Assembly (NCBI GenBank): GCA_051294905.1
Contig: CM119371.1
Coordinates: forward strand, 11,472,001-11,536,000
Reading direction: 5' to 3'
DNA from: Botryllus schlosseri
Lineage: Eukaryota
Length of the DNA stretch: 64,000 nt
Shown here: positions 1 to 64,000 of the stretch, in pieces
Position numbering within the stretch: position 1 is the stretch's first letter
Layout of the letters: every line of letters starts with the position of its first letter
Program-made: the position numbers and the translations under genes
Notes under the pieces: model-generated
The model's input: the letters and a program-made list of their open reading frames with translations, nothing else
Databases searched by the model: none
What the model was told of the DNA's origin: nothing

Positions 1-1536
1 TTATCGGTGTTACGCGGGGCCGCGACCAATTAGCAATATTCGTCTGTGCACGCATATCGCACAAGGCACAATGCTACGCGACGCGATTTCCCGCTGAAAT
101 ATTTTGAACGCGGCTTGCGGCCCTCATCGATGCAAATAATGCACTTTAATTTGTAGAAGGTCAGAAGGTGTATTTGTTCGTCAAATCGCGATAGGAGATG
201 GTGTTTGTCAGAGCGCGCGCTGAAATCTACGTTTCTAACGATGAGGTCGAATTTGTACATCTAATTAGGAAATCAGCATAGAATGTTGTCGTTCAAACTA
301 ATCGAATAAATTAAGAATTTGCGCCATCGCGAATCTCCCGTTGCATCAATTTTCGACAACGTAATTCGACCCCGTGTACTGCAGAATGCGCAGTACTAAT
401 AACAAATCAAACACTGACAAGTGACACCTAGGGAATACAAGTCTATAAAGCAGACAAGAATTAGTAGCCTTCAGATGATAGCAAACTAGATAGCGCGCAT
501 CTAATCAGTAATTCCACAACTTGCGTACAGCGCTAATGCCCAAACTTGCCTTTATCTGAAATGGAATGTGATGGCTGGAATGGACACTTTTGAATTGCAG
601 GAATGCTTCTCGCCTGTCTATTATGGTTCTTGTTAGTCCTTCACCTGTCTATTATGAATGCAATTATTCGCAGGGAAATGAAGACGATGAAATTCATATC
701 CTGCTCGAACTGCAGAAGACTCTCGAATAGACAAGAAAATAAAGTCGAACCATGGTTTGAGTGCGATATGTCTTTGTCAGGTAAGATTTGCTACCAGTCT
801 AGTATGGATCTGCTTCAGTTTAGATATAAATAGAAGTTCTATCAAATAGAATCTTTATATATGATTGAAATTCTTTAGCCGTCCCAAAACGAAGGTATAT
901 TATGCTATGCTAAACACTGCGCTCGACGTAATGGAGCTGCAAAATTTTGTATTAGGACCAACTGACGTGGCTGCGCGTCATCGATTCTTAACTCGTTGCG
1001 AAAATATGCGATGGTTAAGTTAACGCACTAGAAACGCGGAAGCTCGAGCGTTATGGGTCTTATGCAAAATTCATTCAAGTTATGTTTATCATATTTTAGA
1101 ATCAGGAAAGGAGGATTTTCACACTAACAGTATTGGAGTTGCCAAAAAGGAAGACATTTGGGCGTCCTAGGACGACAATTTCAAAAACTTGAAAAAGGAG
1201 GACAACTCCTCCTAAAGGATGTCGTATGTTAACCCTAATTTAATTGCAGCACCATTACGGTGACTTTCTGAAGACAATGTCTACGGCAAATTTTTTTCGA
1301 CCTGCGATTTGATTTGAGACCACCACATTTTTATAGCGCAGTGCCCCTCTAAGATTAAGCAGCTAACAAATTATGATCGAACGAGGTCCGAGGTTCATTG
1401 GTATCCCTTAAGATTCTGATGCTGTAGAGAAATTTATGCATCTGAACACAATTGGTGCATCAATTAATGCTTCAATTTATAATCGAATACTATAACAACT
1501 TATAATCAATTTGCCCTTTGGAGCTAAGCTTGTTAA

Positions 1537-2058
1537 CGGTGCACTGCACTCTAAAAACTATGTGGTCTCAAATTCAAGGGCGAAACGAGAAAATTTTTCA
1601 GGCCGCAGCCATTTTCTTCAAAACGCCACCGTAATGGAGCTGCAATTTATTAAATTTTCCACAGGGGAATCATACTCTAGCAGTCGCGCAAAAATCGAAC
1701 TTTATATATTTGTCAGCTGATGCTATGAAGGAAATATTTCGTACACGCCCTATGTCCCAAAAAATAGAATACACTAGGCCCGATTTTGACATAAATCTCC
1801 TGACTGAACATCTTCCGTTGAACGCGGTATCCAAACCACCTTTGAGTGTACGACATATTTCCTTCATAATAACATCGGCTGACAACGATATAAAGTTCGA
1901 TTTCTGCGTGACTGCTGGAGCATGATTCCGATGTGGAAAATTCAATAAATTGCAGCTTCTTTACGGTGGCGTTCTGAAGAAAATGGCTGCGGCCTGAAAA
2001 AATTTCTCCTTTCGCCCTTCAATTTGAGACGACATGATTTTTAGAGTGCAGTGCCCCT
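1537..2058. mobile_element. Palindromic MITE, Kolobok-like
   Basis: ~185-bp TIRs (GGTGCACTGCACTCTAAAA... / ...TTTTAGAGTGCAGTGCCCCT), flanked by TTAA on both sides. Confidence 0.7.
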
Positions 2059-2106
2059 TTAAACTATTCGCCGATTCAACTACACTTAAATCTTTAGTAT
2101 GAGAAG

Positions 2107-2671
2107 CAGTGTCGTAACCAAGTCACAAGGCTCCGAGTCACAACTCAATCTCGCTTTTCATAGGATTGACTCGAGTCAAGTCCGAGTCCAAATCACAACT
2201 CAATCTCGCTTTTTATAGGATTGACTCGAGTCAAGTCCGAGTCCAAATCAACAAGTAGAGGTTATAGTCCGATTCATGGTGTTATGACTCAAGTCCAAGT
2301 CATTGTGTTGACTGCTCAAGTTTCCAGTTGAAGTCCTGTTGAACCCACTTTTTATGACTGTTTGTTGATATCGAATGGTTCGCATTTATAATACACTAAT
2401 TTTCCTTACTTTTTAGTAGTTTCTGGTAGCATTTTAAAGTGCCAGTACCAATAGAAGAAATGCCAATAGTGTGGTTATTTTAGTATTCTTCGAAATTACG
2501 ATGAAATGTCTTTTTGGCCATCTGAGTATCGAGTCATAAGACTTGGTTCGAGTCATGTATAATGACTCAAGTCGAGTCAATACACAGATTGTGTCGAAAC
2601 GAGTCATTTTTGTGTTTTGAGAAAATGACTCGGGTCATGAGAAAGTCAATACTCAAGTCATTACATCCCTG
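2107..2671. mobile_element. hAT MITE (GACTCGAGTC-rich family)
   Basis: CAG..CTG termini and 8-bp TSD ATGAGAAG. Other copies at ~5185-5709, 17081-17586, ~43365-43781 and ~47502-47655. Confidence 0.8.
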
Positions 2672-2780
2672 ATGAGAAGTCTCCTATAAGCATTTCTAGC
2701 TGAAGTTGGTCATGTGCTCCGGATTTGCACGTGAATATTTAGCAAAATAATTTAAAGCTAACATATTGTTTTAATTCCAG

Positions 2781-3110
2781 GCACATACAGTCGATTTACC
2801 GACTTTAAAGTTGACTCCTCCTCATCTTTTGATTGCATGTCATGAGAATGGAGATGAACAATCGTGGATGGCGGCCAATGGCATCACCATCAAGCACAGA
2901 TCCGAAAACCAAAGAAGACCGTTTGAGATAATAACTGATCTCGTAGCATGCTACTACTCATGGTATCTTAGTTATCCCAAGGTCTTTCAAATAATGCCAT
3001 TCATTCAACATGTTCTTGTTGGTGATAAAAATTCGGGATTTCAGTCGAACAAGTACGTCAATTCTTGGAAAAAATATCAAAATGCCCAGCAATCGATTGA
3101 AAAAATGTAG
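2781..3110 (+). CDS. Terminal exon of the SAM-domain accessory gene of copy A
   Basis: TTCCAG acceptor followed by AHTVDLPTLKLTPPHLL...YYSWYLSYPKVFQ. Close homolog of 4745-5074. The upstream exon 674-780 is 2 nt longer than in B (frameshift). Confidence 0.7.
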   Translation, partial: AHTVDLPTLKLTPPHLLIACHENGDEQSWMAANGITIKHRSENQRRPFEIITDLVACYYSWYLSYPKVFQIMPFIQHVLVGDKNSGFQSNKYVNSWKKYQNAQQSIEKM

Positions 3111-4744
3111 GCCAATTAATCTCCCTTGCTCCAAGTACTTGTGCTGTGAGTACTGCTTTCTTTTGGTATGGAATGTACCTGTACATAGTGGATTTTGTTA
3201 TTTTCTGCATTTGCAAAATAATTTGTCTTTTTTGTGGCTAGACTTTTGCTATGCTTTCAATCAGTAAACTTTTCGTTTTTAGTGGCACTGTACATTAGGA
3301 CTGTTCCAAAATAACATACTGTTGAGCCAAAATTGGTTTACTATGGTTTTTTGGCAATTCAATCAATCATTTGATCATGAAACTAGTCAATTTGTGAGAA
3401 ACAATATTTATTGACGACATTACTGTACATACACCCCCTGCTTTCGTTCCGAATCCAATTCTTTTATACTGTTATTACTGTTGAATAGTATATTAATATT
3501 GAAATGAACCCGAATATTTTCAGTCTACACTCGTCAGCAAATCTACACTGTAAGCTAAAACGCGTGCATTTATGCACCAAAAAAACACACAATAATCGAT
3601 TTTTTTTTTAGATGCCACATTGTGTGGTAGCGATGTATGTCATAATATTGTGTGGTCTGAAGTGGCATGTCAGTACCTATCGCTGCAGAGCTCGAAATTA
3701 TGTACCTGAAATACCTCCACACTGTGGATCCACAGGCTCTTCTCGAAACAATATTTTATTTTAAAAGAATCGGTTGTAGAATGTACAATAAAAGAAACAG
3801 TGTAAGTTGCCGTTAAATATGACAATACAAATTGAAAACATAACAATTTTTTGGCGCAGTAAGACAGGATTTTATACAGTAATAACAGAGATTCTTGCAG
3901 GTACAGAACTGCAATACACAACTGAATAGTATGTGCTGTGCATATTGAAATGAACCCAATTATTTTCGGATGACACTCGTCAGAGTTAATAGTCAGCAAC
4001 TGGTGGAGAATTGGAAATAACATTGTATATCAACAATCGTATCACAAAATAGGCCTTCACCAGCATGAAATTCCGAGAGAGTGAGCGTTTAATGCACTAT
4101 TCCCATGCAGGTGGTGCACAAACTTCTGTTGACAGAGTTTCGAATGGTGTATTTTGATAAGATATAAAATACACCATTCGAAACTCTGTCAACAGGAGTT
4201 CGTGTACCACCTGGGAATAGCGAATTGAATGCTCTCTCGAAATTTCATGCTGGTGACATCATATTTTGTGATACGATTGTTGATATACAACGTTCTTTCC
4301 AATTCTCTACTAGATTTGCTGACGAGTGTCGACCGAAAATATTCGGGTTCATTCCAATAAGAATATACTATTCAACAGTAATAACAGTATAAAAGAACTG
4401 GATTCGGAACTAAAGCAAGGTGTATGTACAGTAATGTTGTCAATAAATATTGTTTCTCACAAATTGACTGGTTTGATGATCAAATGATTGATTGAATTGC
4501 CAAAATGCCATAGTAAACCAATTTTGGCTCAACAGTATGTTATTTTGAAACAGCCCTAATGTACAGTGCCACTAAAAACGAAAAGTTAACTAATTGAAGG
4601 CATAGCAAAAGTCTAGCCACAAAAAAAAACGAATTATTGTGCAAAGGCAAAAAATAACGAAATCCACTATGTACAGGTACATTCCATACCAAAAGAAAGC
4701 ACTACTCACAGTCCAAGTACTTGGAGCAAGGGAGATTAATTAGC

Positions 4745-7700
4745 CTACATTTTTTTAATCGATTGCTGGGCATTCTGATATTTTTTCCAAAAATTGACGA
4801 ACTTGTTCGGCTGGAATCCTGAATTTTTATCGCCAACAAGGACACGTTGGATGAATGGCAATATTTGAAAGACCTTGGGATAACTAAGATCCCATGCGTA
4901 ATAGCATGCTACGAGATCAATAATCATCTCAAACGGTCTTCTTTCGTTTTCGTATCTGCGCTTGATGGTGATGCCATTGGCAGCAATCCACGATTGTTCA
5001 TCTCCATTCTCATGACGTGCAATCAGAAGATGTGGAGGTGTCAACTTTGATGTCGTTAAATCGACTGTATGTGCCTGGAATTGAAACAATATGTTAGCTT
5101 CAAATTATATCGCTAAATACTCATGTGCGAATCCAGAGCACATGACCAACTTCAGCAAGAAATGCTTATTTGAGACTTCCCATAATGTAATGACTCGAGT
5201 CATGACTTTCTCTTGACTCGACATGACTCGAGTCATTTTCTCAAAACACAAAAACGACTCGAAGCAATCTGTGTATTGACTCGACTTGAGTCATTGCGCA
5301 TGACTCGAGACTCAGATGGCCAAGAAAGACATTTCCACCGTGATTTTGAATACTACTAAAATAACCACACTATTGGCATTTCTTGTATTGGTACTGGCAC
5401 TAAAAAATGCTACCAGAAACTACTAAAAGGAAAATCAGTGTATTATAAATGCGAATAATTCGGTATCACCAGACAGTCATAAAAAATGGGTTCAACAGAA
5501 CTTTAACTGGGAACTGAGCAGTCATCACAATGACTTGGACTCGGACTTGAGTCATAACACCATGAATCGGACTCTAACCTCTACTTGTTGACTGAGAATC
5601 GGACTTCACTCGGTGATGAATTGAAAATGACTCGACTTGACTCGAGTCAATCCTATAAAAGTGACATTGAGTTGTGACTCGGAGCCTTGTGACTTGGTTA
5701 CGACCCTGCTTCTCATACTAAAGATATAAATGTAGTTGAATCGGCTAACAGTTCAAAGGGGCACTGTTCTCTAAATATGATGTCGTCTCAAATTGAAGGG
5801 CGAAACGAGAAAAAGTTTTATGCCTCAGCCATATTCTTCAGAACGCCACCATAAAGGAGCTGCAATTTATTGAATTTTTCACAGGGGAATCGTGCTCCAG
5901 CAGTCACACAGAAATCGAACTTTATATCGTTGTCAGCCGATGAAGGAAATATGTCGTATAAGCAAAAATCGTTCAAATACCCCGTGCAACAGAAGATGTT
6001 CAGTCAGGAGATTTATGTCAAAATCGGGCCTAGTGTAGTCTATTTTTTTGGGGACTTAGGGTGTGTACGACATATTTCCTTCATAGAGCATCGGCTGACA
6101 ACTATATGAAGTTGGATTTCTGCGTGACTGCTGGAGCATGATTCCCCTGTGGAAAATTCAATAAATTACAGCTCCATTACAGTGGTGTTCTGAAGAAAAT
6201 GGCTGCGGCCTAAAAAATTTTCTCGTTTCGCCCTTCAATTTGAGACCACATAATTTTTAGAGTGCAGTGCACCGTTAACAAGCTTAGCTCCAAAGGGAAA
6301 ATATATTACAAGTTATTATATTATTCGATTATTAATTGAAGCATTGATTTATGCACCAATTGTGTTCAGATGCATAAATTTCTCTCTACATCATCAGAAT
6401 CTTCAGGGGTACCAATGAACCAACATCATCAGAATCTTCAGGGGTACCAATGAACCACAGACCTCGTTCGATCATAACTTGTTAGCTGCTTATTCTCAAA
6501 GGGGCACTGCGCTATAAAAATTATGAGGTCTCAAATTACCTCGCAGGTTGAAAAAAAATTTGCCACAGACATCGTCTTCAGAAAGCCACCGTAATGGTGC
6601 TGCAATTAACTTAGGGTTAACATACGACCTGCTTTAAGAGGATTTGTCCTCCTTTTTCAGGTTTTTCAAATTGTCGTCCTAGGACGCCTAAATGTCTTCC
6701 TTTTTGGCAACTCCAGTACTGTTAGTGTGAAAATCCTCTCCCGATTCCAAAATATGACAAACATATAAATTAAATGAATTTTGCATAAGACCCGTTACGC
6801 TCGAGCTCCCGCGTTTCTTAACCCATTGCGAAATTTATGGTGCGTTAACTTCACCATCGCTTTACTCGTTGTGACTTCTATATTTTCGCAACGGGTCAAG
6901 AATCGATGACTCGCAGCCACGTCAGTTGGTCTTAGTACGAAATTCTGCAGCTCCATTACGTCGAGCGCAGTGTTTAGCATAGCACAGAGGTCTCAAACTC
7001 AAATGTGCTCGCGGGCCATTTCCTAGTTTTTGATGACGCCACGGGCCGCAGCATGAATAATCGGGATATTCAGTGTAAAGGTTCTAACTAGGCCTTATTT
7101 GACGGGTCCTTGCAGACAGGCATTCCACAAACATCGTGGAAATGTGATTTACTATTGCATTTTTCATGCTTTTCACGAAATAAAATCACATTCTCAAATA
7201 TTTGAACAATCTTTTTTGTGCCCGGCCCAATTTTTCTAATTAATAAGTTATAGACATAATACGAGAGGATGCATCATGACCAATGTTCCCTCTAATTTTT
7301 GACGAGTCTTCGCAGACTCACCAACTCAGTGCGCAGACCCTACGACAACAGTGCGAAACGACTAAAAAAAGGTCATTACTTTGGATTTTTTGTGCGCAAC
7401 TTAGATAATCTGTGCCCAGAGACCGTGTCAGCACCGTGCGCAGCACGTGCGAGGGAACATTTATCATGACATTGTAAAACTGTCGGTTATAATAATGCAG
7501 CTAGTGGACCTTTGACGTGCCACAATTTTCTGTAGTATATTTTACAATATACTGAAGATTGATCTGATATCAGAGCATTTGAGAGGTGTAGCCTAATCCT
7601 GGTTTTGATAAAGTCGTTATAAATATAGGCTATTGTTATTGTCATTGCCAGATTCAAATTAAATCAGCGTTAGAGTTTGCCTTCGATTATTATTGGAACA

Positions 7701-10700
7701 TATCAATAACAACTTGAATATAATCATTATTGAGCCACAGTAATACCATTGCATCTTAGGGTGGAGGCCAAAAAGCTGAGTAAAAACATCCTGGATTTTC
7801 GCTTAATCTGCGAGTTCCAAGATCTCCCGATTTAGAAGTAGATGATCCGCACGCCAAAACATTTGATGTTCATGCGAAGTTAGTAGATCTACAAATCCAG
7901 GATGTAGGACGCTATTGCGTCAAAATGACGCAAAATGTAGTGATCCGTGGAAGGTTGCCATGTCAACCCATCGACTTCGTGGTAGTAAATATTATGCTTT
8001 GGCAATGCTGATTGAGTGATTGGAAATGTCGTCGATTTTGGTCATGTGCTACGAGTGCCATCGTTTCCTAGGTAGACTTATGAAATTGATTTGAAGCCAC
8101 TTTGCAGCTTTAATGCATATTACTCTATAGTTTATTCACAGTTATAAGTTCTAAAGACGGCATTGCAAACTGGTACTGTTGTTATTACTGTCTGTAGTAT
8201 GGATATTTTGAACATCGTAGATGGCAGTTCGGACGACTAGAATACAATTGTCATGCCCAGGCATTACTTGGCAAACATATCGGACTCATTTGTAAAATAC
8301 CCAGAAAATGAATTCGTTGACCGCTACAGATTTTACAAGGGAGCTACGGTAATTCTATTGGACATGATTGAAGACAGCCCTTGGTTGGATGTACGGTGCC
8401 AAGCTTTGCACCCCATGATGCAATTACTCTGTGCTCTCCGATTTTTGCTACGGTCATTTTCAACAAACAGATGCTGACTTGATTGGTGGCAGCCGGACAA
8501 CTGCACGCCGAATCATCCAGTGCATTTCTCGGGCATTATCAGAGAATAGAGAAAATTTATCCCACGATTGGATGACTTGTTACAAACAAAGAGTGATTTC
8601 TTTGACATAGGTGGAGTTCCAAATGTCATCGGTTGCATTGATGGTACCCATATCCCAATAAAGTCCCCAGGTGACTCTGTACCAGAAAATGTTATCGTTG
8701 CAGGAAAGGATATTTTTCTTCGAACTGTCAAATGGACTGCAATGCCAAGAGAATACCGGTAGTGACTAATGCTGTTGTGAGATGGCCAGGGAGTACTCAT
8801 GACTCAAGAACTTTTTCAAATTCCAGATTAATATACAAGCTCGGCCATAAAAAATACAATGACTCCATTAACAGATCCACAGGCTGCACAAGAAAAAAAA
8901 TACAGCTATATGCACTCAAAGACACGCGTGTTGATCGAGCAATGCTTTGGCGTTCTCAAACAGCGTTTCCAGATGTTGCTAAATCCTATGCGAATGCAAA
9001 TCGAAAACACCATCCTGGCAATCATTGCAACAATATGTTTGCACAATTTTGCTACAAAAACCAATGAGCCAGTTCCTGATATTGCAGTTACTCCCGAGGA
9101 AGCTACGGATATAATATCTGAAGTTGGATACAATGACGCAATAGCCTATCTTGAAAATAAGATCAACACATATTTCTACTAATTATGTTTATTTGAAAAT
9201 TTTAACGAACACAGTAAACCGTGCTGGTGTAAAAATAATAAAGAGAATGAAATGTGCATATCTTCGTGGAATGAAAGATTCAACTACAATTGCACTGTAG
9301 ATAATAAACAAAGAGCAGGTGTCCCATTATTTGTATTCAAATTGACAAATATGAATTAAAAATATGTACCGAAATATGTGCACCGTCGACACTTGGCACT
9401 TGACACTTGGCAGGCAGGCACAATGAAATATTATGAAGAAATGTTGCATTTCAAAAAATGTGCACCGTCGATAATACCTATAAGCAATGTTCCCTCTAAG
9501 CTACTCACGTGCGCAAATGCGCAGTGCTGACATGGTCTCTGCGCGCAGAAAATCCAAGTTGCCTATAAGGCGAGGAACACTCGGCAGGCAGGCACAGTGA
9601 AATATTATAAAGAAATGTTGCTTTTCAGAAAACGCGTAGTCGGCTATTTAGATAACTTGACATAATTGAACAAAGAAATATTGCATTACATATGTCACTA
9701 ATTCCTCAATTGTCCATGTTCTAATCTATATTTTTCCATTTTTATTGCATGTTCTTCAATACGCATTTCGAATTCTTGCTTTCTGAAATATCATTCTTCG
9801 TCTCTCATGTCTTTTCTTCCTTTGAGGTCCTCAATCTTGGACACCATCAGTTTAATTCTCAGCTCATTGTTTTTCTGAATTAAAAGAAGTTCATATTGAC
9901 TCTGCGATGAGGTAGTAACCTATGATTAAACTAAAACTTGTATTAGGAAGCCAATCACAAAGAAATCATTTGGAAATTCTCTTTGACTTGTTGGCTGATA
10001 TTTTTTCCTCTACTGCCTGATATCAATATCTGTTTCCAAGTGTGGTATCCATTCGATATGAGCGGTGAACCAATAATCGGTCAGTCTCTAGTCATTAAAA
10101 ACTTGTATTCTGCAACCAGCTGATCACAAAGTGCAGAATTGGTAGTTTTCATTGTATTGTATTTGTATACTAGAGCCCGACTGATATTGGAGTTTTGGGC
10201 CGATACCGATAAAACCAATATCTAACTCCTTCACCGATAACCACTATAACCTATATTCAAATGGTGTGGAATACCTTAAAATGCGCATTTGAAAAACTTC
10301 AGGGCATCTATTTGAACAGCTTTACAGCCAATGCTATACTTGGACAGGAAATAAACTAGAAAGGCTGTATCAGGACACCTGTAGAGTGTAATATATGTGA
10401 AATATATCAATATTCTCAGTCTAGTGGTAAAAGATTATAGTTTATGGACTTCCTATCACCATGCTGTGACCTCACGAAAACTGCCCATATATATTCATTT
10501 CCAATGGCCGATACCAATAATTCTTTCAAAGAGTGATATTGTACACCATCTTATATCCATTGTTACAGGATTGTAACTATGTGCATTGCACTGGTAATCA
10601 GCAATCTTTCAAGCAGTCAAACACCATTTCCAACTCTATCGTTCGCAGATACACTTCACTAGAAAACTAAGTACAAAGTGGGAAATTTTTACATAACAAT

Positions 10701-13700
10701 GGTTGGGGCAGTGGAGCAAAAGTTTGCCAAACCCTCCGAAACTGCAAGATTGTATATTTTAAAATATCAACTCGACTTGAAATCCAAATGAGTAGAAGCT
10801 ACATACCAGGTGGCAGATCACTCGTCTTTGTCACGCATGTTGACTGCGATTCCATGTAGCTAGTTTCTGAAAAAAAATGTGAATGTTTCAGAAGGATTTG
10901 AGGCTATAGGGCTACGTATGTTTACACATGTACAATGCACAATTGCACATGCATATTTGCTAGTGATGGTGAAAAATACTGAAACCGATAATTTGACGAC
11001 GAGCAAATAATCTCATTAAAAATCGCTGAATGTATGACAAGAACGTTTGATATTGTGAATGCGTTCCCTTCAATACACCACCGGGTAAGAAATCGATATA
11101 ATATACATCTACACTTGTACAATTGATATGTTAGCAAAAAGTAGTTATGAAAATAACGAGAAGAGTTGCCTCTGACACGAACCGATCTTCATCATGGGGA
11201 ACATTTCTCGATGTGGTCAGTGTATCGAACAAGTTCTCATTACTCTCTCGCAAAATAACTTACATGATTGATTTTCTGCAGTAACTACAGACAATATGGT
11301 GGAATCACTTTCAAAATGATGTTCAAATGGCTGAACCTGTGCTGGTATGACAGCTTTACCCATTAATTAACTGATATGCGCCATATTATGGATATAATTA
11401 ATGTCTACAAACTTACCTTGCAATAAATAGCACCGTCACTGGGTCAGATACCATTGAATGTTCTGAAGACCTTCTGTCATTTTCAGTTTTGAGACTTTCT
11501 CTTGTTTTGAAGCAACCTTCAATTGCTGTTCCGTTTTTTGCCATGTTTGGTGATGTGGCATTTCACGGCTTGGTTGATTGTTTCAAATACAAGACAACGG
11601 CAGAACTCGTTTATTACATAGTTTGTATGCAATTATCATCAAACATTCTGTAATAACATGATCATCAGTCAATAAGGAGATGCACAATTGAGTACCGGTA
11701 ACAAAATATCGCTAACATGCAATATTCACTATCTTTATAATGAGCTTCAGATAAGCAATTTCGATCTACAATGTCATAACTATTACAAACCTCGCCAAAT
11801 TTATATGCTTGTTTACCTTAATCTAGACTTTAATCCTTGTGGCGACCAGGATCAAGAAGCAGCAGTCTATACTCAGTCGGTCCTGGCAGAATCTTACTAA
11901 TCTACCTTTCTGGTCCGCAGAAAATCCAGCAACGTGCAAAATCCCCAGATCTTTTATTTGATCTATATTTTTGGCCTCCACCCTTAGTCTATTTAGCGAT
12001 CGTTTCAGGCTTCTGGGGTAGTTTTGGGGCAAATTCCCAGTTTTCAAAGTAAAAAGGGATATTTGGCAGTTAAATAATGTCGAATACTACGAAATCCCAA
12101 ATACCGTCGCGGGCTGCATAAAATGGCCACGTGTTTGAGACCTCTGATCTAAACTGAAGCAGATCCATACTAGACAGGTAGCAAATCTTACCTGACAAAG
12201 ACATATTGCACTCAAACCATGGTTCGACTTTATTTTCTTGTCTGTGAGAGCCTTCTGGAGTTCGAGCAGGATATGAATTTCATCGTCTTCATTTCCCTGC
12301 AAACAATTAGAGCCATAATAGACAGGTGAGGGACATTCCTGCAATTCAAAAGTTTCTCTTCCATCCATCACATTCCATTTCAGATAAAGGCAAGTTTGGG
12401 CTGTACGCAAGTTGTGGAATTACTGATTAAATGAGCGCTATCTCGTTTGCTATCATCTGAAGGCTACTAATTCTTGTCAGTGTTGGGATCAAGTCACTAC
12501 CTTCGAGTCACGAGTCATTTCGAGTCATTGCACATTTTGACTCGAGTCAAGTCAAGTCAATCGATTTTAGAAGGTGACTCGAGTCAAGTCGAGTCAAGCC
12601 AAGTCACGAGTCAAGTCACAATGCAAGTCAAGTTGTCTTGTCGAAGTATGAGGTATGATTACGTCATTGCAAGAAGTCGCTGTATCGGTCACATATACGT
12701 AGAACTGCTAAACTACGTAAGTAATTGCATAGCCTCAGTTTATTGTTACCAGTCAAAATAGAGAATTGAGAAACGAATTGATAAGATGCAATACATTAGG
12801 GCCTACCCATTTACAAAATGACATGATACAATTCCTGCTTGCGCCAATGGTTCAGGACTATATAAACTATTCGAATTCAATTTCAATAACACAAGAGGTT
12901 TGGTTGACATGAGAACAGAGAACAGAAAACATGAATGGACATGTTGCCATTAAATAATTTTACTATAGTTTACGACAACGTAAGCTGCAAGCTTCGATCA
13001 CTTCGTTTGCGGTCAATTTATTAGTGAGAGAACAATGGAGGCTCAGTCAGTGATTTGACGAGCAAATATACCTTCTACAAATAAAAGTGCATTCTTTGCA
13101 TCGGTGAGGGCCGCAAGCCGCGTTTAAAATATTTCAGCGGGAAATCGCGTTACGTAGCATTGCGCGATGCGATATGCGTGACCAGACGAATCTCGCTTGA
13201 TAATACGACTTCTTGAATTGCAACTGAATATTAGAGTCAGAATGGCCATTTTAAAAGATCGTGGTTTAACGTTTCAAAAAGAGGGATTTCGACACCCCCT
13301 GGTTCCGCGCCTGCCGCCACCACATGCAAAAATAAAAGTCAGCGCCTATGACTGTAGCACTGTTAATTATCAAACATGATACCAACCTCTTGATCAGTCT
13401 GATTTCCAAAAACTTTATCAAGAGAGAGAAGCATTTCCATGTACTTCTCATGCATTTCTGCAACACTTCTATCAACAAGCAGTTGAAACTCATGTCTGAT
13501 CTATTGAGAATAACAATGCGTTACTCAGTTCTGTTAGTCATGAATATGCACATCACTCAAACTGGTTAGCTGAAGTAAATTCATCCATATTATTCAGAAT
13601 AACGCGAAAAAAATAATAGGAAGATAAATATGCAATATAATTGCTTATTTTGCCGAGGCACACAAACAATTTCAATTTACTGATTTTCGAAGTTATGACT

Positions 13701-16700
13701 GCAAATTGAAGTCATCTGTAAGGAATGAAAGAACTCACCAGTCTAATATCTTGCAGCATTGGAAAGCTCTTCAAAATTTCGGCAACGCCACGAAATTCTA
13801 GCACCTTTAACTGATTGCGTCTGTCGTGATGAGTGAACTTCATGAGAGTGATGACATTCAGCCAATTGACACCAGGTCTATTGAACTCTGTTTCCAACTG
13901 CACCCTGGCATCTTCAATCGTTATATTAGGGTGACCTTTTGAATAACATGAAACTTATAAATAATAAAAAAAACGAATAACAATCATCCTAATCACCTGA
14001 TGAGCCTAGACACAAAGCCGGCGCTCTCCAAGAAGACGTACCAAATGCCTTTGTCTTTTGTCTGAGATTCCTCAACTTTTGCGACAGCTTTTTGGAGAAG
14101 TAATACTGAAAAGCATTTGATCATGAATGCACTTTAATACAAAATATATCGAGTTCAGTAAACTAACCGAAGGTTGTTTCCCGTCAATATTGACCTGAAT
14201 GCACGGATACTTTTCGCACATGGCCCGAGAAAATCTGAAGTACTCCGTTTTGTTTTTCATGTCTCCATTTCGAAGGACATGATAAGCACATTCCTCTACG
14301 AGTCTATTTTCTAGAGCGAAAATAGAGTTCGCTCGAAGAGCCGTTTGAACTTTCTCACTGAACATCGGCAACGGCATCGTTCTACGCGGTTCAGCATATT
14401 CAGATGGTGTGAAGCTCGTCTCACATGCATCATTCTAAAAAGATGCGGTTTCGTTATCAAAATGATGATGGCTGAAAATACACGATTATTCTGCGAGCAT
14501 GAAACTAAATCTCTAAATTGAATTACTTACATGAGACGACTTTTTTGCAGCGTCTTTTTCATTCATTCCTGTCACTGCCTTTTTCCGTAATGGGGACTGC
14601 AAAATAAGCATGGCTAATAAATAAAAATGAAGGATTCATGAATAAAAACCGTACTTGTGACAGAGCAGACAAATCTTGAATAGACGCATCCATTTCTTTA
14701 GAGTTATCCAATTCCACGATTTCAGGATTATTATTGCTTCGACAAGCCGAAGACGATGGGATATCCATGTCAGCATTAGTTTGTTGAAGCGTACTCCAAG
14801 TCTTTAAGAAAATACATAACTACACTCTAAATTTCAAAAGCGTTTATGAGACGGAAAATTAAACGCCAAAAGTGAGCCCCTTTTAACTGTCCGATTGTGT
14901 CTCATATTACGTCTCACACTTTTACGTTTTAATTAAACGCTCATGCGTTAAATACCGACGCAGAGCTCAAAATGAAAATAGCTACGCCGGCATGCTGAAA
15001 AACGACACAGAGCTTGAAATGATAACAAATTTTATTGCAAAATACGGTTATTATGCTGCATGCACAGTAAATACTGTCCCGCGCTCAAATGTCAGGCAAC
15101 AGGCGCCTCCTTCAGATGCACATGCCCTCCAGTTGGTGAACCACCAACCTTATTGCATTTCTGGCAATCTTACTAACACGCTTCGCGGTATTTTCTTTCG
15201 AATTGAACATATTTGGAGTTCTAGTGAAAACCATTTCTTTCGTCCTCGATCATCATCTTTTGTAGAAATCCAAGGACCATGAACGTTTTAGGGTATCCAA
15301 GGTCCCAGGCATAGTAACGAGACATGAGGTCAATGACCATGCTTAGGATTCCTTGCCCTTTTGTGCATGATATAGAGGTATTGTCAACCAATGCCCATCC
15401 TTGATGTACGCCCGACTCGTGGCAGACGATCAGTAGGTGTAGTGGATCCAATGTCAAGCATGCAACTTCAGCATCATGCGCCTGAAATAATACGAATGCA
15501 TATAAATCATATAGTCAGCATATCAAACGACTGTTCAAGGGGCTGCTGAGCAAGAATAAAAAAGAACACTCTAAGCTCCAACTTCAATCCACAAAGCTCA
15601 AAAGGGCACGCTCAGAATAACGTTTGTATCGAAGTAGTTTCAATCATTTCTATACAACAGTGGTTCTCAACCGGGATCCACAAAGCAAATCCAGAGTTTT
15701 GCGAATCCTCCAAATTTGCAAAATTTATAATAATTTAATATCATTTTTTTTTGCAAAGAGAATTCACAAAGCAATTTTACTACATAATTATTAAAACTTA
15801 CAGATGGCTGTCTGAGATGAAATATTCTACTGTGCAAACCCATTTTAATCGTCAATTTTCCAATAGCTTGCTGATATTGCTTATCAGAGAGGTTTTGTTG
15901 GGGTTTAGAACAAATTTTCTTGCGAACACATCCATGCCTAGCATGTTATAGTCGCAAAAATGCACCCTGAAACTGGGCAGTCTGACGATGACTATATACT
16001 TGGACCACTGATGCCAAGACTGAGACGCCGAGAAAATGGCCTAAGGCTTTCCCATAATCAATCTTTAGGATGGAATATTCTTCGAGCTATTAGCATGCAT
16101 GACTAGTCCCAATACCGATTCATTAGTCGCTGAAAAACGTGATCCGTTATTGTACGCAGCTCATATATAGTTCAAAATAAAATGAAGTTTATGTTCATAA
16201 TACTTCTTGTATCTAAACCTAACCCTTGTATCTAAACCTAACCCTAACCCTAGTTACTTCTTTAGTGGTAACCATGCACATGGTCCATGCAAGTGAGCGC
16301 AGTGTTGTGCTAACGAGAAGTAGGGGGATGAAAGCCAGAATGCAATAAATCGATTGACAATAAATCATGCGAACCGCTAATAAAAATTTCAAGTTAAAAT
16401 AAATCTGCTACGAAGTATTCTACTTCATGAACATGAATATACCAAGATCTGCGGTAAATGAGGCAGGCCCTGTGTACAACAATACGTCAGAACTGATGTT
16501 TTAATCATTACCAAATTTCGCAGTCAGGCTGATCAAATTTTGGTTGACCTTACAATTTCACCCGATGTTATCACTAATTATACCTCGCTGGCCATGCACA
16601 CAAAACCTTCTCGCAGAATACATGTGGCCGCTACACATAGTGGGTAACTGTTTGGTCCCCTGTGACCTATATAGAATTATACCTGTTTTGCGTCGATAGC

Positions 16701-19700
16701 CAGCAGCCCAGCAACGTTGACTTTGATCTTAATCGCAAGTCAGTCAATTGTTTCTGAAGAAATAGCAGACTTTTGACTTCTTTGCTTTCATCTTCTCCCT
16801 GGAAAACATTGTTCAAACAAAATTTATATTTATAAAATACTCTTGCTTGGCTCGAGGTCTGGAGTTTTAACTTAGGATTGCAGGAAAGTTGTAGAGTAGA
16901 CTGCTAACGTTACGTCACTGCTGTGTCAATGCAATGTGCTCTAACTTTCCAGTTGAGCGAGCAGTAGCTATAGATAGACATAGGTATTGATAACTAATCT
17001 ACCGATAGTTGTGCAACACGTGACTCACTGTTGAATACGCCAAGATGAGTACTGCTTAACCGGCAGAAGCAGCATATAGTCAGGGTTGTAACAACTCGGG
17101 TCGATTTTCTGATGACTCGAATTGACTCAAGTCATTTTCTCAAAATACATAATAAATCGACTCGAGTCAATCTGTGTATTGACTCGACTTGGACTCGAAT
17201 CTTTGGGTATAACTCGTACGAAGTCATATGACTCGAGACTCAGACGGCAAGACCGACATTTCATTGTAATTTCGAAGAATAGTGAAGTAACCACCCGAAT
17301 GGCATTTCGTCTATTGGTACTGGTACTTGAAAATGCGACCAGAAACTGCTAAAAGTGAGAAAAATTAGTATATTATAAATGCGAACCATTCGATATCCCT
17401 AAACAGGGTTATAAAAAGTGGGTTCGACAAGACTTAACTGGAAACTGAGCAGTCAACACAATGACTTGGACTCGAGTCATAATACCATGACTCGGACACG
17501 AATCTCTGCACGATGACTTCGACTCAGACTTGACTCGAGTCTGAACTATAAAAGTGAGATTGACTTGTGACTTGGTTACAACCCTGATATAGTCCTATAG
17601 CTCGCGGCCAATGGCGTCGATCGATCGGAACAATGCCAATTTGGGCCTGACACCGAGAAAAGTTGGGAACCACTGGCTTAGATGATTTGATAAAGTATAC
17701 ACGTGAAAACAATGACATGAATTTCGCGGCTACGTATAAAAATCATTCATCTGGTGTAGCCCGCGAGCAATCTGAAGGTTTGAATCCGGCCCGAGACACC
17801 AGTTGAGTTTGACACCCATGCCCTATAGAGCCCTGGTCTCCAACTCAAATGTGCTCGCGGGCCAATTCCTAGTTTTTAATGATGCCGCGGGCCGCAGTAT
17901 CAATAATAGGGATATTCAATGTATAACTTCAAAGTAGATCTTATTTGACGGGACCTTGCAGACAGGCAATCCACAGACCTCATCGAAATGTGATTTACTA
18001 TTGTATTATTCACGCTCGACACAGGAAAAAATTACATTTCCAAATATTTGAATAAAATTGTTTTTGTGCCGGCCATAATTTTTTCAAATTAATGAGTTAT
18101 AGACATTGTGCGAGAGGATGCATCATGACATCGTAAAACTGTCGGGCTATAATATTGCAGCTAGTGGACCTTTGACGTGCCACAATTATACGTAGTATAT
18201 TTTACACTCTACTTAATAAATCTGATATCGGAGCATTTGAGCGGTGTAGCCTAATCCCGGTATTGATATATGTAATGGCTGTAATTGAGAAGGTCGTTGC
18301 ATGATCATGATCATAGGCCGAAAAACATGCAATGAACACTTACCCAGTGAGGGCACCCAACTCCATCATATCGTAGGCATGGATACTTTTCGCACAGATG
18401 CCTGGAGAATTCGGCATATGCTCTTTTGCATGTCATATCACCATGTAATCGGATGTGGTATGCGCATTCTTCCACCACGGCATTTAGTAAATGTCCAGCC
18501 TTTTGATGTTGTTCCGACGCGACACTGAAATCAATGAGTGGCGCTATATCAGGTGTCGGGATCCTGCCTGCTGCACACTAAATCTGGCTCGGACTATAGT
18601 CAAACCGTTGCGTATCAAATCTTCTTCTGATCTCAAATTCAAGCAGTCCAAACGAATTATACGGAAACAGCTTGTTCAGAATGAAGACATGTAAATGGTG
18701 AGATTCGCAAGATTGCTTGCTCGTCCGATAACAGTTGAATGGAGAACGAAATAGCAGCAACAGAGCAATATAAAGGTAAACGAAAACGGACGATGCAACA
18801 ATTCAATCAACCAATCATTAAATCAAACAAAACAATTAGGAGTTGTCGAGGAGAATAACCGAATGAAAATTAAGAACAGTAACTAAAAACATGACTCGTC
18901 AAAACACTCCCCCACTTGACCGACTATGATCGGTCAACAGATGTTTCATAATCTATCCAACTTCAAAAGACGAACGAATAGATGTAGAATGACCGCCGAA
19001 CCCGCTAATGTCGAGACAATCGCTTTTATTAGGTGATAGCTTCAATGAACCACCTAGATCACGAGTTACAAAGCTCTTCTGGGAAAAAGAGTCAAACGCG
19101 ATTCTAACCGGTTTACCATCACCGTTGTGGTTGATTCGTCCCAACGCAGCAGGCAATAATGTGTTTGAATCTGAATCCCGCAATGCAGAGGTGGAAACGT
19201 CAATAGTTGCTACCATACACTTGGAGTTGATCGATGGTTCCGCAGAAACGTGTAGCAATTTGTGGTGGGTTTTCCCGCAACCAGTGATGGTACAACGCTC
19301 CTTGCATTGATGAAAGTGTTTCGGATGGCCTTTGTGTCCTTTCGGTGCTAAGCATCTAAAACACACTTTCCCGGGCTTCAAAACCAAGTCAGCCAATCGC
19401 TGGGCTGGAGTCAATTTCACGAATCTGAAGCAATCTTTCAATAGATGAGGTTTGGAGCAATAGGCACAAGATAATGGACGAGATTGAACGACGAGAGACT
19501 GGACTGAAAACGATCGATCAGGCTTCTCGGTATCACAACTAACCCGTTCATCTTTATGCTGCGACTTATCACAAGCAGAGCGGCTTCCATCACGCGACTT
19601 ATGTAGAGATTCCATCGTCGCCAACTCGGTTGTTAAAAACTCAAACAAAAGATCAGAATCAGGAACCTCATCGGCTTCGATCAAGGGACTGGTTTTCCTG

Positions 19701-22700
19701 ATCCAACGCTCATGCAACGTACCCGGCAACTGGGACTCTAGTACCTGTGTAAACAGTTGGTCCCAAGAGACGTCGTACTGCGATAAAATAGCCCTTTTAG
19801 CAGTAGCGGCATCGAGAAGTCGTCGGACTTTGTCGATCTTAAATTCCACTTTCTCACCTTGCAGCAAGTCTTCGATATGATTTCTCACTATAGCTTGCTT
19901 CTTGCCGTATCTCTTAAGAACGGCATTCACTGCAGGCTCATAATTCACGGCTGTTGATGAGAAACCATTGAGAAGGCCGGATGACGATCCTTTAAGAGCC
20001 GCCTTTAAATAAGAGATTTTGTAGAAGTGACTGACCTTCGGATTCTTATGAACCAGCGGCTCGAACGACTCCCAGAATTGAGGAAAGGTCAAAATGTCAC
20101 CATTGAATGTAGGCGGCACAATCCCACTCGGGAGAGATCCAGCGGCGTGTTCGGCTTCCTCGGCAGCTTTAAGTGATGAGGACTTTGATTTGGCAAGAGG
20201 AATGTGAACAAAATAAATCTCTTTTGATCTTCTCTTGCCATCAATGATTTCGGTCTTGATATCATCATCGTCAAGCTGATCGATTTTCGAATCCACGAAT
20301 GTCTTGAGATCGGTCATTGACATTTCTACCGACCGTATGAAGACGTTGATTTCTTCGGCAGAGGTGGAATACTCATATTTATTTTCAAGCGCTTGCAAAG
20401 AATCGACCACTTCGGCATTCAGGCGTCTGAATTTCCTTATAATAACATCAGGTAGACATGAATCTCCAATGCTTGCCGATGGATGGTTTCCGGGCTTCTT
20501 GACAGCGTCTTTCAAGATTTCACGCAAGCTGAGTCGGTCTTCTAATGACTTCTGACGAATTTCTTCCAGTTGCAGTTGAAACCGTCTTTCGGATTCTTCA
20601 CGGTCTTGGGCATGCTTCAGCTCTAGCTCTTCGAGCTGCAACTGAAACTTGAGGTTGGCAGCTTCACGATCTAATTTCTGCTGCTGGCGATCAGCTTCAC
20701 GATCTAATTTCTGCTGCTGGCGATCAGCTTCACGATCTAATTGGTGCTGCTGACGATCGAGATCTTGCTGATGCTTCATCATCTGAAAAATCATAACTAG
20801 TTCAGATGGACTCCCGGTGGTGCTCAATGGAGAGGACTGCAGTTCTTTCTTTTGTGAAGATTTGTCGGAATCTCGGATTTTCCCTAATCGGTCCGTCAAT
20901 ACAGCTTCGCTCCCACTTGTAGCTTCGCCAAGTTCTTGCAATTCGGGTCGTAAATCGTCGACCGCCATCTTAGCTAATGGCTTCCAAGTCGGTGCCAAGG
21001 CTGGAGACTTGGGGGATTCCGATGGAGACTTCACAAACGACATCTTTCGATTGAATATAACAACTATTTAAATGTAGCAGATTTAGTGCCAAGCAGAGTC
21101 GATAGATCTTCGTTGGACAGCAGAGTCTTGAATGTAGACTGATACCATGCGGTGCCTGAATTTGAGAGCGTATCGAAGATATCGGCTTTAATGGGCTTCT
21201 TGCGAATTGTTCCGACGCGACACTGAAATCAATGAGTGGCGCTATATCAGGTGTCGGGATCCTGTCTGCTGCACACTAAATCTGGCTCGGACTATAGTCA
21301 AACCGTTGCGTATCAAATCTTCTTCTGATCTCAAATTCAAGCAGTCCAAACGAATTATACGGAAACAGCTTGTTCAGAATGAAGACATGTAAATGGTGAG
21401 ATTCGCAAGATTGCTTGCTCGTCCGATAACAGTTGAATGGAGAACGAAATAGCAGCAACAGAGCAATATAAAGGTAAACGAAAACGGACGATGCAACAAT
21501 TCAATCAACCAATCATTAAATCAAACAAAACAATTAGGAGTTGTCGAGGAGAATAACGGAATGAAAATTAAGAACAGTAACTAAAAACATGACTCGTCAA
21601 AACAGATGTTGCAATGCGGATGCAACACGGGCATTGAATTTCGGTAATGTAAATCTCTTTTAGGCAGGAGCAATTCCCAGGAGACTATCAATCTTCTGGA
21701 ATTGAAGCAATTCCTAGCTCACTATCGTCTGAAACAGGAGCAATTCCCAGCTCAGTGTCGTCTGGAATCGTTTGAACATATCCGACCTAAAATGAAATAT
21801 CATACTCAATTTAGGTGTATTGGTAGCAGTGTTGGGATGACTCGAGGTCCAAAAGTCGGGTGACTTGACTTGACACGAGTCACCTTCGAGAATAGCTTGA
21901 CTTGACTCGAGTCAAAATGTACTGTACAATGACTCAAAATGATCCAACACTGATTGGTAGATTATAGTGATGTAAATGTTCATACCAAAACGTCAGTATT
22001 TGATGCAGGCGAGTCCTTCGTAATAAATCTACTTGCATCTTCATGGGTTCAATTTGCTGTAAAATATAGTTCCATGTAACAGTGCATGAAATATTGCCTT
22101 TAATAAGTTCTACGCACATCAGGAGTAGATGTCACTGGATTTTCGAAATCATTATTCTGAGCAGGTACATGCGGCACTAAATCGGTCCCACTGTGTTTGA
22201 TCGACCCCAACCACTTTTGCAAGACAAGATTAGATGATGCAGATCGCTCCCTTTCTACGATGGGAAATTCATAGCTACGAATGCGGAAAAAACGTACTCA
22301 CATCTCTCAGGGCAATCAAACGGTACATCAAGCCAACTTTGAAATCCATTTTAACGAAATCCTCATCAGCCAGCAAGCCGAAAACCATGCTACATACTTC
22401 ATTTTCTGAGAAAACAAAATACAAATATACATTTCACTTCCAAATGTATGGCATGTTGAGCAAATACTCTACTAGCTTTAGCAGGACTACCTGTAAAGAC
22501 ACCACACCTGATCAACACACTTGGTTATAATATACTGAATGTCGCCAATTTTGGGACTAATTTGTGGCCGTGGATAGGTTAAGTCGGAAACTTTACAAAA
22601 CTCAACAACGCGACTACTTTCTACAGCAAATGCATTGAATTTGGACTCAAAATACAGAACATTAAAGCGACCAGTAATAGTATGCCGATATTTTGTGTTT

Positions 22701-25700
22701 TTCACGGTGGGATCCGATTGGATCAACTACTTCAAATTCATCAAAATACAGGGAGAATAGCAGGCAGTCAGGGTGACTGGCTATCCCAAGATTACTTTTA
22801 AGATAATCTCCATGTAAGCATCTGTCATGGTATGACACCCGTGAAACGGAGTAGGCTTTGAAATGAGAGATTCGGCAGTGACATTAACAGTGCTTCCAAC
22901 TGCTGCATAAAAAGTACAAAGTAGCAGTATGCAGAAGCAGTCTGGAGCATATAACCATCTCGAGTTAAAATATTTTCAAACCATCTCCCAAATTCGACAC
23001 TTTCAGGTTCAATAAGACCAAAATGTTCCTTATAAGAAGTTTTTCTTGCTTCCTTTATTTGCAACAAGCACAGTGCATCTGAGGATGAATGAGTGTATCT
23101 GCAGAAATGCTACTAAACAAGTTGACATTGGATGACAAAACATCAGTAAGCCCAGAATCACTCAGTTTATGAATAGTTTAGTCGCAACAGTAAAGCTGCT
23201 TGAGCCAGAATACCGACTCGATAGGGCGCTGCTGAACTTTGTCTGCGCGGGCTCTATATTAAATAAAATCAATATTAGTAATTTTTTCATGATGTTATAT
23301 TCCAATGTAAAGGATTATCATACCATACTACACTGTTTTTGCCAGGAACTTAAGCCAGTTTTTACTGTACAATTTTGCATTCTGCCGATTGCTACAAAAA
23401 CGTGGTCATGTGCTGCTATGTTGTCGTGCTGTATTATATCTGCATGTGAAAGCTTACAATGAACCAAAATGCGTTATTGCACGTTAACGAATAACAGTCG
23501 ACTTGTTGAAATTGAAGACAGCACTTTGGCATATCGGTAGTAAATATGAACTGTCTTATAGCTTTGATTCAGGTAATGGATATTCTTAACACTTACCTTT
23601 CAATACGTCGACATGTCTTTGTTCTATGCCGTCTCCCAATAAGAATTCAGCTAATTCGTAATCCATCACGAACGATCACTAATAATACTCGCACTCGACT
23701 CGACACTTAGCACAGAAGACTCGCAACTCGACACTCGTGATAAATGCGACAGAATATGCGATCAACGCTCTCTGAATTCCCGCGCCTGACACACCAGCGA
23801 GCGCGTGATACCGCATTTCGTTTGTGAGTTTATGTTAGGAGATAAGAGGAAAATGAGGAATGAGCCCGATATATGTCACTCCCGCGAAAACAGACCTCGC
23901 TCTCTCGCTTGAACGGTGTTTACTTCGATATCACGCAACTCGAGAGAGGGAAAAAAGTCATTTCGTGTTTTAATCTAACGCTTGGAATTTAGAGTGTACA
24001 TCACCATACTTACCCCGAAAATCAATTATAAACCAATTTACCATCTGTAAATTCAGTAGGCGCCGAGCAGTTCCCACAGTGAATAATTTCTGCAAGTCGC
24101 CTTCAGTCAATGTCCCGAAGACACTCTCATCAATCTCATTTTCTGTGAGAAAAAGAAACAAAATATCTTGTAGCACCACCACAAAGTTACAAAGGCCAAC
24201 TCTGACCAATGTGTCTGGTCATAACATACTGAACGCCATTTATCGTATGGGTGATCTGTGGCCAGGGGTATTGGAAATCAGGAATATTACGGTACCCAAT
24301 ACAATGATGTTTCTTTAACAGCAAATGCGTTCATTGTTGGGCTGAAAAAGAGCACTTCTAATTTCTGATAGCGGCAGATGATACATTCATCAACAGAAAA
24401 CAAATCAGTGATTACAAAGAAATTGATAAATTCGAAGTCAGGTATCTTATACACAAAGACATCTCCCAAACTGTAGCAGATATTACGATAAGACACACTT
24501 TTAACAGAAAAAATATAATCACTGTTAGAATTTGAAATATGCCTTTCAATCTCAGGAACGTCAGATATGGGAACTTTGGATGCCACATGGAGATTTATTT
24601 TGGGTTCCAAATAATTAGTCTTCTTTTCCCCTTGTTTGTCAATCATTTGGATGTGTAGCGTACCGCTCCATGATTAACCTGTAATTACCCTCGCTGATTA
24701 CTGATTATGTTACTGCTACGTCTTGTTGTATGTACTCTTTTATGCAGTCGCCTTTAGTCACCGTCTGATCCAGTCGCTTTTAGTCACCGTCCGAGCCAGT
24801 CGATCTCCTAGTCTTCGTCGGACGAGCATCGTCACGTTTTAGTTGTTTTATTAAAAGAGCAATGCTGACTTGTATACTTTGACTTATCGAGCCGCGGACC
24901 AAGAAGAACGCGCGCTCACGACAGAGCACGCTATAGATGCACATCCAATGTTGATGGTATGAGCTTAAACTCATGGCCAAATTTTTGAAATTGAACCATC
25001 TTTTTGATTTAAAAAAGCCATTTTTTGCTTCGTATCTAATCGCACATTGCATCCGCAAGGGCCCAAACTGAATCATTTGTTCTGGCAAGTGGACAAGATA
25101 ATGTAGTTTGGGGTGAATGGCATATCGGGGTACAGGCGTATAATTTCTGCATTGTGAACAGCAATCAGATATTTGAGATCAACACAAGTTTCCTCAGATA
25201 CTACAGTAGATAGTGACAGCTGAACTATTTGAAGTAACCTCAGCAAATTCAACCAATGATCATTACTTTCAGAAATATCTGGTCCAATAATGAAAGGCAG
25301 AACTTGAAACAACACAAGCATGTTAGCAGCAGTTTGTGGAAAATTTGCTGAGGGTTGCAAATGTTTTCTCTCGATCATTTGAGGTTGATCTTTACGGTCA
25401 GATTTACTATACTCAAAATTCCGAAGCTGACTGTTCAGCCGAGGAAGTGACAATGTGCCATGTTCAATTTCACGTAGCAAAAATGCCTTAAACTCCATTT
25501 TCACTATTCCTTCGAGCAGAATATGCATAACGTCATGAACCATACATTTGGTCACATCAAAATAAGGGATTTCCGATAGGAAAGTTCTCTCGTTAACACC
25601 AAGTTGACGTGACATTGCGATTCGGTCTTGAGCACTCTCACATTGTTCAAGAGACTGCAGACAAATTTCATGCTCATTTTTGTTCCGAATTGGGCATTTT

Positions 25701-27335
25701 TCATGGATAGAATAAATTGAGAGATCTGTTTTAGCAACATTACATGTGCGGCATGGCTTATAAGCGCCACCAACACCTTCTTTAAAACCAGCCATTAGTT
25801 GGGAGGCAGGGGTGTCACCAACACAAAACAGAACGTATCCGTGTATAGTTTTTTTATACCATTCACTGTGAGAGTAACACATCTGGCCATTTGTTGCATC
25901 GCCTCAGAAAAATCCTTCAAAAGTTCATTACGAGAAGAAAATTCCTTCAAATCAATAGATTTTGCAATGCATAAGAGCTGAATGCTACCAAGCTGACTAC
26001 GGCATTCGGGTGGAATATTCAGAAGGGACCAGTAAAATGCAGACATTTTATGCTTTTTGCGATGGGCACCGATTGGATTCACAATTTCAAATTCATCATG
26101 ATACAGCGAAAGCAGCAGGCTGTCAGCATTACGATTAAACCCTATATGTGATTCAAGAAATTTTCCTTGTGTGACATCTTTCATTATACCATTTGTACGC
26201 GGTGATTGTGGTGATGGCAAAGTAAGGCTACACAATAACGTTTCAAGCTGCTTGAGAAAAGGAACAAAAAAACCTGTGGCAGGTTTTTCAATCAGCTGGT
26301 TCTTTCCACAATGATATTCATTTGCAAAACGCATTCCTAATACAACTTTTTCATGATTAATTAGGCCAAAATGCTCTCGATAGAATTTGTTTCTACCGGC
26401 TTTAGTTTGTAATAGTTAAAATCCCAATCCCTGTTCTCCCGAATGATAGGATGTACAAGGGCTGTCAATGGTGGTGTTAGTGGTACCTATCAAAGGAGAA
26501 AAATTGCCACCACCATTTGAATTGACTATATCATCAAGTCCTGCATCACTCAATTTATGTAATGTTTACAGTCTCAGCAATAAAGCTGCCATGGGTAAAA
26601 TGGAGGTAAGCTCAGAACAAGGTGTATAACCTGATCCACGAGCAATTTCATTCTGCATGGGTAAAGTAGATGTAAGTTCAGAGCAAGGTGAAGGGCTTGA
26701 TTTCTCAACATTTCCAATTTTGCAATAGGATTCGGGCAGCAGGTCATAGTCAAGAGAGGATGGTGCTTCATAGCAATACAAGTCCAGTGTCTTCATATTT
26801 TTGTGTCTCCTTTTACAATGGCTACGGATATCTTCATATTTTGAATACACTATGCCACAGATCCTGCATGACATGAGAACACTCGGATGTTGATTGTGAC
26901 GCCTCAATAAATGTGTTGACAGCAAATCGGTAGTTCCGATAAAGGGGCACAACCAACACTTTCCATTAGACATAGACATTCTACCGAACCATATCAAGTA
27001 ATTGAAACTGGTCAACTGCAAAGAAAGATGTACGTAACTTAATCTGCAAGTGAGGTTTCATCACTAGGTCTATTATGATATCTTCAGAGGAAGTACTTAA
27101 ACAGCATTAGCTCCCATTTTCATGGTCTGCTCTTATGGCGCATTAAGCTGCTAGATAGAAAATAGATAATCTATATATATACTCATACCGCTGGGCGCTG
27201 GTGCTGTGTGTGAAACTCGAAAACATGAACATGACATTATTTACAGATGATGTTGAAAATTTACATAAACGAATTACCTTGTAGTAAATCAATATGCTCC
27301 CTCTTAATTCCGTTTTGCACTAAAAATATCTCCAT
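4745..27335 (-). CDS. Spliced SAM-domain (SAMD3-like) accessory gene of EnSpm copy B. Exons include 27335-27278, 24142-24042, 14801-~14654, several in 14600-13700, 12296-12192 and 5074-4745
   Basis: Phase-compatible GT-AG junctions give MEIFLVQNGIKREHIDLLQ-ENEIDESVFGTLTEGDLQKLFTVGTARRLL (SAM-like). The last exon has DLVACYYAWDLSYP..FIQRVL. Intactness of the middle exons was not verified. Confidence 0.7.
5757..6274. mobile_element. Kolobok-like MITE at the orthologous position in EnSpm B
   Basis: Reverse-complement counterpart of 1537-2058 with homologous flanks. Confidence 0.7.
7281..7462. mobile_element. Small hAT MITE
   Basis: CAATGTTCCCTC / GAGGGAACATTT termini and 8-bp TSD ATCATGAC. Confidence 0.75.
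8199..9182 (+). pseudogene. Harbinger/HARBI1-like DDE transposase, frameshifted
   Basis: GVPNVIGCIDGTHIPI, RWPGSTHDSRTF and TRVLIEQCFGVLKQRF lie in different frames. The usual GDxGY motif is missing. Confidence 0.9.
9700..11544 (-). pseudogene. Possible convergent spliced second gene of the Harbinger element
   Basis: ATG at 11544 with a GTAAGT donor near 11416, a candidate exon at ~10807-10867 and a charged coiled-coil-like exon at ~9700-9919. No Myb/SANT motif was recognised. Confidence 0.3.
18510..18906 (-). repeat. 3' LTR
   Basis: Direct repeat of 21208-21604; two substitutions seen. Confidence 0.95.
18953..21043 (-). CDS. gag: BEL/Pao Gag (SAP-like N-terminus, coiled coil, DUF1759-like capsid region, three Cys/His knuckles) fused to a truncated aspartic protease
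   Basis: 696-aa intact ORF with PPTFNGDILTFPQFWESF, CAYCSKPHLLKDC, CFRCL..H..C, CTITGCGKTHHKLLH and RIAFDSFSQKSFVT. Confidence 0.9.
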   Translation of the reverse strand: MSFVKSPSESPKSPALAPTWKPLAKMAVDDLRPELQELGEATSGSEAVLTDRLGKIRDSDKSSQKKELQSSPLSTTGSPSELVMIFQMMKHQQDLDRQQHQLDREADRQQQKLDREADRQQQKLDREAANLKFQLQLEELELKHAQDREESERRFQLQLEEIRQKSLEDRLSLREILKDAVKKPGNHPSASIGDSCLPDVIIRKFRRLNAEVVDSLQALENKYEYSTSAEEINVFIRSVEMSMTDLKTFVDSKIDQLDDDDIKTEIIDGKRRSKEIYFVHIPLAKSKSSSLKAAEEAEHAAGSLPSGIVPPTFNGDILTFPQFWESFEPLVHKNPKVSHFYKISYLKAALKGSSSGLLNGFSSTAVNYEPAVNAVLKRYGKKQAIVRNHIEDLLQGEKVEFKIDKVRRLLDAATAKRAILSQYDVSWDQLFTQVLESQLPGTLHERWIRKTSPLIEADEVPDSDLLFEFLTTELATMESLHKSRDGSRSACDKSQHKDERVSCDTEKPDRSFSVQSLVVQSRPLSCAYCSKPHLLKDCFRFVKLTPAQRLADLVLKPGKVCFRCLAPKGHKGHPKHFHQCKERCTITGCGKTHHKLLHVSAEPSINSKCMVATIDVSTSALRDSDSNTLLPAALGRINHNGDGKPVRIAFDSFSQKSFVTRDLGGSLKLSPNKSDCLDISGFGGHSTSIRSSFEVG
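21208..21604 (-). repeat. 5' LTR
   Basis: Direct repeat of 18510-18906. Confidence 0.95.
22487..23540 (-). pseudogene. Remnant of copy C transposase (N- and C-terminal parts; catalytic core deleted)
   Basis: YKEHFGLIEPE..YFVLFMQQLEALL matches B YREHFGLINHE..FFVPFLKQLETLL. FESKFNAFAV matches B FSPTMNAFAV. Confidence 0.75.
24290..27021 (-). pseudogene. CACTA/EnSpm Tnp2-like transposase of copy B with N-terminal C2H2 zinc fingers; frameshifted and interrupted
   Basis: Motifs LYHDEFEIVNPIG, FYWSLLNIPPECRS, GDTPA..GFKE..CRTC, HDVMHILLEG and FGPLRMQCAIRYEAKN are spread over ORFs 26566-27021, 25795-26334, 25073-25882, 24780-25088 and 24287-24646. Two CxxC..HxxxxH fingers at the start. Confidence 0.9.
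24654..24935. mobile_element. Solo LTR (Ty3/gypsy-like) inserted in the B transposase
   Basis: TGTAGCGT..ACGCTATA termini and 4-bp TSD GATG. Excision restores the frame HWMCIQMIDK. Confidence 0.8.
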
Positions 27336-27767
27336 TTCCTCGCTATATGCTACTTAGATTCACGTAACATTGACCGACAGATTCACGATATATCTCACTC
27401 ACTTGTGGAGTGCCACAAGGCTCAGTCCTTGGACCGAATTTTTTCCTCATTTATATTACCGACATTGTTAATGCATCTTTATTCCGCACAACGCTATTTG
27501 CTGATGATACTCACCTTTTCATTACCTCCAACACTGTCGATGATTTGCATGCATCTGTGAATAGGGAACTCCCAAAAGTGTCGAGATGGCTGCAAGCAAA
27601 CAAACTAAGTTTGAATGCAGATAAGACCAGACATTGCTTCATTGATCATTTGCTACCATCGTTTAATTTTTCTTCTATTTTATTTTTTTAACTACTCTAA
27701 CGTTTTTTACAGCCAGACTGCTTAGAGTCAAGTGTACCTGTTTGATGCTGGTGTGATCAGACTAGAT

Positions 27768-30077
27768 CAGTGCTCTTCAACCGGGGTGGTCGTACACCCT
27801 AGGGTGTACCAAAATTTGCAAAGGGTGTACCACTCGGATGGGGTGTACAGGGGTGTACCAGATCCGAATTACAATGACTCGATGGCTTGCTATCACAAAG
27901 GCAGGTTTACGGGTCAGTACAGGTTGACGCACAGGTTGATGAGCAATATGGTACGATGTTATCTCAAGTGTAATGCTGTACACCACTGTGATGTCATAAG
28001 CAAATATTAGCCGTCGGCAATAGACCAATGGTTCCTTTTGGTGTTGGCAAGTATGCAGTTAACAAACATGTGTTTAGCTCAGAGGTCTCAAACTCAAATT
28101 TACTCGCGGGCCAATTTCCTAGTTTTTAAAGACGCCGCGGGCCGCAGCATAAAGGATTGGAATATTCAATGCAGAATTTGAAAATAGGCCTTATTTGACG
28201 GGACCTTGCCGATAGGCATTCCACAAACATCGTGAAAATGTAATTTACTATTGTACTATTCACGCTCGACACGAAAAAATCACATAATTTCCAATGTTTG
28301 AATAAATTGGTTTTGTTGCGGGCATAATTTGTTAGAATAATGAGTTATAGACATCATGCAAGAGGGTGCATCATGAGTCGTAAAACTGTCGGGTTATAAT
28401 ATTTCAGCTAGTGGACTTTTTACGTGCCACAAATTTGATGTAGAATATTTTAAAATCTACTGAAGATGTATCTGATATCAGAGCATTTGAGCAGTGTAGC
28501 CTAATCCGGGTTTTGATATAGTCGTGATAAGTAGGCTATTGTTACTGTCCTTGCCAAAGTCAAATTATATCAGCGTTGGATTTTGCCTTCGCTTAATAAT
28601 TGAACATATCAATAACAAATCTAAATATAGTCATTGACCATAGTAATAGCATTCTTTCTTAACGTTTTTAGAGATCGCACCTCTTGCGCTTCTAATAAGA
28701 TTTCTAGCTTCTGTCCATTTTCAATACAATATTCCAAGTAACCGTTCCGAGTCGCAAGTCCTTCTCTGATTTTAACGTTTGATCTAACTCAACTCGAGTG
28801 ATTTATATTTAATCCTCTCGTCAATCCGAAATCGAGTAATTGTGCGAAAGGGCGGACCAAACCAAACCACAATTTTAGTCGCGAATCATCAACGGGTCAT
28901 GTTTTATCATCATGAACTAGAAATGTGACGTAATAGCTGATCTTCTACCGCATGGTAGTGATGTGATAGTGAAGTTTGTTGAGATTTCAGTGATTTTTAT
29001 AGTAGTTTTAGGGTTAACTTCAAGTTGTTATATCTAAAAAAGATATATGTCACTTAAAGATACTGTCATATACTTGAAATTCCAAAATGCCGTCGCGGGC
29101 CGCAAAAAATGCTCTCGCGGGCCGCGTGTTTGAGACCTCTGGTTTAGCTAGTCATTTGTCTTTTAGTGATTTTTGAGGAAACCGCCGCGATAGCTCAGAC
29201 TTTTTGAATCTGCACTTCCTAGCCGACGGTAATAAATACCGCAATGCACATAAATGAAGTGACGTAGCCACCCAGGGTCGAAAGAGCTTCCATGTTGAAA
29301 TCGAAACCCTTTTGTTTTAAAATGCCGATTGTATGTCCAATATTACGCCGTACATTTGCAATTTAGTATTTTGTTATTAGTGATGTAAATCAGCGACAAC
29401 AGACTGTGTATAGCGGTATACGATCTGAGGTTACTGACATCTCTTGCAGCCCATGTGCTACTATCGACTGTGTGTGGTGTGGAGCAGGCCTGATACGCAG
29501 TAGGCTGGTGCGCCTGCTATCATCGCTGATCTGAATTACCGCTTCTGCAGCAGTAGCTTTACCTACTCTCTCCCCAATACTGTTATATTTAGGTTGATTA
29601 TCGTTCGTAATGTCATGCTGTTTTTGCTCTGACACGAAGTAAATTCCAATTTGCGTGGCGGGGGGCATAACTGGCTGCGAATAGACTCTGTGACCAAATA
29701 CTATTTTATTCAAATCCTAATATTTTGACGGCAATAACTCCGCTTCTACTGGTCGAAATTGAACCAAATTTGAAGAACATCGTTTTTATAGACAACCTAA
29801 TACTTTCATGGGGTGAACAGAAATATTTCAAATTTTTCGTTATTTATTTTTATATAATAAATAGAAACTTTCTTCTTCCGTAGCAAGGCGGCTACTGGTT
29901 GGAATTGAACCAAATTTGGTGTGTAGGCTTAAGTTAGGTAACCTAACAATTTTATCAAGTAGCCAGTACGATTTGAGAAAAAAAGTCATTTTTGCAGACC
30001 CCTAATGAACAGGGGTGTACGAGTTTTGAGCAAACGTTAAAAGGGTGTACCACGTCGAAAAAGGTTGAAGAGCACTG
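27768..30077. mobile_element. hAT MITE with nested insertions
   Basis: TIRs CAGTGCTCTTCAACC / GGTTGAAGAGCACTG and TSD GACTAGAT. Confidence 0.9.
28080..29141. mobile_element. hAT (Buster/Charlie-like) MITE, intact
   Basis: TIRs CAGAGGTCTCAAAC and TSD GTTTAGCT. A partial further copy lies at ~17833-18270. Confidence 0.9.
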
Positions 30078-31235
30078 GACTAGATGACCTTCACGGTCTT
30101 ATCGATCATTCCTATCTAATACCGAATACTGTGCAAGCATATTTTCTGTACCTCCATCACTGCCGTGTGTTATGTATTTTGGTTGGATGAAAATAAAAGA
30201 CTCTCTCCCTCTCTCCCTGCGTGGTATCGATCTATCGTCTCAGGATTGCGTCATACAGTCACGAGACTCAGTTTACCGCTCCGATTGCGTCATACAGTCA
30301 CGTGACTCAGTAAGTCATGCGTAAAAGAGCAACAAAGTCAATTTTTCATTTCATCAATATTAAAATGGAAAGGGTACTATTAATAACTGAATGATTGCTA
30401 TACTGTAGTTCGATGACAATGACAGCGGTACCGAATACAAGTAAAATGTTCAACGTCGGGGTGTTTCATACATGTTTGTATCACAAATTTCTTCAGTAAG
30501 TTCGGTAGAAAAATATTATTATCACCTTCCTATTTGATCGCAATCTCTTGGTATGTTGATCTGATAATTTGTTTATAATAAACTGAAATGAGAAACAAGC
30601 GATTAACTATAAGGAGTAACGTGACTATCGTAGGTATGTAAAGTCAGATCAGAGCAAACCTCAAAACAGCGAATCGTCAGCCAGGTATTGGTACAGCACG
30701 ACCATAATAATATCTGATCACCAACCTATTTGCTTTAAGCCCAGTACCACCGTCGGTTACAACCTTGGTTAGTTATATCTGTAATAATATTGGTAATTAA
30801 ACACTGCAGCCTGAAGAAAAATCTATAGCTTAGGACATACCAATCAAATCACATTTTGCGAGGCTTTTCGACGTGCATCATGATTAACGCTCTTTAAGCT
30901 GCCTGGGATGATATATCACGTCAATAGTAACTTCGCGAAGTTTCAGAGTGAAGCTTGGCCGGCGATCTCTCAAACTCCCTCTCAATTGATATCCGGTATG
31001 AATGTTTGACACCGCATGACATTCGTCCGGAATGACTGCTGATATGCATGTGAGCTTATAGACGCATCATATGAGCATTAACCCACATCTTATAACATTC
31101 CCTGATGATGTGTGGACGTGCACACAACATGACGAATTCTCGATGTCAGATCTCAGTCAATAATACGTGTCAGCCAAATATTGTATATACCTATGCACAA
31201 TGTTGTGTCTCATTCAACGCTATGAATTTACAGTG

Positions 31236-31911
31236 TAGTAGAGAATTGGAAAGAACATTGTATATCAACAATCGTATCACAAAATATGACGTCACCAGCA
31301 TGAAATTTCGAGGGAGAAATACACCAGCCAACACTCTGTCAACAGAAGGAGTTCGTGTACCACCTGCAATGGAATAGTGCATTGAACGCTCACTCTCTCG
31401 AAATTTCATGCTGGTGAAGACATATTTTTAGATACGATTGTTGATATACAATGTTCTTTCCAATTCTCCACTAGTTGCTGACGATTACCTCTGACGAGTG
31501 TCATCCGAAAATATTTGGGTTCATTTCAATATGAACATATACTATTCAATTGTGTATTGAAGTTCTGTACCTCAATGAAGCTTTGTTATTACTCTATAAA
31601 ATCCTGTCTTACTGTGTCAAAAAATTGTTATGTTTTCAATTTGTATTGTCATATTTAACGGCAACTTACACTGTTTCTATTATTGTACATTCTACAACCA
31701 ATTCTTTTGAAATAAAATATTTTTTCGATAAGAGCATGTGGAGGTGTTTCAGGTACATAATTTCGAGCTCTGCAGCGATAGGTACGGACATGCCACTTCA
31801 GAACACATATTATTATGACATACATCGCTACCACACAACGTGGCATCTAAAAAAAATTCGAGTATTGTGTGTTTTTTAGGTGCATAAATGCACGCGTTTA
31901 AGCTTACAGTG
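31236..31911 (+). mobile_element. CMC-EnSpm copy A, 3' terminus
   Basis: Reverse-complement homolog of 3546-4310. Ends ...AAGCTTACAGTG followed by TA (CACTG terminus). Confidence 0.8.
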
Positions 31912-33858
31912 TATAACAGATGTGATATCAAAAGACAACAGAAAATTTTGTATTTACAGTCTTGAATTAATTATGAATGTTGAGAGTGAACCGGTCTGCA
32001 AAATAGGTTTTGATATTTTACCTTTCGGCATGCTGAAAAGATTGAAAGTCAAATATTATATAGTCCAATGCTTTTGAGTCAGTGTACCGTGAGACATTCG
32101 CAGATGTGCCGACACGTAAGATTATTTGCCATAGAGGTAGTCAATTGCTATTTGTTTAAAATGATAATTTTACCAATTTTGCGGCAAGAGACAATCGTAC
32201 GTAAAGTCGATGTCATGCAGAAGTCCATCAGTTCAGAGTCGGATGATAATGGGTAAAAACTGTATGCCAATAAATCACCACGGCGCACTCATACCCATTA
32301 CTATGGGTTACCGATTTCGTGGTAGCGATTTTTCAAATGCCGCATGACATGAGCACTGAACTGTCTACAAAATCCAAATGGTGATATTTTTATTACACGA
32401 TGCTCGGTAGTTTTATCACGTTTTGCTGCGCTTCTGAACTGATTTGACAACCTATACGGCTCCGTGTCTTGACGAGGGAGGGAAAGAGATTTCTTTCGTC
32501 AATCGATGATCGAAAAAACATGCAGATTTGTGGTACAAAACAATGATTGCCCGGTGTTGACTGGTAGGCTACCAGTTGTCCTAAAGAAGGCTGGGAATAC
32601 TGTGCATTATTATCCACTTCTCAAAAGTGTTTCTCGCACAACTGCAGTGTGTTACACGACCAGACGACAAATGCGGCACATAGATAAAGCCTTTTATCCG
32701 TTGGGCATGAATTAGGTGTTGGCCGGTCATCATATAGAAACGCGTTCTAAGGCTGGAAATGTCTGCTCGGAACGGCATTTACCAGCGAAAACGCAAAAAA
32801 CAACGCAGTTTTTACTGCCACTGTTAAGCGCAGCACTGAAACTCCGAATTTATCTGCACTATGATATCACAGCATGTACATTTTTTATTTTAGAACATTG
32901 ACTTTGCATTAAATTCGCGGGGTTTCGAACCCCCTCCGGGTGCAACACATAAGCAAGTAACCCAAAGTGTGTGAAGCTAAGCTGTCAATACCGTACTATA
33001 TTCAAATTCGATTGTATGGCAAGTGTAGAATAACACATTTTATAACCCTATGTGTACCATATATAGAGTTAAATGAAACTGAAGTTTATCAACAAGAATT
33101 AAAAGCCAGCACTTACCAGATAATAGACTTCCCATCTTTGCCAGGCAGTAGTATGTGCCTTTATTCCGATATTACTTATTGCTCTTCGTCAGTTATGTAG
33201 TAGATGTTTGATGCATAATTCTGGATATTGCCATAACAAATCTAATATTTATTAAATGAAAACCATGCACTGTATAATATATACACGGGGGAATTATGCG
33301 TATGTAGGCCTACCAGATATTCACCATACCTCCTGGTTAAATTCAGACTATAAGCTCTTTCAGGTACCTAATTTTAATTTCATACCCATTTTAATGGTGA
33401 ACTAGTAAAATACATACATCCTTATGGCGATATATTCGAGAGCTGTAGTGCGCTGTTTTCGCGTGCGCATACCAACTTGTTGTGTCTTCTGGGTATGCCA
33501 TAGAAAATCAGAACACAGCCTATTCCTGGGATATTTCTCCTTCAAAATTGGTTTATTTGGCCCGTTTTACCTCATTGGAATGCATGTGAAAGCAAGATTT
33601 CGTGGCATTTTCCGCTATGGTTTAAGGTGGAAGAAATCCACGATTTGCGTTAACAATGTGGGTATTGGAATTGGCGATATGCTATAATAACAAGCTATAA
33701 ATAGCTTTTTACATCGTTTCCAGTGCATGATATTCCTCGCGAATATGCTTGACACCGAAGAAACTGTGAACCGATTGATTCCTGAGCTGCTCGCGTATAG
33801 CATGGCTCGATATGATTCCTCGCTATGAGCGATATTTGGAGATCGATCTAGACTAGAG

Positions 33859-34333
33859 CAGTGGTTCCCAACTGGTGGGGAATTCAATGGTTTCTGGTGG
33901 AGGAATAGACGTAACTGTTTAACATTATATACGGAGACACATGCGCGATTACCTTTACCAGTTGACTGCTGTGGCCTGTCGAACGTATGTATCGAAAATT
34001 ATATTGCGTGTTGTTTACAAAAATTTGTTTTCAACTCTGGACAGTCAACGATAGCGTCACAAACGCATCCAGCACGACCAGTATGACGTGAAATAACGCT
34101 TTCGCTAAATTTTCAGGGTTACTCGTATCGGTTCACAATAGGTTTTACGTTGCGGTTATAAGCGATTGTCTTGCGTACTGTTGTGGTTGTGTGTCTTGTG
34201 TTCTCAAACAAGCAAATAGCTTCTCTGCAATGACAGAAAAAAGGAAATACGAGGATAGTTTTGTGTAGTGGGGAATGAAGACTCGGAATAAATCTGAAGT
34301 GGGGAATGAAGTCAACAAGGTTGGAGACCACTG
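33859..34333. mobile_element. hAT MITE
   Basis: CAGTGGTTCCCAAC / GTTGGAGACCACTG termini and an imperfect TSD (GACTAGAG/ATCTAGAG). Confidence 0.65.
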
Positions 34334-34964
34334 ATCTAGAGATATCGGGAAATCTTGAAACTTTAAGAGTGATAAGCTGATAACCAGTTGGATTCAAACT
34401 ATCGTCGCTGATCACTGAAAGCTGGCCCGCATATATATTTAATCTAGATTTGTTTGCTGATTGACTTGGAAGTAAAAGAGGAAAGTGATTGAAATTGAGA
34501 AAGACTAGAGATATTCGTAAATTTGTATAGTTTGTCGTCGATATCGCATAATAGACATGTGCCATATATATATATTAACTATTAGGCTACTATAGTGCCC
34601 GTTCACGCACAAAATCTCATCAATTGGAATTATACTCGCGAACAATAGCCTAGTCTCAAGCCCACCGTCACCAAATATTTATAACCAGACAGAGACTTTC
34701 TAACCTCTGTGCTGCCACGTCTACTCGGAAGTTGCTCTCGACTTCATATTTCCTTCCTCCTATTCACGTATACTATTATACCTATTGTTGCTACCAAGGA
34801 TGTATTTTTCATTCAAATCTCATATTACAATCAGGTCATAAATGCGTGCAGAGCAAGCCCACTTGCTATCGGAAGTGATCAGATTCGATCTCGTATACTC
34901 GTATTGTTCACTGTAGTCTTGTTTGGATAAAGAAATGATGTTTCTATCTTCATTTACAACCATG

Positions 34965-36917
34965 TTGCGAGATAGCGTAATGCAGTGGCTCCCAACCTTT
35001 TTCCACCCACGTACCATTCCGAGGTGTTATGCAGTGCTCGCGTACCACCTACATAACTTACGCGTTCCGAAGCCGGTCAAAATTTTTCTGCCATTTATTA
35101 CGTAATAATCACGTATTTGTCCTGTGCGAGGTGTAATTACAAATTATATTTAACTATAGGCCAGGGATCGGCCACCCCCGGCACGCGTGCCATTTGTGGC
35201 ACGCGAGATGATTTTTCATGGCACGCCAAATCATTTGACCGGAAACAAGATATTATAACCATGTTTTGCAAGAAGTGAAACAAAAGTTTTTCAAATGTAC
35301 AAAGCTCGTATAGGCGACCCCAAATTATTTCGCAAACTACATGAAATAGAGTCTTTTTGGCAGATTTTATTTATCTAGCAAAATTTTCCGCGCTTTGCGT
35401 GATTTACTGGGACCTGATTTCGTTATCATATTTTTTTAAATATGCATAATGTACGGAAATGAGTCCACCCGTATTAGCAGTTATGAAAGAACGGCAATTT
35501 ATCATATCGTATGAAAACGTTCGAACGCGTTGGTGCAGCCTGCGGGAGCACGACTATAGTATGCTATATGAACCGGCATTTCGGCGCTGGGCATTTTCAC
35601 GCTAGGAGACATGACCTGGACATAACGTTTCGGGGAAACATGCGACCATTCGACTCCGTGCGGTTAGTGCGCTGTCAAATTGAATGGCGGCGATAATGAA
35701 TAAAATAACCGCTACATTCCGGCCCAAACGTTCGACATTGATGTGTCCACTGTCCAGGCGCCGAATGGTAAATTCGCACCAGCTTGGTCCCCGCGTATCA
35801 AATGAGGCCCACCGACGATAATAATGAGTCCGGTGTCGAAATTCGAATTTGGAATCGTGTTCGTCTCACGAAAGAAGATATTCTTTTAGTTTCGTCTGAT
35901 ATGTCTTATCGATTCCAATATATCTGGAGCAACGACCTTGACCGCTTTAGCGCAACCTTTCGAGCTTTGCAGACAAATCTATAGCCAGACCAACCCTAAT
36001 GTGACATCAAACCGACATGTATGATACAGGGGTGGGAACATTTTTCATCATCAGGCCATATCATCGTAACAACATAGATGTGCCTGTCATTTATTGGCTA
36101 CATGGAACCGAATACAGCGGACTTGGAAACGATCAAAGCAACCACAGAATAGGCAATCGATCACAACGCGACTAAAACTAAATGATGCAAATATTACGTA
36201 TATTAGGCATATTACATATAGTGCGGGAGCGACCAAAATTTATTCCCTTCGCGACCAATACTTAAAGATTCACTGGCGTAACTGATGTCGTTGCCAGCTG
36301 GAATTAAGCGGTTGGTGAGATTCCTTGCTTAAAACGCTAAATATGACAAAATTGAAAATGTTTGGCACGCGAGTTCGTAATATTTTGTCATTTTGGAAAG
36401 CTGCATACGGAAGGTTGCCGAGCCCTGAACTTGGCGTGATCAGCCAGGGTTGATGGAATGCGTGGAATTGTTTTTTCGTCACTAGTCGCAAAAAGAACAA
36501 CATAATGAAATAACAACAAAAAACTTAAACTCAACACCACCTGAACTAATAACTCCATTCGGTCGAAAAAAAAACAGAATCTACTCGCGTGCCACCTGGC
36601 AGACCTTTGCGTACCACTAGTGGTACGCGTACCACATGTTGGGAACCACTGGCGTAATGGCATAATCCACAGCTGCGACGCCAATTGGTTGCGGGTTCGA
36701 GTCCGACCGAGGTCGACTCCAGAATTGCTGCCTATGTCTTGGAGGTTTATCCAGACTCCTCCTCGTCATCTCATCCGTGCATGCGGTGTCTTATAAAAAT
36801 CCTAGACGTGGACCGTGCTATGAGTCGGCAGTTACGAAATAAAAAAGAACAATATCGACCTGGTGTAAATGACCATAGTAATCGACAAACACCATGCATT
36901 TCATAAACAAACAAACC
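34965..36917 (+). mobile_element. tRNA-derived SINE interrupted by the MITE 34983-36651
   Basis: Reconstituted A box TAGCGTAATGG, B box GGTTCGAGTCC (~36694-36704) and an (AAAC)n tail at ~36905-36917. Confidence 0.7.
34983..36651. mobile_element. hAT MITE with a nested MITE (~35162-36427)
   Basis: CAGTGGCTCCCAAC / GTTGGGAACCACTG termini and TSD GCGTAATG. Confidence 0.85.
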
Positions 36918-37188
36918 ATGTGCTGTGCTGCATCGATTGATAGCATACATAGCTATCAACCAACACACGAGATAAAGTATCAAAGCTACATATGCATTGT
37001 GATATCCTGGACGATGAAAGAACAATCAATTTGTTGCTGACTAATTTTCTGAAGTGGACCATGATGTTTTTCTGCTACCATTCCTAAGGTTAAAGATGGT
37101 TTCGGGATTCACAACAGGTATATTTCGGATAAATAGTTATTTGCACAACGGCAGGTAAAAAATGTCAACTTTAGTCTTACCTCTAGTC

Positions 37189-38426
37189 CAGCGGTTCTCA
37201 AACTTTTTCGACACGCGCCCCCCTTGGCGATGGTCAAAAAAATCGCGCCCCCTCGCATGACCCGCCTTACATTTATCGTCATGTCAAAAAGAGCACGTCA
37301 TTTAATATAGAGGTGGGCAACCTTCTTGCTAATCATGGCCTCATTTCGATTACTTATGTAGCCTACGGCCGCATTCCAGGGCATAGCCGCAATGAACGAT
37401 CTGGACGCAAAATACCTATGGTAAACTGTCCATATCCATTCCCGGTGAACTCCGGACTATTCTACTTTTCACAGCGGCCTATTGTACGCACCGAAATCGC
37501 GAGTGGCAATGTTATGAATAGTTGCTGGTAGTGCATTTGTCGCGCTTTGCGCGAAAATTTTTCAGAGCCGCGAATGAATTGTTATTTTTTGAGGATTCCC
37601 ATTCCTACTCCAAGGAAGAAGGGCGCTACTGCAATAAAATCGAAAAATGAAGTCTTGTTGAATTGCGCGGAGCGCGAAGAAAATTTCAAGATTAAATAAA
37701 ATCTCTCGAAAATTCGGGAGTGAATTCATGATTGCAATTTGCATGTCTATGGCTGCCAAGACATACTAATTGAATTAGGCGTCGACGGCCCCACAAATTC
37801 CCTTCCACGGCCGCATGCGGCCGTACGCGCTGCCCACCCCTGATCTAATAGTATACATGAGGTATATCATACGCCACTTTTGAATCCGCATTCCAGTTGT
37901 TTAGTCTTTTGCATTGCCGACAAACTTCCCCAAACTTGTTTGAAAATAACAAAAAAAACATTGAAAAAGACATCAATCAATTTCAAGGTAGGTTGCACTG
38001 AGACTAGTCCTGATGCCGGGCAACCTATATTGGATCTAAGTATGTCTTCGGCAGTGCAGTTCGCCAGCTATCAACAACAGCTGCCTAGCGCACAGAGATT
38101 TAGGCTACTGCCAAAGCTATAAAGTAATGAATGACATGCACGTAGGAATTTCTCTAAATCTTCAAAGAATATCAAAATTTGCTCAAATGAAGTTGAAGCC
38201 AGCCTATACTCCGTTGAGCGCGACTGCTAGAGTTTAAGTTTGGCAAGCTTTCTACAATAGGAATTAAGTTTAATCTTCAATAATCGTCTCTTCAGAATGG
38301 TTGTGAAACACATGTTTAGTCACAATTTATACAGACATTGACAAAATTTACAAAAATTTCTCGCCCCCCCCTGAGAGCCTCCCGCGCCCCCCAAGCGGAG
38401 CACGCCCCCCAGGTCGAGAACCCCTG
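37189..38426. mobile_element. hAT MITE with a nested MITE (~37308-37842)
   Basis: CAGCGGTTCTC / GAGAACCCCTG termini and TSD CTCTAGTC. Confidence 0.85.
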
Positions 38427-39799
38427 CTCTAGTCCCTACCATGGATAGGTTGTCTGCCTAAATCCTTAGTTCGATAAAATTATGGACTCAATGATCAACT
38501 CATGCACTCGGGTTAAAGCTAGCAACTCGTTGGTGTGGCAGCGGCGTATCTCCTCTACAGACAGCGAATCCAGGCAGGATGTATTGAATGACGTTTTATG
38601 TCGTGTATTGGAGCTCATAGCAACAAATAGATCAGCTGGAAAGTGACTGTCTAATACGTGTCTCATTCATAACTCGTACCTTGCAACTTGAAATATAACG
38701 CAGAATCACGTATTAAACGTGTAACAGAGTGAAAGTGGTCTGTACTCTGCAGATACGAAACACGTTCTTGGGGATAGGTGGGTCGTTGAGGATCGGTGCA
38801 TCACCTTGATTGAATAATACAATGAACATTAACTGTACATAAGCTTGAATAACGTGTGAGCATATTGTTGACGTGCAATAATGATGACAATACGATGCCA
38901 AAATACCGTGACTAAAATGTACATGTATAATATATGCGCAATGCAAGAGCCTTGTGCGAAAGAACAATCCCTTCTTGTCCTTGTTTGCACTGGTTTTGTT
39001 TGTTTTTAACACAGTTAGCACCTTCATGCAGTTTGTAGTTTGAAGTAGGTTGCTAGGAGTATAAGCGAATTACCAACCGACGCAAATAAACCAATTGAAG
39101 CTATCACCAAGTGACTACTTCTGATAATTGATGTGAATTCCCATTGACCAGACTGTGTAGTGTCGTGATTATCGTTCTATATGTCTTCGTGTCCTTTAAC
39201 ATAATAAGAGTCGATATTGCTGTTCTGCGTCAATATACATTGTATGATGTTTGATTCCCTACTAATACGAACGTACTCGTTTGAACAAATCTTCGAACGA
39301 TGCTGGTTCACAGAGGCCTCTGCAATACCAGTTTAGGGCTCGTCACAAGATCGGGAAGTCGAACAAGGAGAAAAAGTATTAGATAATTTGGTCGAAGGTG
39401 GTGGTGGAGTCCTCTCGAGTATGTGCTCTGCAATCAGTGGTCCGTGGTACAGTGGTATGCCGAGAGAGTTTCGAAAGTCGAGAGCGACTTAACTTAAATT
39501 AGGATATATATTTGTTTGTTTTAGTGATTTTGCCATTCCGAAGGTAACTTTTGAAATTGTATAGAAGTAGAAGTAATGTTGAAAATCCATACCTAGTTAG
39601 AAGTGGATGTGGTGACTTTTAAAGTATGCATAAACTCTACCGGGCGGATAAAAAACAAGAAAGTACTCATACTCAGGTATGGCCTATGTAGTCCGGGTAA
39701 GCAGTATAGAAAGTCATCGCAGGCATGTATCAGTATATCAGCAATGATACAATTAGGCTTTTCGAAGTACGGAACTTCAATATTGCAGCAAACAATACG

Positions 39800-40600
39800 T
39801 TCATGTTGCCGTGGATAGGCGCAGCTTGTAACAGGTTCATGTTGCCGTGGATAGGCACAGCTTGTAACAGGTTTGAAAAACAGATCAAGTCCTCCGTGAG
39901 TCATTGTTTTCCACAAGTGGAACCTGGTGTCATATTTACTACGAAATCTTTTCTACCAGCAACGCGTAAGCATGTGCTTCCTGCGATTGATCAGAGTAGC
40001 ATAATCTACCAATACACGTGCCGATTCGACAGTCGGTATGTTGGTCGCACATCTCAGCGCTTGCAGCTACGAGTTTGTCAACACGTCCCACGTCAAATAA
40101 GGAATTCGCAGGGTGAAGACATGTATTCTTCATCATCACAGTCCCTACTTACCATGCGTGATTATGACCAAGTAACAGCGTGTAGGCTAATTCTGCCATC
40201 GGACAGCACCTCTTGAAACACCCAGAGTGTGCGAAACATAACAATAACAATCAGTTTTCCATAGTTTCTCGTGGTCGTTCTCTTTTTCATTTAAAGGTCC
40301 TTGAATCAACCATTTAAAGCTGCAAAATTCGATCCTCTGTCGTCAGAAGGAACATCTCTACCCGCTGGGAAACTTCCATCAGTGCTGTTTTGTCATTCGG
40401 CTGTTTTACAGCTGATTTTGTGTGTGTGTTGTACCGTAACCATGCGTTGTTTACTGCTGTTCGCGACTCAGTGTACTTGCCATTATTGCGTCACAACGAC
40501 AAAATTATTTCTATATTTCGAACTTGGCCTCATTCAATGGCGTTCATTCCTGAAGAGAGTCAGTCGAAAAGCTTCGAGTGGAATAAATTTGGAAACATGA
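39800..40600 (+). mobile_element. Penelope-like element 3' fragment (GIY-YIG endonuclease remnant)
   Basis: SSIIYQYTCRFDSRYVGRTSQRLQLRVCQH, then frameshifted SAIGQHL..C..F..LKVLES, followed by a hammerhead motif and AATAAA. Confidence 0.85.
40543..40582 (+). ncRNA. Minimal type I hammerhead ribozyme
   Basis: TTCATTC-CTGAAGA-GAgtcagTC-GAAA-AGCT-TC-GAGTGGA: conserved core, 7-bp stem I (two G-U pairs) and palindromic AAGCTT stem III. Confidence 0.75.
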
Positions 40601-40766
40601 ACATATTGTTTGCTGCAGTAATGACACAATTCAAATTACCTCAAGCATCTTCGTGACTAACGCTGGGGATGGGTGAGATAGCTTAATTGTGGGTCTGCAT
40701 GTCCTAGTTGTTATGGCACGTTTACGCGAGACAGGGATGCAAACCTTTCAACAAACTACTTTCTAC

Positions 40767-41737
40767 CAGTGTTGGGATGACTCGAGTCATGACTTGACTC
40801 GAGTCAGACTCGAGTCACCTTTTTCGTATGACTTGACTTGACTCGAGTCACTTTGCTAAAATGACTTGACTTGACTTGACTTGACTCGGCGTATCAGAAA
40901 AACGGATTGACTCGTGACTCGGAGCAAAATTCACGAGTCAATTTCGAGTCATCAAGCAATCGACATCGATAAAAATCATTGTGTCTTGCATATGTTCGGA
41001 TTGTACGCGAAACGCTGGTGTAGCCCGTGAAAGCGACCAATCATTCAATGGTCGTGCTTTTTACTGGAACCTCCATTATTCTCACACATATAAATTGATC
41101 GGAAACGAAGTGATCGAAGCTTACAGCTTACGCTGTTGTACACTAGTATAGTAAAGTAATTTGATAGCAAAATGTCTATTTCTGTTCTCTGTTCTTAACT
41201 TAACCAAACCTCTTGTTTTATTGAAATTGAATTCCAATATAGTTTCTATAGTCCTCAGCCATTAGCGCAGGCCCGAATTTTATCATATCAATCTGTAACT
41301 GGGTAATGTATTGTTTCTCTATTCTCGATTTTGGCTGGTAACTATAATCCGAGGCTATGCTACTACTTATGTAGTTTAGCATTTCTACGTATATGTGAGC
41401 AATAAAGCGTCTTCTTGCGTTTATATTTAACTCTATATTCGTTCATGAGTCCAGAATCAATGACCACCCAATCTTTATTTCTGACAGCTAGCAAAATGCA
41501 ATGACGTAAGCATGCCTTGTACTTCGAAAAGGCAACTTGACTTGAATTATGACTTGACTCGTGACTTGACTTGACTTGACTTGACTCGACTTGACTAGAG
41601 TCACCTCCAAAAATCGAGTGACTTGACTTGACTCGAGTCACCTTCGAAAATCGATTGACTTGACTTGACTCGAGTCAAAATGTGCAATGACTCGAAATGA
41701 CTCGTGACTCGAAGGTAGTGACTTGATCCAAACACTG
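40767..41737. mobile_element. hAT MITE with GACTT/GACTC subterminal arrays
   Basis: CAGTGTTGGGAT / ATCCAAACACTG termini and TSD CTTTCTAC. Partial copies at ~12478-13045 and ~21827-21952. Confidence 0.9.
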
Positions 41738-41844
41738 CTTTCTACTTGATATCCCTTAAGATGGACGGGTGGATTGAACAATACCAAGAGACAATGGTTT
41801 TCAATTTATTACGAAGGGATGTTTATAGACTGGCTAGTATAGAC

Positions 41845-43328
41845 TAGGGTTGCCATACGTTCGGAATTTCCCGGACATGTCCGGAATTTCACTGAAAAAT
41901 CTGCGTCCGGGAGGAATTTCTAAAATATGCCTAAATGTCCGGAATTTTGAAGGCTAACATAAACAATATCATTTTTAAGCAGATTTATGCTATTCAAAAT
42001 TCTTTCTTCGCGCAGCGCGCGAGTTAATGTAACATATATTGATATTAGTATGGACACCAGGCACCACCCTCCCAAATTAGCAATGAAAATAAATATAAAT
42101 AACCATCATATACTGAAATAAGTCTGATTGTAATCGCAATTATAAGCTAACGGTAAATTACTAGAGTTGGTTACAAGGCCGATTGGATGCTTCAGTCACA
42201 GACAGTGGTTCCGAATCTTGAGGTCGTTTTCCTTTATCTGGAGATCGCGATGATTTTGGACGTATAATCAACTTCCTATGCCGTAACTTTGGGCAAGCTG
42301 ATTTTTTTAGTAATCAGCTTATCAAGTTTGGAGCTGGGCCACGGAACATTTTGAAGTTGGAAATGAGGTCGCGACCATAAAAAGTTGGAAATCACCGGAT
42401 GTGCTACCTGCTAGTGCATTTTATAGTAGCCTAATATATGGAATAATCAATAATATTGATAGAAGTCATTCAAAAAATGCAGCAGCAAAATGCATATTGT
42501 AAGAGCCCAAGAAGTTACATCGACTACCGTATGTGGGGCCCAAGATCAGTGTTCTTTTTACGGCGTAAGGGGGCAGAAAAAATGTTGTTTCGGACCTGAT
42601 TAAAACACATACCCAGATAGCGGCACCGACCTAACAGCATAGCAGGGCTGCCAAACACAATCCCGAAAGGCCAGACGCGGCCCGCCAGACGATTTCATCC
42701 GAACCGTGGAGAAATCTATTGCAGACCCTAGCCAGTAGCAATCACCAGAGCCCGCATTACAGATGGCCCAATTCATGACAAATGTTCCTCTCCATTCCTG
42801 TATACCAAGTACCATTTCGAGTTTTTATGCAGTGCTCGCGTACCACCTACATAAGATAAGCGCGCCGAATGTGGTAAAAATGTTTCCACCGTGTTGAGGT
42901 GCATTTTAAGGCGCAGTAGATGATTTCTGTAGTGGATCCATTTCAAATTATTGTGGTCAAATATACTAAAACGAAATTTGGTTAGGTAAGAAACCCAATG
43001 CTTTACGACTAGATCTCTTCGCCGTAGGCCGTCACTTGCGCGATAGCCCCTACCAACGACGACGACCTTACCACGACGACGGCGGCTTCGAAAACTCAAA
43101 ATCAACCCGACTTTAACCAATAACTCCCTTCGGTCGAAAAAAACAGAATCTACTCGCGTACCACCTCGAAGACCTTCGCGTAACATTACCACTGCTGTAT
43201 ACAGTCGATGGCCAATGCTTTGCTAGTGTGACGTCATATTGACAGACAATATGTCACCTCATTTTCAAATCCGCTAGTGGGCGCTAAAGGGTGTCCGGAA
43301 TTTGCTTCACAAGAATATGGTAACCCTA
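41845..43328. mobile_element. hAT (Blackjack-like) non-autonomous element
   Basis: TAGGGTTGCCATA / TATGGTAACCCTA termini and TSD GTATAGAC. Confidence 0.85.
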
Positions 43329-44094
43329 GTATAGACTAACTGGCTCATGACATTTTCTGGGCGCATGACTCGAACCAAGTCATATGACTCGAGACTCAGA
43401 CGGCCAAGACCGACATTTCATTGTAATTTCAAAGGATAGTAACCACACTATTGAGATTTCGTCTGTTGGTACTGGTACTTGAAAACGCTTAAAGTGAAGA
43501 AAATACTTTATCATAAATGCGAACCATTCGATATAACCAAACAGAGTTATAATAAGTCGGCTTAACAAGACTTCAACTGGAAACTGAGCAGTCAACACAA
43601 TGACTTGGACTCGGACTCGCGTCATAATGCCATGACTCGGACTTGACCCTCTGCTCGCTGACTTGGACTCGGATTTGACTCGGGGTTGAATTGAAAGTGA
43701 CTCGACTCGACTCGACTTGACTCGAGTCAAAACCATTGAAGTGAGATTGACTTGTGACTCGGAGCCTTGTGACTTGGTTACGAATTTGATGGCAGGTGAC
43801 TTTTAGTCCTAAGTTCAGGCTATCTAACGAGTGTAAGATGCTTATGAAGTCTTTACTTTTTCGCAATATCAAGGTTCAGACTAGAGACACACTAAAGCTG
43901 TTCCATATTGTTAGATAAGCTACGATACCGGCGGGCGCGATGGTAATAGATACGGGCTAATCCTTGTCGACTCGATCCTACGCAATTCCTACATATAACT
44001 GGAATCTAATCATGGTGTACTTACAACATCCACCTTTTACTACTCTCACACGGGCCCACCTTGATTTGATCCTAAACTAGGATCATCATATTTT

Positions 44095-45545
44095 TGCGAA
44101 GTCAATTCCGGACACTCTTTAGCACCCACTAGCGGATTTTAAAATGAGTTGTAACATATTGTCCGTCAATATGACGTCACAATAGCAAAGCATTGCCCAT
44201 CGACTGTTTGAATTGGACCATCTGTAATGTGAGCTTTGGTGATTGCTACTTGCTAAGATCTGCAATAGATTTCTTCCACGGGCCGGATGAAATCGTCGGG
44301 CGGACCGTGTCTGGCCTGTCAGGATTCTGTTTGACAGCCCTGCTATACTGTTAGGTCGGTGCGACTATCTGTTTATGTGTTTTATTCAGGTCCGAAACAA
44401 CGTTTTTTCTGACCCCTTCCGCCCAAAAGAGCACTGATCTTTGGCCACCATAGGGTAGTCGATGTAACGTGTCGTGTGCTTACTATTAGGGCTGGGCACA
44501 ATGATTCGAGTACTCGAATCTGATTCGAGTATTAATTTTAATGATTCGAGTCGAGTACTAAAACACGATTTTTTTCGAGTATTATACGCTCCTTGCCACT
44601 GAAAGGTAATTTTTCAAAGAGAATTGTATTTTCAATACTAATTTTCGCTATTGATGCCTTGAAACCTTGATTGGCCGCATCGTAGCATACGAAACATATA
44701 GTACAAAGCTACGAACGCTACTGGAAATAGCACATTTTCGAAGTCATGATCTTCCCACAGCATTGTCACCAATTGCAATGAAATCGCTGTCGTCGAAAAA
44801 ATACCAAGGTATGTTTAATGTAATGGATAACAGGCATTATATTTTTTGTGGTCGCATAAAAGATATGTATTTGAACTTTGACAACTTACATTCTGTTATG
44901 ACGTCATAATGAGTGATACTCGATTACTCGACTCGACTCGAAGCATTTAACGTGATTCAGAATCGAATCACTCAGGTACTCGATTTTGCCCAGCCCTACT
45001 TACTATATGCAATTGACTGTTGAACTTTATGTTTGAATTCTGTCAATAATGTGTATTCTTCCATATATTAGGCTATTATAAAATGCACCAGCAGGTTGCA
45101 CATCCGGTGATTTCCAACCTTTCGTGGTCGCGTCCTCATTTCCAACTTGACAATGTTTCGTGGCAAAGCTCGAAGCTTGATAAGCTGATTACTAAAGAAT
45201 GTTCAGCTTGCCTAAACTTAAGGCCTAGCAAGCTGATTACGTCCAAAGTCTTCGGGATCCCCAGATAAAGGCAAACGACCTCAAGATTTGGAACCATCAC
45301 TGTCTGTGACTGAAGCATCCAATCGGCCTTAACCAACTCTAGGAGTAAACCGTTAGCTTACAATTGCGATTACACTCAGACTTATTTCAGTAAATGATGG
45401 TTATTTATTTTGATTGCATTTTTGACGAGGGTGGTGCCTGATGCCCATACTAATATCATTATACGATGCATTACCTCGCGCGCGGCGCGAAGAAGAGTTT
45501 TGAATAGCATAAATCTGCTTAAAAATAATATTGTTTATGTCGATT
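44095..45545 (-). mobile_element. Inverted, end-truncated copy of the 41845-43328 family
   Basis: Reverse-complement similarity to 41955-43305. Confidence 0.75.
44487..44998. mobile_element. hAT MITE (Ac-like)
   Basis: TAGGGCTGGGCA / TGCCCAGCCCTA termini and TSD CTTACTAT. Confidence 0.9.
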
Positions 45546-46287
45546 TACGAAAAACTTTTGAGCGTGATGTTTACGCGCAGTCTTTACTAACGGTTTCTAT
45601 ACGCCCGACATGGAGCCAGAGGTAAAAGAACTTGTTGACGACTTTGACCGATAACAGATGTCTCTTTGCCTTCAACAGCTATTGAAGTACATTGCGTCAA
45701 TAAATTCATTAAATACTGTTGGTATATATATGGTCTGCTTTAAACTTGAACTTTACATTAAATACGATTTACTGCTTGTACAGGTGGATGAACATACGAT
45801 TAATGTGTCGATTCAGGAATCGAGCGGGCCCGCCAAATACTTCATTTTCTCATATCCGGCCCACTGACTGGAGTTGTTTCCGGCCCCTGGTCTATAGCCT
45901 ACAAACTTGCATCGATTATAATATTGCAACGGTGTAGTCTCAATCCGCATCAAAGTAGCCTGGGTGATATTACTAGATGGAAGACGATGTTAAACTATAA
46001 GGTGTCGTTCGAGATTCAATTTGTCGTAACAAAGAAAATCCTTTCACAATGTAAAGGTACGTACTTTGACGGTATGAGGGTAAGGGTATTTACTAATAAT
46101 GAAAGAAAATAAGTTACCATGAAGGATTCACCTATAGATCTCGCACATAGTATTTCATATTTCATTGAATGATATCCTGACAAGCTATCGCGTATTCATA
46201 TAGAAAGATAATGGCTCTTTCTGATCAAAACAAACGACTCACGCCCACATGATTGTCATTGCAATCAAAGCAATATAACACGTACAG

Positions 46288-47496
46288 CAGGGGTTCTCAA
46301 CCCGCGGCCCGCGGGCCGCATGCGGCCCGCAGACGCTTATTCTGTGGCCCGCGAGATATTTCGATATGATCGCAAGCTACTTAAGCTCTCTTATCGCACC
46401 GTCTCTGTTTCGTTTGATTTATTCTCATTCTTCAATCTCTTCTGGTTTCTTGATATATGGTGGGGTTTAGATTCTCATTGTTTTGAATAGGTCTTCGGAT
46501 AGTTCCATCTGGAGTTATACATATCACCTGATCTTAGAAAAAAGCGTTGCTAGCTAGGTCTCAGGTCCAGCAATCCTTATTTTGAGGCATTGTTGAGATT
46601 GCCGACGACGTTAAAGACGCATGGTTCAAAATTGCTTGTTATATCGCTAAGCCCACGAAATCTGCTAGATAAGGTGTGTTTTCAACAAAACGTTACTATA
46701 CTGTGCGAATCTCCGCTTTTTCCGGAATTTAGCAGCAATGACAACTTCACCTAACAAATTTCGAAGCTGCAGTTGTCTGATTCAACCGTGACAAGAAGAG
46801 TAACAGCAATGTCAATTGATCTTTTGTCGCACGCTTTGAAACACGTTGCCGCGTAGACTACTTTAACCTAAGCATTGGACAGAATCCACGGACATTGCAA
46901 CGCTAATTGTATTGGAGTATTCTATCGGAGTGGATATATTTGTAGAGGTAATGCTGGCCGGGTAAACGTGGGGAGAGGGGACTAGCAAACGACATCAACT
47001 TGACAAAGCTGGCTTCTGTAACTACTGGTGCAGGGCATAAGCCAGGAAAGGAAAGGAGAAGGGTTGATTGGTTTGCTCAGAAATTATCCCGAACATGAGA
47101 CTTCTTCTCATATCACTGAGAGCTCAAAGTGACAATGGCCTCTGTAACGAATAGGTACCGTAATTTTGTACTTGCTCGCTCACGCATTGAAACAAAAAGT
47201 TCAGTTCTCTGCTGCAAGGTTTTGAAGGTGCACCCGTCTTAGGAACGAATGCAATGCACGCTTCATGAAGGGATTTACTTCCGTCGGAGGATGACATAAT
47301 CCCACTAGAAACAGCAACGGAAAGCTCACGAACGCTGTCCCTTAATGCTGTAGAATGCATACAAATGTACTAAAATACACATTTACGACTGGTTAGCCTA
47401 GCAGTCCACAAATATATGGTAATAATATTCTGCGGCCCGCAGCGTCTTTTGCTGTTAAGATGCGGCCCGTTATGCTAGGAAAGTTGAGAACCCCTG
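46288..47496 (+). mobile_element. hAT Buster/SPIN-like deletion derivative with transposase remnants
   Basis: CAGGGGTTCTCAAC / GTTGAGAACCCCTG termini and TSD ACGTACAG. Decayed LQLSDSTVTRRV and ALD-ESTDI motifs at ~46765-46900. Confidence 0.8.
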
Positions 47497-50400
47497 ACGT
47501 ACAGGGTTGTAACCAAATCACATGGTTCCGAGTCACGAGTCAATCTTACTTTTGTGGCTTTGACTCGAGTCAAGTCGAGTCACTTTCAATTCATCGTCGA
47601 GTCCGAGTCCAAGTCATCGTTTAAAGGGTCAGGTCCGAGTCATAGTGTTATGACTAGGGCCATTTAAAGTCATTAAATTCATATTTTTTTCTATGCATCA
47701 GTAAGTCGTGAAATCAATTTTAACGCGAAAACCACGTCCCTATGGGTTATATTAAGAAAGTTATAAAGTCATATAAAGTCATATTTTCTTGGTTATGTCA
47801 TATTTGAGTTATAAAGTCATATTGTTGTATACTTTAAATAAAAAGTGCCAATTTAAGCGGTGAAGCAATTAAGCACTAAAGCACTAAGAAAGTAGGGCAA
47901 TTTCTGATTGAACGAAGGCAAGCTTTAAGGTTAGCCTACATAGCACCACAGTCACAGACCTATGAGGTCACACATTGCATTGTGTTGCTATACAATCTGT
48001 TGTACTTCTGTGCACTGAAGTAGGACGTCATTTGAAGTTCAGTCAGTGGGTAGACAGGCTAACAGGCACTATCTTGGTCTACTTATATACAAATACATTC
48101 GGATTTGAATAAAATAGTATTTACGGTGGGCACTGCTATAATAAATAATTGAAGAATTGGTCACCGAAATATGCCTCCACTACAACAATATTTCAAACTT
48201 GATACTGAAAATGGAAAGTTGTAAGTACACCATCAGAGAGGCTAATGCTGATCTAAATGCCCTTGATTTCAGAAAAAAAATCCGCTTGAGCTGAAAAATT
48301 TTATTTAACCGTTTCGCACCGGCGTGTCTATTTTTCGACATGCCGGTACGAGAGAAGAGTACCGTAATTGAAACCACGATATATTACATATTAATCGTTC
48401 TAGGTCGTTGCTGTTCATTTCTGTGAATAGATATTGTTCGTACAAGTTCATTGATACCTTGTAATTTGATATTTATTATATCGAAGACGTCAAAATCGTA
48501 TATCAAACGCCGTAGATAAATATGTTGCAAAATACACTGTGTCGGCAATTTGCGCGTCATTGACCACTCTCATATAACGTTCTGTATGTTTCGTTCTAGC
48601 CGTCTTCGGGCATAGTTGTTTCATTATGTGAATAGCTAGTGTCCATACAAGTCCACACGTATCTTCATATCTGATATTAGTTACACCTAAGCTGATCAAA
48701 AGCTATGTGATAGGCCGCGTGACAAAAATATCCGCCGACGCATCATTTCGCAGACACGCGCGTTCCTCATACCCGCCATATACACTGTCGTTTAGTTGGT
48801 TTTATTCGTCATAACCAGCTGTAGTTTGTTGCAATGAATAGCGATTGTCAGTTTCTGTTTATATTTTGCTAAAGCAACTATACTAGTTAGTTCTATACCG
48901 CTCAAGGTTTCATTTGAAAACCGGGAAGCGAATTCCGTCAGACTACCGTACCAGCTTCAAGCACATGGCTGAATACCCGTCACATACCGTGAAATATATC
49001 GTGTTCTGATAGCCATAAACATTCATAGATTGTGTCTGTGAATTGTTGTAGCCTATATGATTCTAAATAACGGCTAATGATAAAGTATAATTCGGAATAC
49101 ATACAATATTACTCAGCGATAATACCTACGCAAAAGCGTGCGTCAGTAGTGAGGGTTTCGACCTTATAGACCGTCCAATCAGAGAGCGCCACGTCATCCT
49201 AATTGCCACACCCATTTTCATGCCCTGAGGGTACATTCATCTGCTACGTCATCTGTGCCACATCATCAAGCGCCACGCCTATAGTGCCACATCATCCATC
49301 CATTGCTATATCATCGCTGCATTGATTGCCGCATCTTGATACTTTTCTCAGATATTGTATTATGTGTATTTAGGACTAATATCATCCGTCCATATTTTTT
49401 AAACTTTATTTTATGTGTACAAGTTACGGTTTCTGCAGTTTCCACATTTTACGACTTATGATTGCCGCGTCAAATCTTACCTTGGCTAGAATCGACAGAT
49501 TTTCTATTATGTGTATTTAGGACTATGTATTTAAATTCCTATTCAGATTATACATAAATGCGAAAACTATGATGTCTATGCAAGGCTATATTCTCCGGAT
49601 AATATTATTAATATCAAAATTCTACACATCATCACTAATTACTTAATATAAAATGCGATTTTGAGCGCTGCGACTTGATAATATGAATCCCTACGCTTCT
49701 GATGCATGATTTTTTGTGATAAGGACCTAGGTAACATTCAGAGTCTGCAACGATTGTTTGGATATACATTATAGCAATACCCCACTAAACTATAGGCGGT
49801 TATATTACTCTATTGGTCAGAGATAACTCATCCGTCCATATTTTTAAACTTGATTTTATGTATACAAGTTACGGTCTCTGCAGCCTCCACATTTTACGAC
49901 TTATTTTCATTAGACGCAGGCAAGCGATTCTCCAGTTCGTAGCTACGGAAACAAATCACTCGCATGTGCGCGTTCCGAATAGTCTTGTAGAATTTTCTAA
50001 AGTCGTAACAGCTTAGCAGCAATACGCGAATCCCCAGGCGAAAATAATCGAACGAACTATAGCCGCAGGCGTGCGATTCGCGGGGCTTTAATTATATAAA
50101 CACTTTCGATACCTGTACGCGAACCCCAGCGTTATAACGATTAGGTCTAATTAGCACGTTCTGAAGCCGTAAATTTAGTCAACATCATTGAGATAGCCAT
50201 GAATTAAAGATGGTAATCGAGTGTGACAATAGCACTCGTCAAGGTTAGACAAACATAACCTTAAACTACTCTCTACTTCACAAAATATAAAGTTATAAAA
50301 GTAAGCAGATTTCTATGAAAACCCGTTATCGTTACGTAGAAGTGGGGTTAGTCTACGAACATAACCACTTACTTACTTTGAAATCTCTACTTGTATTCGA

Positions 50401-51197
50401 GCGGAATTGCGACCGATGCATTAATGACTTTAATACTCTATATTTTAAATTATCATCGCAAAGTGCACGAATTTCCATGTTGATCAAATAATACGAACTT
50501 TGCTTGCTTTCAGAGTAGAGCTTTGTAAAGTAGATCTTTTTGGTGTTGGACTCAAGTTCCAATGAACAAGTGTTCACGTAGCTTCGAGGTCTGAATGAGT
50601 CTTTTAAAGTAGATAAAAACGACAAAAACTAACCGAAAGAATTTACGAAGTTTGGATGCGCCATATTTAGGTTTTTAAAAATTATTCATACCCATGATTC
50701 GAAATATTGTTAACTAACTTATGTTTTCGACATAAGATAAGCGTCAAGTGTACAAATTTCGATGTTGCGCAAATACCACAAACTTTGCTTGCTTTCAGAG
50801 CCGGCAACTAAATGCAAGACAGACTTTACGCAAAAAGTTGATATTCTGAACATTTTATCAAGTTAATAGTTTAAAAACTTATACTTGAGCACTACGAAAT
50901 GTACAAGTACTTTACCTTTACACGACGTTTTTTGTAAAATGAATACTAATTTTATTAAGAAAACTATGGGAATGAGGTATTAGAAAATACCAATTCGAGA
51001 GGTTCTCTACTAGATAGTGCATAGCTTTCTCCATCGCCTATACCTGATGCTGTCGGATAAGTTTATGACACTGACACCTCTCATCCAGAGCAATGAAAAA
51101 AGTACATTCCAACATTTTATTATCACTAAATTTCTACTAAAGTACAGGAAGTGCAGATCTCCAACAAGTGAAAAAGTACGTATTAAAGGTATAGTTT

Positions 51198-51428
51198 GCC
51201 AGATAACTGAAAATAATAAATAAAATTAAAAAATTAAAAAGCGCGAAATATTACATTTTATCCCGGAACGCAACAAGAAAAATCGTATGAGTTTTGTAAA
51301 GTAAATAGAAAACTATGCCTGATAACTGAAAATAATAAAAAATAAAATTAAAAAGCGCGAAAATTACATTTTATCCCGGAACGCAACACGAAAAATCGTA
51401 TGACTTTTTTAAAGTAGAAAGAAAACTA
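51198..51428 (+). repeat. Tandem duplication, 2 x ~115 bp (mirrored at 61561-61791)
   Basis: GATAACTGAAAATAATAAA...TTATCCCGGAACGCAAC occurs twice. Confidence 0.85.
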
Positions 51429-52756
51429 CACTATTCCGATGCACTAAAGACTTTCACACTCCGGATTTTGTATAGTATATAATAATTTTACATTGCGGGG
51501 TATTCAGTAAACTTTAATCCAGTGATCCTCCGTCTATTTTCAATCACGCTCCTCTTATTAGTATAGGTTTCGAACCACACATCCAGTACGTTTTATGGGG
51601 ATTAATATTTTTAGACTCAAATACATTTCCAATGTACCAAAGTCTTACAGTACAGATTTTGTAGAGTAGTTAGAAAACTACCTTTTGAGTCGATAGCGAA
51701 GTACTTGCTCATTTTAGAGTACTCAAGTATTGGTTTGGCCTTGGTAGCAATGTACTCAATCAAGTGATTATCTATTTACAGCGCACTAAAAATTTACTGA
51801 TACTAAAATGTTAAAATGTACTTTTTCAATGCCCTCGATGAGCAGCGCCAGTTTCAACTATATCCTATCATGCATTTTCGCGCTGCAGAATGACTTATCG
51901 CAACGAAAAATAGCAAAAATACATCGAGAATCTGCAAACTCTCACTGCGAAATATTTGACTTTTGCGAATTATCCTTCAAAGTGAGCTTACATATTGGAT
52001 ATTATCAAAACCCTCTCCATATCGAAATAATTGTACATTTGGAGTACTTAAGTATAGGTTTTGCCTGCTTGCGCTATACTTAATCAAGTGATTATCTATT
52101 TAGACTTCATCTACTTCTATTTATATTTCAGAGTTTTCAGTTATCAGACAAATAATACATTCAATACTTACTTTTTTACTCGCTCGGAAATCAGCACTTC
52201 ATGTACTTCAGAAGAAATTTACTGGTAATAGAATGTTGAAATGTACTTTTCCATTGGCCTTGATGAGCGGGCCCAGTTTCATCTATATTGTACAATGCAT
52301 TTTCACACTTCAGAATGACTTATCGCAATGAAAAATAGCACAAATACATCGAGAATTCTCGAACCATCACTATACGATAATTGAGTTTTACAAATTACCC
52401 GTCAAAGTGAACCTACATGTTGGGTATTATCCAAAACCTCGTGGAATTTTGCTCCGAGCGACAAATCCTTTGAATTAAGGTGGAAGTACCTATTTCCGAC
52501 TAAGTAAAACGTCAGTATTCCAGGTCTATTTCTGCTCAATTCTGAAACTATAACGGATTTGAAGCAGTACAATATCATAAACACTTGAGAGTATTTGTTG
52601 CATGTAGGCAAAAAACGTACTTGAGTACTCGGAAGAAGTCAATGCTTACTTGTTTAGCCGCTCGGACATCGTCACTTCTTGTACTTTAATGGAAATTTAC
52701 TGCTGATAAATGAGTAATCGACTTTACTCGATATTCGCGTACCATGAAACTGAAGA

Positions 52757-53182
52757 ATGAATAGACGCGTTTTCAAACTATAGAATGATATAGTCTCTGC
52801 AAAATGTTTTTGATATCACGATAACTTTTTACATGAATGGTCACGTATCCTAATATTCAAATAACCCAACACAGAGCTCGTACTTACAGGAATATCGTAG
52901 TTCTTGTAACAAAGTTGTATGTGCACAATATATATTTAAGGTAAGTCCTACAATTCATGATTTCGTCCGATGAATAGACGCGTTTTCAAACTATAGAATG
53001 ATATAGTCTCTGCAAAATGTTTTTGATATCAAGATAACTTTTTACATGAATGGTCACGTATCCTAATATTCAAATAACCCAACACAGAGCTCGTACTTAC
53101 AGGAATATCGTAGTTCTTGTAACAAAGTTGTATGTGCACAATATATGTTTAAGGTAAGTCCTACACTTCATGATTTCGTCCG
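52757..53182 (+). repeat. Tandem duplication, 2 x 213 bp (mirrored at 59807-60232)
   Basis: ATGAATAGACGCGTTTTCAAAC begins at both 52757 and 52970. Confidence 0.9.
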
Positions 53183-56100
53183 AGTTTGTATTTTAGAAAA
53201 TATTATACAACAATTTACTTTACTAACGAGAAGTGTCGAGTTATCGAATGATTTTCCCTTCCGTCAAAACAAATAGAATGTGAAACTATATTGCTAACGT
53301 TTCTAACCCTTTGCACACCAGTGGTAAATCACACAAGCAACAAGTTTCGAGAATCGAGTTATTGAATAACGTGAAAGCGTTTTTCCAGTGTCAAGTCGTT
53401 ATGTTGATTAAAGCGTTTATTTTAATACCCCGAAGTGAGACTTCGAAACTATCGTCAGTTCTCCAAGAGCAAATATCGTGCTCTACAAGTGTTAAGTTGT
53501 TGTATTATGTAGCTGGTAATTGATGCACGTAAGCCAAGCATCGAACCAACTTGTGTTAACTTGCGTTATTATGTACCTAGTAATTGGTGCGAGTAATCCC
53601 GCAACTGCTGCTGTTCAATGGCTTTACCGCGTTCTTACCAAGTACCTTAATAAGGATAGACAGCCCCAAGCAGATAATGTAAGTATGTATGTATTTATGA
53701 ATGATGGGTCTTATGGTGCTTGATGATAGAAGCTGGTCTTCTATTCTATATTCCGAAATAATCAAGCTGGTGGTTTTACCAGCAGCGCGCCACATAGAAA
53801 CTTTAGTAGAATCACTTATTATAACTCCTCACGTTCACTCAAGTAAATCTAATTTGATACTCGAGTACTGAACCTTAATTTTCCAGCAGTGTGATAAACG
53901 CCGTCAGATGGTACTCAACATCGCGCAATTCCGCTCGAATACAAGTAAAAGTACAGATTTCGAAGTAAGTAAGTACGTGAGTAACTGGTTATGTTTGTAG
54001 ACTATATCTCCACTTCTATCGTTCAGAGATGTTGCGCAGAGAAGTACATGTATTTCTTCAAAGTACTCAAGTGATTTTTTTGCCTACATGCACCAACTAC
54101 TCAAGTGTTTATGATATAGGCCTGCTTCAAATTCAAGACAGTTTCAGTATTAAACAAAAATGGACCTTGAATATTAACTTTTACAATGTGAAATTTTATA
54201 TGCATAAACTAAGAAACGTCACTTTTACAATCGTTCGGTATGATTTCTATATTATTCCACTCTCGTTATTGGACCGCGGTGTGACGCCGAGCTATATCTC
54301 GATGCCTAGGCTTCCGCATTTATTGTTTTTTCGATTTATTCTGCCCTATGTAGATTTAACATAAGGAAGGTTATTTCACTCATAAAATTCGGAATACGTA
54401 TTTGCTCGAGTTAAAGCCATAACGTTTGGAGTGAAATTTTACGTGGTTTTCGTTGATATCCAACTGGGCTAATTTCGAAATGTAAATTGAAAAACTCAAA
54501 TATCGCATAGTAGGACTTCCCAAATTTTCGGTATATTTTTACTATTTTTTCACGTTGATGATAAGTCGTTCAGGACAGCGAAATGCATTATAGGAAATAG
54601 ATGAAACTGGTACAATTCATCGAGACCCCTGAAAAAAAAAGTACATTTCATTTCAACATTTTATTAGCAGGTAATCGAAATACCACAAACTGTGCTAACC
54701 TTTGGAGTTGTTAAGTAAAGAAGTACTCGTACTTTTTCAGAGTATACCAAGTAGGTTTTTTGCCTACATGCACCAAATACTCTCAAGTCCTTATGATATC
54801 GGAGTGCTTCAACTTCATGATAATTATAGTATTAAGCAGAAATATATCTGGAGTACTAACGTTTTACTTACTCGGAAATGACTACTTCTATCTTATTTTG
54901 AAGGATTCCTCGCTCGACGCGTAATTTTATGAGGTTTTGAATAATATCCAACATATAGGCTCACTTTGAAGGGTACTTCGTAAAACTCAAATATTGCACA
55001 GTGAGAGTTCGCAAACTCTAGATGTATTTTCGGTATTTTTATTGCGGTAAGTCATTCTGCGGCGCGATAATGCATCGTAGGATATAGATGAAACTGACAC
55101 CGCTCACCAAGGCCACTGAAAAGAAGTACATTTCAACATTTTAGTAGCAGTAAATTCCTAGTAAAGGACAAGAAGTGATGATTTCCGAGTGAGGTAAAAA
55201 GTAAGTATTGAAGGTATAGTTTGCTCGAAAAACCGACAACTCTGAAATAGAAGTAGATGCAGTGTAAATAGTTAATCACTTGATTAAGTATAGCGCAAGC
55301 AGGCCAAACCTATACTTGAGTACTCCAAAATGTGCAAGTACTTCGCTATCGACTCACTCCACGTAAAAAGTGACTTGGTTTTAGAGTACTTTATCAGTTC
55401 TTGACAGTTTCAGTTTTAGACAAAATTTGGAATAAAAAACTAGCTCATTCACCCATTCGGAAATCTTTTCTTTAACCTGTACTTGAGTGTAGCAAGTAAA
55501 TCTCATTTATTATTAATTCTACATGTACTTGTACACTTGACCATGTGGTATGACTTACATAATGACTTTTCGCTATATTTGAAGTCTGTCAAATAGCAGT
55601 ATATGTTACGGTGAGCTTCTATTCGTTCTGTATGATCATCTTGACTAACGATATTCATTCGACGAGCTCTTCAGTGATAGTCCTGGGACTTGGAACAGTG
55701 TTATATGACATCATAGCGATACGAAGTTACGACAGTTTAAAATTATCTACCAGGACACCAAATTTCGTTAGTTCATCTCCACCTTCAAATATCGTGTTAT
55801 ACAAATATTGTGTATACGGGATAAATACATATATGGCTATGTTGTTGCAATCTTCAAAAAAGTACCTCCCTCAGTAAGCAATTGCTCGTAGGCTATGCAT
55901 ACACATGAGGACAGTTACATTAACGAGTGGTAACTTGTTGTATTATGTAGCTAGTAATTAGTGCAAGTAAGTCCGCAACTACTGTTCAAGGCCTTTTCCT
56001 CGTTTTTACCAAGCATCCTCGTAAGGATAGACAGCCCCAATCAGCTAATGTAAGTGTGTACTGTGTATGTAGGCCTATGTATGAGGGGTCTTATGCCGCT

Positions 56101-56872
56101 TGACAAATGAAGTTGAACATTCCCGCGCGCGTCTTAGGATTAGGTGGTAGGGTTAGAAAAAATTAGGTTTATGAGCGCGCGGGAATGTTTTTTATGCTTG
56201 TACAACTCAAATACCCATCGGTCTGCTTACTACATTTTAAAGATTCTCTCCGCTATTGTGTATACAAGAATATACTTCTCTTAGTAACCAATTTCTCGTG
56301 AATTCCGAACCACATTGACGTGTGTTAACTTCTGGTATTAGGTGATAATATCATTTTCATGTCTGATAATGCCACTTGTCAAGGTGATACAAACGTAAGT
56401 TCAAGCTACTTTAATGTTAATTCATTCAATTAGCTTGTGTTTATCATGAAATTACTTGGATTATGCTGAGTTTCGCTATTAAAAAACACTGCAACATGAT
56501 TGAATTAATCAAACACAGCGCAAATAATTACAAATCGCCTGCAGTAGGTATTCTTTTATGATATACGAAGGCGGATGACACGATTATCTTATAATACTCT
56601 AGTAATTCATTTATTTATCTTGTGTTAATTATGAAATCACTTGGCTCACGCTGTAAATTACACTGCAACGTGAAAAGTTATTATATTTATTCTCATAAGT
56701 TAGAGCTAAATTTGAACTCGTTGGAAAAATAAGATTCAGTATGCCTACTTGATTATCAAATTAGATTTACTTGAGTAAACGTGAGGAGTTATAAGTTATT
56801 CTACTGGAGTTTCTACGAGGTGAGGTCCTGTCAAAAACCACTAACTTGATTATTTCGGAATAGAATAGACGA

Positions 56873-59800
56873 TCAACTTCATTTGTCAAGCGGCATAAGA
56901 CCCCTCATACATAGGCCTACATACACAGTACACACTTACATTAGCTGATTGGGGCTGTCTATCCTTACGAGGATGCTTGGTAAAAACGAGGAAAAGGCCT
57001 TGAACAGTAGTTGCGGACTTACTTGCACTAATTACTAGCTACAAAATACAACAAGTTACCACTCGTTAATGTAACTGTCCTCATATGTATGCATAGCCTA
57101 CGAGCAATTGCTTACTGAGGGAGGTACTTTTTTGAAGATTGCAACAACATAGCCATATATGTATTTATCCCGTATACACAATATTTGTATAACACGATAT
57201 TTGAAGGTGGAGATGAACTAACGAAATTTGGTGTCCTGGTAGATAATTTTAAACTGTCGTAACTTCGTATCGGTATGATGTCATATAACACTGTTCCAAG
57301 TCCCAGGACTATCACTGAAGAGCTCGTCGAATGAATATCGTTAGTCAAGATGATCATACAGAACGAATAGAAGCTCACCGTAACATATACTGCTATTTGA
57401 CAGACTTCAAATATAGCGAAAAGTCATTATGTAAGTCATACCACATGGTCAAGTGTACAAGTACATGTAGAATTAATAATAAATGAGATTTACTTGCTAC
57501 ACTCAAGTACAGGTTAAAGAAAAGATTTCCGAATGGGTGAATGAGCTAGTTTTTTATTCCAAATTTTGTCTAAAACTGAAACTGTCAAGAACTGATAAAG
57601 TACTCTAAAACCAAGTCACTTTTTACGTGGAGTGAGTCGATAGCGAAGTACTTGCACATTTTGGAGTACTCAAGTATAGGTTTGGCCTGCTTGTGCTATA
57701 CTTAATCAAGTGATTAACTATTTACACTGCATCTACTTCTATTTCAGAGTTGTCGGTTTTTCGAGCAAACTATACCTTCAATACTTACTTTTTACCTCAC
57801 TCGGAAATCATCACTTCTTGTCCTTTACTAGGAATTTACTGCTACTAAAATGTTGAAATGTACTTCTTTTCAGTGGCCTTGGTGAGCGGTGTCAGTTTCA
57901 TCTATATCCTACGATGCATTATCGCGCCGCAGAATGACTTACCGCAATAAAAATACCGAAAATACATCGAGAGTTTGCGAACTCTCACTGTGCAATATTT
58001 GAGTTTTACGAAGTACCCTTCAAAGTGAGCCTATATGTTGGATATTATTCAAAACCTCATAAAATTACGCGTCGAGCGAGGAATCCTTCAAAATAAGATA
58101 GAAGTAGTCATTTCCGAGTAAGTAAAACGTTAGTACTCCAGATATATTTCTGCTTAATACTATAATTATCATGAAGTTGAAGCACTCCGATATCATAAGG
58201 ACTTGAGAGTATTTGGTGCATGTAGGCAAAAAACCTACTTGGTATACTCTGAAAAAGTACGAGTACTTCTTTACTTAACAACTCCAAAGGTTAGCACAGT
58301 TTGTGGTATTTCGATTACCTGCTAATAAAATGTTGAAATGAAATGTACTTTTTTTTTCAGGGGTCTCGATGAATTGTACCAGTTTCATCTATTTCCTATA
58401 ATGCATTTCGCTGTCCTGAACGACTTATCATCAACGTGAAAAAATAGTAAAAATATACCGAAAATTTGGGAAGTCCTACTATGCGATATTTGAGTTTTTC
58501 AATTTACATTTCGAAATTAGCCCAGTTGGATATCAACGAAAACCACGTAAAATTTCACTCCAAACGTTATGGCTTTAACTCGAGCAAATACGTATTCCGA
58601 ATTTTATGAGTGAAATAACCTTCCTTATGTTAAATCTACATAGGGCAGAATAAATCGAAAAAACAATAAATGCGGAAGCCTAGGCATCGAGATATAGCTC
58701 GGCGTCACACCGCGGTCCAATAACGAGAGTGGAATAATATAGAAATCATACCGAACGATTGTAAAAGTGACGTTTCTTAGTTTATGCATATAAAATTTCA
58801 CATTGTAAAAGTTAATATTCAAGGTCCATTTTTGTTTAATACTGAAACTGTCTTGAATTTGAAGCAGGCCTATATCATAAACACTTGAGTAGTTGGTGCA
58901 TGTAGGAAAAAAAATCACTTGAGTACTTTGAAGAAATACATGTACTTCTCTGCGCAACATCTCTGAACGATAGAAGTGGAGATATAGTCTACAAACATAA
59001 CCAGTTACTCACGTACTTACTTACTTCGAAATCTGTACTTTTACTTGTATTCGAGCGGAATTGCGCGATGTTGAGTACCATCTGACGGCGTTTATCACAC
59101 TGCTGGAAAATTAAGGTTCAGTACTCGAGTATCAAATTAGATTTACTTGAGTGAACGTGAGGAGTTATAATAAGTGATTCTACTAAAGTTTCTATGTGGC
59201 GCGCTGCTGGTAAAACCACCAGCTTGATTATTTCGGAATATAGAATAGAAGACCAGCTTCTATCATCAAGCACCATAAGACCCATCATTCATAAATACAT
59301 ACATACTTACATTATCTGCTTGGGGCTGTCTATCCTTATTAAGGTACTTGGTAAGAACGCGGTAAAGCCATTGAACAGCAGCAGTTGCGGGATTACTCGC
59401 ACCAATTACTAGGTACATAATAACGCAAGTTAACACAAGTTGGTTCGATGCTTGGCTTACGTGCATCAATTACCAGCTACATAATACAACAACTTAACAC
59501 TTGTAGAGCACGATATTTGCTCTTGGAGAACTGACGATAGTTTCGAAGTCTCACTTCGGGGTATTAAAATATACGCTTTAATCAACATAACGACTTGACA
59601 CTGGAAAAACGCTTTCACGTCATTCAATAACTCGATTCTCGAAACTTGTTGCTTGTGTGATTTACCACTGGTGTGCAAAGGGTTAGAAACGTTAGCAATA
59701 TAGTTTCACATTCTATTTGTTTTGACGGAAGGGAAAATCATTCGATAACTCGACACTTCTCGTTAGTAAAGTAAATTGTTGTATAATATTTTCTAAAATA

Positions 59801-62800
59801 CAAACTCGGACGAAATCATGAAGTGTAGGACTTACCTTAAACATATATTGTGCACATACAACTTTGTTACAAGAACTACGATATTCCTGTAAGTACGAGC
59901 TCTGTGTTGGGTTATTTGAATATTAGGATACGTGACCATTCATGTAAAAAGTTATCTTGATATCAAAAACATTTTGCAGAGACTATATCATTCTATAGTT
60001 TGAAAACGCGTCTATTCATCGGACGAAATCATGAATTGTAGGACTTACCTTAAATATATATTGTGCACATACAACTTTGTTACAAGAACTACGATATTCC
60101 TGTAAGTACGAGCTCTGTGTTGGGTTATTTGAATATTAGGATACGTGACCATTCATGTAAAAAGTTATCGTGATATCAAAAACATTTTGCAGAGACTATA
60201 TCATTCTATAGTTTGAAAACGCGTCTATTCATTCTTCAGTTTCATGGTACGCGAATATCGAGTAAAGTCGATTACTCATTTATCAGCAGTAAATTTCTAT
60301 TAAAGTACAAGAAGTGACGATGTCCGAGCGGCTAAACAAGTAAGCATTGACTTCTTCCGAGTACTCAAGTACGTTTTTTGCCTACATGCAACAAATACTC
60401 TCAAGTGTTTATGATATTGTACTGCTTCAAATCCGTTATAGTTTCAGAATTGAGCAGAAATAGACCTGGAATACTGACGTTTTACTTAGTCGGAAATAGG
60501 TACTTCCACCTTAATTCAAAGGATTTGTCGCTCGGAGCAAAATTCCACGAGGTTTTGGATAATACCCAACATGTAGGTTCACTTTGACGGGTAATTTGTA
60601 AAACTCAATTATCGTATAGTGATGGTTCGAGAATTCTCGATGTATTTGTGCTATTTTTCATTGCGATAAGTCATTCTGAAGTGTGAAAATGCATTGTACA
60701 ATATAGATGAAACTGGGCCCGCTAATCAAGGCCAATGGAAAAGTACATTTCAACATTCTATTACCAGTAAATTTCTTCTGAAGTACATGAAGTGCTGATT
60801 TCCGAGCGAGTAAAAAAGTAAGTATTGAATGTATTATTTGTCTGATAACTGAAAACTCTGAAATATAAATAGAAGTAGATGAAGTCTAAATAGATAATCA
60901 CTTGATTAAGTATAGCGCAAGCAGGCAAAACCTATACTTAAGTACTCCAAATGTACAATTATTTCGATATGGAGAAGGTTTTGATAATATCCAATATGTA
61001 AGCTCACTTTGAAGGATAATTCGCAAAAGTCAAATATTTCGCAGTGAGAGTTTGCAGATTCTCGATGTATTTTTGCTATTTTTCGTTGCGATAAGTCATT
61101 CTGCAGCGCGAAAATGCATGATAGGATATAGTTGAAACTGGCGCTGCTCATCGAGGGCATTGAAAAAGTACATTTTAACATTTTAGTATCAGTAAATTTT
61201 TAGTGCGCTGTAAATAGATAATCACTTGATTGAGTACATTGCTACCAAGGCCAAACCAATACTTGAGTACTCTAAAATGAGCAAGTACTTCGCTATCGAC
61301 TCAAAAGGTAGTTTTCTAACTACTCTACAAAATCTGTACTGTAAGACTTTGGTACATTGGAAATGTATTTGAGTCTAAAAATATTAATCCCCATAAAACG
61401 TACTGGATGTGTGGTTCGAAACCTATACTAATAAGAGGAGCGTGATTGAAAATAGACGGAGGATCACTGGATTAAAGTTTACTGAATACCCCGCAATGTA
61501 AAATTATTATATACTATACAAAATCCGGAGTGTGAAAGTCTTTAGTGCATCGGAATAGTGTAGTTTTCTTTCTACTTTAAAAAAGTCATACGATTTTTCG
61601 TGTTGCGTTCCGGGATAAAATGTAATTTTCGCGCTTTTTAATTTTATTTTTTATTATTTTCAGTTATCAGGCATAGTTTTCTATTTACTTTACAAAACTC
61701 ATACGATTTTTCTTGTTGCGTTCCGGGATAAAATGTAATATTTCGCGCTTTTTAATTTTTTAATTTTATTTATTATTTTCAGTTATCTGGCAAACTATAC
61801 CTTTAATACGTACTTTTTCACTTGTTGGAGATCTGCACTTCCTGTACTTTAGTAGAAATTTAGTGATAATAAAATGTTGGAATGTACTTTTTTCATTGCT
61901 CTGGATGAGAGGTGTCAGTGTCATAAACTTATCCGACAGCATCAGGTATAGGCGATGGAGAAAGCTATGCACTATCTAGTAGAGAACCTCTCGAATTGGT
62001 ATTTTCTAATACCTCATTCCCATAGTTTTCTTAATAAAATTAGTATTCATTTTACAAAAAACGTCGTGTAAAGGTAAAGTACTTGTACATTTCGTAGTGC
62101 TCAAGTATAAGTTTTTAAACTATTAACTTGATAAAATGTTCAGAATATCAACTTTTTGCGTAAAGTCTGTCTTGCATTTAGTTGCCGGCTCTGAAAGCAA
62201 GCAAAGTTTGTGGTATTTGCGCAACATCGAAATTTGTACACTTGACGCTTATCTTATGTCGAAAACATAAGTTAGTTAACAATATTTCGAATCATGGGTA
62301 TGAATAATTTTTAAAAACCTAAATATGGCGCATCCAAACTTCGTAAATTCTTTCGGTTAGTTTTTGTCGTTTTTATCTACTTTAAAAGACTCATTCAGAC
62401 CTCGAAGCTACGTGAACACTTGTTCATTGGAACTTGAGTCCAACACCAAAAAGATCTACTTTACAAAGCTCTACTCTGAAAGCAAGCAAAGTTCGTATTA
62501 TTTGATCAACATGGAAATTCGTGCACTTTGCGATGATAATTTAAAATATAGAGTATTAAAGTCATTAATGCATCGGTCGCAATTCCGCTCGAATACAAGT
62601 AGAGATTTCAAAGTAAGTAAGTGGTTATGTTCGTAGACTAACCCCACTTCTACGTAACGATAACGGGTTTTCATAGAAATCTGCTTACTTTTATAACTTT
62701 ATATTTTGTGAAGTAGAGAGTAGTTTAAGGTTATGTTTGTCTAACCTTGACGAGTGCTATTGTCACACTCGATTACCATCTTTAATTCATGGCTATCTCA

Positions 62801-63844
62801 ATGATGTTGACTAAATTTACGGCTTCAGAACGTGCTAATTAGACCTAATCGTTATAACGCTGGGGTTCGCGTACAGGTATCGAAAGTGTTTATATAATTA
62901 AAGCCCCGCGAATCGCACGCCTGCGGCTATAGTTCGTTCGATTATTTTCGCCTGGGGATTCGCGTATTGCTGCTAAGCTGTTACGACTTTAGAAAATTCT
63001 ACAAGACTATTCGGAACGCGCACATGCGAGTGATTTGTTTCCGTAGCTACGAACTGGAGAATCGCTTGCCTGCGTCTAATGAAAATAAGTCGTAAAATGT
63101 GGAGGCTGCAGAGACCGTAACTTGTATACATAAAATCAAGTTTAAAAATATGGACGGATGAGTTATCTCTGACCAATAGAGTAATATAACCGCCTATAGT
63201 TTAGTGGGGTATTGCTATAATGTATATCCAAACAATCGTTGCAGACTCTGAATGTTACCTAGGTCCTTATCACAAAAAATCATGCATCAGAAGCGTAGGG
63301 ATTCATATTATCAAGTCGCAGCGCTCAAAATCGCATTTTATATTAAGTAATTAGTGATGATGTGTAGAATTTTGATATTAATAATATTATCCGGAGAATA
63401 TAGCCTTGCATAGACATCATAGTTTTCGCATTTATGTATAATCTGAATAGGAATTTAAATACATAGTCCTAAATACACATAATAGAAAATCTGTCGATTC
63501 TAGCCAAGGTAAGATTTGACGCGGCAATCATAAGTCGTAAAATGTGGAAACTGCAGAAACCGTAACTTGTACACATAAAATAAAGTTTAAAAAATATGGA
63601 CGGATGATATTAGTCCTAAATACACATAATACAATATCTGAGAAAAGTATCAAGATGCGGCAATCAATGCAGCGATGATATAGCAATGGATGGATGATGT
63701 GGCACTATAGGCGTGGCGCTTGATGATGTGGCACAGATGACGTAGCAGATGAATGTACCCTCAGGGCATGAAAATGGGTGTGGCAATTAGGATGACGTGG
63801 CGCTCTCTGATTGGACGGTCTATAAGGTCGATACCCTCACTACT
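56873..63844 (-). repeat. Right arm of the giant inverted repeat
   Basis: Reverse complement of 49145-56116 with scattered substitutions and no net indel. Confidence 0.97.
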
Positions 63845-64000
63845 TGCGTCTGGGTATACAAAGAGCTGTCGTACATCGATATATATCTTACGTTGTAGTA
63901 ATGATAAGCATTTGCAGTAAATCATTATGGTAAGGACTGTAAATATCCGTCTACGAACACTAAAATGACTAATATGGGGTCACAACAGTTTGAGTTATAA

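Follow-up and report, generated by a model that had tools for sequence, protein, structure and literature searches.

The locus

The window, i.e., the whole stretch of 64,000 nucleotides of Botryllus schlosseri DNA that was analysed, carries an LTR element of 3095 bp on its minus strand (21604-18510), which is home to the complementarity between PBS position and LTR discussed below (Table 1). Its two LTRs, of 397 bp each and of the TG...CA type, show two mismatches. The ORF upstream of the polypurine tract (PPT) contains a BEL/Pao Gag with DUF1759 (E 9.4e-22 in a domain search), in agreement with the BEL/Pao identity proposed in the first-pass annotation, while searches for RT, RNase H and integrase gave no match anywhere within the 64-kb window. 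The ORF stops inside the protease, and the full-length relative P0170 (2001 aa) aligns to its product over residues 38-682 only (39.9% identity), which identifies the element as a non-autonomous copy. The near-identical LTRs and the intact target duplication imply a recent insertion, and the element is thus a young, non-autonomous BEL/Pao copy. Its borders are independently confirmed by five RNA reads of run X22, which pass from one flank into the other with the 5-bp duplication present just once between them and therefore represent an empty site (28 of 30 letters match). Such reads at 18504/21605 mean either that the target is transcribed and the insertion polymorphic, or that the target is repeated elsewhere. 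Within gag, three near-tandem units of 36 nt (20758-20659) extend a coiled-coil-like stretch, which is shorter in the related proteins P0001 and P0002.

Table 1. Features of the BEL/Pao element, listed in the direction of its sense strand.
Feature	Positions	Strand	Evidence
Target-site duplication ACATC, upstream copy	21605..21609	-	sequence; empty-site reads
5' LTR, 397 bp, TGTTTTGACG...CGTCGGAACA; ends complementary at 8/10 positions	21208..21604	-	
Inverted CCAAT box (ATTGG), promoter-like, putative function	21509..21513	-	motif
TATA-like motif; predicted start ~21440, ~30 nt 5' of the 10-mer	21465..21472	-	
Candidate self-primer TCTTGCGAAT (helix H1, 5' strand)	21401..21410	-	
Helix H2, LTR strand; 15 bp with one G-U; partner 21167-21153	21329..21343	-	
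Helix H3, LTR strand; 12 bp with one G-U; partner 21089-21078	21273..21284	-	
U5 stem-loop; closing 21257-21253 x 21216-21212; 4 nt short of LTR end	21212..21257	-	MFE fold
PBS position ATTCGCAAGA, adjoins LTR, without TGG (helix H1, 3' strand)	21198..21207	-	
Helix H2, leader strand	21153..21167	-	
Helix H3, leader strand	21078..21089	-	
ORF, 696 aa: BEL/Pao Gag (DUF1759, Cys/His clusters) and initial part of protease; remaining pol missing	18953..21043	-	
Hairpin adjoining PPT	18916..18937	-	fold
Polypurine tract GTGGGGGAG, before 3' LTR	18907..18915	-	
3' LTR, 397 bp; 2 differences from 5' LTR	18510..18906	-	
Target-site duplication ACATC, downstream copy	18505..18509	-	

Other repeats lie elsewhere in the window. 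A perfect inverted repeat of 6972 nt (49145-56116 and 56873-63844, with 756 nt between the arms) may be a palindromic Polinton satellite or an assembly artefact. Three short minus-strand ORFs are found at 25073-27057, the first of which matches a Plavaka transposase (E 3.9e-07) and the third of which has weak zinc-finger matches, and nested inverted repeats at 700-7000, with arms of up to 562 nt, are probably stacked non-autonomous DNA transposons.

The PBS position and its complement in the LTR

The first-pass annotation had pointed out that the 10 nt following the 5' LTR (21207-21198) do not begin with TGG, and indeed they read ATTCGCAAGA, with no TGG in the 28 nt following the LTR. The exact complement that it had reported in the LTR is likewise present: TCTTGCGAAT has a single occurrence in the LTR (21410-21401), and the match stops at 10 nt. 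Its geometry is primer-like in that the LTR segment pairs by its 3' end with the base that directly follows the LTR, and the match falls within the screening rule for self-primers given in an excerpt of PMC6317226 (a minimum of 10 bp, beginning 0-5 bp downstream of the LTR). When the LTR was dinucleotide-shuffled 20,000 times, a 10-nt match arose by chance with a probability of 0.00115 at offset 0 and of 0.0032 at offsets 0-4. The earlier estimate of about 4 in 10,000 was thus too low by a factor of 3 to 8 (0.001-0.003), so that one element chosen among many is unconvincing by itself. Both 10-mers are free of variation among the variants listed, which comprise 22 variable sites in 397 nt, although this has about one chance in three by hand arithmetic and is not significant. 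ARAGORN detected no tRNA gene in the window or in the 83 loci compared below.

Relatives of the element

A profile search for relatives of the window protein yielded 150 proteins among the matches listed, and Peptidase_A17 is present in the top matches of sufficient length. A subgroup of these proteins is defined by motifs in the protease (D-S/T-F/M/L) and in the RT (VFNAS, GP.LQPD and RYQ.YLW). A SAP domain occurs in four of the 17 proteins scanned, all four from this subgroup, and was not found in the window protein. One subgroup member is named from the limpet Patella vulgata, and the hosts of the clade are apparently marine invertebrates.

The 83 loci used for comparison comprise 80 from a metagenome scan and three from a scan of genome contigs, none of the latter three lying inside the clade; scans of viral contigs found no relative. 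In a quick RT-RH tree of 66 rows, built without reference sequences of named lineages and with a 70% coverage filter that excluded L042, the loci L001-L004 and L065 form one clade with P0014, P0024 and the P0170 family (SH-aLRT 100). The kinship of the window protein, which lacks RT, to this clade was read from protein match scores: against the 83 loci its best scores are 144, 137 and 125 bits with L002, L001 and L003, and 80 bits or less with the others. L056 and L057 have one RT motif in common but fall outside the clade in the tree and were left out of the comparison. Relatives with PR-RT-RH-IN in a single ORF are P0024 and L001 (1978 aa). A comparison with the named BEL/Pao lineages (Pao, Sinbad, BEL, Tas, Suzu, Flow and Dan) yielded no placement of the clade: its RT motifs are missing, or found in unrelated families, in supplement 6 of PMC3118150, and the two Suzu families seen there carry other motifs.

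Two further observations concern the clade as a whole. Its protease motif reads D-S/T-F/M/L (window ~19095-19115; P0001, P0002, P0005, P0009, P0012-P0018, L001 and L002) as opposed to D-S/T-G in other BEL/Pao elements. Retroviral-type proteases normally require this glycine, and judging from the motif the clade protease may be an unusual enzyme. Moreover, each of the four clade elements inspected (window 18937-18916, L001, L002 and L004) has a hairpin, of differing sequence, immediately ahead of the PPT; a similar inverted repeat was noted by eye in the control L028, and the hairpin may therefore be general for BEL/Pao.

Self-complementarity in the relatives

The 5' LTR end is visible in two of the five clade loci (L001 and L002; L003, L004 and L065 lack it). 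Both are devoid of TGG at this position and each pairs with its own LTR, and the three PBS sequences, including that of the window, are mutually different. Self-complementarity is thus kept with different letters in two relatives of the autonomous type, which is the outcome that the covariation test suggested in the first-pass annotation had called for.

In both loci the LTR ends were set by eye from the PPT and the terminal motifs, as both are permuted contigs. In L001 (LTR 256-665), an 11-nt complement starts at offset 2 and pairs with 572-582 (4 of 3000 shuffles), a P value that is optimistic, and an end that is less secure, because the complement was seen while the end was chosen. The pairing is lengthened by ~8 bp beyond a 5-nt bulge, and the PBS begins with a run of T. 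In L002 (LTR 1474-2050), the PBS pairs over 9 nt at offset 0 with 1879-1887 (55 of 3000 shuffles). Here the LTR ends in the same nine letters as the LTR of the window and is complementary to its own start at eight of nine positions, which makes the placement of the end independent of the pairing test. The paired segment of L002 starts exactly after an intron-like stretch of 68 nt (GTAAG...TTTAG, 1811-1878), a predicted GT-AG intron inside the LTR, and once this intron is removed the match extends to 11 nt by including the last 2 nt of the upstream exon (1 of 200 shuffles, with any GT-AG pair allowed). A splice-built primer was also sought in the window element, where no GT-AG junction yields a match. 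At the start of the L002 leader (2051-2095), the 11-nt PBS stands twice in tandem as a perfect copy, followed by a third copy that is degenerate, possibly a footprint of PBS recopying.

As controls served 11 of the 83 loci (10 distinct), in which ACA is followed by a TGG-type site and which pair over 5-7 nt with 187-600 nt of upstream DNA; since they were picked for TGG, they show only that tRNA-type elements lack such a match.

RNA structure of the leader

The duplex between candidate primer and PBS is one of three LTR-leader helices (H1, H2 and H3) in the window with a core of at least 10 Watson-Crick pairs, where 0.09 would be expected (reached in 0 of 150 shuffles), and all three cross each other. 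The predicted probability of H1 depends on the RNA end: with an end at 21190, just past the PBS, it amounts to 0.93-0.97 whichever of five 5' ends was used, to 0.02-0.49 with an end at 21150, and to 0.00 in nested folding with the leader to 21070 or 21020, in which forcing H1 costs 5.3-13.4 kcal/mol. These folds exclude pseudoknots and so cannot judge crossing helices, but they still show that H1 has competitors. Both other helices that join the leader to the LTR are longer than H1, which could thus belong to a general RNA structure.

The U5 stem lies 4 nt before the PBS in the window, and L002 has a 9-bp stem at U5. A second LTR-leader helix is present in L001, and the controls L042 and L028 have one each, away from their PBS. 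Variants of run X4 fall in the leader strand of H2 at three places, two of them by our reading leading to G-U and one to a mismatch, and no compensating change in the LTR occurs among the variants listed for this run.

Transcription start and RNA data

A transcription start near 21410, as considered in the first-pass annotation, is not supported: no pile-up of read starts was seen, the promoter-like motifs point to ~21440, and the full match of L002 needs an upstream exon. Among 93 RNA reads from three runs (18 from X24, 75 from X22 and none from X21), neither a pile-up of starts or ends, nor an RNA joint, nor a cleavage site was seen. Promoter-like motifs of the window LTR are the inverted CCAAT box (21513) and the TATA-like sequence (21472-21465), and the usual spacing of such boxes to the start would suggest that the transcript begins near 21440, ~30 nt before the 10-mer. 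L002 carries, upstream of the intron, three CCAAT boxes as well as a YY1-like motif that precedes the match by 137 nt, and in L001 the extended pairing requires RNA upstream of the core match. Together, the promoter motifs of the window, the upstream exon and motifs of L002 and the extension in L001 hint that the primer may be internal. In L001 and L002, AATAAA comes 31 and 37 nt behind the match, respectively, which places the match in R in both elements; neither AATAAA nor ATTAAA is found in the window LTR.

The element-sense depth of X22 is 10-18 across 21604-21411, with 15.5 in the last bin (21411-21441), and then falls to 7.7 (21380-21410), 1.3 (21349-21379) and 0 in the three following bins; four X22 reads enter the LTR from sequence that resembles the PPT region of the element. 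The layout of this run (28+90, mean 59 letters per record) fits 3' and some 5' single-cell kits, which makes the meaning of the strand uncertain, and the run was left aside for placing the start site. If X22 stems from a 3'-end kit, the transcripts contain the 10-mer and have their ends some tens of nucleotides beyond it, consistent with a short R.

Probable self-priming and its alternatives

These observations suggest that a BEL/Pao clade that includes the window element primes minus-strand DNA with its own RNA, independently of tRNA, a reading to which we assign a probability of about 0.7. The case is built on three elements, i.e., the window copy, whose anatomy is shown above, L001 and L002, in each of which the TGG site is missing and the PBS has a complement in the element's own LTR. 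The genomic RNA would fold in vivo such that the R segment 21410-21401 pairs with 21207-21198, and RNase H provided in trans by an autonomous relative might cut 3' of 21401, on the model of Tf1. RT would then extend the new 3'-OH through U5 and into R, of which 40-100 nt would remain after the cut and permit the first strand transfer. Of the self-priming originally proposed for this element, independence from tRNA is supported by the missing TGG PBS and by the complement kept in relatives, whereas the notion that the primer consists of the first ~11 nt of the transcript is not supported. Given self-priming, there is a slight preference for a primer formed by the 3' end of a longer 5' fragment (~40 nt here, according to the promoter motifs) over one formed by the 5'-terminal 11 nt. 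A wider version is tentative and falls somewhat short of even odds: the whole animal BEL/Pao clade may have dropped tRNA priming, with an internal R segment that primes after a cut at its 3' side and carries a long unpaired 5' tail, and, in the L002 type, with a pairing segment that arises only after host splicing of the LTR intron.

The LTR-leader pairings could instead constitute a structural switch for packaging, dimerisation or translation control, with another RNA acting as primer. This would account for H2 being stronger than H1 (-20.4 against -12.6 kcal/mol) and lying away from the PBS, for the exclusion of H1 in full-leader folds, and for the additional helices of L001 and of the two controls. 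It is nevertheless unlikely, because in each of the three clade members the helix begins within 0-2 nt of the LTR end, where the 3' end of a primer must lie, and takes the place of the TGG site, at which the TGG controls have no helix; moreover, a switch names no primer. Less probable still is that the PBS binds an internal tRNA fragment, as in the half-tRNA priming of copia elements, or another host small RNA, which would make the LTR match secondary. By reasoning, the 10-mer can be fitted to an anticodon arm with UGC at positions 34-36, but this layout demands G37, which would be at odds with the usual tRNA-Ala loop. An accidental match to the element's own LTR would have to be assumed for each of the three different PBS sequences, and an Rfam search of 20900-21700 gave no match (E up to 5), although such a search has little power for 10 nt. 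Half-tRNA priming as such does exist in the Osser, Bryco and Bianca copia lineages (excerpt of PMC6317226).

Priming might also proceed from the RNA 3' end, if the polyadenylation machinery cut at 21401 and the resulting end served as primer. Should X22 be a 3'-end library, the fall in depth from 15.5 through 7.7 to 1.3 would put 3' ends soon past the 10-mer, and the run of T that opens the L001 PBS would suit a primer of this kind. However, eight sense reads of X22 still cover 21397, five reads (direction not given) extend ~20 nt beyond 21390, AATAAA stands downstream rather than upstream of the match in L001 and L002, and a poly(A) tail is unable to pair with the window PBS, all of which makes this route very improbable. 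We consider it just as improbable that the complementarity arose by chance in a degenerate non-autonomous copy. A P of ~0.003 for one element carries little weight when many LTR elements are scanned, and the unspliced L002 match is weak alone (0.018), but the insertion is recent, with near-identical LTRs and an intact target duplication, and position-specific pairing is found in both testable relatives as compared to none of the 11 controls.

If the self-priming reading is true, a mechanism demonstrated only in fission yeast would have arisen independently once more, this time in animals and in a third LTR superfamily. The elements would presumably be beyond the reach of silencing by tRNA fragments, and the reading predicts nameable RNA ends that can be found by existing assays. 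Should the primer be internal or splice-built, the rule taken from Tf1, by which the RNA's 5' end serves as primer, would not be general, and if pairing of the L002 type needs splicing, the start of reverse transcription would be tied to host splicing.

Comparison with known systems

In the literature searched, self-priming in BEL/Pao was not found, most subscription papers and the Repbase and GyDB entries being outside the reach of this search. PBS and tRNA terms are absent from the main texts of PMC3118150, PMC6238403, PMC554778, PMC2774666 and PMC8556966, the PBS is mentioned only generically in PMC8220671, and no BEL/Pao case of self-priming is named in the excerpts of PMC3601003, PMC6934838 and PMC4600332. 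The ICTV describes the Belpaoviridae (Semotivirus) as tRNA-primed, with a PBS of 18 nt that matches tRNA-Arg or tRNA-Gly at the 3' end, and calls their replication poorly understood (PMC8742986). The window element resembles this family in its LTRs, which fall within 0.2-1.2 kb, its target duplication, its BEL/Pao-type Gag with DUF1759 and its PPT of ~10 nt, as well as in the PR-RT-RH-IN order that its relatives have in one ORF. It differs in the lack of the 18-nt tRNA PBS, in its length (3.1 kb, compared to genomes of 4.2-10 kb), in the absence of a full pol (PR, RT, RNase H and integrase), most of which is missing, and, together with its clade, in a protease with D-S/T-F/M/L instead of D-S/T-G.

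Self-priming is described for Tf1/sushi elements, and its prediction for Tcn1 and for the TAR lineage of copia shows that it has been proposed outside Tf1/sushi as well (excerpt of PMC6317226). The sequence rule used for the TAR lineage (Houba and Osr-1, plant Ty1/copia elements) and for Tcn1 also applies to the window element and L001, and to L002 only across the predicted intron, where at least 10 nt are reached. These elements are from plants and belong to other superfamilies, and no BEL/Pao case is given in the excerpt.

The self-primed group comprises Tf1, Tf2, Tj1 and the Tf1/sushi chromoviruses of Ty3/gypsy (excerpts of PMC7175516, PMC10085805 and PMC4600332). In Tf1, an RNase H cut between nucleotides 11 and 12 of the RNA releases the primer (excerpt of PMC7175516), and a "pretzel" structure combines a central primer-PBS duplex with two more that join sequence beside the PBS to LTR sequence downstream of the primer (excerpt of PMC10085805). 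As in Tf1/sushi, the PBS of the window element adjoins the 5' LTR and has a complement of ~10-11 nt within the element's own LTR, there is a U5 stem beside the PBS, and additional duplexes connect leader and LTR; by our reading of the excerpt of PMC10085805, the helix order crosses H1, as one Tf1 duplex does. The arrangement is more spread out than in Tf1, with H2 and H3 starting 30 and 108 nt after the PBS instead of adjacent to it. Furthermore, the Tf1 primer consists of the first 11 nt of the RNA, whereas the motifs in the window suggest ~30 nt of RNA before the primer, and the full match of L002 spans a predicted intron. The window element has a BEL/Pao Gag, and its relatives a Pao-type pol, in place of the proteins of Ty3/gypsy chromoviruses, so that it would be Tf1-like in its working without being a member of that group.

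Follow-up and report, generated by a model that had tools for sequence, protein, structure and literature searches.

A possible integrated snap-back satellite: a gene-less 14.7-kb palindrome with Maverick-type ends

Introduction

Mavericks (Polintons) are believed to exist as free linear DNA while they replicate, with a protein as primer, and they may also form virions; to our knowledge, such free linear replication and virions have hardly been observed so far. By definition, as given in one account, these elements carry genes for a family B polymerase that is protein-primed and for a retrovirus-like integrase (PMC5499653), and their ends are described as terminal microrepeats of 1–3 nt starting with AG (PMC8097293, PMC4196379). 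In a survey of vertebrate Mavericks, the commonest end type is given as 5'-(AGT)2//(ACT)2-3' with perfect 6-bp target duplications, terminal inverted repeats (TIRs) range from 46 to 1,447 bp and intact elements from 12,723 to 24,620 bp; the same source links the terminal repeats with priming by jumping-back and describes element size as constrained, at about 17 kb ± 10% (PMC8097293). In its supplementary table, where the 5'-motif column includes this string, AGTAGT occurs 713 times. Adenovirus likewise uses a trinucleotide repeated twice for jumping-back (PMC5175343), and in butterflies, elements with gene-bearing TIRs of ~2 kb have been described (bioRxiv 10.1101/2025.02.07.637071). Non-autonomous or derived Polintons/Mavericks are barely described in the searchable literature, in which terms for them appear in four papers and the term "non-autonomous polinton" is used solely for Tlr1.

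Other families that duplicate 6 bp of their target are recognizable by their ends: IS3EU/GingerRoot elements have TA..TA or TG..CA termini (PMC10045372), and Ginger2 elements have TGTNR termini and RTATAY targets (PMC2836005). A further class of molecules relevant to the locus described here comprises the snap-back genomes of viruses, in which, as described in one source, one end recurs as an inverted copy on the far side of a short unique loop (PMC13506859).

Results

Anatomy of the palindrome

The window analyzed here is a 64-kb stretch of DNA. It contains an element of 14,700 bp (49145–63844, or 49139..63850 with both target duplications), 95% of which consists of two inverted arms (Table 1). 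A preliminary description of the locus had counted about a dozen substitutions and no indel by eye between arms of 6,972 bp; upon aligning them, we found exactly 12 substitutions (five transitions and seven transversions) and 0 indels, i.e., 12 mismatches over 6,972 positions of the gapless comparison and an identity of 99.83%. The pairing stops at the inner arm ends, with an inward extension of 0. The 756-bp spacer, the AGTAGT and ACTACT ends (the latter at 63839–63844) and the TGCGTC on either side were all recovered where they had been described. The mismatches are unevenly spread (P = 0.023), leaving a run of 2,856 nt free of them; seven of the 12 lie inside internally repeated segments and two more within 60 nt of such segments.

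Table 1. Features of the palindromic element; coordinates are those of the window.
Feature	Coordinates	Strand	Remarks
Left target-site duplication	49139..49144	.	TGCGTC
Terminal (AGT)2 microrepeat	49145..49150	+	Maverick-type end motif; basis includes the vertebrate survey in PMC8097293
Left arm	49145..56116	+	6,972 nt, non-coding; interpreted as the copied arm
Subterminal motif cluster	49188..49296	+	Five GCCAC on one strand; two copies each of ACGTCATC and CCACATCATC
~625-nt repeat, left arm	51065-52639, 54040-55356		At least five whole or partial copies, in both orientations
113-nt tandem repeat, left arm	51197-51428		Two copies
213-nt tandem repeat, left arm	52757-53183		Two copies
Repeat unit V, reference copy	53548..53885	+	Used for the native-versus-novel border test
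Hairpin adjoining the joint	56116..56189	+	15-bp stem, 67% G+C, 44-nt loop
Unique spacer	56117..56872	.	756 nt; interpreted as running on into the right arm in the progenitor
Repeat unit V, complete copy	56722..57067	-	Spans the spacer/right-arm border 56872/56873
Right arm	56873..63844	-	6,972 nt; interpreted as the template arm; ends in ACTACT
Right target-site duplication	63845..63850	.	TGCGTC

Long-read chimeras are known to yield long, near-perfect palindromes, and the concentration of mismatches in and near internal repeats, where polishing errors are likely, would also suit a chimeric fold-back read or a misjoin. Such a read, however, would give neither a unique spacer, nor distinct flanks, nor a target duplication, nor a difference between the arms confined to substitutions. 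The palindrome has all of these: its 756-nt spacer is unique, the right flank does not mirror the left one, the 6-bp duplication is perfect and lies exactly at the arm ends, and indels are absent. We regard an assembly artefact as very improbable. Outside the duplication, no complementarity of the flanks to each other was found, and neither flank sequence has a further copy within the 64-kb window.

Ends and target duplication

The bases just outside TGCGTC differ between the two sides, so the duplication is exactly 6 bp long. By our own arithmetic, six bases at a boundary that the repeat has fixed would match by chance with a probability of 1 in 4,096, and a given end would read AGTAGT with the same probability (1 in 4,096). 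The terminal 29-mer has two matches, one at each end of the element, compared to 0 in 100 shuffled sequences. Several families with defined insertion habits or termini do not agree with these features. Dada inserts into multicopy small-RNA genes, and no Rfam family was detected anywhere in the window at the gathering score. An LTR retrotransposon would have direct repeats with TG..CA ends, whereas the repeats here are inverted and end in AG..CT. The same AG..CT ends rule out IS3EU/GingerRoot, with its TA..TA or TG..CA termini, and, together with the target TGCGTC, Ginger2, with TGTNR ends and RTATAY targets. Thus, IS3EU, which the preliminary description had itself put forward as an assignment that could overturn its own, does not fit (AG..CT versus TA..TA; PMC10045372), and its proposal of Polinton/Maverick-type termini gains from the agreement of (AGT)2//(ACT)2 and a perfect 6-bp duplication with the hallmark given in the vertebrate survey (PMC8097293). 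Inward of the terminal microrepeat, a cluster of short motifs (Table 1) may serve as binding sites for proteins of replication or integration.

Coding content

The longest stop-to-stop frame in the element encodes 127 aa (53981–54364), exceeding the limit of ~111 aa given in the preliminary description; its companion claim, that no Maverick-like protein is encoded, held in that no frame matched any Pfam family. None of the 46 open frames of at least 45 aa, nor any of the six whole-element frames read through with X at stops, reached the Pfam cut-off, and this search for decayed Polinton genes, which had been recommended earlier, returned sub-threshold noise alone. The best such match, to a P-element HTH domain, scored 17.5 bits against a cut-off of 23 and falls in the 213-nt tandem repeat. 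Specifically, neither the protein-primed family B polymerase nor the retrovirus-like integrase was detected by Pfam in the element's frames; capsid, packaging ATPase and protease genes were likewise undetected by Pfam, a search that fast-evolving capsid genes could escape. The element is at most a non-autonomous Polinton/Maverick derivative.

In the other 49 kb of the window, no Maverick genes were found among the 99 frames of at least 75 aa scanned, the sole matches being to gag, Plavaka, DDE_Tnp_4 and RVT_1. Proteins resembling that neighboring gag protein come from several animal phyla.

Internal repeats and occurrence

Besides the 113-nt and 213-nt tandem repeats, the left arm carries a dispersed repeat of ~625 nt (Table 1). 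Nested repeats such as those in the arms are typical of DNA that has long been resident in a chromosome. CpG is not depleted in the window (observed/expected 0.99 in the flank), which makes an invertebrate host probable.

Neither of two patterns taken from the terminal and subterminal sequence matched anything in the metagenome contigs or in the viral contigs searched (0 matches in each). A list of 24 sequencing runs from 12 studies includes 20 that contain part of the stretch and two with at least half of its words, and carries no evidence on copy number, host range or habitat. None of the runs listed as containing the stretch is an RNA run.

Borders of the arms

Repeat unit V distinguishes the two inner borders. 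Across the border between spacer and right arm (56872/56873), it runs as one unbroken alignment (77% over 354 columns), whereas it is truncated at the left border (56116/56117). This unbroken crossing marks the right border as native, which leaves the left border as the rearrangement joint. A G+C-rich hairpin adjoins this joint, and its first base is at the same time the innermost one of the left arm. No other perfect hairpin (stem of at least 11 bp, loop of at most 120 nt) occurs in the 7,728 nt of 49145–56872, and this one folds more stably than shuffled sequence (z −4.15; none of 200 shuffles folds equally well). By our own post hoc arithmetic, the chance of joint and hairpin coinciding to the base is below about 1 in 1,000. 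The distinction between a native and a novel border and the hairpin at the joint are both new relative to the preliminary description. The palindrome is an inverted duplication of one terminus and its adjoining sequence, with one border native and the other novel, as expected of a snap-back genome. A composite of two complete elements is rejected, since the inner arm ends are unlike the termini and a truncated repeat unit forms the inner end on the left.

The truncated unit also bears on a different view of the locus, namely a foldback-type cut-and-paste transposon of another or undescribed superfamily, in which long repetitive TIRs are normal and the Maverick-like ends coincidental. Foldback and Galileo themselves duplicate 9 bp and 7 bp, respectively, and the ends of both differ from AGTAGT/ACTACT. 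The tandem and dispersed repeats of the arms do recall these transposons, as described in one source (PMC3573991), and the lack of Maverick genes in the Pfam searches would suit such an assignment; on the other hand, the 6-bp duplication and the (AGT)2//(ACT)2 ends agree base for base with the Maverick definition in the vertebrate survey (PMC8097293), the ends of IS3EU, GingerRoot and Ginger2 do not fit, and the truncation of the repeat unit at the left border traces the long arms to a single rearrangement rather than to the design of a family. We consider a foldback-type transposon improbable.

Discussion

Origin of the palindrome

Our preferred reading, held tentatively and at somewhat less than an even chance, is that of a gene-less, non-autonomous Maverick-type element that became palindromic through one fold-back at a hairpin, most likely on a linear replicating copy, and was integrated whole. 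Integration as one unit by a helper integrase had already been proposed in the preliminary description, as had, more tentatively, a copy-back genome of packageable length; the structural part of that description is supported, whereas these further steps are hypotheses. Such an element would keep only its cis-acting ends—the (AGT)2 microrepeat for "jumping-back" in protein-primed replication and the subterminal cluster—and a helper Maverick would supply the polymerase/terminal protein and, for making the 6-bp duplication, the retroviral-type integrase. The progenitor would have been a linear, gene-less molecule extending at least 7,728 bp from one terminus. It was probably already gene-less, because its 7.7 kb of unique sequence show no trace of a Maverick gene and are full of nested repeats; this argues against direct descent from an autonomous Maverick. 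On a free linear copy, synthesis may have started at that terminus, moved inward along the arm and then the 756-nt stretch, and stalled or broken at the base of the hairpin. The strand would then have continued on the same arm as template from 756 nt back and run out to the terminus; alternatively to such template reuse, two broken copies may have been joined tail to tail. The product, 14.7 kb long and with the same functional end on both sides, would have integrated at TGCGTC as one unit. That the copied arm stops exactly at the element end is explained in one step by run-off at a free terminus. Self-priming of the copy-back by the hairpin is rejected, since the center of symmetry is not in the hairpin loop. 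The fold-back model leaves the uneven spread of mismatches, with its 2,856-nt clean run, unexplained. The nested repeats of the arms and the lack of a Maverick gene among the frames scanned in the other 49 kb of the window also tell against it.

The main rival to a fold-back on a free copy is the expansion of the inverted repeat in place. Here, an ordinary non-autonomous Maverick-type element with modest TIRs would have been inserted at TGCGTC, a break or stalled fork would have arisen at the hairpin, and the right arm would have been copied inward from the homologous inverted TIR and joined to the broken end, replacing the left interior of the element by a mirror copy; the palindromic form would never have moved. 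This route would produce one native and one novel border with a hairpin at the joint equally well, and TIR homology would account for the copy ending at the terminus with the duplication kept. The richness of the arms in nested repeats is also what it would lead one to expect, and no second copy of the palindrome turned up in the metagenome and viral collections, to which that search was confined. Against it stand the several steps needed: the entire left interior would have to be lost, repair synthesis to extend over more than 6 kb, and the ends to be joined without microhomology. We hold in-place expansion to be unlikely.

Returning to the fold-back on a free copy, its most specific form would make the locus the integrated snap-back (DI-like) genome of a Maverick/polintovirus satellite, in which a replication error doubled a half-size, gene-less element to near-full length before insertion by a helper integrase. 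This form is possible, if on balance doubtful.

Implications

Perfect Maverick ends on an element devoid of genes would show that Mavericks have satellites mobilized in trans. An end copied back into a palindrome is a typical failure of linear, end-primed replication, and the DNA of incomplete adenovirus particles reportedly carries long inverted repeats. An integrated palindrome would amount to indirect evidence for a linear, end-primed stage and for the size constraint. If the snap-back satellite proves true, it would offer natural evidence that Mavericks replicate extrachromosomally as adenovirus-like linear molecules, and would suggest that they support gene-less satellites under a length (packaging) constraint. 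Even under in-place expansion, the locus would provide a clean, datable 7-kb inverted duplication begun at a hairpin. Further, the palindrome is a potential source of long double-stranded RNA.

Comparison with known systems

With Polintons/Mavericks, the palindrome shares the 6-bp target duplication, the (AGT)2//(ACT)2 ends and the presence of TIRs, the survey of ends being one of vertebrates, whereas the host here is probably an invertebrate; its 14,700 bp also fall within the size range given for intact vertebrate elements (PMC8097293). It departs from them in that the polymerase, integrase, capsid, ATPase and protease genes are absent in the Pfam searches, and in the length of its TIRs: at 6,972 bp, these are about five times as long as the survey's maximum (1,447 bp; PMC8097293) and about 3.5 times as long as those of the butterfly elements (bioRxiv 10.1101/2025.02.07.637071). 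The 6-bp duplication is also common to IS3EU/GingerRoot and Ginger2, in which it is made by an integrase-like DDE enzyme. Foldback and Galileo of Drosophila resemble the palindrome in the very long, internally repetitive inverted arms with little or no coding sequence described for them (PMC3573991), whereas the long arms of the palindrome were traced to one identifiable rearrangement.

A structural parallel also lies with the snap-back and copy-back defective viral genomes, which, as characterized in one source, likewise combine an inverted end duplication with a short unique loop and no coding capacity (PMC13506859). In both, the two ends are replication origins, putatively so in the palindrome, the sequence of which differs in being no piece of a recognizable viral genome. 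Finally, whereas snap-back genomes are known from infected cells, as molecules that are free or packaged and belong chiefly to RNA viruses, the palindrome is chromosomal and bounded by a target duplication.

Structure and Termini of the Element

The repeat finder resolved two inverted arms around a spacer (Table), and a gapless comparison of the arms found 12 mismatches in 6,972 positions, every one a substitution, with no inward extension of the pairing. The preliminary description had given the same arms and spacer length, about a dozen substitutions and no net indel. The AGTAGT 5' end, the ACTACT 3' end and the flanking TGCGTC that it had noted were likewise recovered at both ends of the element. 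As the TGCGTC copies lie just outside the arm ends, the element proper occupies 49145–63844 (14,700 bp), of which the arms make up 13,944 bp (95%). The flanks outside the duplication showed neither complementarity to each other nor further copies inside the window, across which the terminal 29-mer occurs at the two element ends only. The G+C content is 35.7% in the arm, 34.0% in the spacer and 40.2% in the flank. An assembly artifact could conceivably produce a palindrome of this kind, but this is unlikely here, given a unique spacer, a distinct right flank, an exact duplication and differences between the arms that are confined to substitutions.

Coordinates of the element's features in the window
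Feature	Position	Size	Remarks
TGCGTC duplication, left copy	49139–49144		directly outside element end
Left arm	49145–56116	6,972 nt	repeat finder
~625-nt repeat, partial	51065–51213
~625-nt repeat, partial	51686–52012
~625-nt repeat, whole	52016–52639
Unit V	53548–53885	338 nt
~625-nt repeat, partial	54040–54184
~625-nt repeat, partial	54435–54674
~625-nt repeat, whole	54731–55352		inverted; 81% identity
Hairpin at the joint	56116–56189		15-bp stem, 67% G+C; 44-nt loop
Spacer between arms		756 nt	repeat finder
Right arm	56873–63844	6,972 nt	repeat finder
TGCGTC duplication, right copy	63845–63850		directly outside element end

The mismatches are unevenly spread: 11 of the 12 fall within the inner 4.1 kb, and a run of 2,856 nt adjoining the terminus has none (P = 0.023, 100,000 simulations). 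The single mismatch of the outer 2.87 kb (49157/63832, T versus A) affects the 13th base of each arm counted from its outer end, in the presumed origin region. Internally repeated segments contain seven of the 12, and two others are no more than 60 nt away from such a segment; thus, the mismatches may be due to repeat-to-repeat conversion or to errors in polishing, and not to age.

Judged by its (AGT)2//(ACT)2 ends and 6-bp duplication, the element belongs with the Mavericks, a group for which the detailed end-motif survey covers vertebrates only. That survey reports conserved 6-nt end motifs, the commonest being 5'-(AGT)2//(ACT)2-3' with perfect 6-bp duplications, and intact elements of 12,723–24,620 bp (mean 16,862) with TIRs of 46–1,447 bp; its supplementary table, which includes a 5'-motif column, holds 'AGTAGT' 713 times (PMC8097293). 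Polintons generally measure 15–20 kb, with a 6-bp duplication, TIRs of 100–1,000 bp and a terminal tandem repeat of 1–3 bp (PMC4196379). The discussion of the vertebrate survey relates these terminal repeats to jumping back during protein-primed replication and interprets a size variation of ~10% as a constrained genome size (PMC8097293); the precedent is adenovirus, where a trinucleotide is present twice and priming takes place on the inner copy before the jump back (PMC5175343). This element's AG..CT ends are not those of the other groups that make 6-bp duplications: IS3EU, which the preliminary description had named as a possible alternative, has TA..TA, GingerRoot has TA..TA or TG..CA (PMC10045372), and Ginger2 has TGTNR ends and RTATAY targets (PMC2836005).

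Coding Capacity and Internal Repeats

The left arm and spacer are overlapped by 10 stop-to-stop frames of at least 70 aa, the longest of 127 aa, which exceeds the ceiling of ~111 aa proposed earlier. None of 46 element frames of at least 45 aa, and none of six whole frames read through with X at stops, reached the Pfam cut-off; this agrees with the earlier observation that no frame resembles Polinton genes and extends it to decayed genes. The element is not an autonomous Maverick, because it lacks the polymerase and integrase that Polintons encode by definition (PMC5499653).

The arm is rich in repeats. Within its first 150 nt, one strand has five occurrences of GCCAC, and ACGTCATC and CCACATCATC are present twice each; two tandem duplications (113 nt × 2 and 213 nt × 2) lie deeper. 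A repeat of ~625 nt, with imperfect inverted ends of its own (~85 nt), occurs at least five times, complete or partial and in either orientation (51065–52639 and 54040–55356), and is mirrored in the right arm. Neither arm nor spacer, this repeat included, resembles anything in the remaining 49 kb of the window; the repeat is either specific to the element's lineage or very locally clustered. The arm content is not the remains of a Maverick gene set, and the progenitor either lacked genes already or was a long accessory region settled by small repeats.

The Joint and the Origin of the Palindrome

Unit V, an internal repeat unit serving as the reference copy, matches the reverse complement of 56722–57067 in a single alignment (77% identity, 354 columns) spanning the spacer/right-arm border, whereas its mirror copy in the left arm ends early, at 56116. 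Since V is intact over 56872/56873 and cut off at 56116, the former border is original and 56116/56117 is the rearrangement joint. A hairpin starts at this joint, exact to the base, with a folding energy of −19.8 kcal/mol (z = −4.15; none of 200 shuffles folds equally well). It is the sole perfect hairpin (stem ≥ 11 bp, loop ≤ 120 nt) among the 7,728 nt of unique sequence in the element; the same criteria yield 20 in the 49-kb flank. Microhomology at the joint amounts to one base at most. The hairpin is excluded as the primer of a copy-back, because the center of symmetry lies outside the hairpin loop. The loop (56131–56174) includes several TTAGG-like units and one TAGGGTTAG, recalling telomere repeats, which may be chance.

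We infer that the initiating event was a replication stall or break at the hairpin base, followed either by a template switch to a point 756 nt back on the same arm or by tail-to-tail joining of two broken copies. We tentatively place this on a free linear molecule whose replication started at the terminus: simple run-off would carry the copied arm to that terminus, and the 14.7-kb product with two good ends would insert as a whole. Incomplete particles of adenoviruses carry long inverted repeats. Snap-back defective genomes built like the product proposed here are known in viruses (PMC13506859). Alternatively, an ordinary TIR could have expanded in the chromosome, the inverted TIR priming repair synthesis whose product was joined to the break. 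The anatomy is consistent with this too, and the evidence in the window does not discriminate between the two; however, expansion in place needs more steps, for which reason we consider it less likely and prefer the free linear copy.

The Surrounding Window

The window is rich in transposons throughout, with no evident host gene. All 99 frames of at least 75 aa outside the element were scanned, and none is a Maverick gene; the matches were a BEL/Pao-type gag, a Plavaka/KDZ remnant, two DDE_Tnp_4 fragments and one reverse-transcriptase fragment. The gag belongs to a short LTR element (18509–21557) whose two direct repeats (18509–18859 and 21207–21557) are identical and 351 nt or longer, with one intact 704-aa minus-strand frame (DUF1759) and no pol gene between them; apparently this is a young non-autonomous retroelement with gag only. 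Neighboring minus-strand frames of 276, 206 and 163 aa at 25073–27057, the first matching a Plavaka (KDZ-type) transposase, are probably a frameshifted transposase gene. The PIF/Harbinger-type DDE_Tnp_4 fragments (two overlapping frames) and the reverse-transcriptase fragment are at 8675–9179 and 27374–27688. Five flank hairpins sharing the palindromic core TGACTCGAGTCA (2166–2234, 5189–5237, 12537–12587, 40778–40850 and 41628–41678) probably mark the termini of a family of small inverted-repeat elements. A dispersed repeat, several hundred nt long, occurs three times (6989–7625, 17835–18283 and 28085–28533; spacing ~10.2–10.8 kb, 61–87% identity). The CpG observed/expected ratio is 0.99 in the flank (1–49138; 40% G+C) and 1.17 in the arm; this absence of depletion speaks against a genome with heavy methylation of the vertebrate type, and the host is probably an invertebrate.

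Comparison with Known Mavericks

The literature searched does not describe any gene-less Maverick that is palindromic or has giant TIRs, and it uses 'non-autonomous polinton' once, for Tlr1. Repbase may contain non-autonomous Polinton entries. The element's terminal patterns had no matches in metagenome or viral collections. In a survey of lizards, non-autonomous Polintons were apparently absent (PMC3014272). The longest Maverick TIRs that we met in the literature, of ~2 kb, themselves carry genes (bioRxiv 10.1101/2025.02.07.637071), whereas those of the present element extend over 6,972 nt without genes.

Follow-up and report, generated by a model that had tools for sequence, protein, structure and literature searches.

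The window analysed here, a 64,000-nt stretch of the forward strand of Botryllus schlosseri contig CM119371.1 (assembly GCA_051294905.1, positions 11,472,001-11,536,000), contains at 49139..63850 a palindromic element of 14.7 kb, with ends of the form AGTAGT...ACTACT and the hexanucleotide TGCGTC directly outside both of them (Table 1). The inverted arms of this element (49145-56116 and 56873-63844) comprise 6,972 nt apiece and, in a base-by-base comparison, differ by exactly 12 substitutions and not a single indel. A preceding inspection, hereafter the sequence-only reading, had already described two 6,972-bp arms with about a dozen substitutions and no net indel, which the alignment bears out, as well as the end motifs and flanking hexanucleotides, which we read at both ends of the element. 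The observation at this locus is thus confirmed, and it lies far beyond chance. Over the whole window, no Rfam family was matched at the gathering threshold, and a tRNA search found none.

Table 1. Features of the palindromic element; positions refer to the 64,000-nt window.
Feature	Position	Strand	Remarks
TSD TGCGTC, left copy	49139..49144	.	Three paralogous empty sites with a single TGCGTC
Left terminal (AGT)2 motif	49145..49150	+	At all 318 pattern-matched termini, the motif being required by the pattern
Left 24-bp hypervariable stretch ("barcode")	49151..49174	+	One base (49157) unlike the right-end copy
Left conserved terminal region, ~1.15 kb	49175..50324	+	Common to all subfamilies; 96-98% identity to 12/12 siblings; begins CCAATCAG...CACGTCATCC; repeated ACGTCATC and GCCAC motifs
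Left-arm non-coding filler, type A	50325..56116	+	Tandem repeats at 51197-51428 and 52757-53183
Central GC clamp, left half (ACATTCCCGCGCGC)	56117..56130	+	684-bp left-inner-arm deletion at junction 56116/56117
Central asymmetric 44-nt loop	56131..56174	+	Three TTAGG motifs; turn-around point of the palindrome
Right inner arm, 698 bp	56175..56872	-	Right half of the GC clamp at its start
Right-arm filler	56873..62664	-	Mirror of 50325-56116
Right conserved terminal region	62665..63814	-	Mirror of 49175-50324
Right 24-bp hypervariable stretch	63815..63838	-	
Right terminal (ACT)2 motif	63839..63844	-	
TSD TGCGTC, right copy	63845..63850	.	

Between the arms lie 756 nt without self-complementarity, which had been taken for a spacer. 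This description was right in size, but the segment is not a unique core, since a 14-bp GC clamp and a 44-nt loop account for its first part and the remaining 698 bp are right inner arm, the left partner of which (684 bp) is deleted in the window copy. In other copies, this inner-arm stretch occurs on both sides, in inverted orientation. The 756-bp spacer is a deletion scar. Further out, about half of the left-arm filler consists of internal direct or inverted repeats.

The flanks of the window copy belong to a different repeat family. Of the 39 other copies of this flanking repeat that were listed, 25 have left-flank and right-flank matches overlapping by exactly 6 bp; for the remaining 14, the 40 candidates scored included no match to the right flank. 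Three of the overlapping empty sites were read, and all have the sequence ...GCG TGCGTC TGGG..., in which TGCGTC occurs once only. The single hexanucleotide at these paralogous empty sites shows that the insertion is real and no product of assembly fold-back, and agrees with the earlier proposal of integration as one unit: the window copy is a genuine, precise single-unit insertion with a 6-bp target-site duplication (TSD).

Genome-wide pattern searches returned 318 termini of the element (155+163) and 203 clamp-loop-clamp centres, compared to none for either of the reversed-pattern controls; the terminus pattern included (AGT)2, so that the presence of this motif at all 318 termini is built in. 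Rather than a one-off defective genome, the element is one of about 200 family members, which have a conserved centre of their own. Thirteen of these copies were examined in full, and all 13 loci proved to be long palindromes without element genes, with arms of 1.9-8.0 kb that are 98.8-100% identical. Sibling copies with different TSDs, which the sequence-only reading had suggested searching for, were indeed found: nine of ten end pairs are bordered by a perfect 6-bp TSD of their own, each of them different and with no target in common. The exception, a copy at C8:19.52M, lacks a TSD; its flanks are inverted, and the palindrome extends into them. Over 40 end pairs, element size has a median of ~15.5 kb and a range of 7.0-25.7 kb, with 23 pairs falling between 14.2 and 16.8 kb. 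In one sibling, 24 kb long, a third arm and a gap of 100 N are present.

Four parts are common to all copies, namely the (AGT)2 ends, the 24-bp hypervariable stretch, the ~1.15-kb terminal region, for which identity to 12 of 12 siblings stays at 96-98% until arm position ~1,150-1,180, and the centre, in which a GC clamp encloses a TTAGG-rich loop of 44 nt. The filler in the middle of the arms varies among subfamilies, and every copy is symmetric nonetheless. A flip/flop behaviour of the central loop was considered and rejected, as its two orientations merely follow the orientation of insertion. That the palindromes are assembly fold-back artefacts has, in our judgement, a negligible probability. 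Long palindromes do occur as assembly artefacts, and the gapped 24-kb sibling with its third arm would fit this explanation, but both junctions of the window copy abut the known repeat exactly at the 6-bp duplication, its 25 paralogous empty sites are contiguous, and the hundreds of copies reside on many contigs, with TSDs of their own.

The coding content of the family is minimal. Stop-to-stop frames in the left arm plus spacer reach at most 127 aa, slightly more than the ~111 aa given as an upper limit by the sequence-only reading, whereas its statement that no frame resembles pPolB, integrase, ATPase or capsid held up in the Pfam profile search (E<0.01). None of 46 window frames of at least 45 aa and none of 32 sibling frames of at least 50 aa matched at this threshold, and among these 78 frames there was accordingly no match to polymerase, integrase, capsid, packaging ATPase or protease. 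The first seven sibling copies contain no ORF of at least 150 aa, and Pfam-positive ORFs in siblings are confined to nested hAT and RT insertions.

A possible source of such proteins was sought elsewhere in the genome. A filtered six-frame scan of the 495-Mb assembly, which because of the filtering does not prove the absence of helper genes, yielded nine candidates and no match for pPolB (PF03175), no candidate for the adenain-type protease (PF00770), and only weak matches to the Pox_A32-type ATPase (PF04665). For rve (PF00665), 150 scored matches were obtained from 1,389 candidates; these mostly have long open frames, in many cases exceeding 1,000 aa, such as retrotransposon polyproteins show, and none was placed inside a listed element. 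Exact subterminal patterns had no match in viral and metagenome contigs. The autonomous Polinton with the same termini that one would have expected from the sequence-only reading was thus found neither in the filtered assembly scan, nor among the 13 siblings, nor in the viral and metagenome contigs. An exogenous helper virus would be missing from the host assembly.

For vertebrate Mavericks, the article of Barreat & Katzourakis 2021 (PMC8097293), which cites Kapitonov & Jurka 2006, gives 5'-(AGT)2//(ACT)2-3' ends with perfect 6-bp TSDs as the signature, with (AG)3//(CT)3 as an alternative end motif, a size of 16,862 ± 1,678 bp and inverted repeats of 46-1,447 bp; the role it names for the end repeats is jump-back. 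The element described here has the same (AGT)2//(ACT)2 termini, a perfect 6-bp TSD and terminal inverted repeats; the window copy measures 14.7 kb, and the family, with its median of ~15.5 kb, overlaps the lower part of the size range stated there. It differs in that inverted repeats make up ~95-99% of its length, as opposed to the 46-1,447 bp quoted above, in lacking pPolB, integrase, capsid, ATPase and protease, and in possessing a conserved clamp and loop of its own at the centre. By the definition given in PMC5499653, genes for a protein-primed DNA polymerase and for a retrovirus-like integrase belong to every Maverick/Polinton. We read the element as a non-autonomous, obligately palindromic satellite of Maverick type; as neither a helper gene nor a viral match was found, the link to Mavericks is one of ends, TSD and size alone. 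The non-autonomous Polinton-type satellite that had been proposed is supported in its ends, its 6-bp TSD, its lack of genes and its sizes near 15.5 kb, but not in its helper, as none was found. A search of the literature, apart from Repbase and Dfam, returned no description of palindromic non-autonomous Mavericks.

Alternatively, the family could represent a foldback DNA transposon of another or an unknown superfamily, such as IS3EU or Dada, mobilised by a cellular-type cut-and-paste transposase, in which case it would resemble Mavericks by coincidence only. We consider this rather unlikely: the exact (AGT)2//(ACT)2 ends combined with a 6-bp TSD constitute the Maverick signature as published in PMC8097293, element sizes gather around 15.5 kb, a Maverick-like value, even though the fillers are unrelated, and cut-and-paste transposition would leave the symmetry of every between-copy difference, detailed below, unexplained. 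With IS3EU and Dada, the element has only the 6-bp TSD in common, and its insertion sites show no targeting of small-RNA genes of the kind known for Dada. What speaks for a cellular transposon is that the filtered scan found no Maverick gene in the genome, that the terminal region carries short repeated motifs such as are bound by many transposases, and that other DNA transposons are abundant in the genome, hAT and a Plavaka/KDZ fragment among them.

Five comparisons of copy pairs yielded 700 symmetric differences (44, 18, 54, 45 and 539), together with 148 asymmetries that were counted as private, and no shared asymmetry. At the kilobase scale, 1,383 and 1,382 indel columns were symmetric, compared to at most four asymmetric ones. 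With 700 symmetric differences and no shared asymmetry, the arms appear to be re-made symmetric at every transposition, as in snap-back copying. Assembly polishing could have evened out some single-base differences between arms. The suggestion that the window copy might be a snap-back or copy-back defective genome has to be modified: family-wide symmetry argues strongly, albeit indirectly, for the snap-back, but the product is a ~200-copy family and not a one-off.

Arm identities of 98.8-100% and the lack of shared asymmetries would also follow if the element were copied or moved as a whole and its arms were kept alike by frequent, ongoing arm-to-arm gene conversion in the chromosome, and the palindrome running into the flanks at C8:19.52M indicates that symmetry can arise in situ. 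Nevertheless, this explanation seems improbable to us. All 700 differences between copies are symmetric, and the kilobase-scale symmetric changes, up to entirely different fillers, require that one arm templates the other. Moreover, private asymmetries range from 3 to 36 per copy, each over roughly 7.5 kb, and this 12-fold spread implies that conversion is not efficient in situ, where asymmetric indels of 101 bp and 684 bp likewise persist.

Taken together, we favour, with moderate confidence, a non-autonomous, obligately palindromic family of ~200 copies that would employ machinery of the Maverick/Polinton or adintovirus type in trans and whose copies would be born by snap-back. Synthesis would begin, protein-primed, at one (AGT)2 end, where the trinucleotide repeat would permit the jump-back known from adenoviruses; on reaching the centre, the nascent strand would fold back on the GC clamp and copy itself to its own 5' end. 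The snap-back hairpin would then become linear double-stranded DNA, ~15.5 kb in length and identical at its two ends, which a retroviral-type integrase would insert, producing the 6-bp TSD. Because one arm alone would serve as the template, each new copy would be a perfect palindrome. After insertion, drift would separate the arms, leading to the 12 substitutions of the window copy, and the centre would be prone to deletions such as the 684-bp loss behind its "spacer". Doubling of a 7.7-kb replicon in this manner would yield a Maverick genome size, possibly reflecting a packaging constraint.

A further explanation, in structure almost identical to snap-back copying, is that a linear replicon whose end is a covalently closed hairpin, as in poxviruses or phage N15, was integrated as a dimer; the loop would then be the former hairpin telomere. 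The centre of the element is conserved, GC-clamped and asymmetric and contains telomere-like TTAGG motifs, which speaks for such an origin; however, neither a telomere resolvase nor any other gene is present, and the outer ends carry a repeat of the protein-priming type and a TSD of the integrase type. We regard this explanation as very unlikely.

The 24-bp stretch adjoining the terminal motif is ~13 times more variable than neighbouring sequence, with a nucleotide diversity among 13 copies of 0.49 compared to 0.037 at positions 31-500, and exists in 52 distinct versions among 58 listed loci. Differences between the left and right ends at positions 7-30 amount to seven in 40 pairs, against ~2 expected from the arm-wide rate. 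A search for internal donors of the stretch returned only scattered 11-mer matches at chance level, plus one nested terminus. A guide-like role was dismissed, as copies with the same stretch occupy unrelated targets.

A more far-reaching version of the snap-back reading, which we put forward tentatively and consider less likely than not, would see in the family a virus-satellite lineage that is palindromic by design and hands down only half of its sequence in each generation. The fixed-length 24-bp stretch beside (AGT)2 would be the footprint of an error-prone or recombination-prone protein-primed initiation, and help would come from an exogenous virus resembling Mavericks or adintoviruses that is missing from the host assembly. 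Protein-primed synthesis, starting at one (AGT)2 end, would snap back at the conserved GC-clamped loop of telomere-like repeats and stop exactly at its own 5' end. If true, an integrated copy could launch progeny from one end without excision, doubling would bring a 7.7-kb replicon to 15.5 kb, enough to fill a capsid, and damage to one arm would be erased.

Related structures are known from several systems. Long inverted-repeat DNA was reportedly described by Daniell in 1976 in incomplete particles of adenovirus, and small helper-dependent adenovirus genomes are packaged as dimers. Snap-back defective genomes are defined in PMC13506859 as highly symmetric palindromes, which arise when the nascent strand is copied back. 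The element resembles genomes so defined in being a highly symmetric palindrome with a reverse-complementary copy over its full length, and further in keeping cis-acting ends alone, in its presumed dependence on a helper and in its capsid-compatible size; it differs in that its palindromes are integrated in the germline, in forming a diversified family of ~200 copies with a conserved fold-back site, and in that its filler holds no parental virus sequence recognisable by Pfam at E<0.01. Foldback transposons such as Drosophila FB, Galileo and Tetris also combine very long arms and internal repeats with little or no coding sequence. However, FB and Galileo have TSDs of 9 bp and 7 bp, compared to 6 bp here, ends that differ from the (AGT)2 of our element, and shorter arms built of tandem arrays; to our knowledge, no report describes foldback transposons as being re-symmetrised in each generation. 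The palindromes of primate Y chromosomes have arms that are >99.9% identical, a short spacer and arm-to-arm gene conversion, and they are immobile, gene-bearing and without TSDs; in the element family, by contrast, symmetry appears to be tied to transposition.

We know of no direct demonstration of Maverick/Polinton replication and movement, and the protein-priming and single-strand-hairpin models for Mavericks are inferred. As the family has kept only cis-acting parts (the ends, the ~1.15-kb terminal region and the fold-back centre), and as its arms appear to be re-symmetrised, it may be regarded as a natural minimal replicon, which opens the steps of Maverick replication and movement to testing. 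It bears on the question whether virus-like transposons have size-constrained satellites, on the cause of the high variability in the 24-bp stretch, and on how very long perfect palindromes, which are normally unstable, persist in a genome of animal size. About 200 copies of ~15.5 kb correspond to roughly 3 Mb of near-perfect palindrome, a load that is relevant to genome stability, to assembly quality and possibly to the production of hairpin RNA.

The two inverted arms of the element differ by 12 substitutions and no indel in a base-by-base comparison, and the 756 nt between them are without self-complementarity. The sequence-only reading had thus described arms and borders correctly, with AGTAGT at the start, ACTACT at the end and the target-site duplication (TSD) TGCGTC adjoining each. 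Its ceiling of about 111 aa for open frames was too low, since frames counted from stop to stop reach 127 aa in an arm with the spacer, but none of 46 frames of at least 45 aa from this region matched Pfam at E<0.01. The 12 differences are unevenly spaced, with one at arm position 13, in the hypervariable stretch, none between positions 14 and 2,868, and 11 between 2,869 and 6,801. The window as a whole is rich in transposons; DUF1759, found in one of its open frames, is a domain of BEL/Pao-type retrotransposons.

Features of the window and their positions
Feature	Position (strand)	Description
Left arm	49145-56116	6,972 nt
Right arm	56873-63844	6,972 nt
Hypervariable stretch	49151-49174 and 63815-63838	24 bp between (AGT)2 and conserved CCAATCAG box
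Central loop	56131-56174	degenerate telomere-like units; one strand G-rich
Flanking repeat	48645-49144 and 63845-64000	abundant; 280 and 191 candidate matches, 96-99% identity
Open frame with DUF1759	18953-21067 (-)	704 aa
Plavaka/KDZ-type transposase fragment	25073-25903 (-)	

The DNA on both sides of the element belongs to another repeat family. The genome was searched with 500 bp of left flank and, separately, with 156 bp of right flank that took in the TSD copy. Apart from the window's own copy, 39 copies of the flanking repeat were listed; in 25 of them the left-flank and right-flank matches adjoin and share exactly 6 bp. For the remaining 14, the 40 scored candidates included no match to the right flank, and none of them has a conflicting arrangement. 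Three of the overlapping sites were read and consist of left flank, a single TGCGTC and right flank. These are paralogous empty sites, demonstrating that the 14,700 bp were inserted as a single unit with a 6-bp duplication, as had been proposed, and ruling out an assembly fold-back.

The assembly holding the window (495.5 Mb, 219 contigs) contains 155 forward and 163 reverse sites for the pattern of terminal motif plus subterminal box and 203 for the clamp-loop-clamp pattern of the centre; reversed-pattern controls for termini and centre alike gave no site in the genome. Of the about 200 copies, 13 siblings were examined, and long inverted arms occur in every one of these. Seven form palindromes that are almost complete, their main arms aligning over 5.8-8.0 kb at 99.4-99.96% identity, and six are partial or compound (1.9-7.8 kb, 98.8-100%). 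Siblings with different 6-bp TSDs, which the sequence-only reading had suggested looking for, do exist: nine of ten end pairs with flanks in hand have a perfect TSD, each a different one, while the tenth has inverted flanks. Calculated from 40 listed end pairs, element lengths range from 7.0 to 25.7 kb with a median of about 15.5 kb, and 23 pairs fall between 14.2 and 16.8 kb. The first seven siblings hold no frame of at least 150 aa, and in the other six, Pfam-matching frames are confined to nested hAT and reverse-transcriptase insertions of one compound copy. Likewise, 32 frames of at least 50 aa taken from one sibling in the other subfamily yielded no Pfam match at E<0.01, and Rfam and tRNA scans gave no match.

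At the sibling locus L044/L045 (G000:C8:19518700-19529100), the palindrome extends beyond the element ends into host DNA, the flanks being mutually inverted for at least 234 bp without a TSD; the locus may have arisen by fold-back duplication in situ or be mis-assembled. L038-L041 (G000:C7:14251000-14287800) is a compound copy of 36 kb. It holds several local palindromes, hAT-like ORFs twice in inverted orientation, one reverse-transcriptase ORF and, nested within it, a second terminus of the family (L039, about 6479). L035-L037 (G000:C5:26372000-26396300), 24 kb long, contains a gap of 100 N and seems to consist of three segments of arm length; it is possibly a mis-assembly or a higher-order concatemer.

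All copies follow one plan, reading inward from each end: (AGT)2, the 24-bp stretch, a region of ~1.15 kb, filler, ~240 bp, a GC clamp and the loop. The ~1.15-kb region, which 12 of 12 siblings share at 96-98% identity, opens with two motifs, one resembling a CCAAT box and one containing ACGTCA. The filler comprises some 5-6 kb of non-coding sequence, and about half of each arm consists of internal repeats. At least two filler types exist that are unrelated at a 90% identity cut-off, type A, which includes the window copy, and type B, the commonest in the sample; the about 240 bp between filler and clamp are roughly 90% conserved between them. The 756-bp spacer of the sequence-only reading did not hold up as such, as 698 bp of it belong to the right inner arm, 44 nt to the loop and 14 bp to the clamp. 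In complete copies these 698 bp are found on both sides of the loop in mirror orientation, whereas in the window copy the left counterpart is gone except for its last 14 bp, the left clamp half. The left arm has thus lost 684 bp beside the centre, and the spacer is a deletion scar. Folded as single-stranded DNA, the centre of the window copy is predicted to form an open loop closed by the clamp (-19.8 kcal/mol, z = -2.55). The loop is asymmetric. Three TTAGG motifs fall within its 44 nt, compared with 18 over the full 14.7 kb when both orientations are counted. The first half of the loop is conserved between subfamilies and the second is variable.

Both arms of two copies at a time were aligned in five comparisons. 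Differences between copies were present in both arms (44, 18, 54, 45 and 539, a total of 700), while arm-to-arm differences within a copy (3-36) were always private to it, and no asymmetry was common to two copies in either orientation. Indel columns in one comparison were symmetric in 1,383 and 1,382 cases and asymmetric in at most 4. The sibling L031/L032 (G000:C6:1601200-1617200) carries a 1,386-bp tandem duplication (99.35% identity) mirrored in both arms, a kilobase-scale change made symmetric, and even the filler differs between whole subfamilies, yet every copy examined is symmetric. Assembly polishing may erase or symmetrise some single-base differences but cannot make symmetric changes of this scale. 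The arms appear to evolve in concert, in a manner tied to transposition. Mismatch correction in a displaced-strand hairpin could also supply the symmetry step, but is unlikely for kilobase-scale changes. Arm-to-arm gene conversion remains as a further candidate; private asymmetry, however, spans 12-fold among copies, and asymmetric indels of 101 bp and 684 bp persist, indicating that homogenisation within the chromosome is inefficient. Most simply, every new copy would be born as a perfect palindrome templated by one arm, with the arms drifting apart later. With its 12 arm differences (0.17%), the window copy would be of middling age within the sample.

According to PMC8097293, vertebrate Mavericks have (AGT)2//(ACT)2 end motifs, perfect 6-bp TSDs, TIRs of 46-1,447 bp, end repeats serving jumping-back in protein-primed replication and a size constrained at 16,862 +/- 1,678 bp; the palindromic family resembles them in ends and TSD, and its sizes overlap the lower part of that range. 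Polintons, in turn, encode a protein-primed polymerase and an integrase by definition (PMC5499653), whereas the palindromic element has no genes. Strictly speaking it is therefore no Polinton, but at most a non-autonomous derivative or satellite. Filtered scans of the assembly found no helper for the satellite proposed earlier: PF03175 gave no match from nine candidates, PF00770 no candidate, Pox_A32 weak matches only, and, of 1,389 candidates for rve, 150 were scored as matches, most of them in long open frames (many >1,000 aa) like those of retrotransposon polyproteins. An open frame of 274 aa that recurs in the genome (G000:C1:35767436-35767612 and ten further loci) weakly matches a Pox_A32-type P-loop (E 0.0057) and is probably part of another mobile element. 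The subterminal sequence had no match in viral or metagenome contigs. The missing helper weakens the Maverick assignment without refuting it, since the scans were filtered and an exogenous helper would be outside the assembly. Searches of the literature turned up no account of Maverick-type families that are palindromic and gene-less.

A hypervariable stretch lies next to the (AGT)2 ends. Across 13 copies, diversity is 0.49 at positions 7-30 and 0.037 at positions 31-500, and 58 listed loci contain 52 distinct versions of the 24-bp stretch, whose length is fixed except for 23 nt at one end of a single locus. Its behaviour is that of a spacer with fixed length but free sequence. Both ends of a copy carry identical versions in 35 of 40 pairs and differ by 1-2 nt in five, amounting to 7 differences against about 2 predicted from the arm-wide asymmetry rate. 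Copies with the same version occur at unrelated targets, and no internal donor sequence was found. As one version can neighbour different subterminal variants, and near-identical copies (C25 and C11, 0.6% apart) carry unrelated ones, the stretch looks to be exchanged as a cassette besides mutating. It behaves as if it mutated fast in the active cycle rather than in the chromosome and were swapped between lineages, possibly because early protein-primed synthesis is error-prone, because ends are repaired when the element integrates, or because they are copied from co-replicating templates.

DNA viruses offer precedents for snap-back synthesis in adenovirus incomplete particles and undersized helper-dependent adenovirus genomes. 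In the palindromic family, synthesis would start at (AGT)2 of one end and copy one arm as far as the centre, where the nascent strand would fold on the GC clamp and copy itself back to its own 5' end; the snap-back hairpin would then be turned into a duplex palindrome with two identical ends and inserted by an integrase. The structure matches the definition of snap-back defective genomes in a review (PMC13506859). Such a mechanism would account for the symmetry of every copy and the symmetric inheritance of even large changes. It would also explain why the two ends are identical, why the centre is conserved and why the size is double that of a 7.7-kb replicon.
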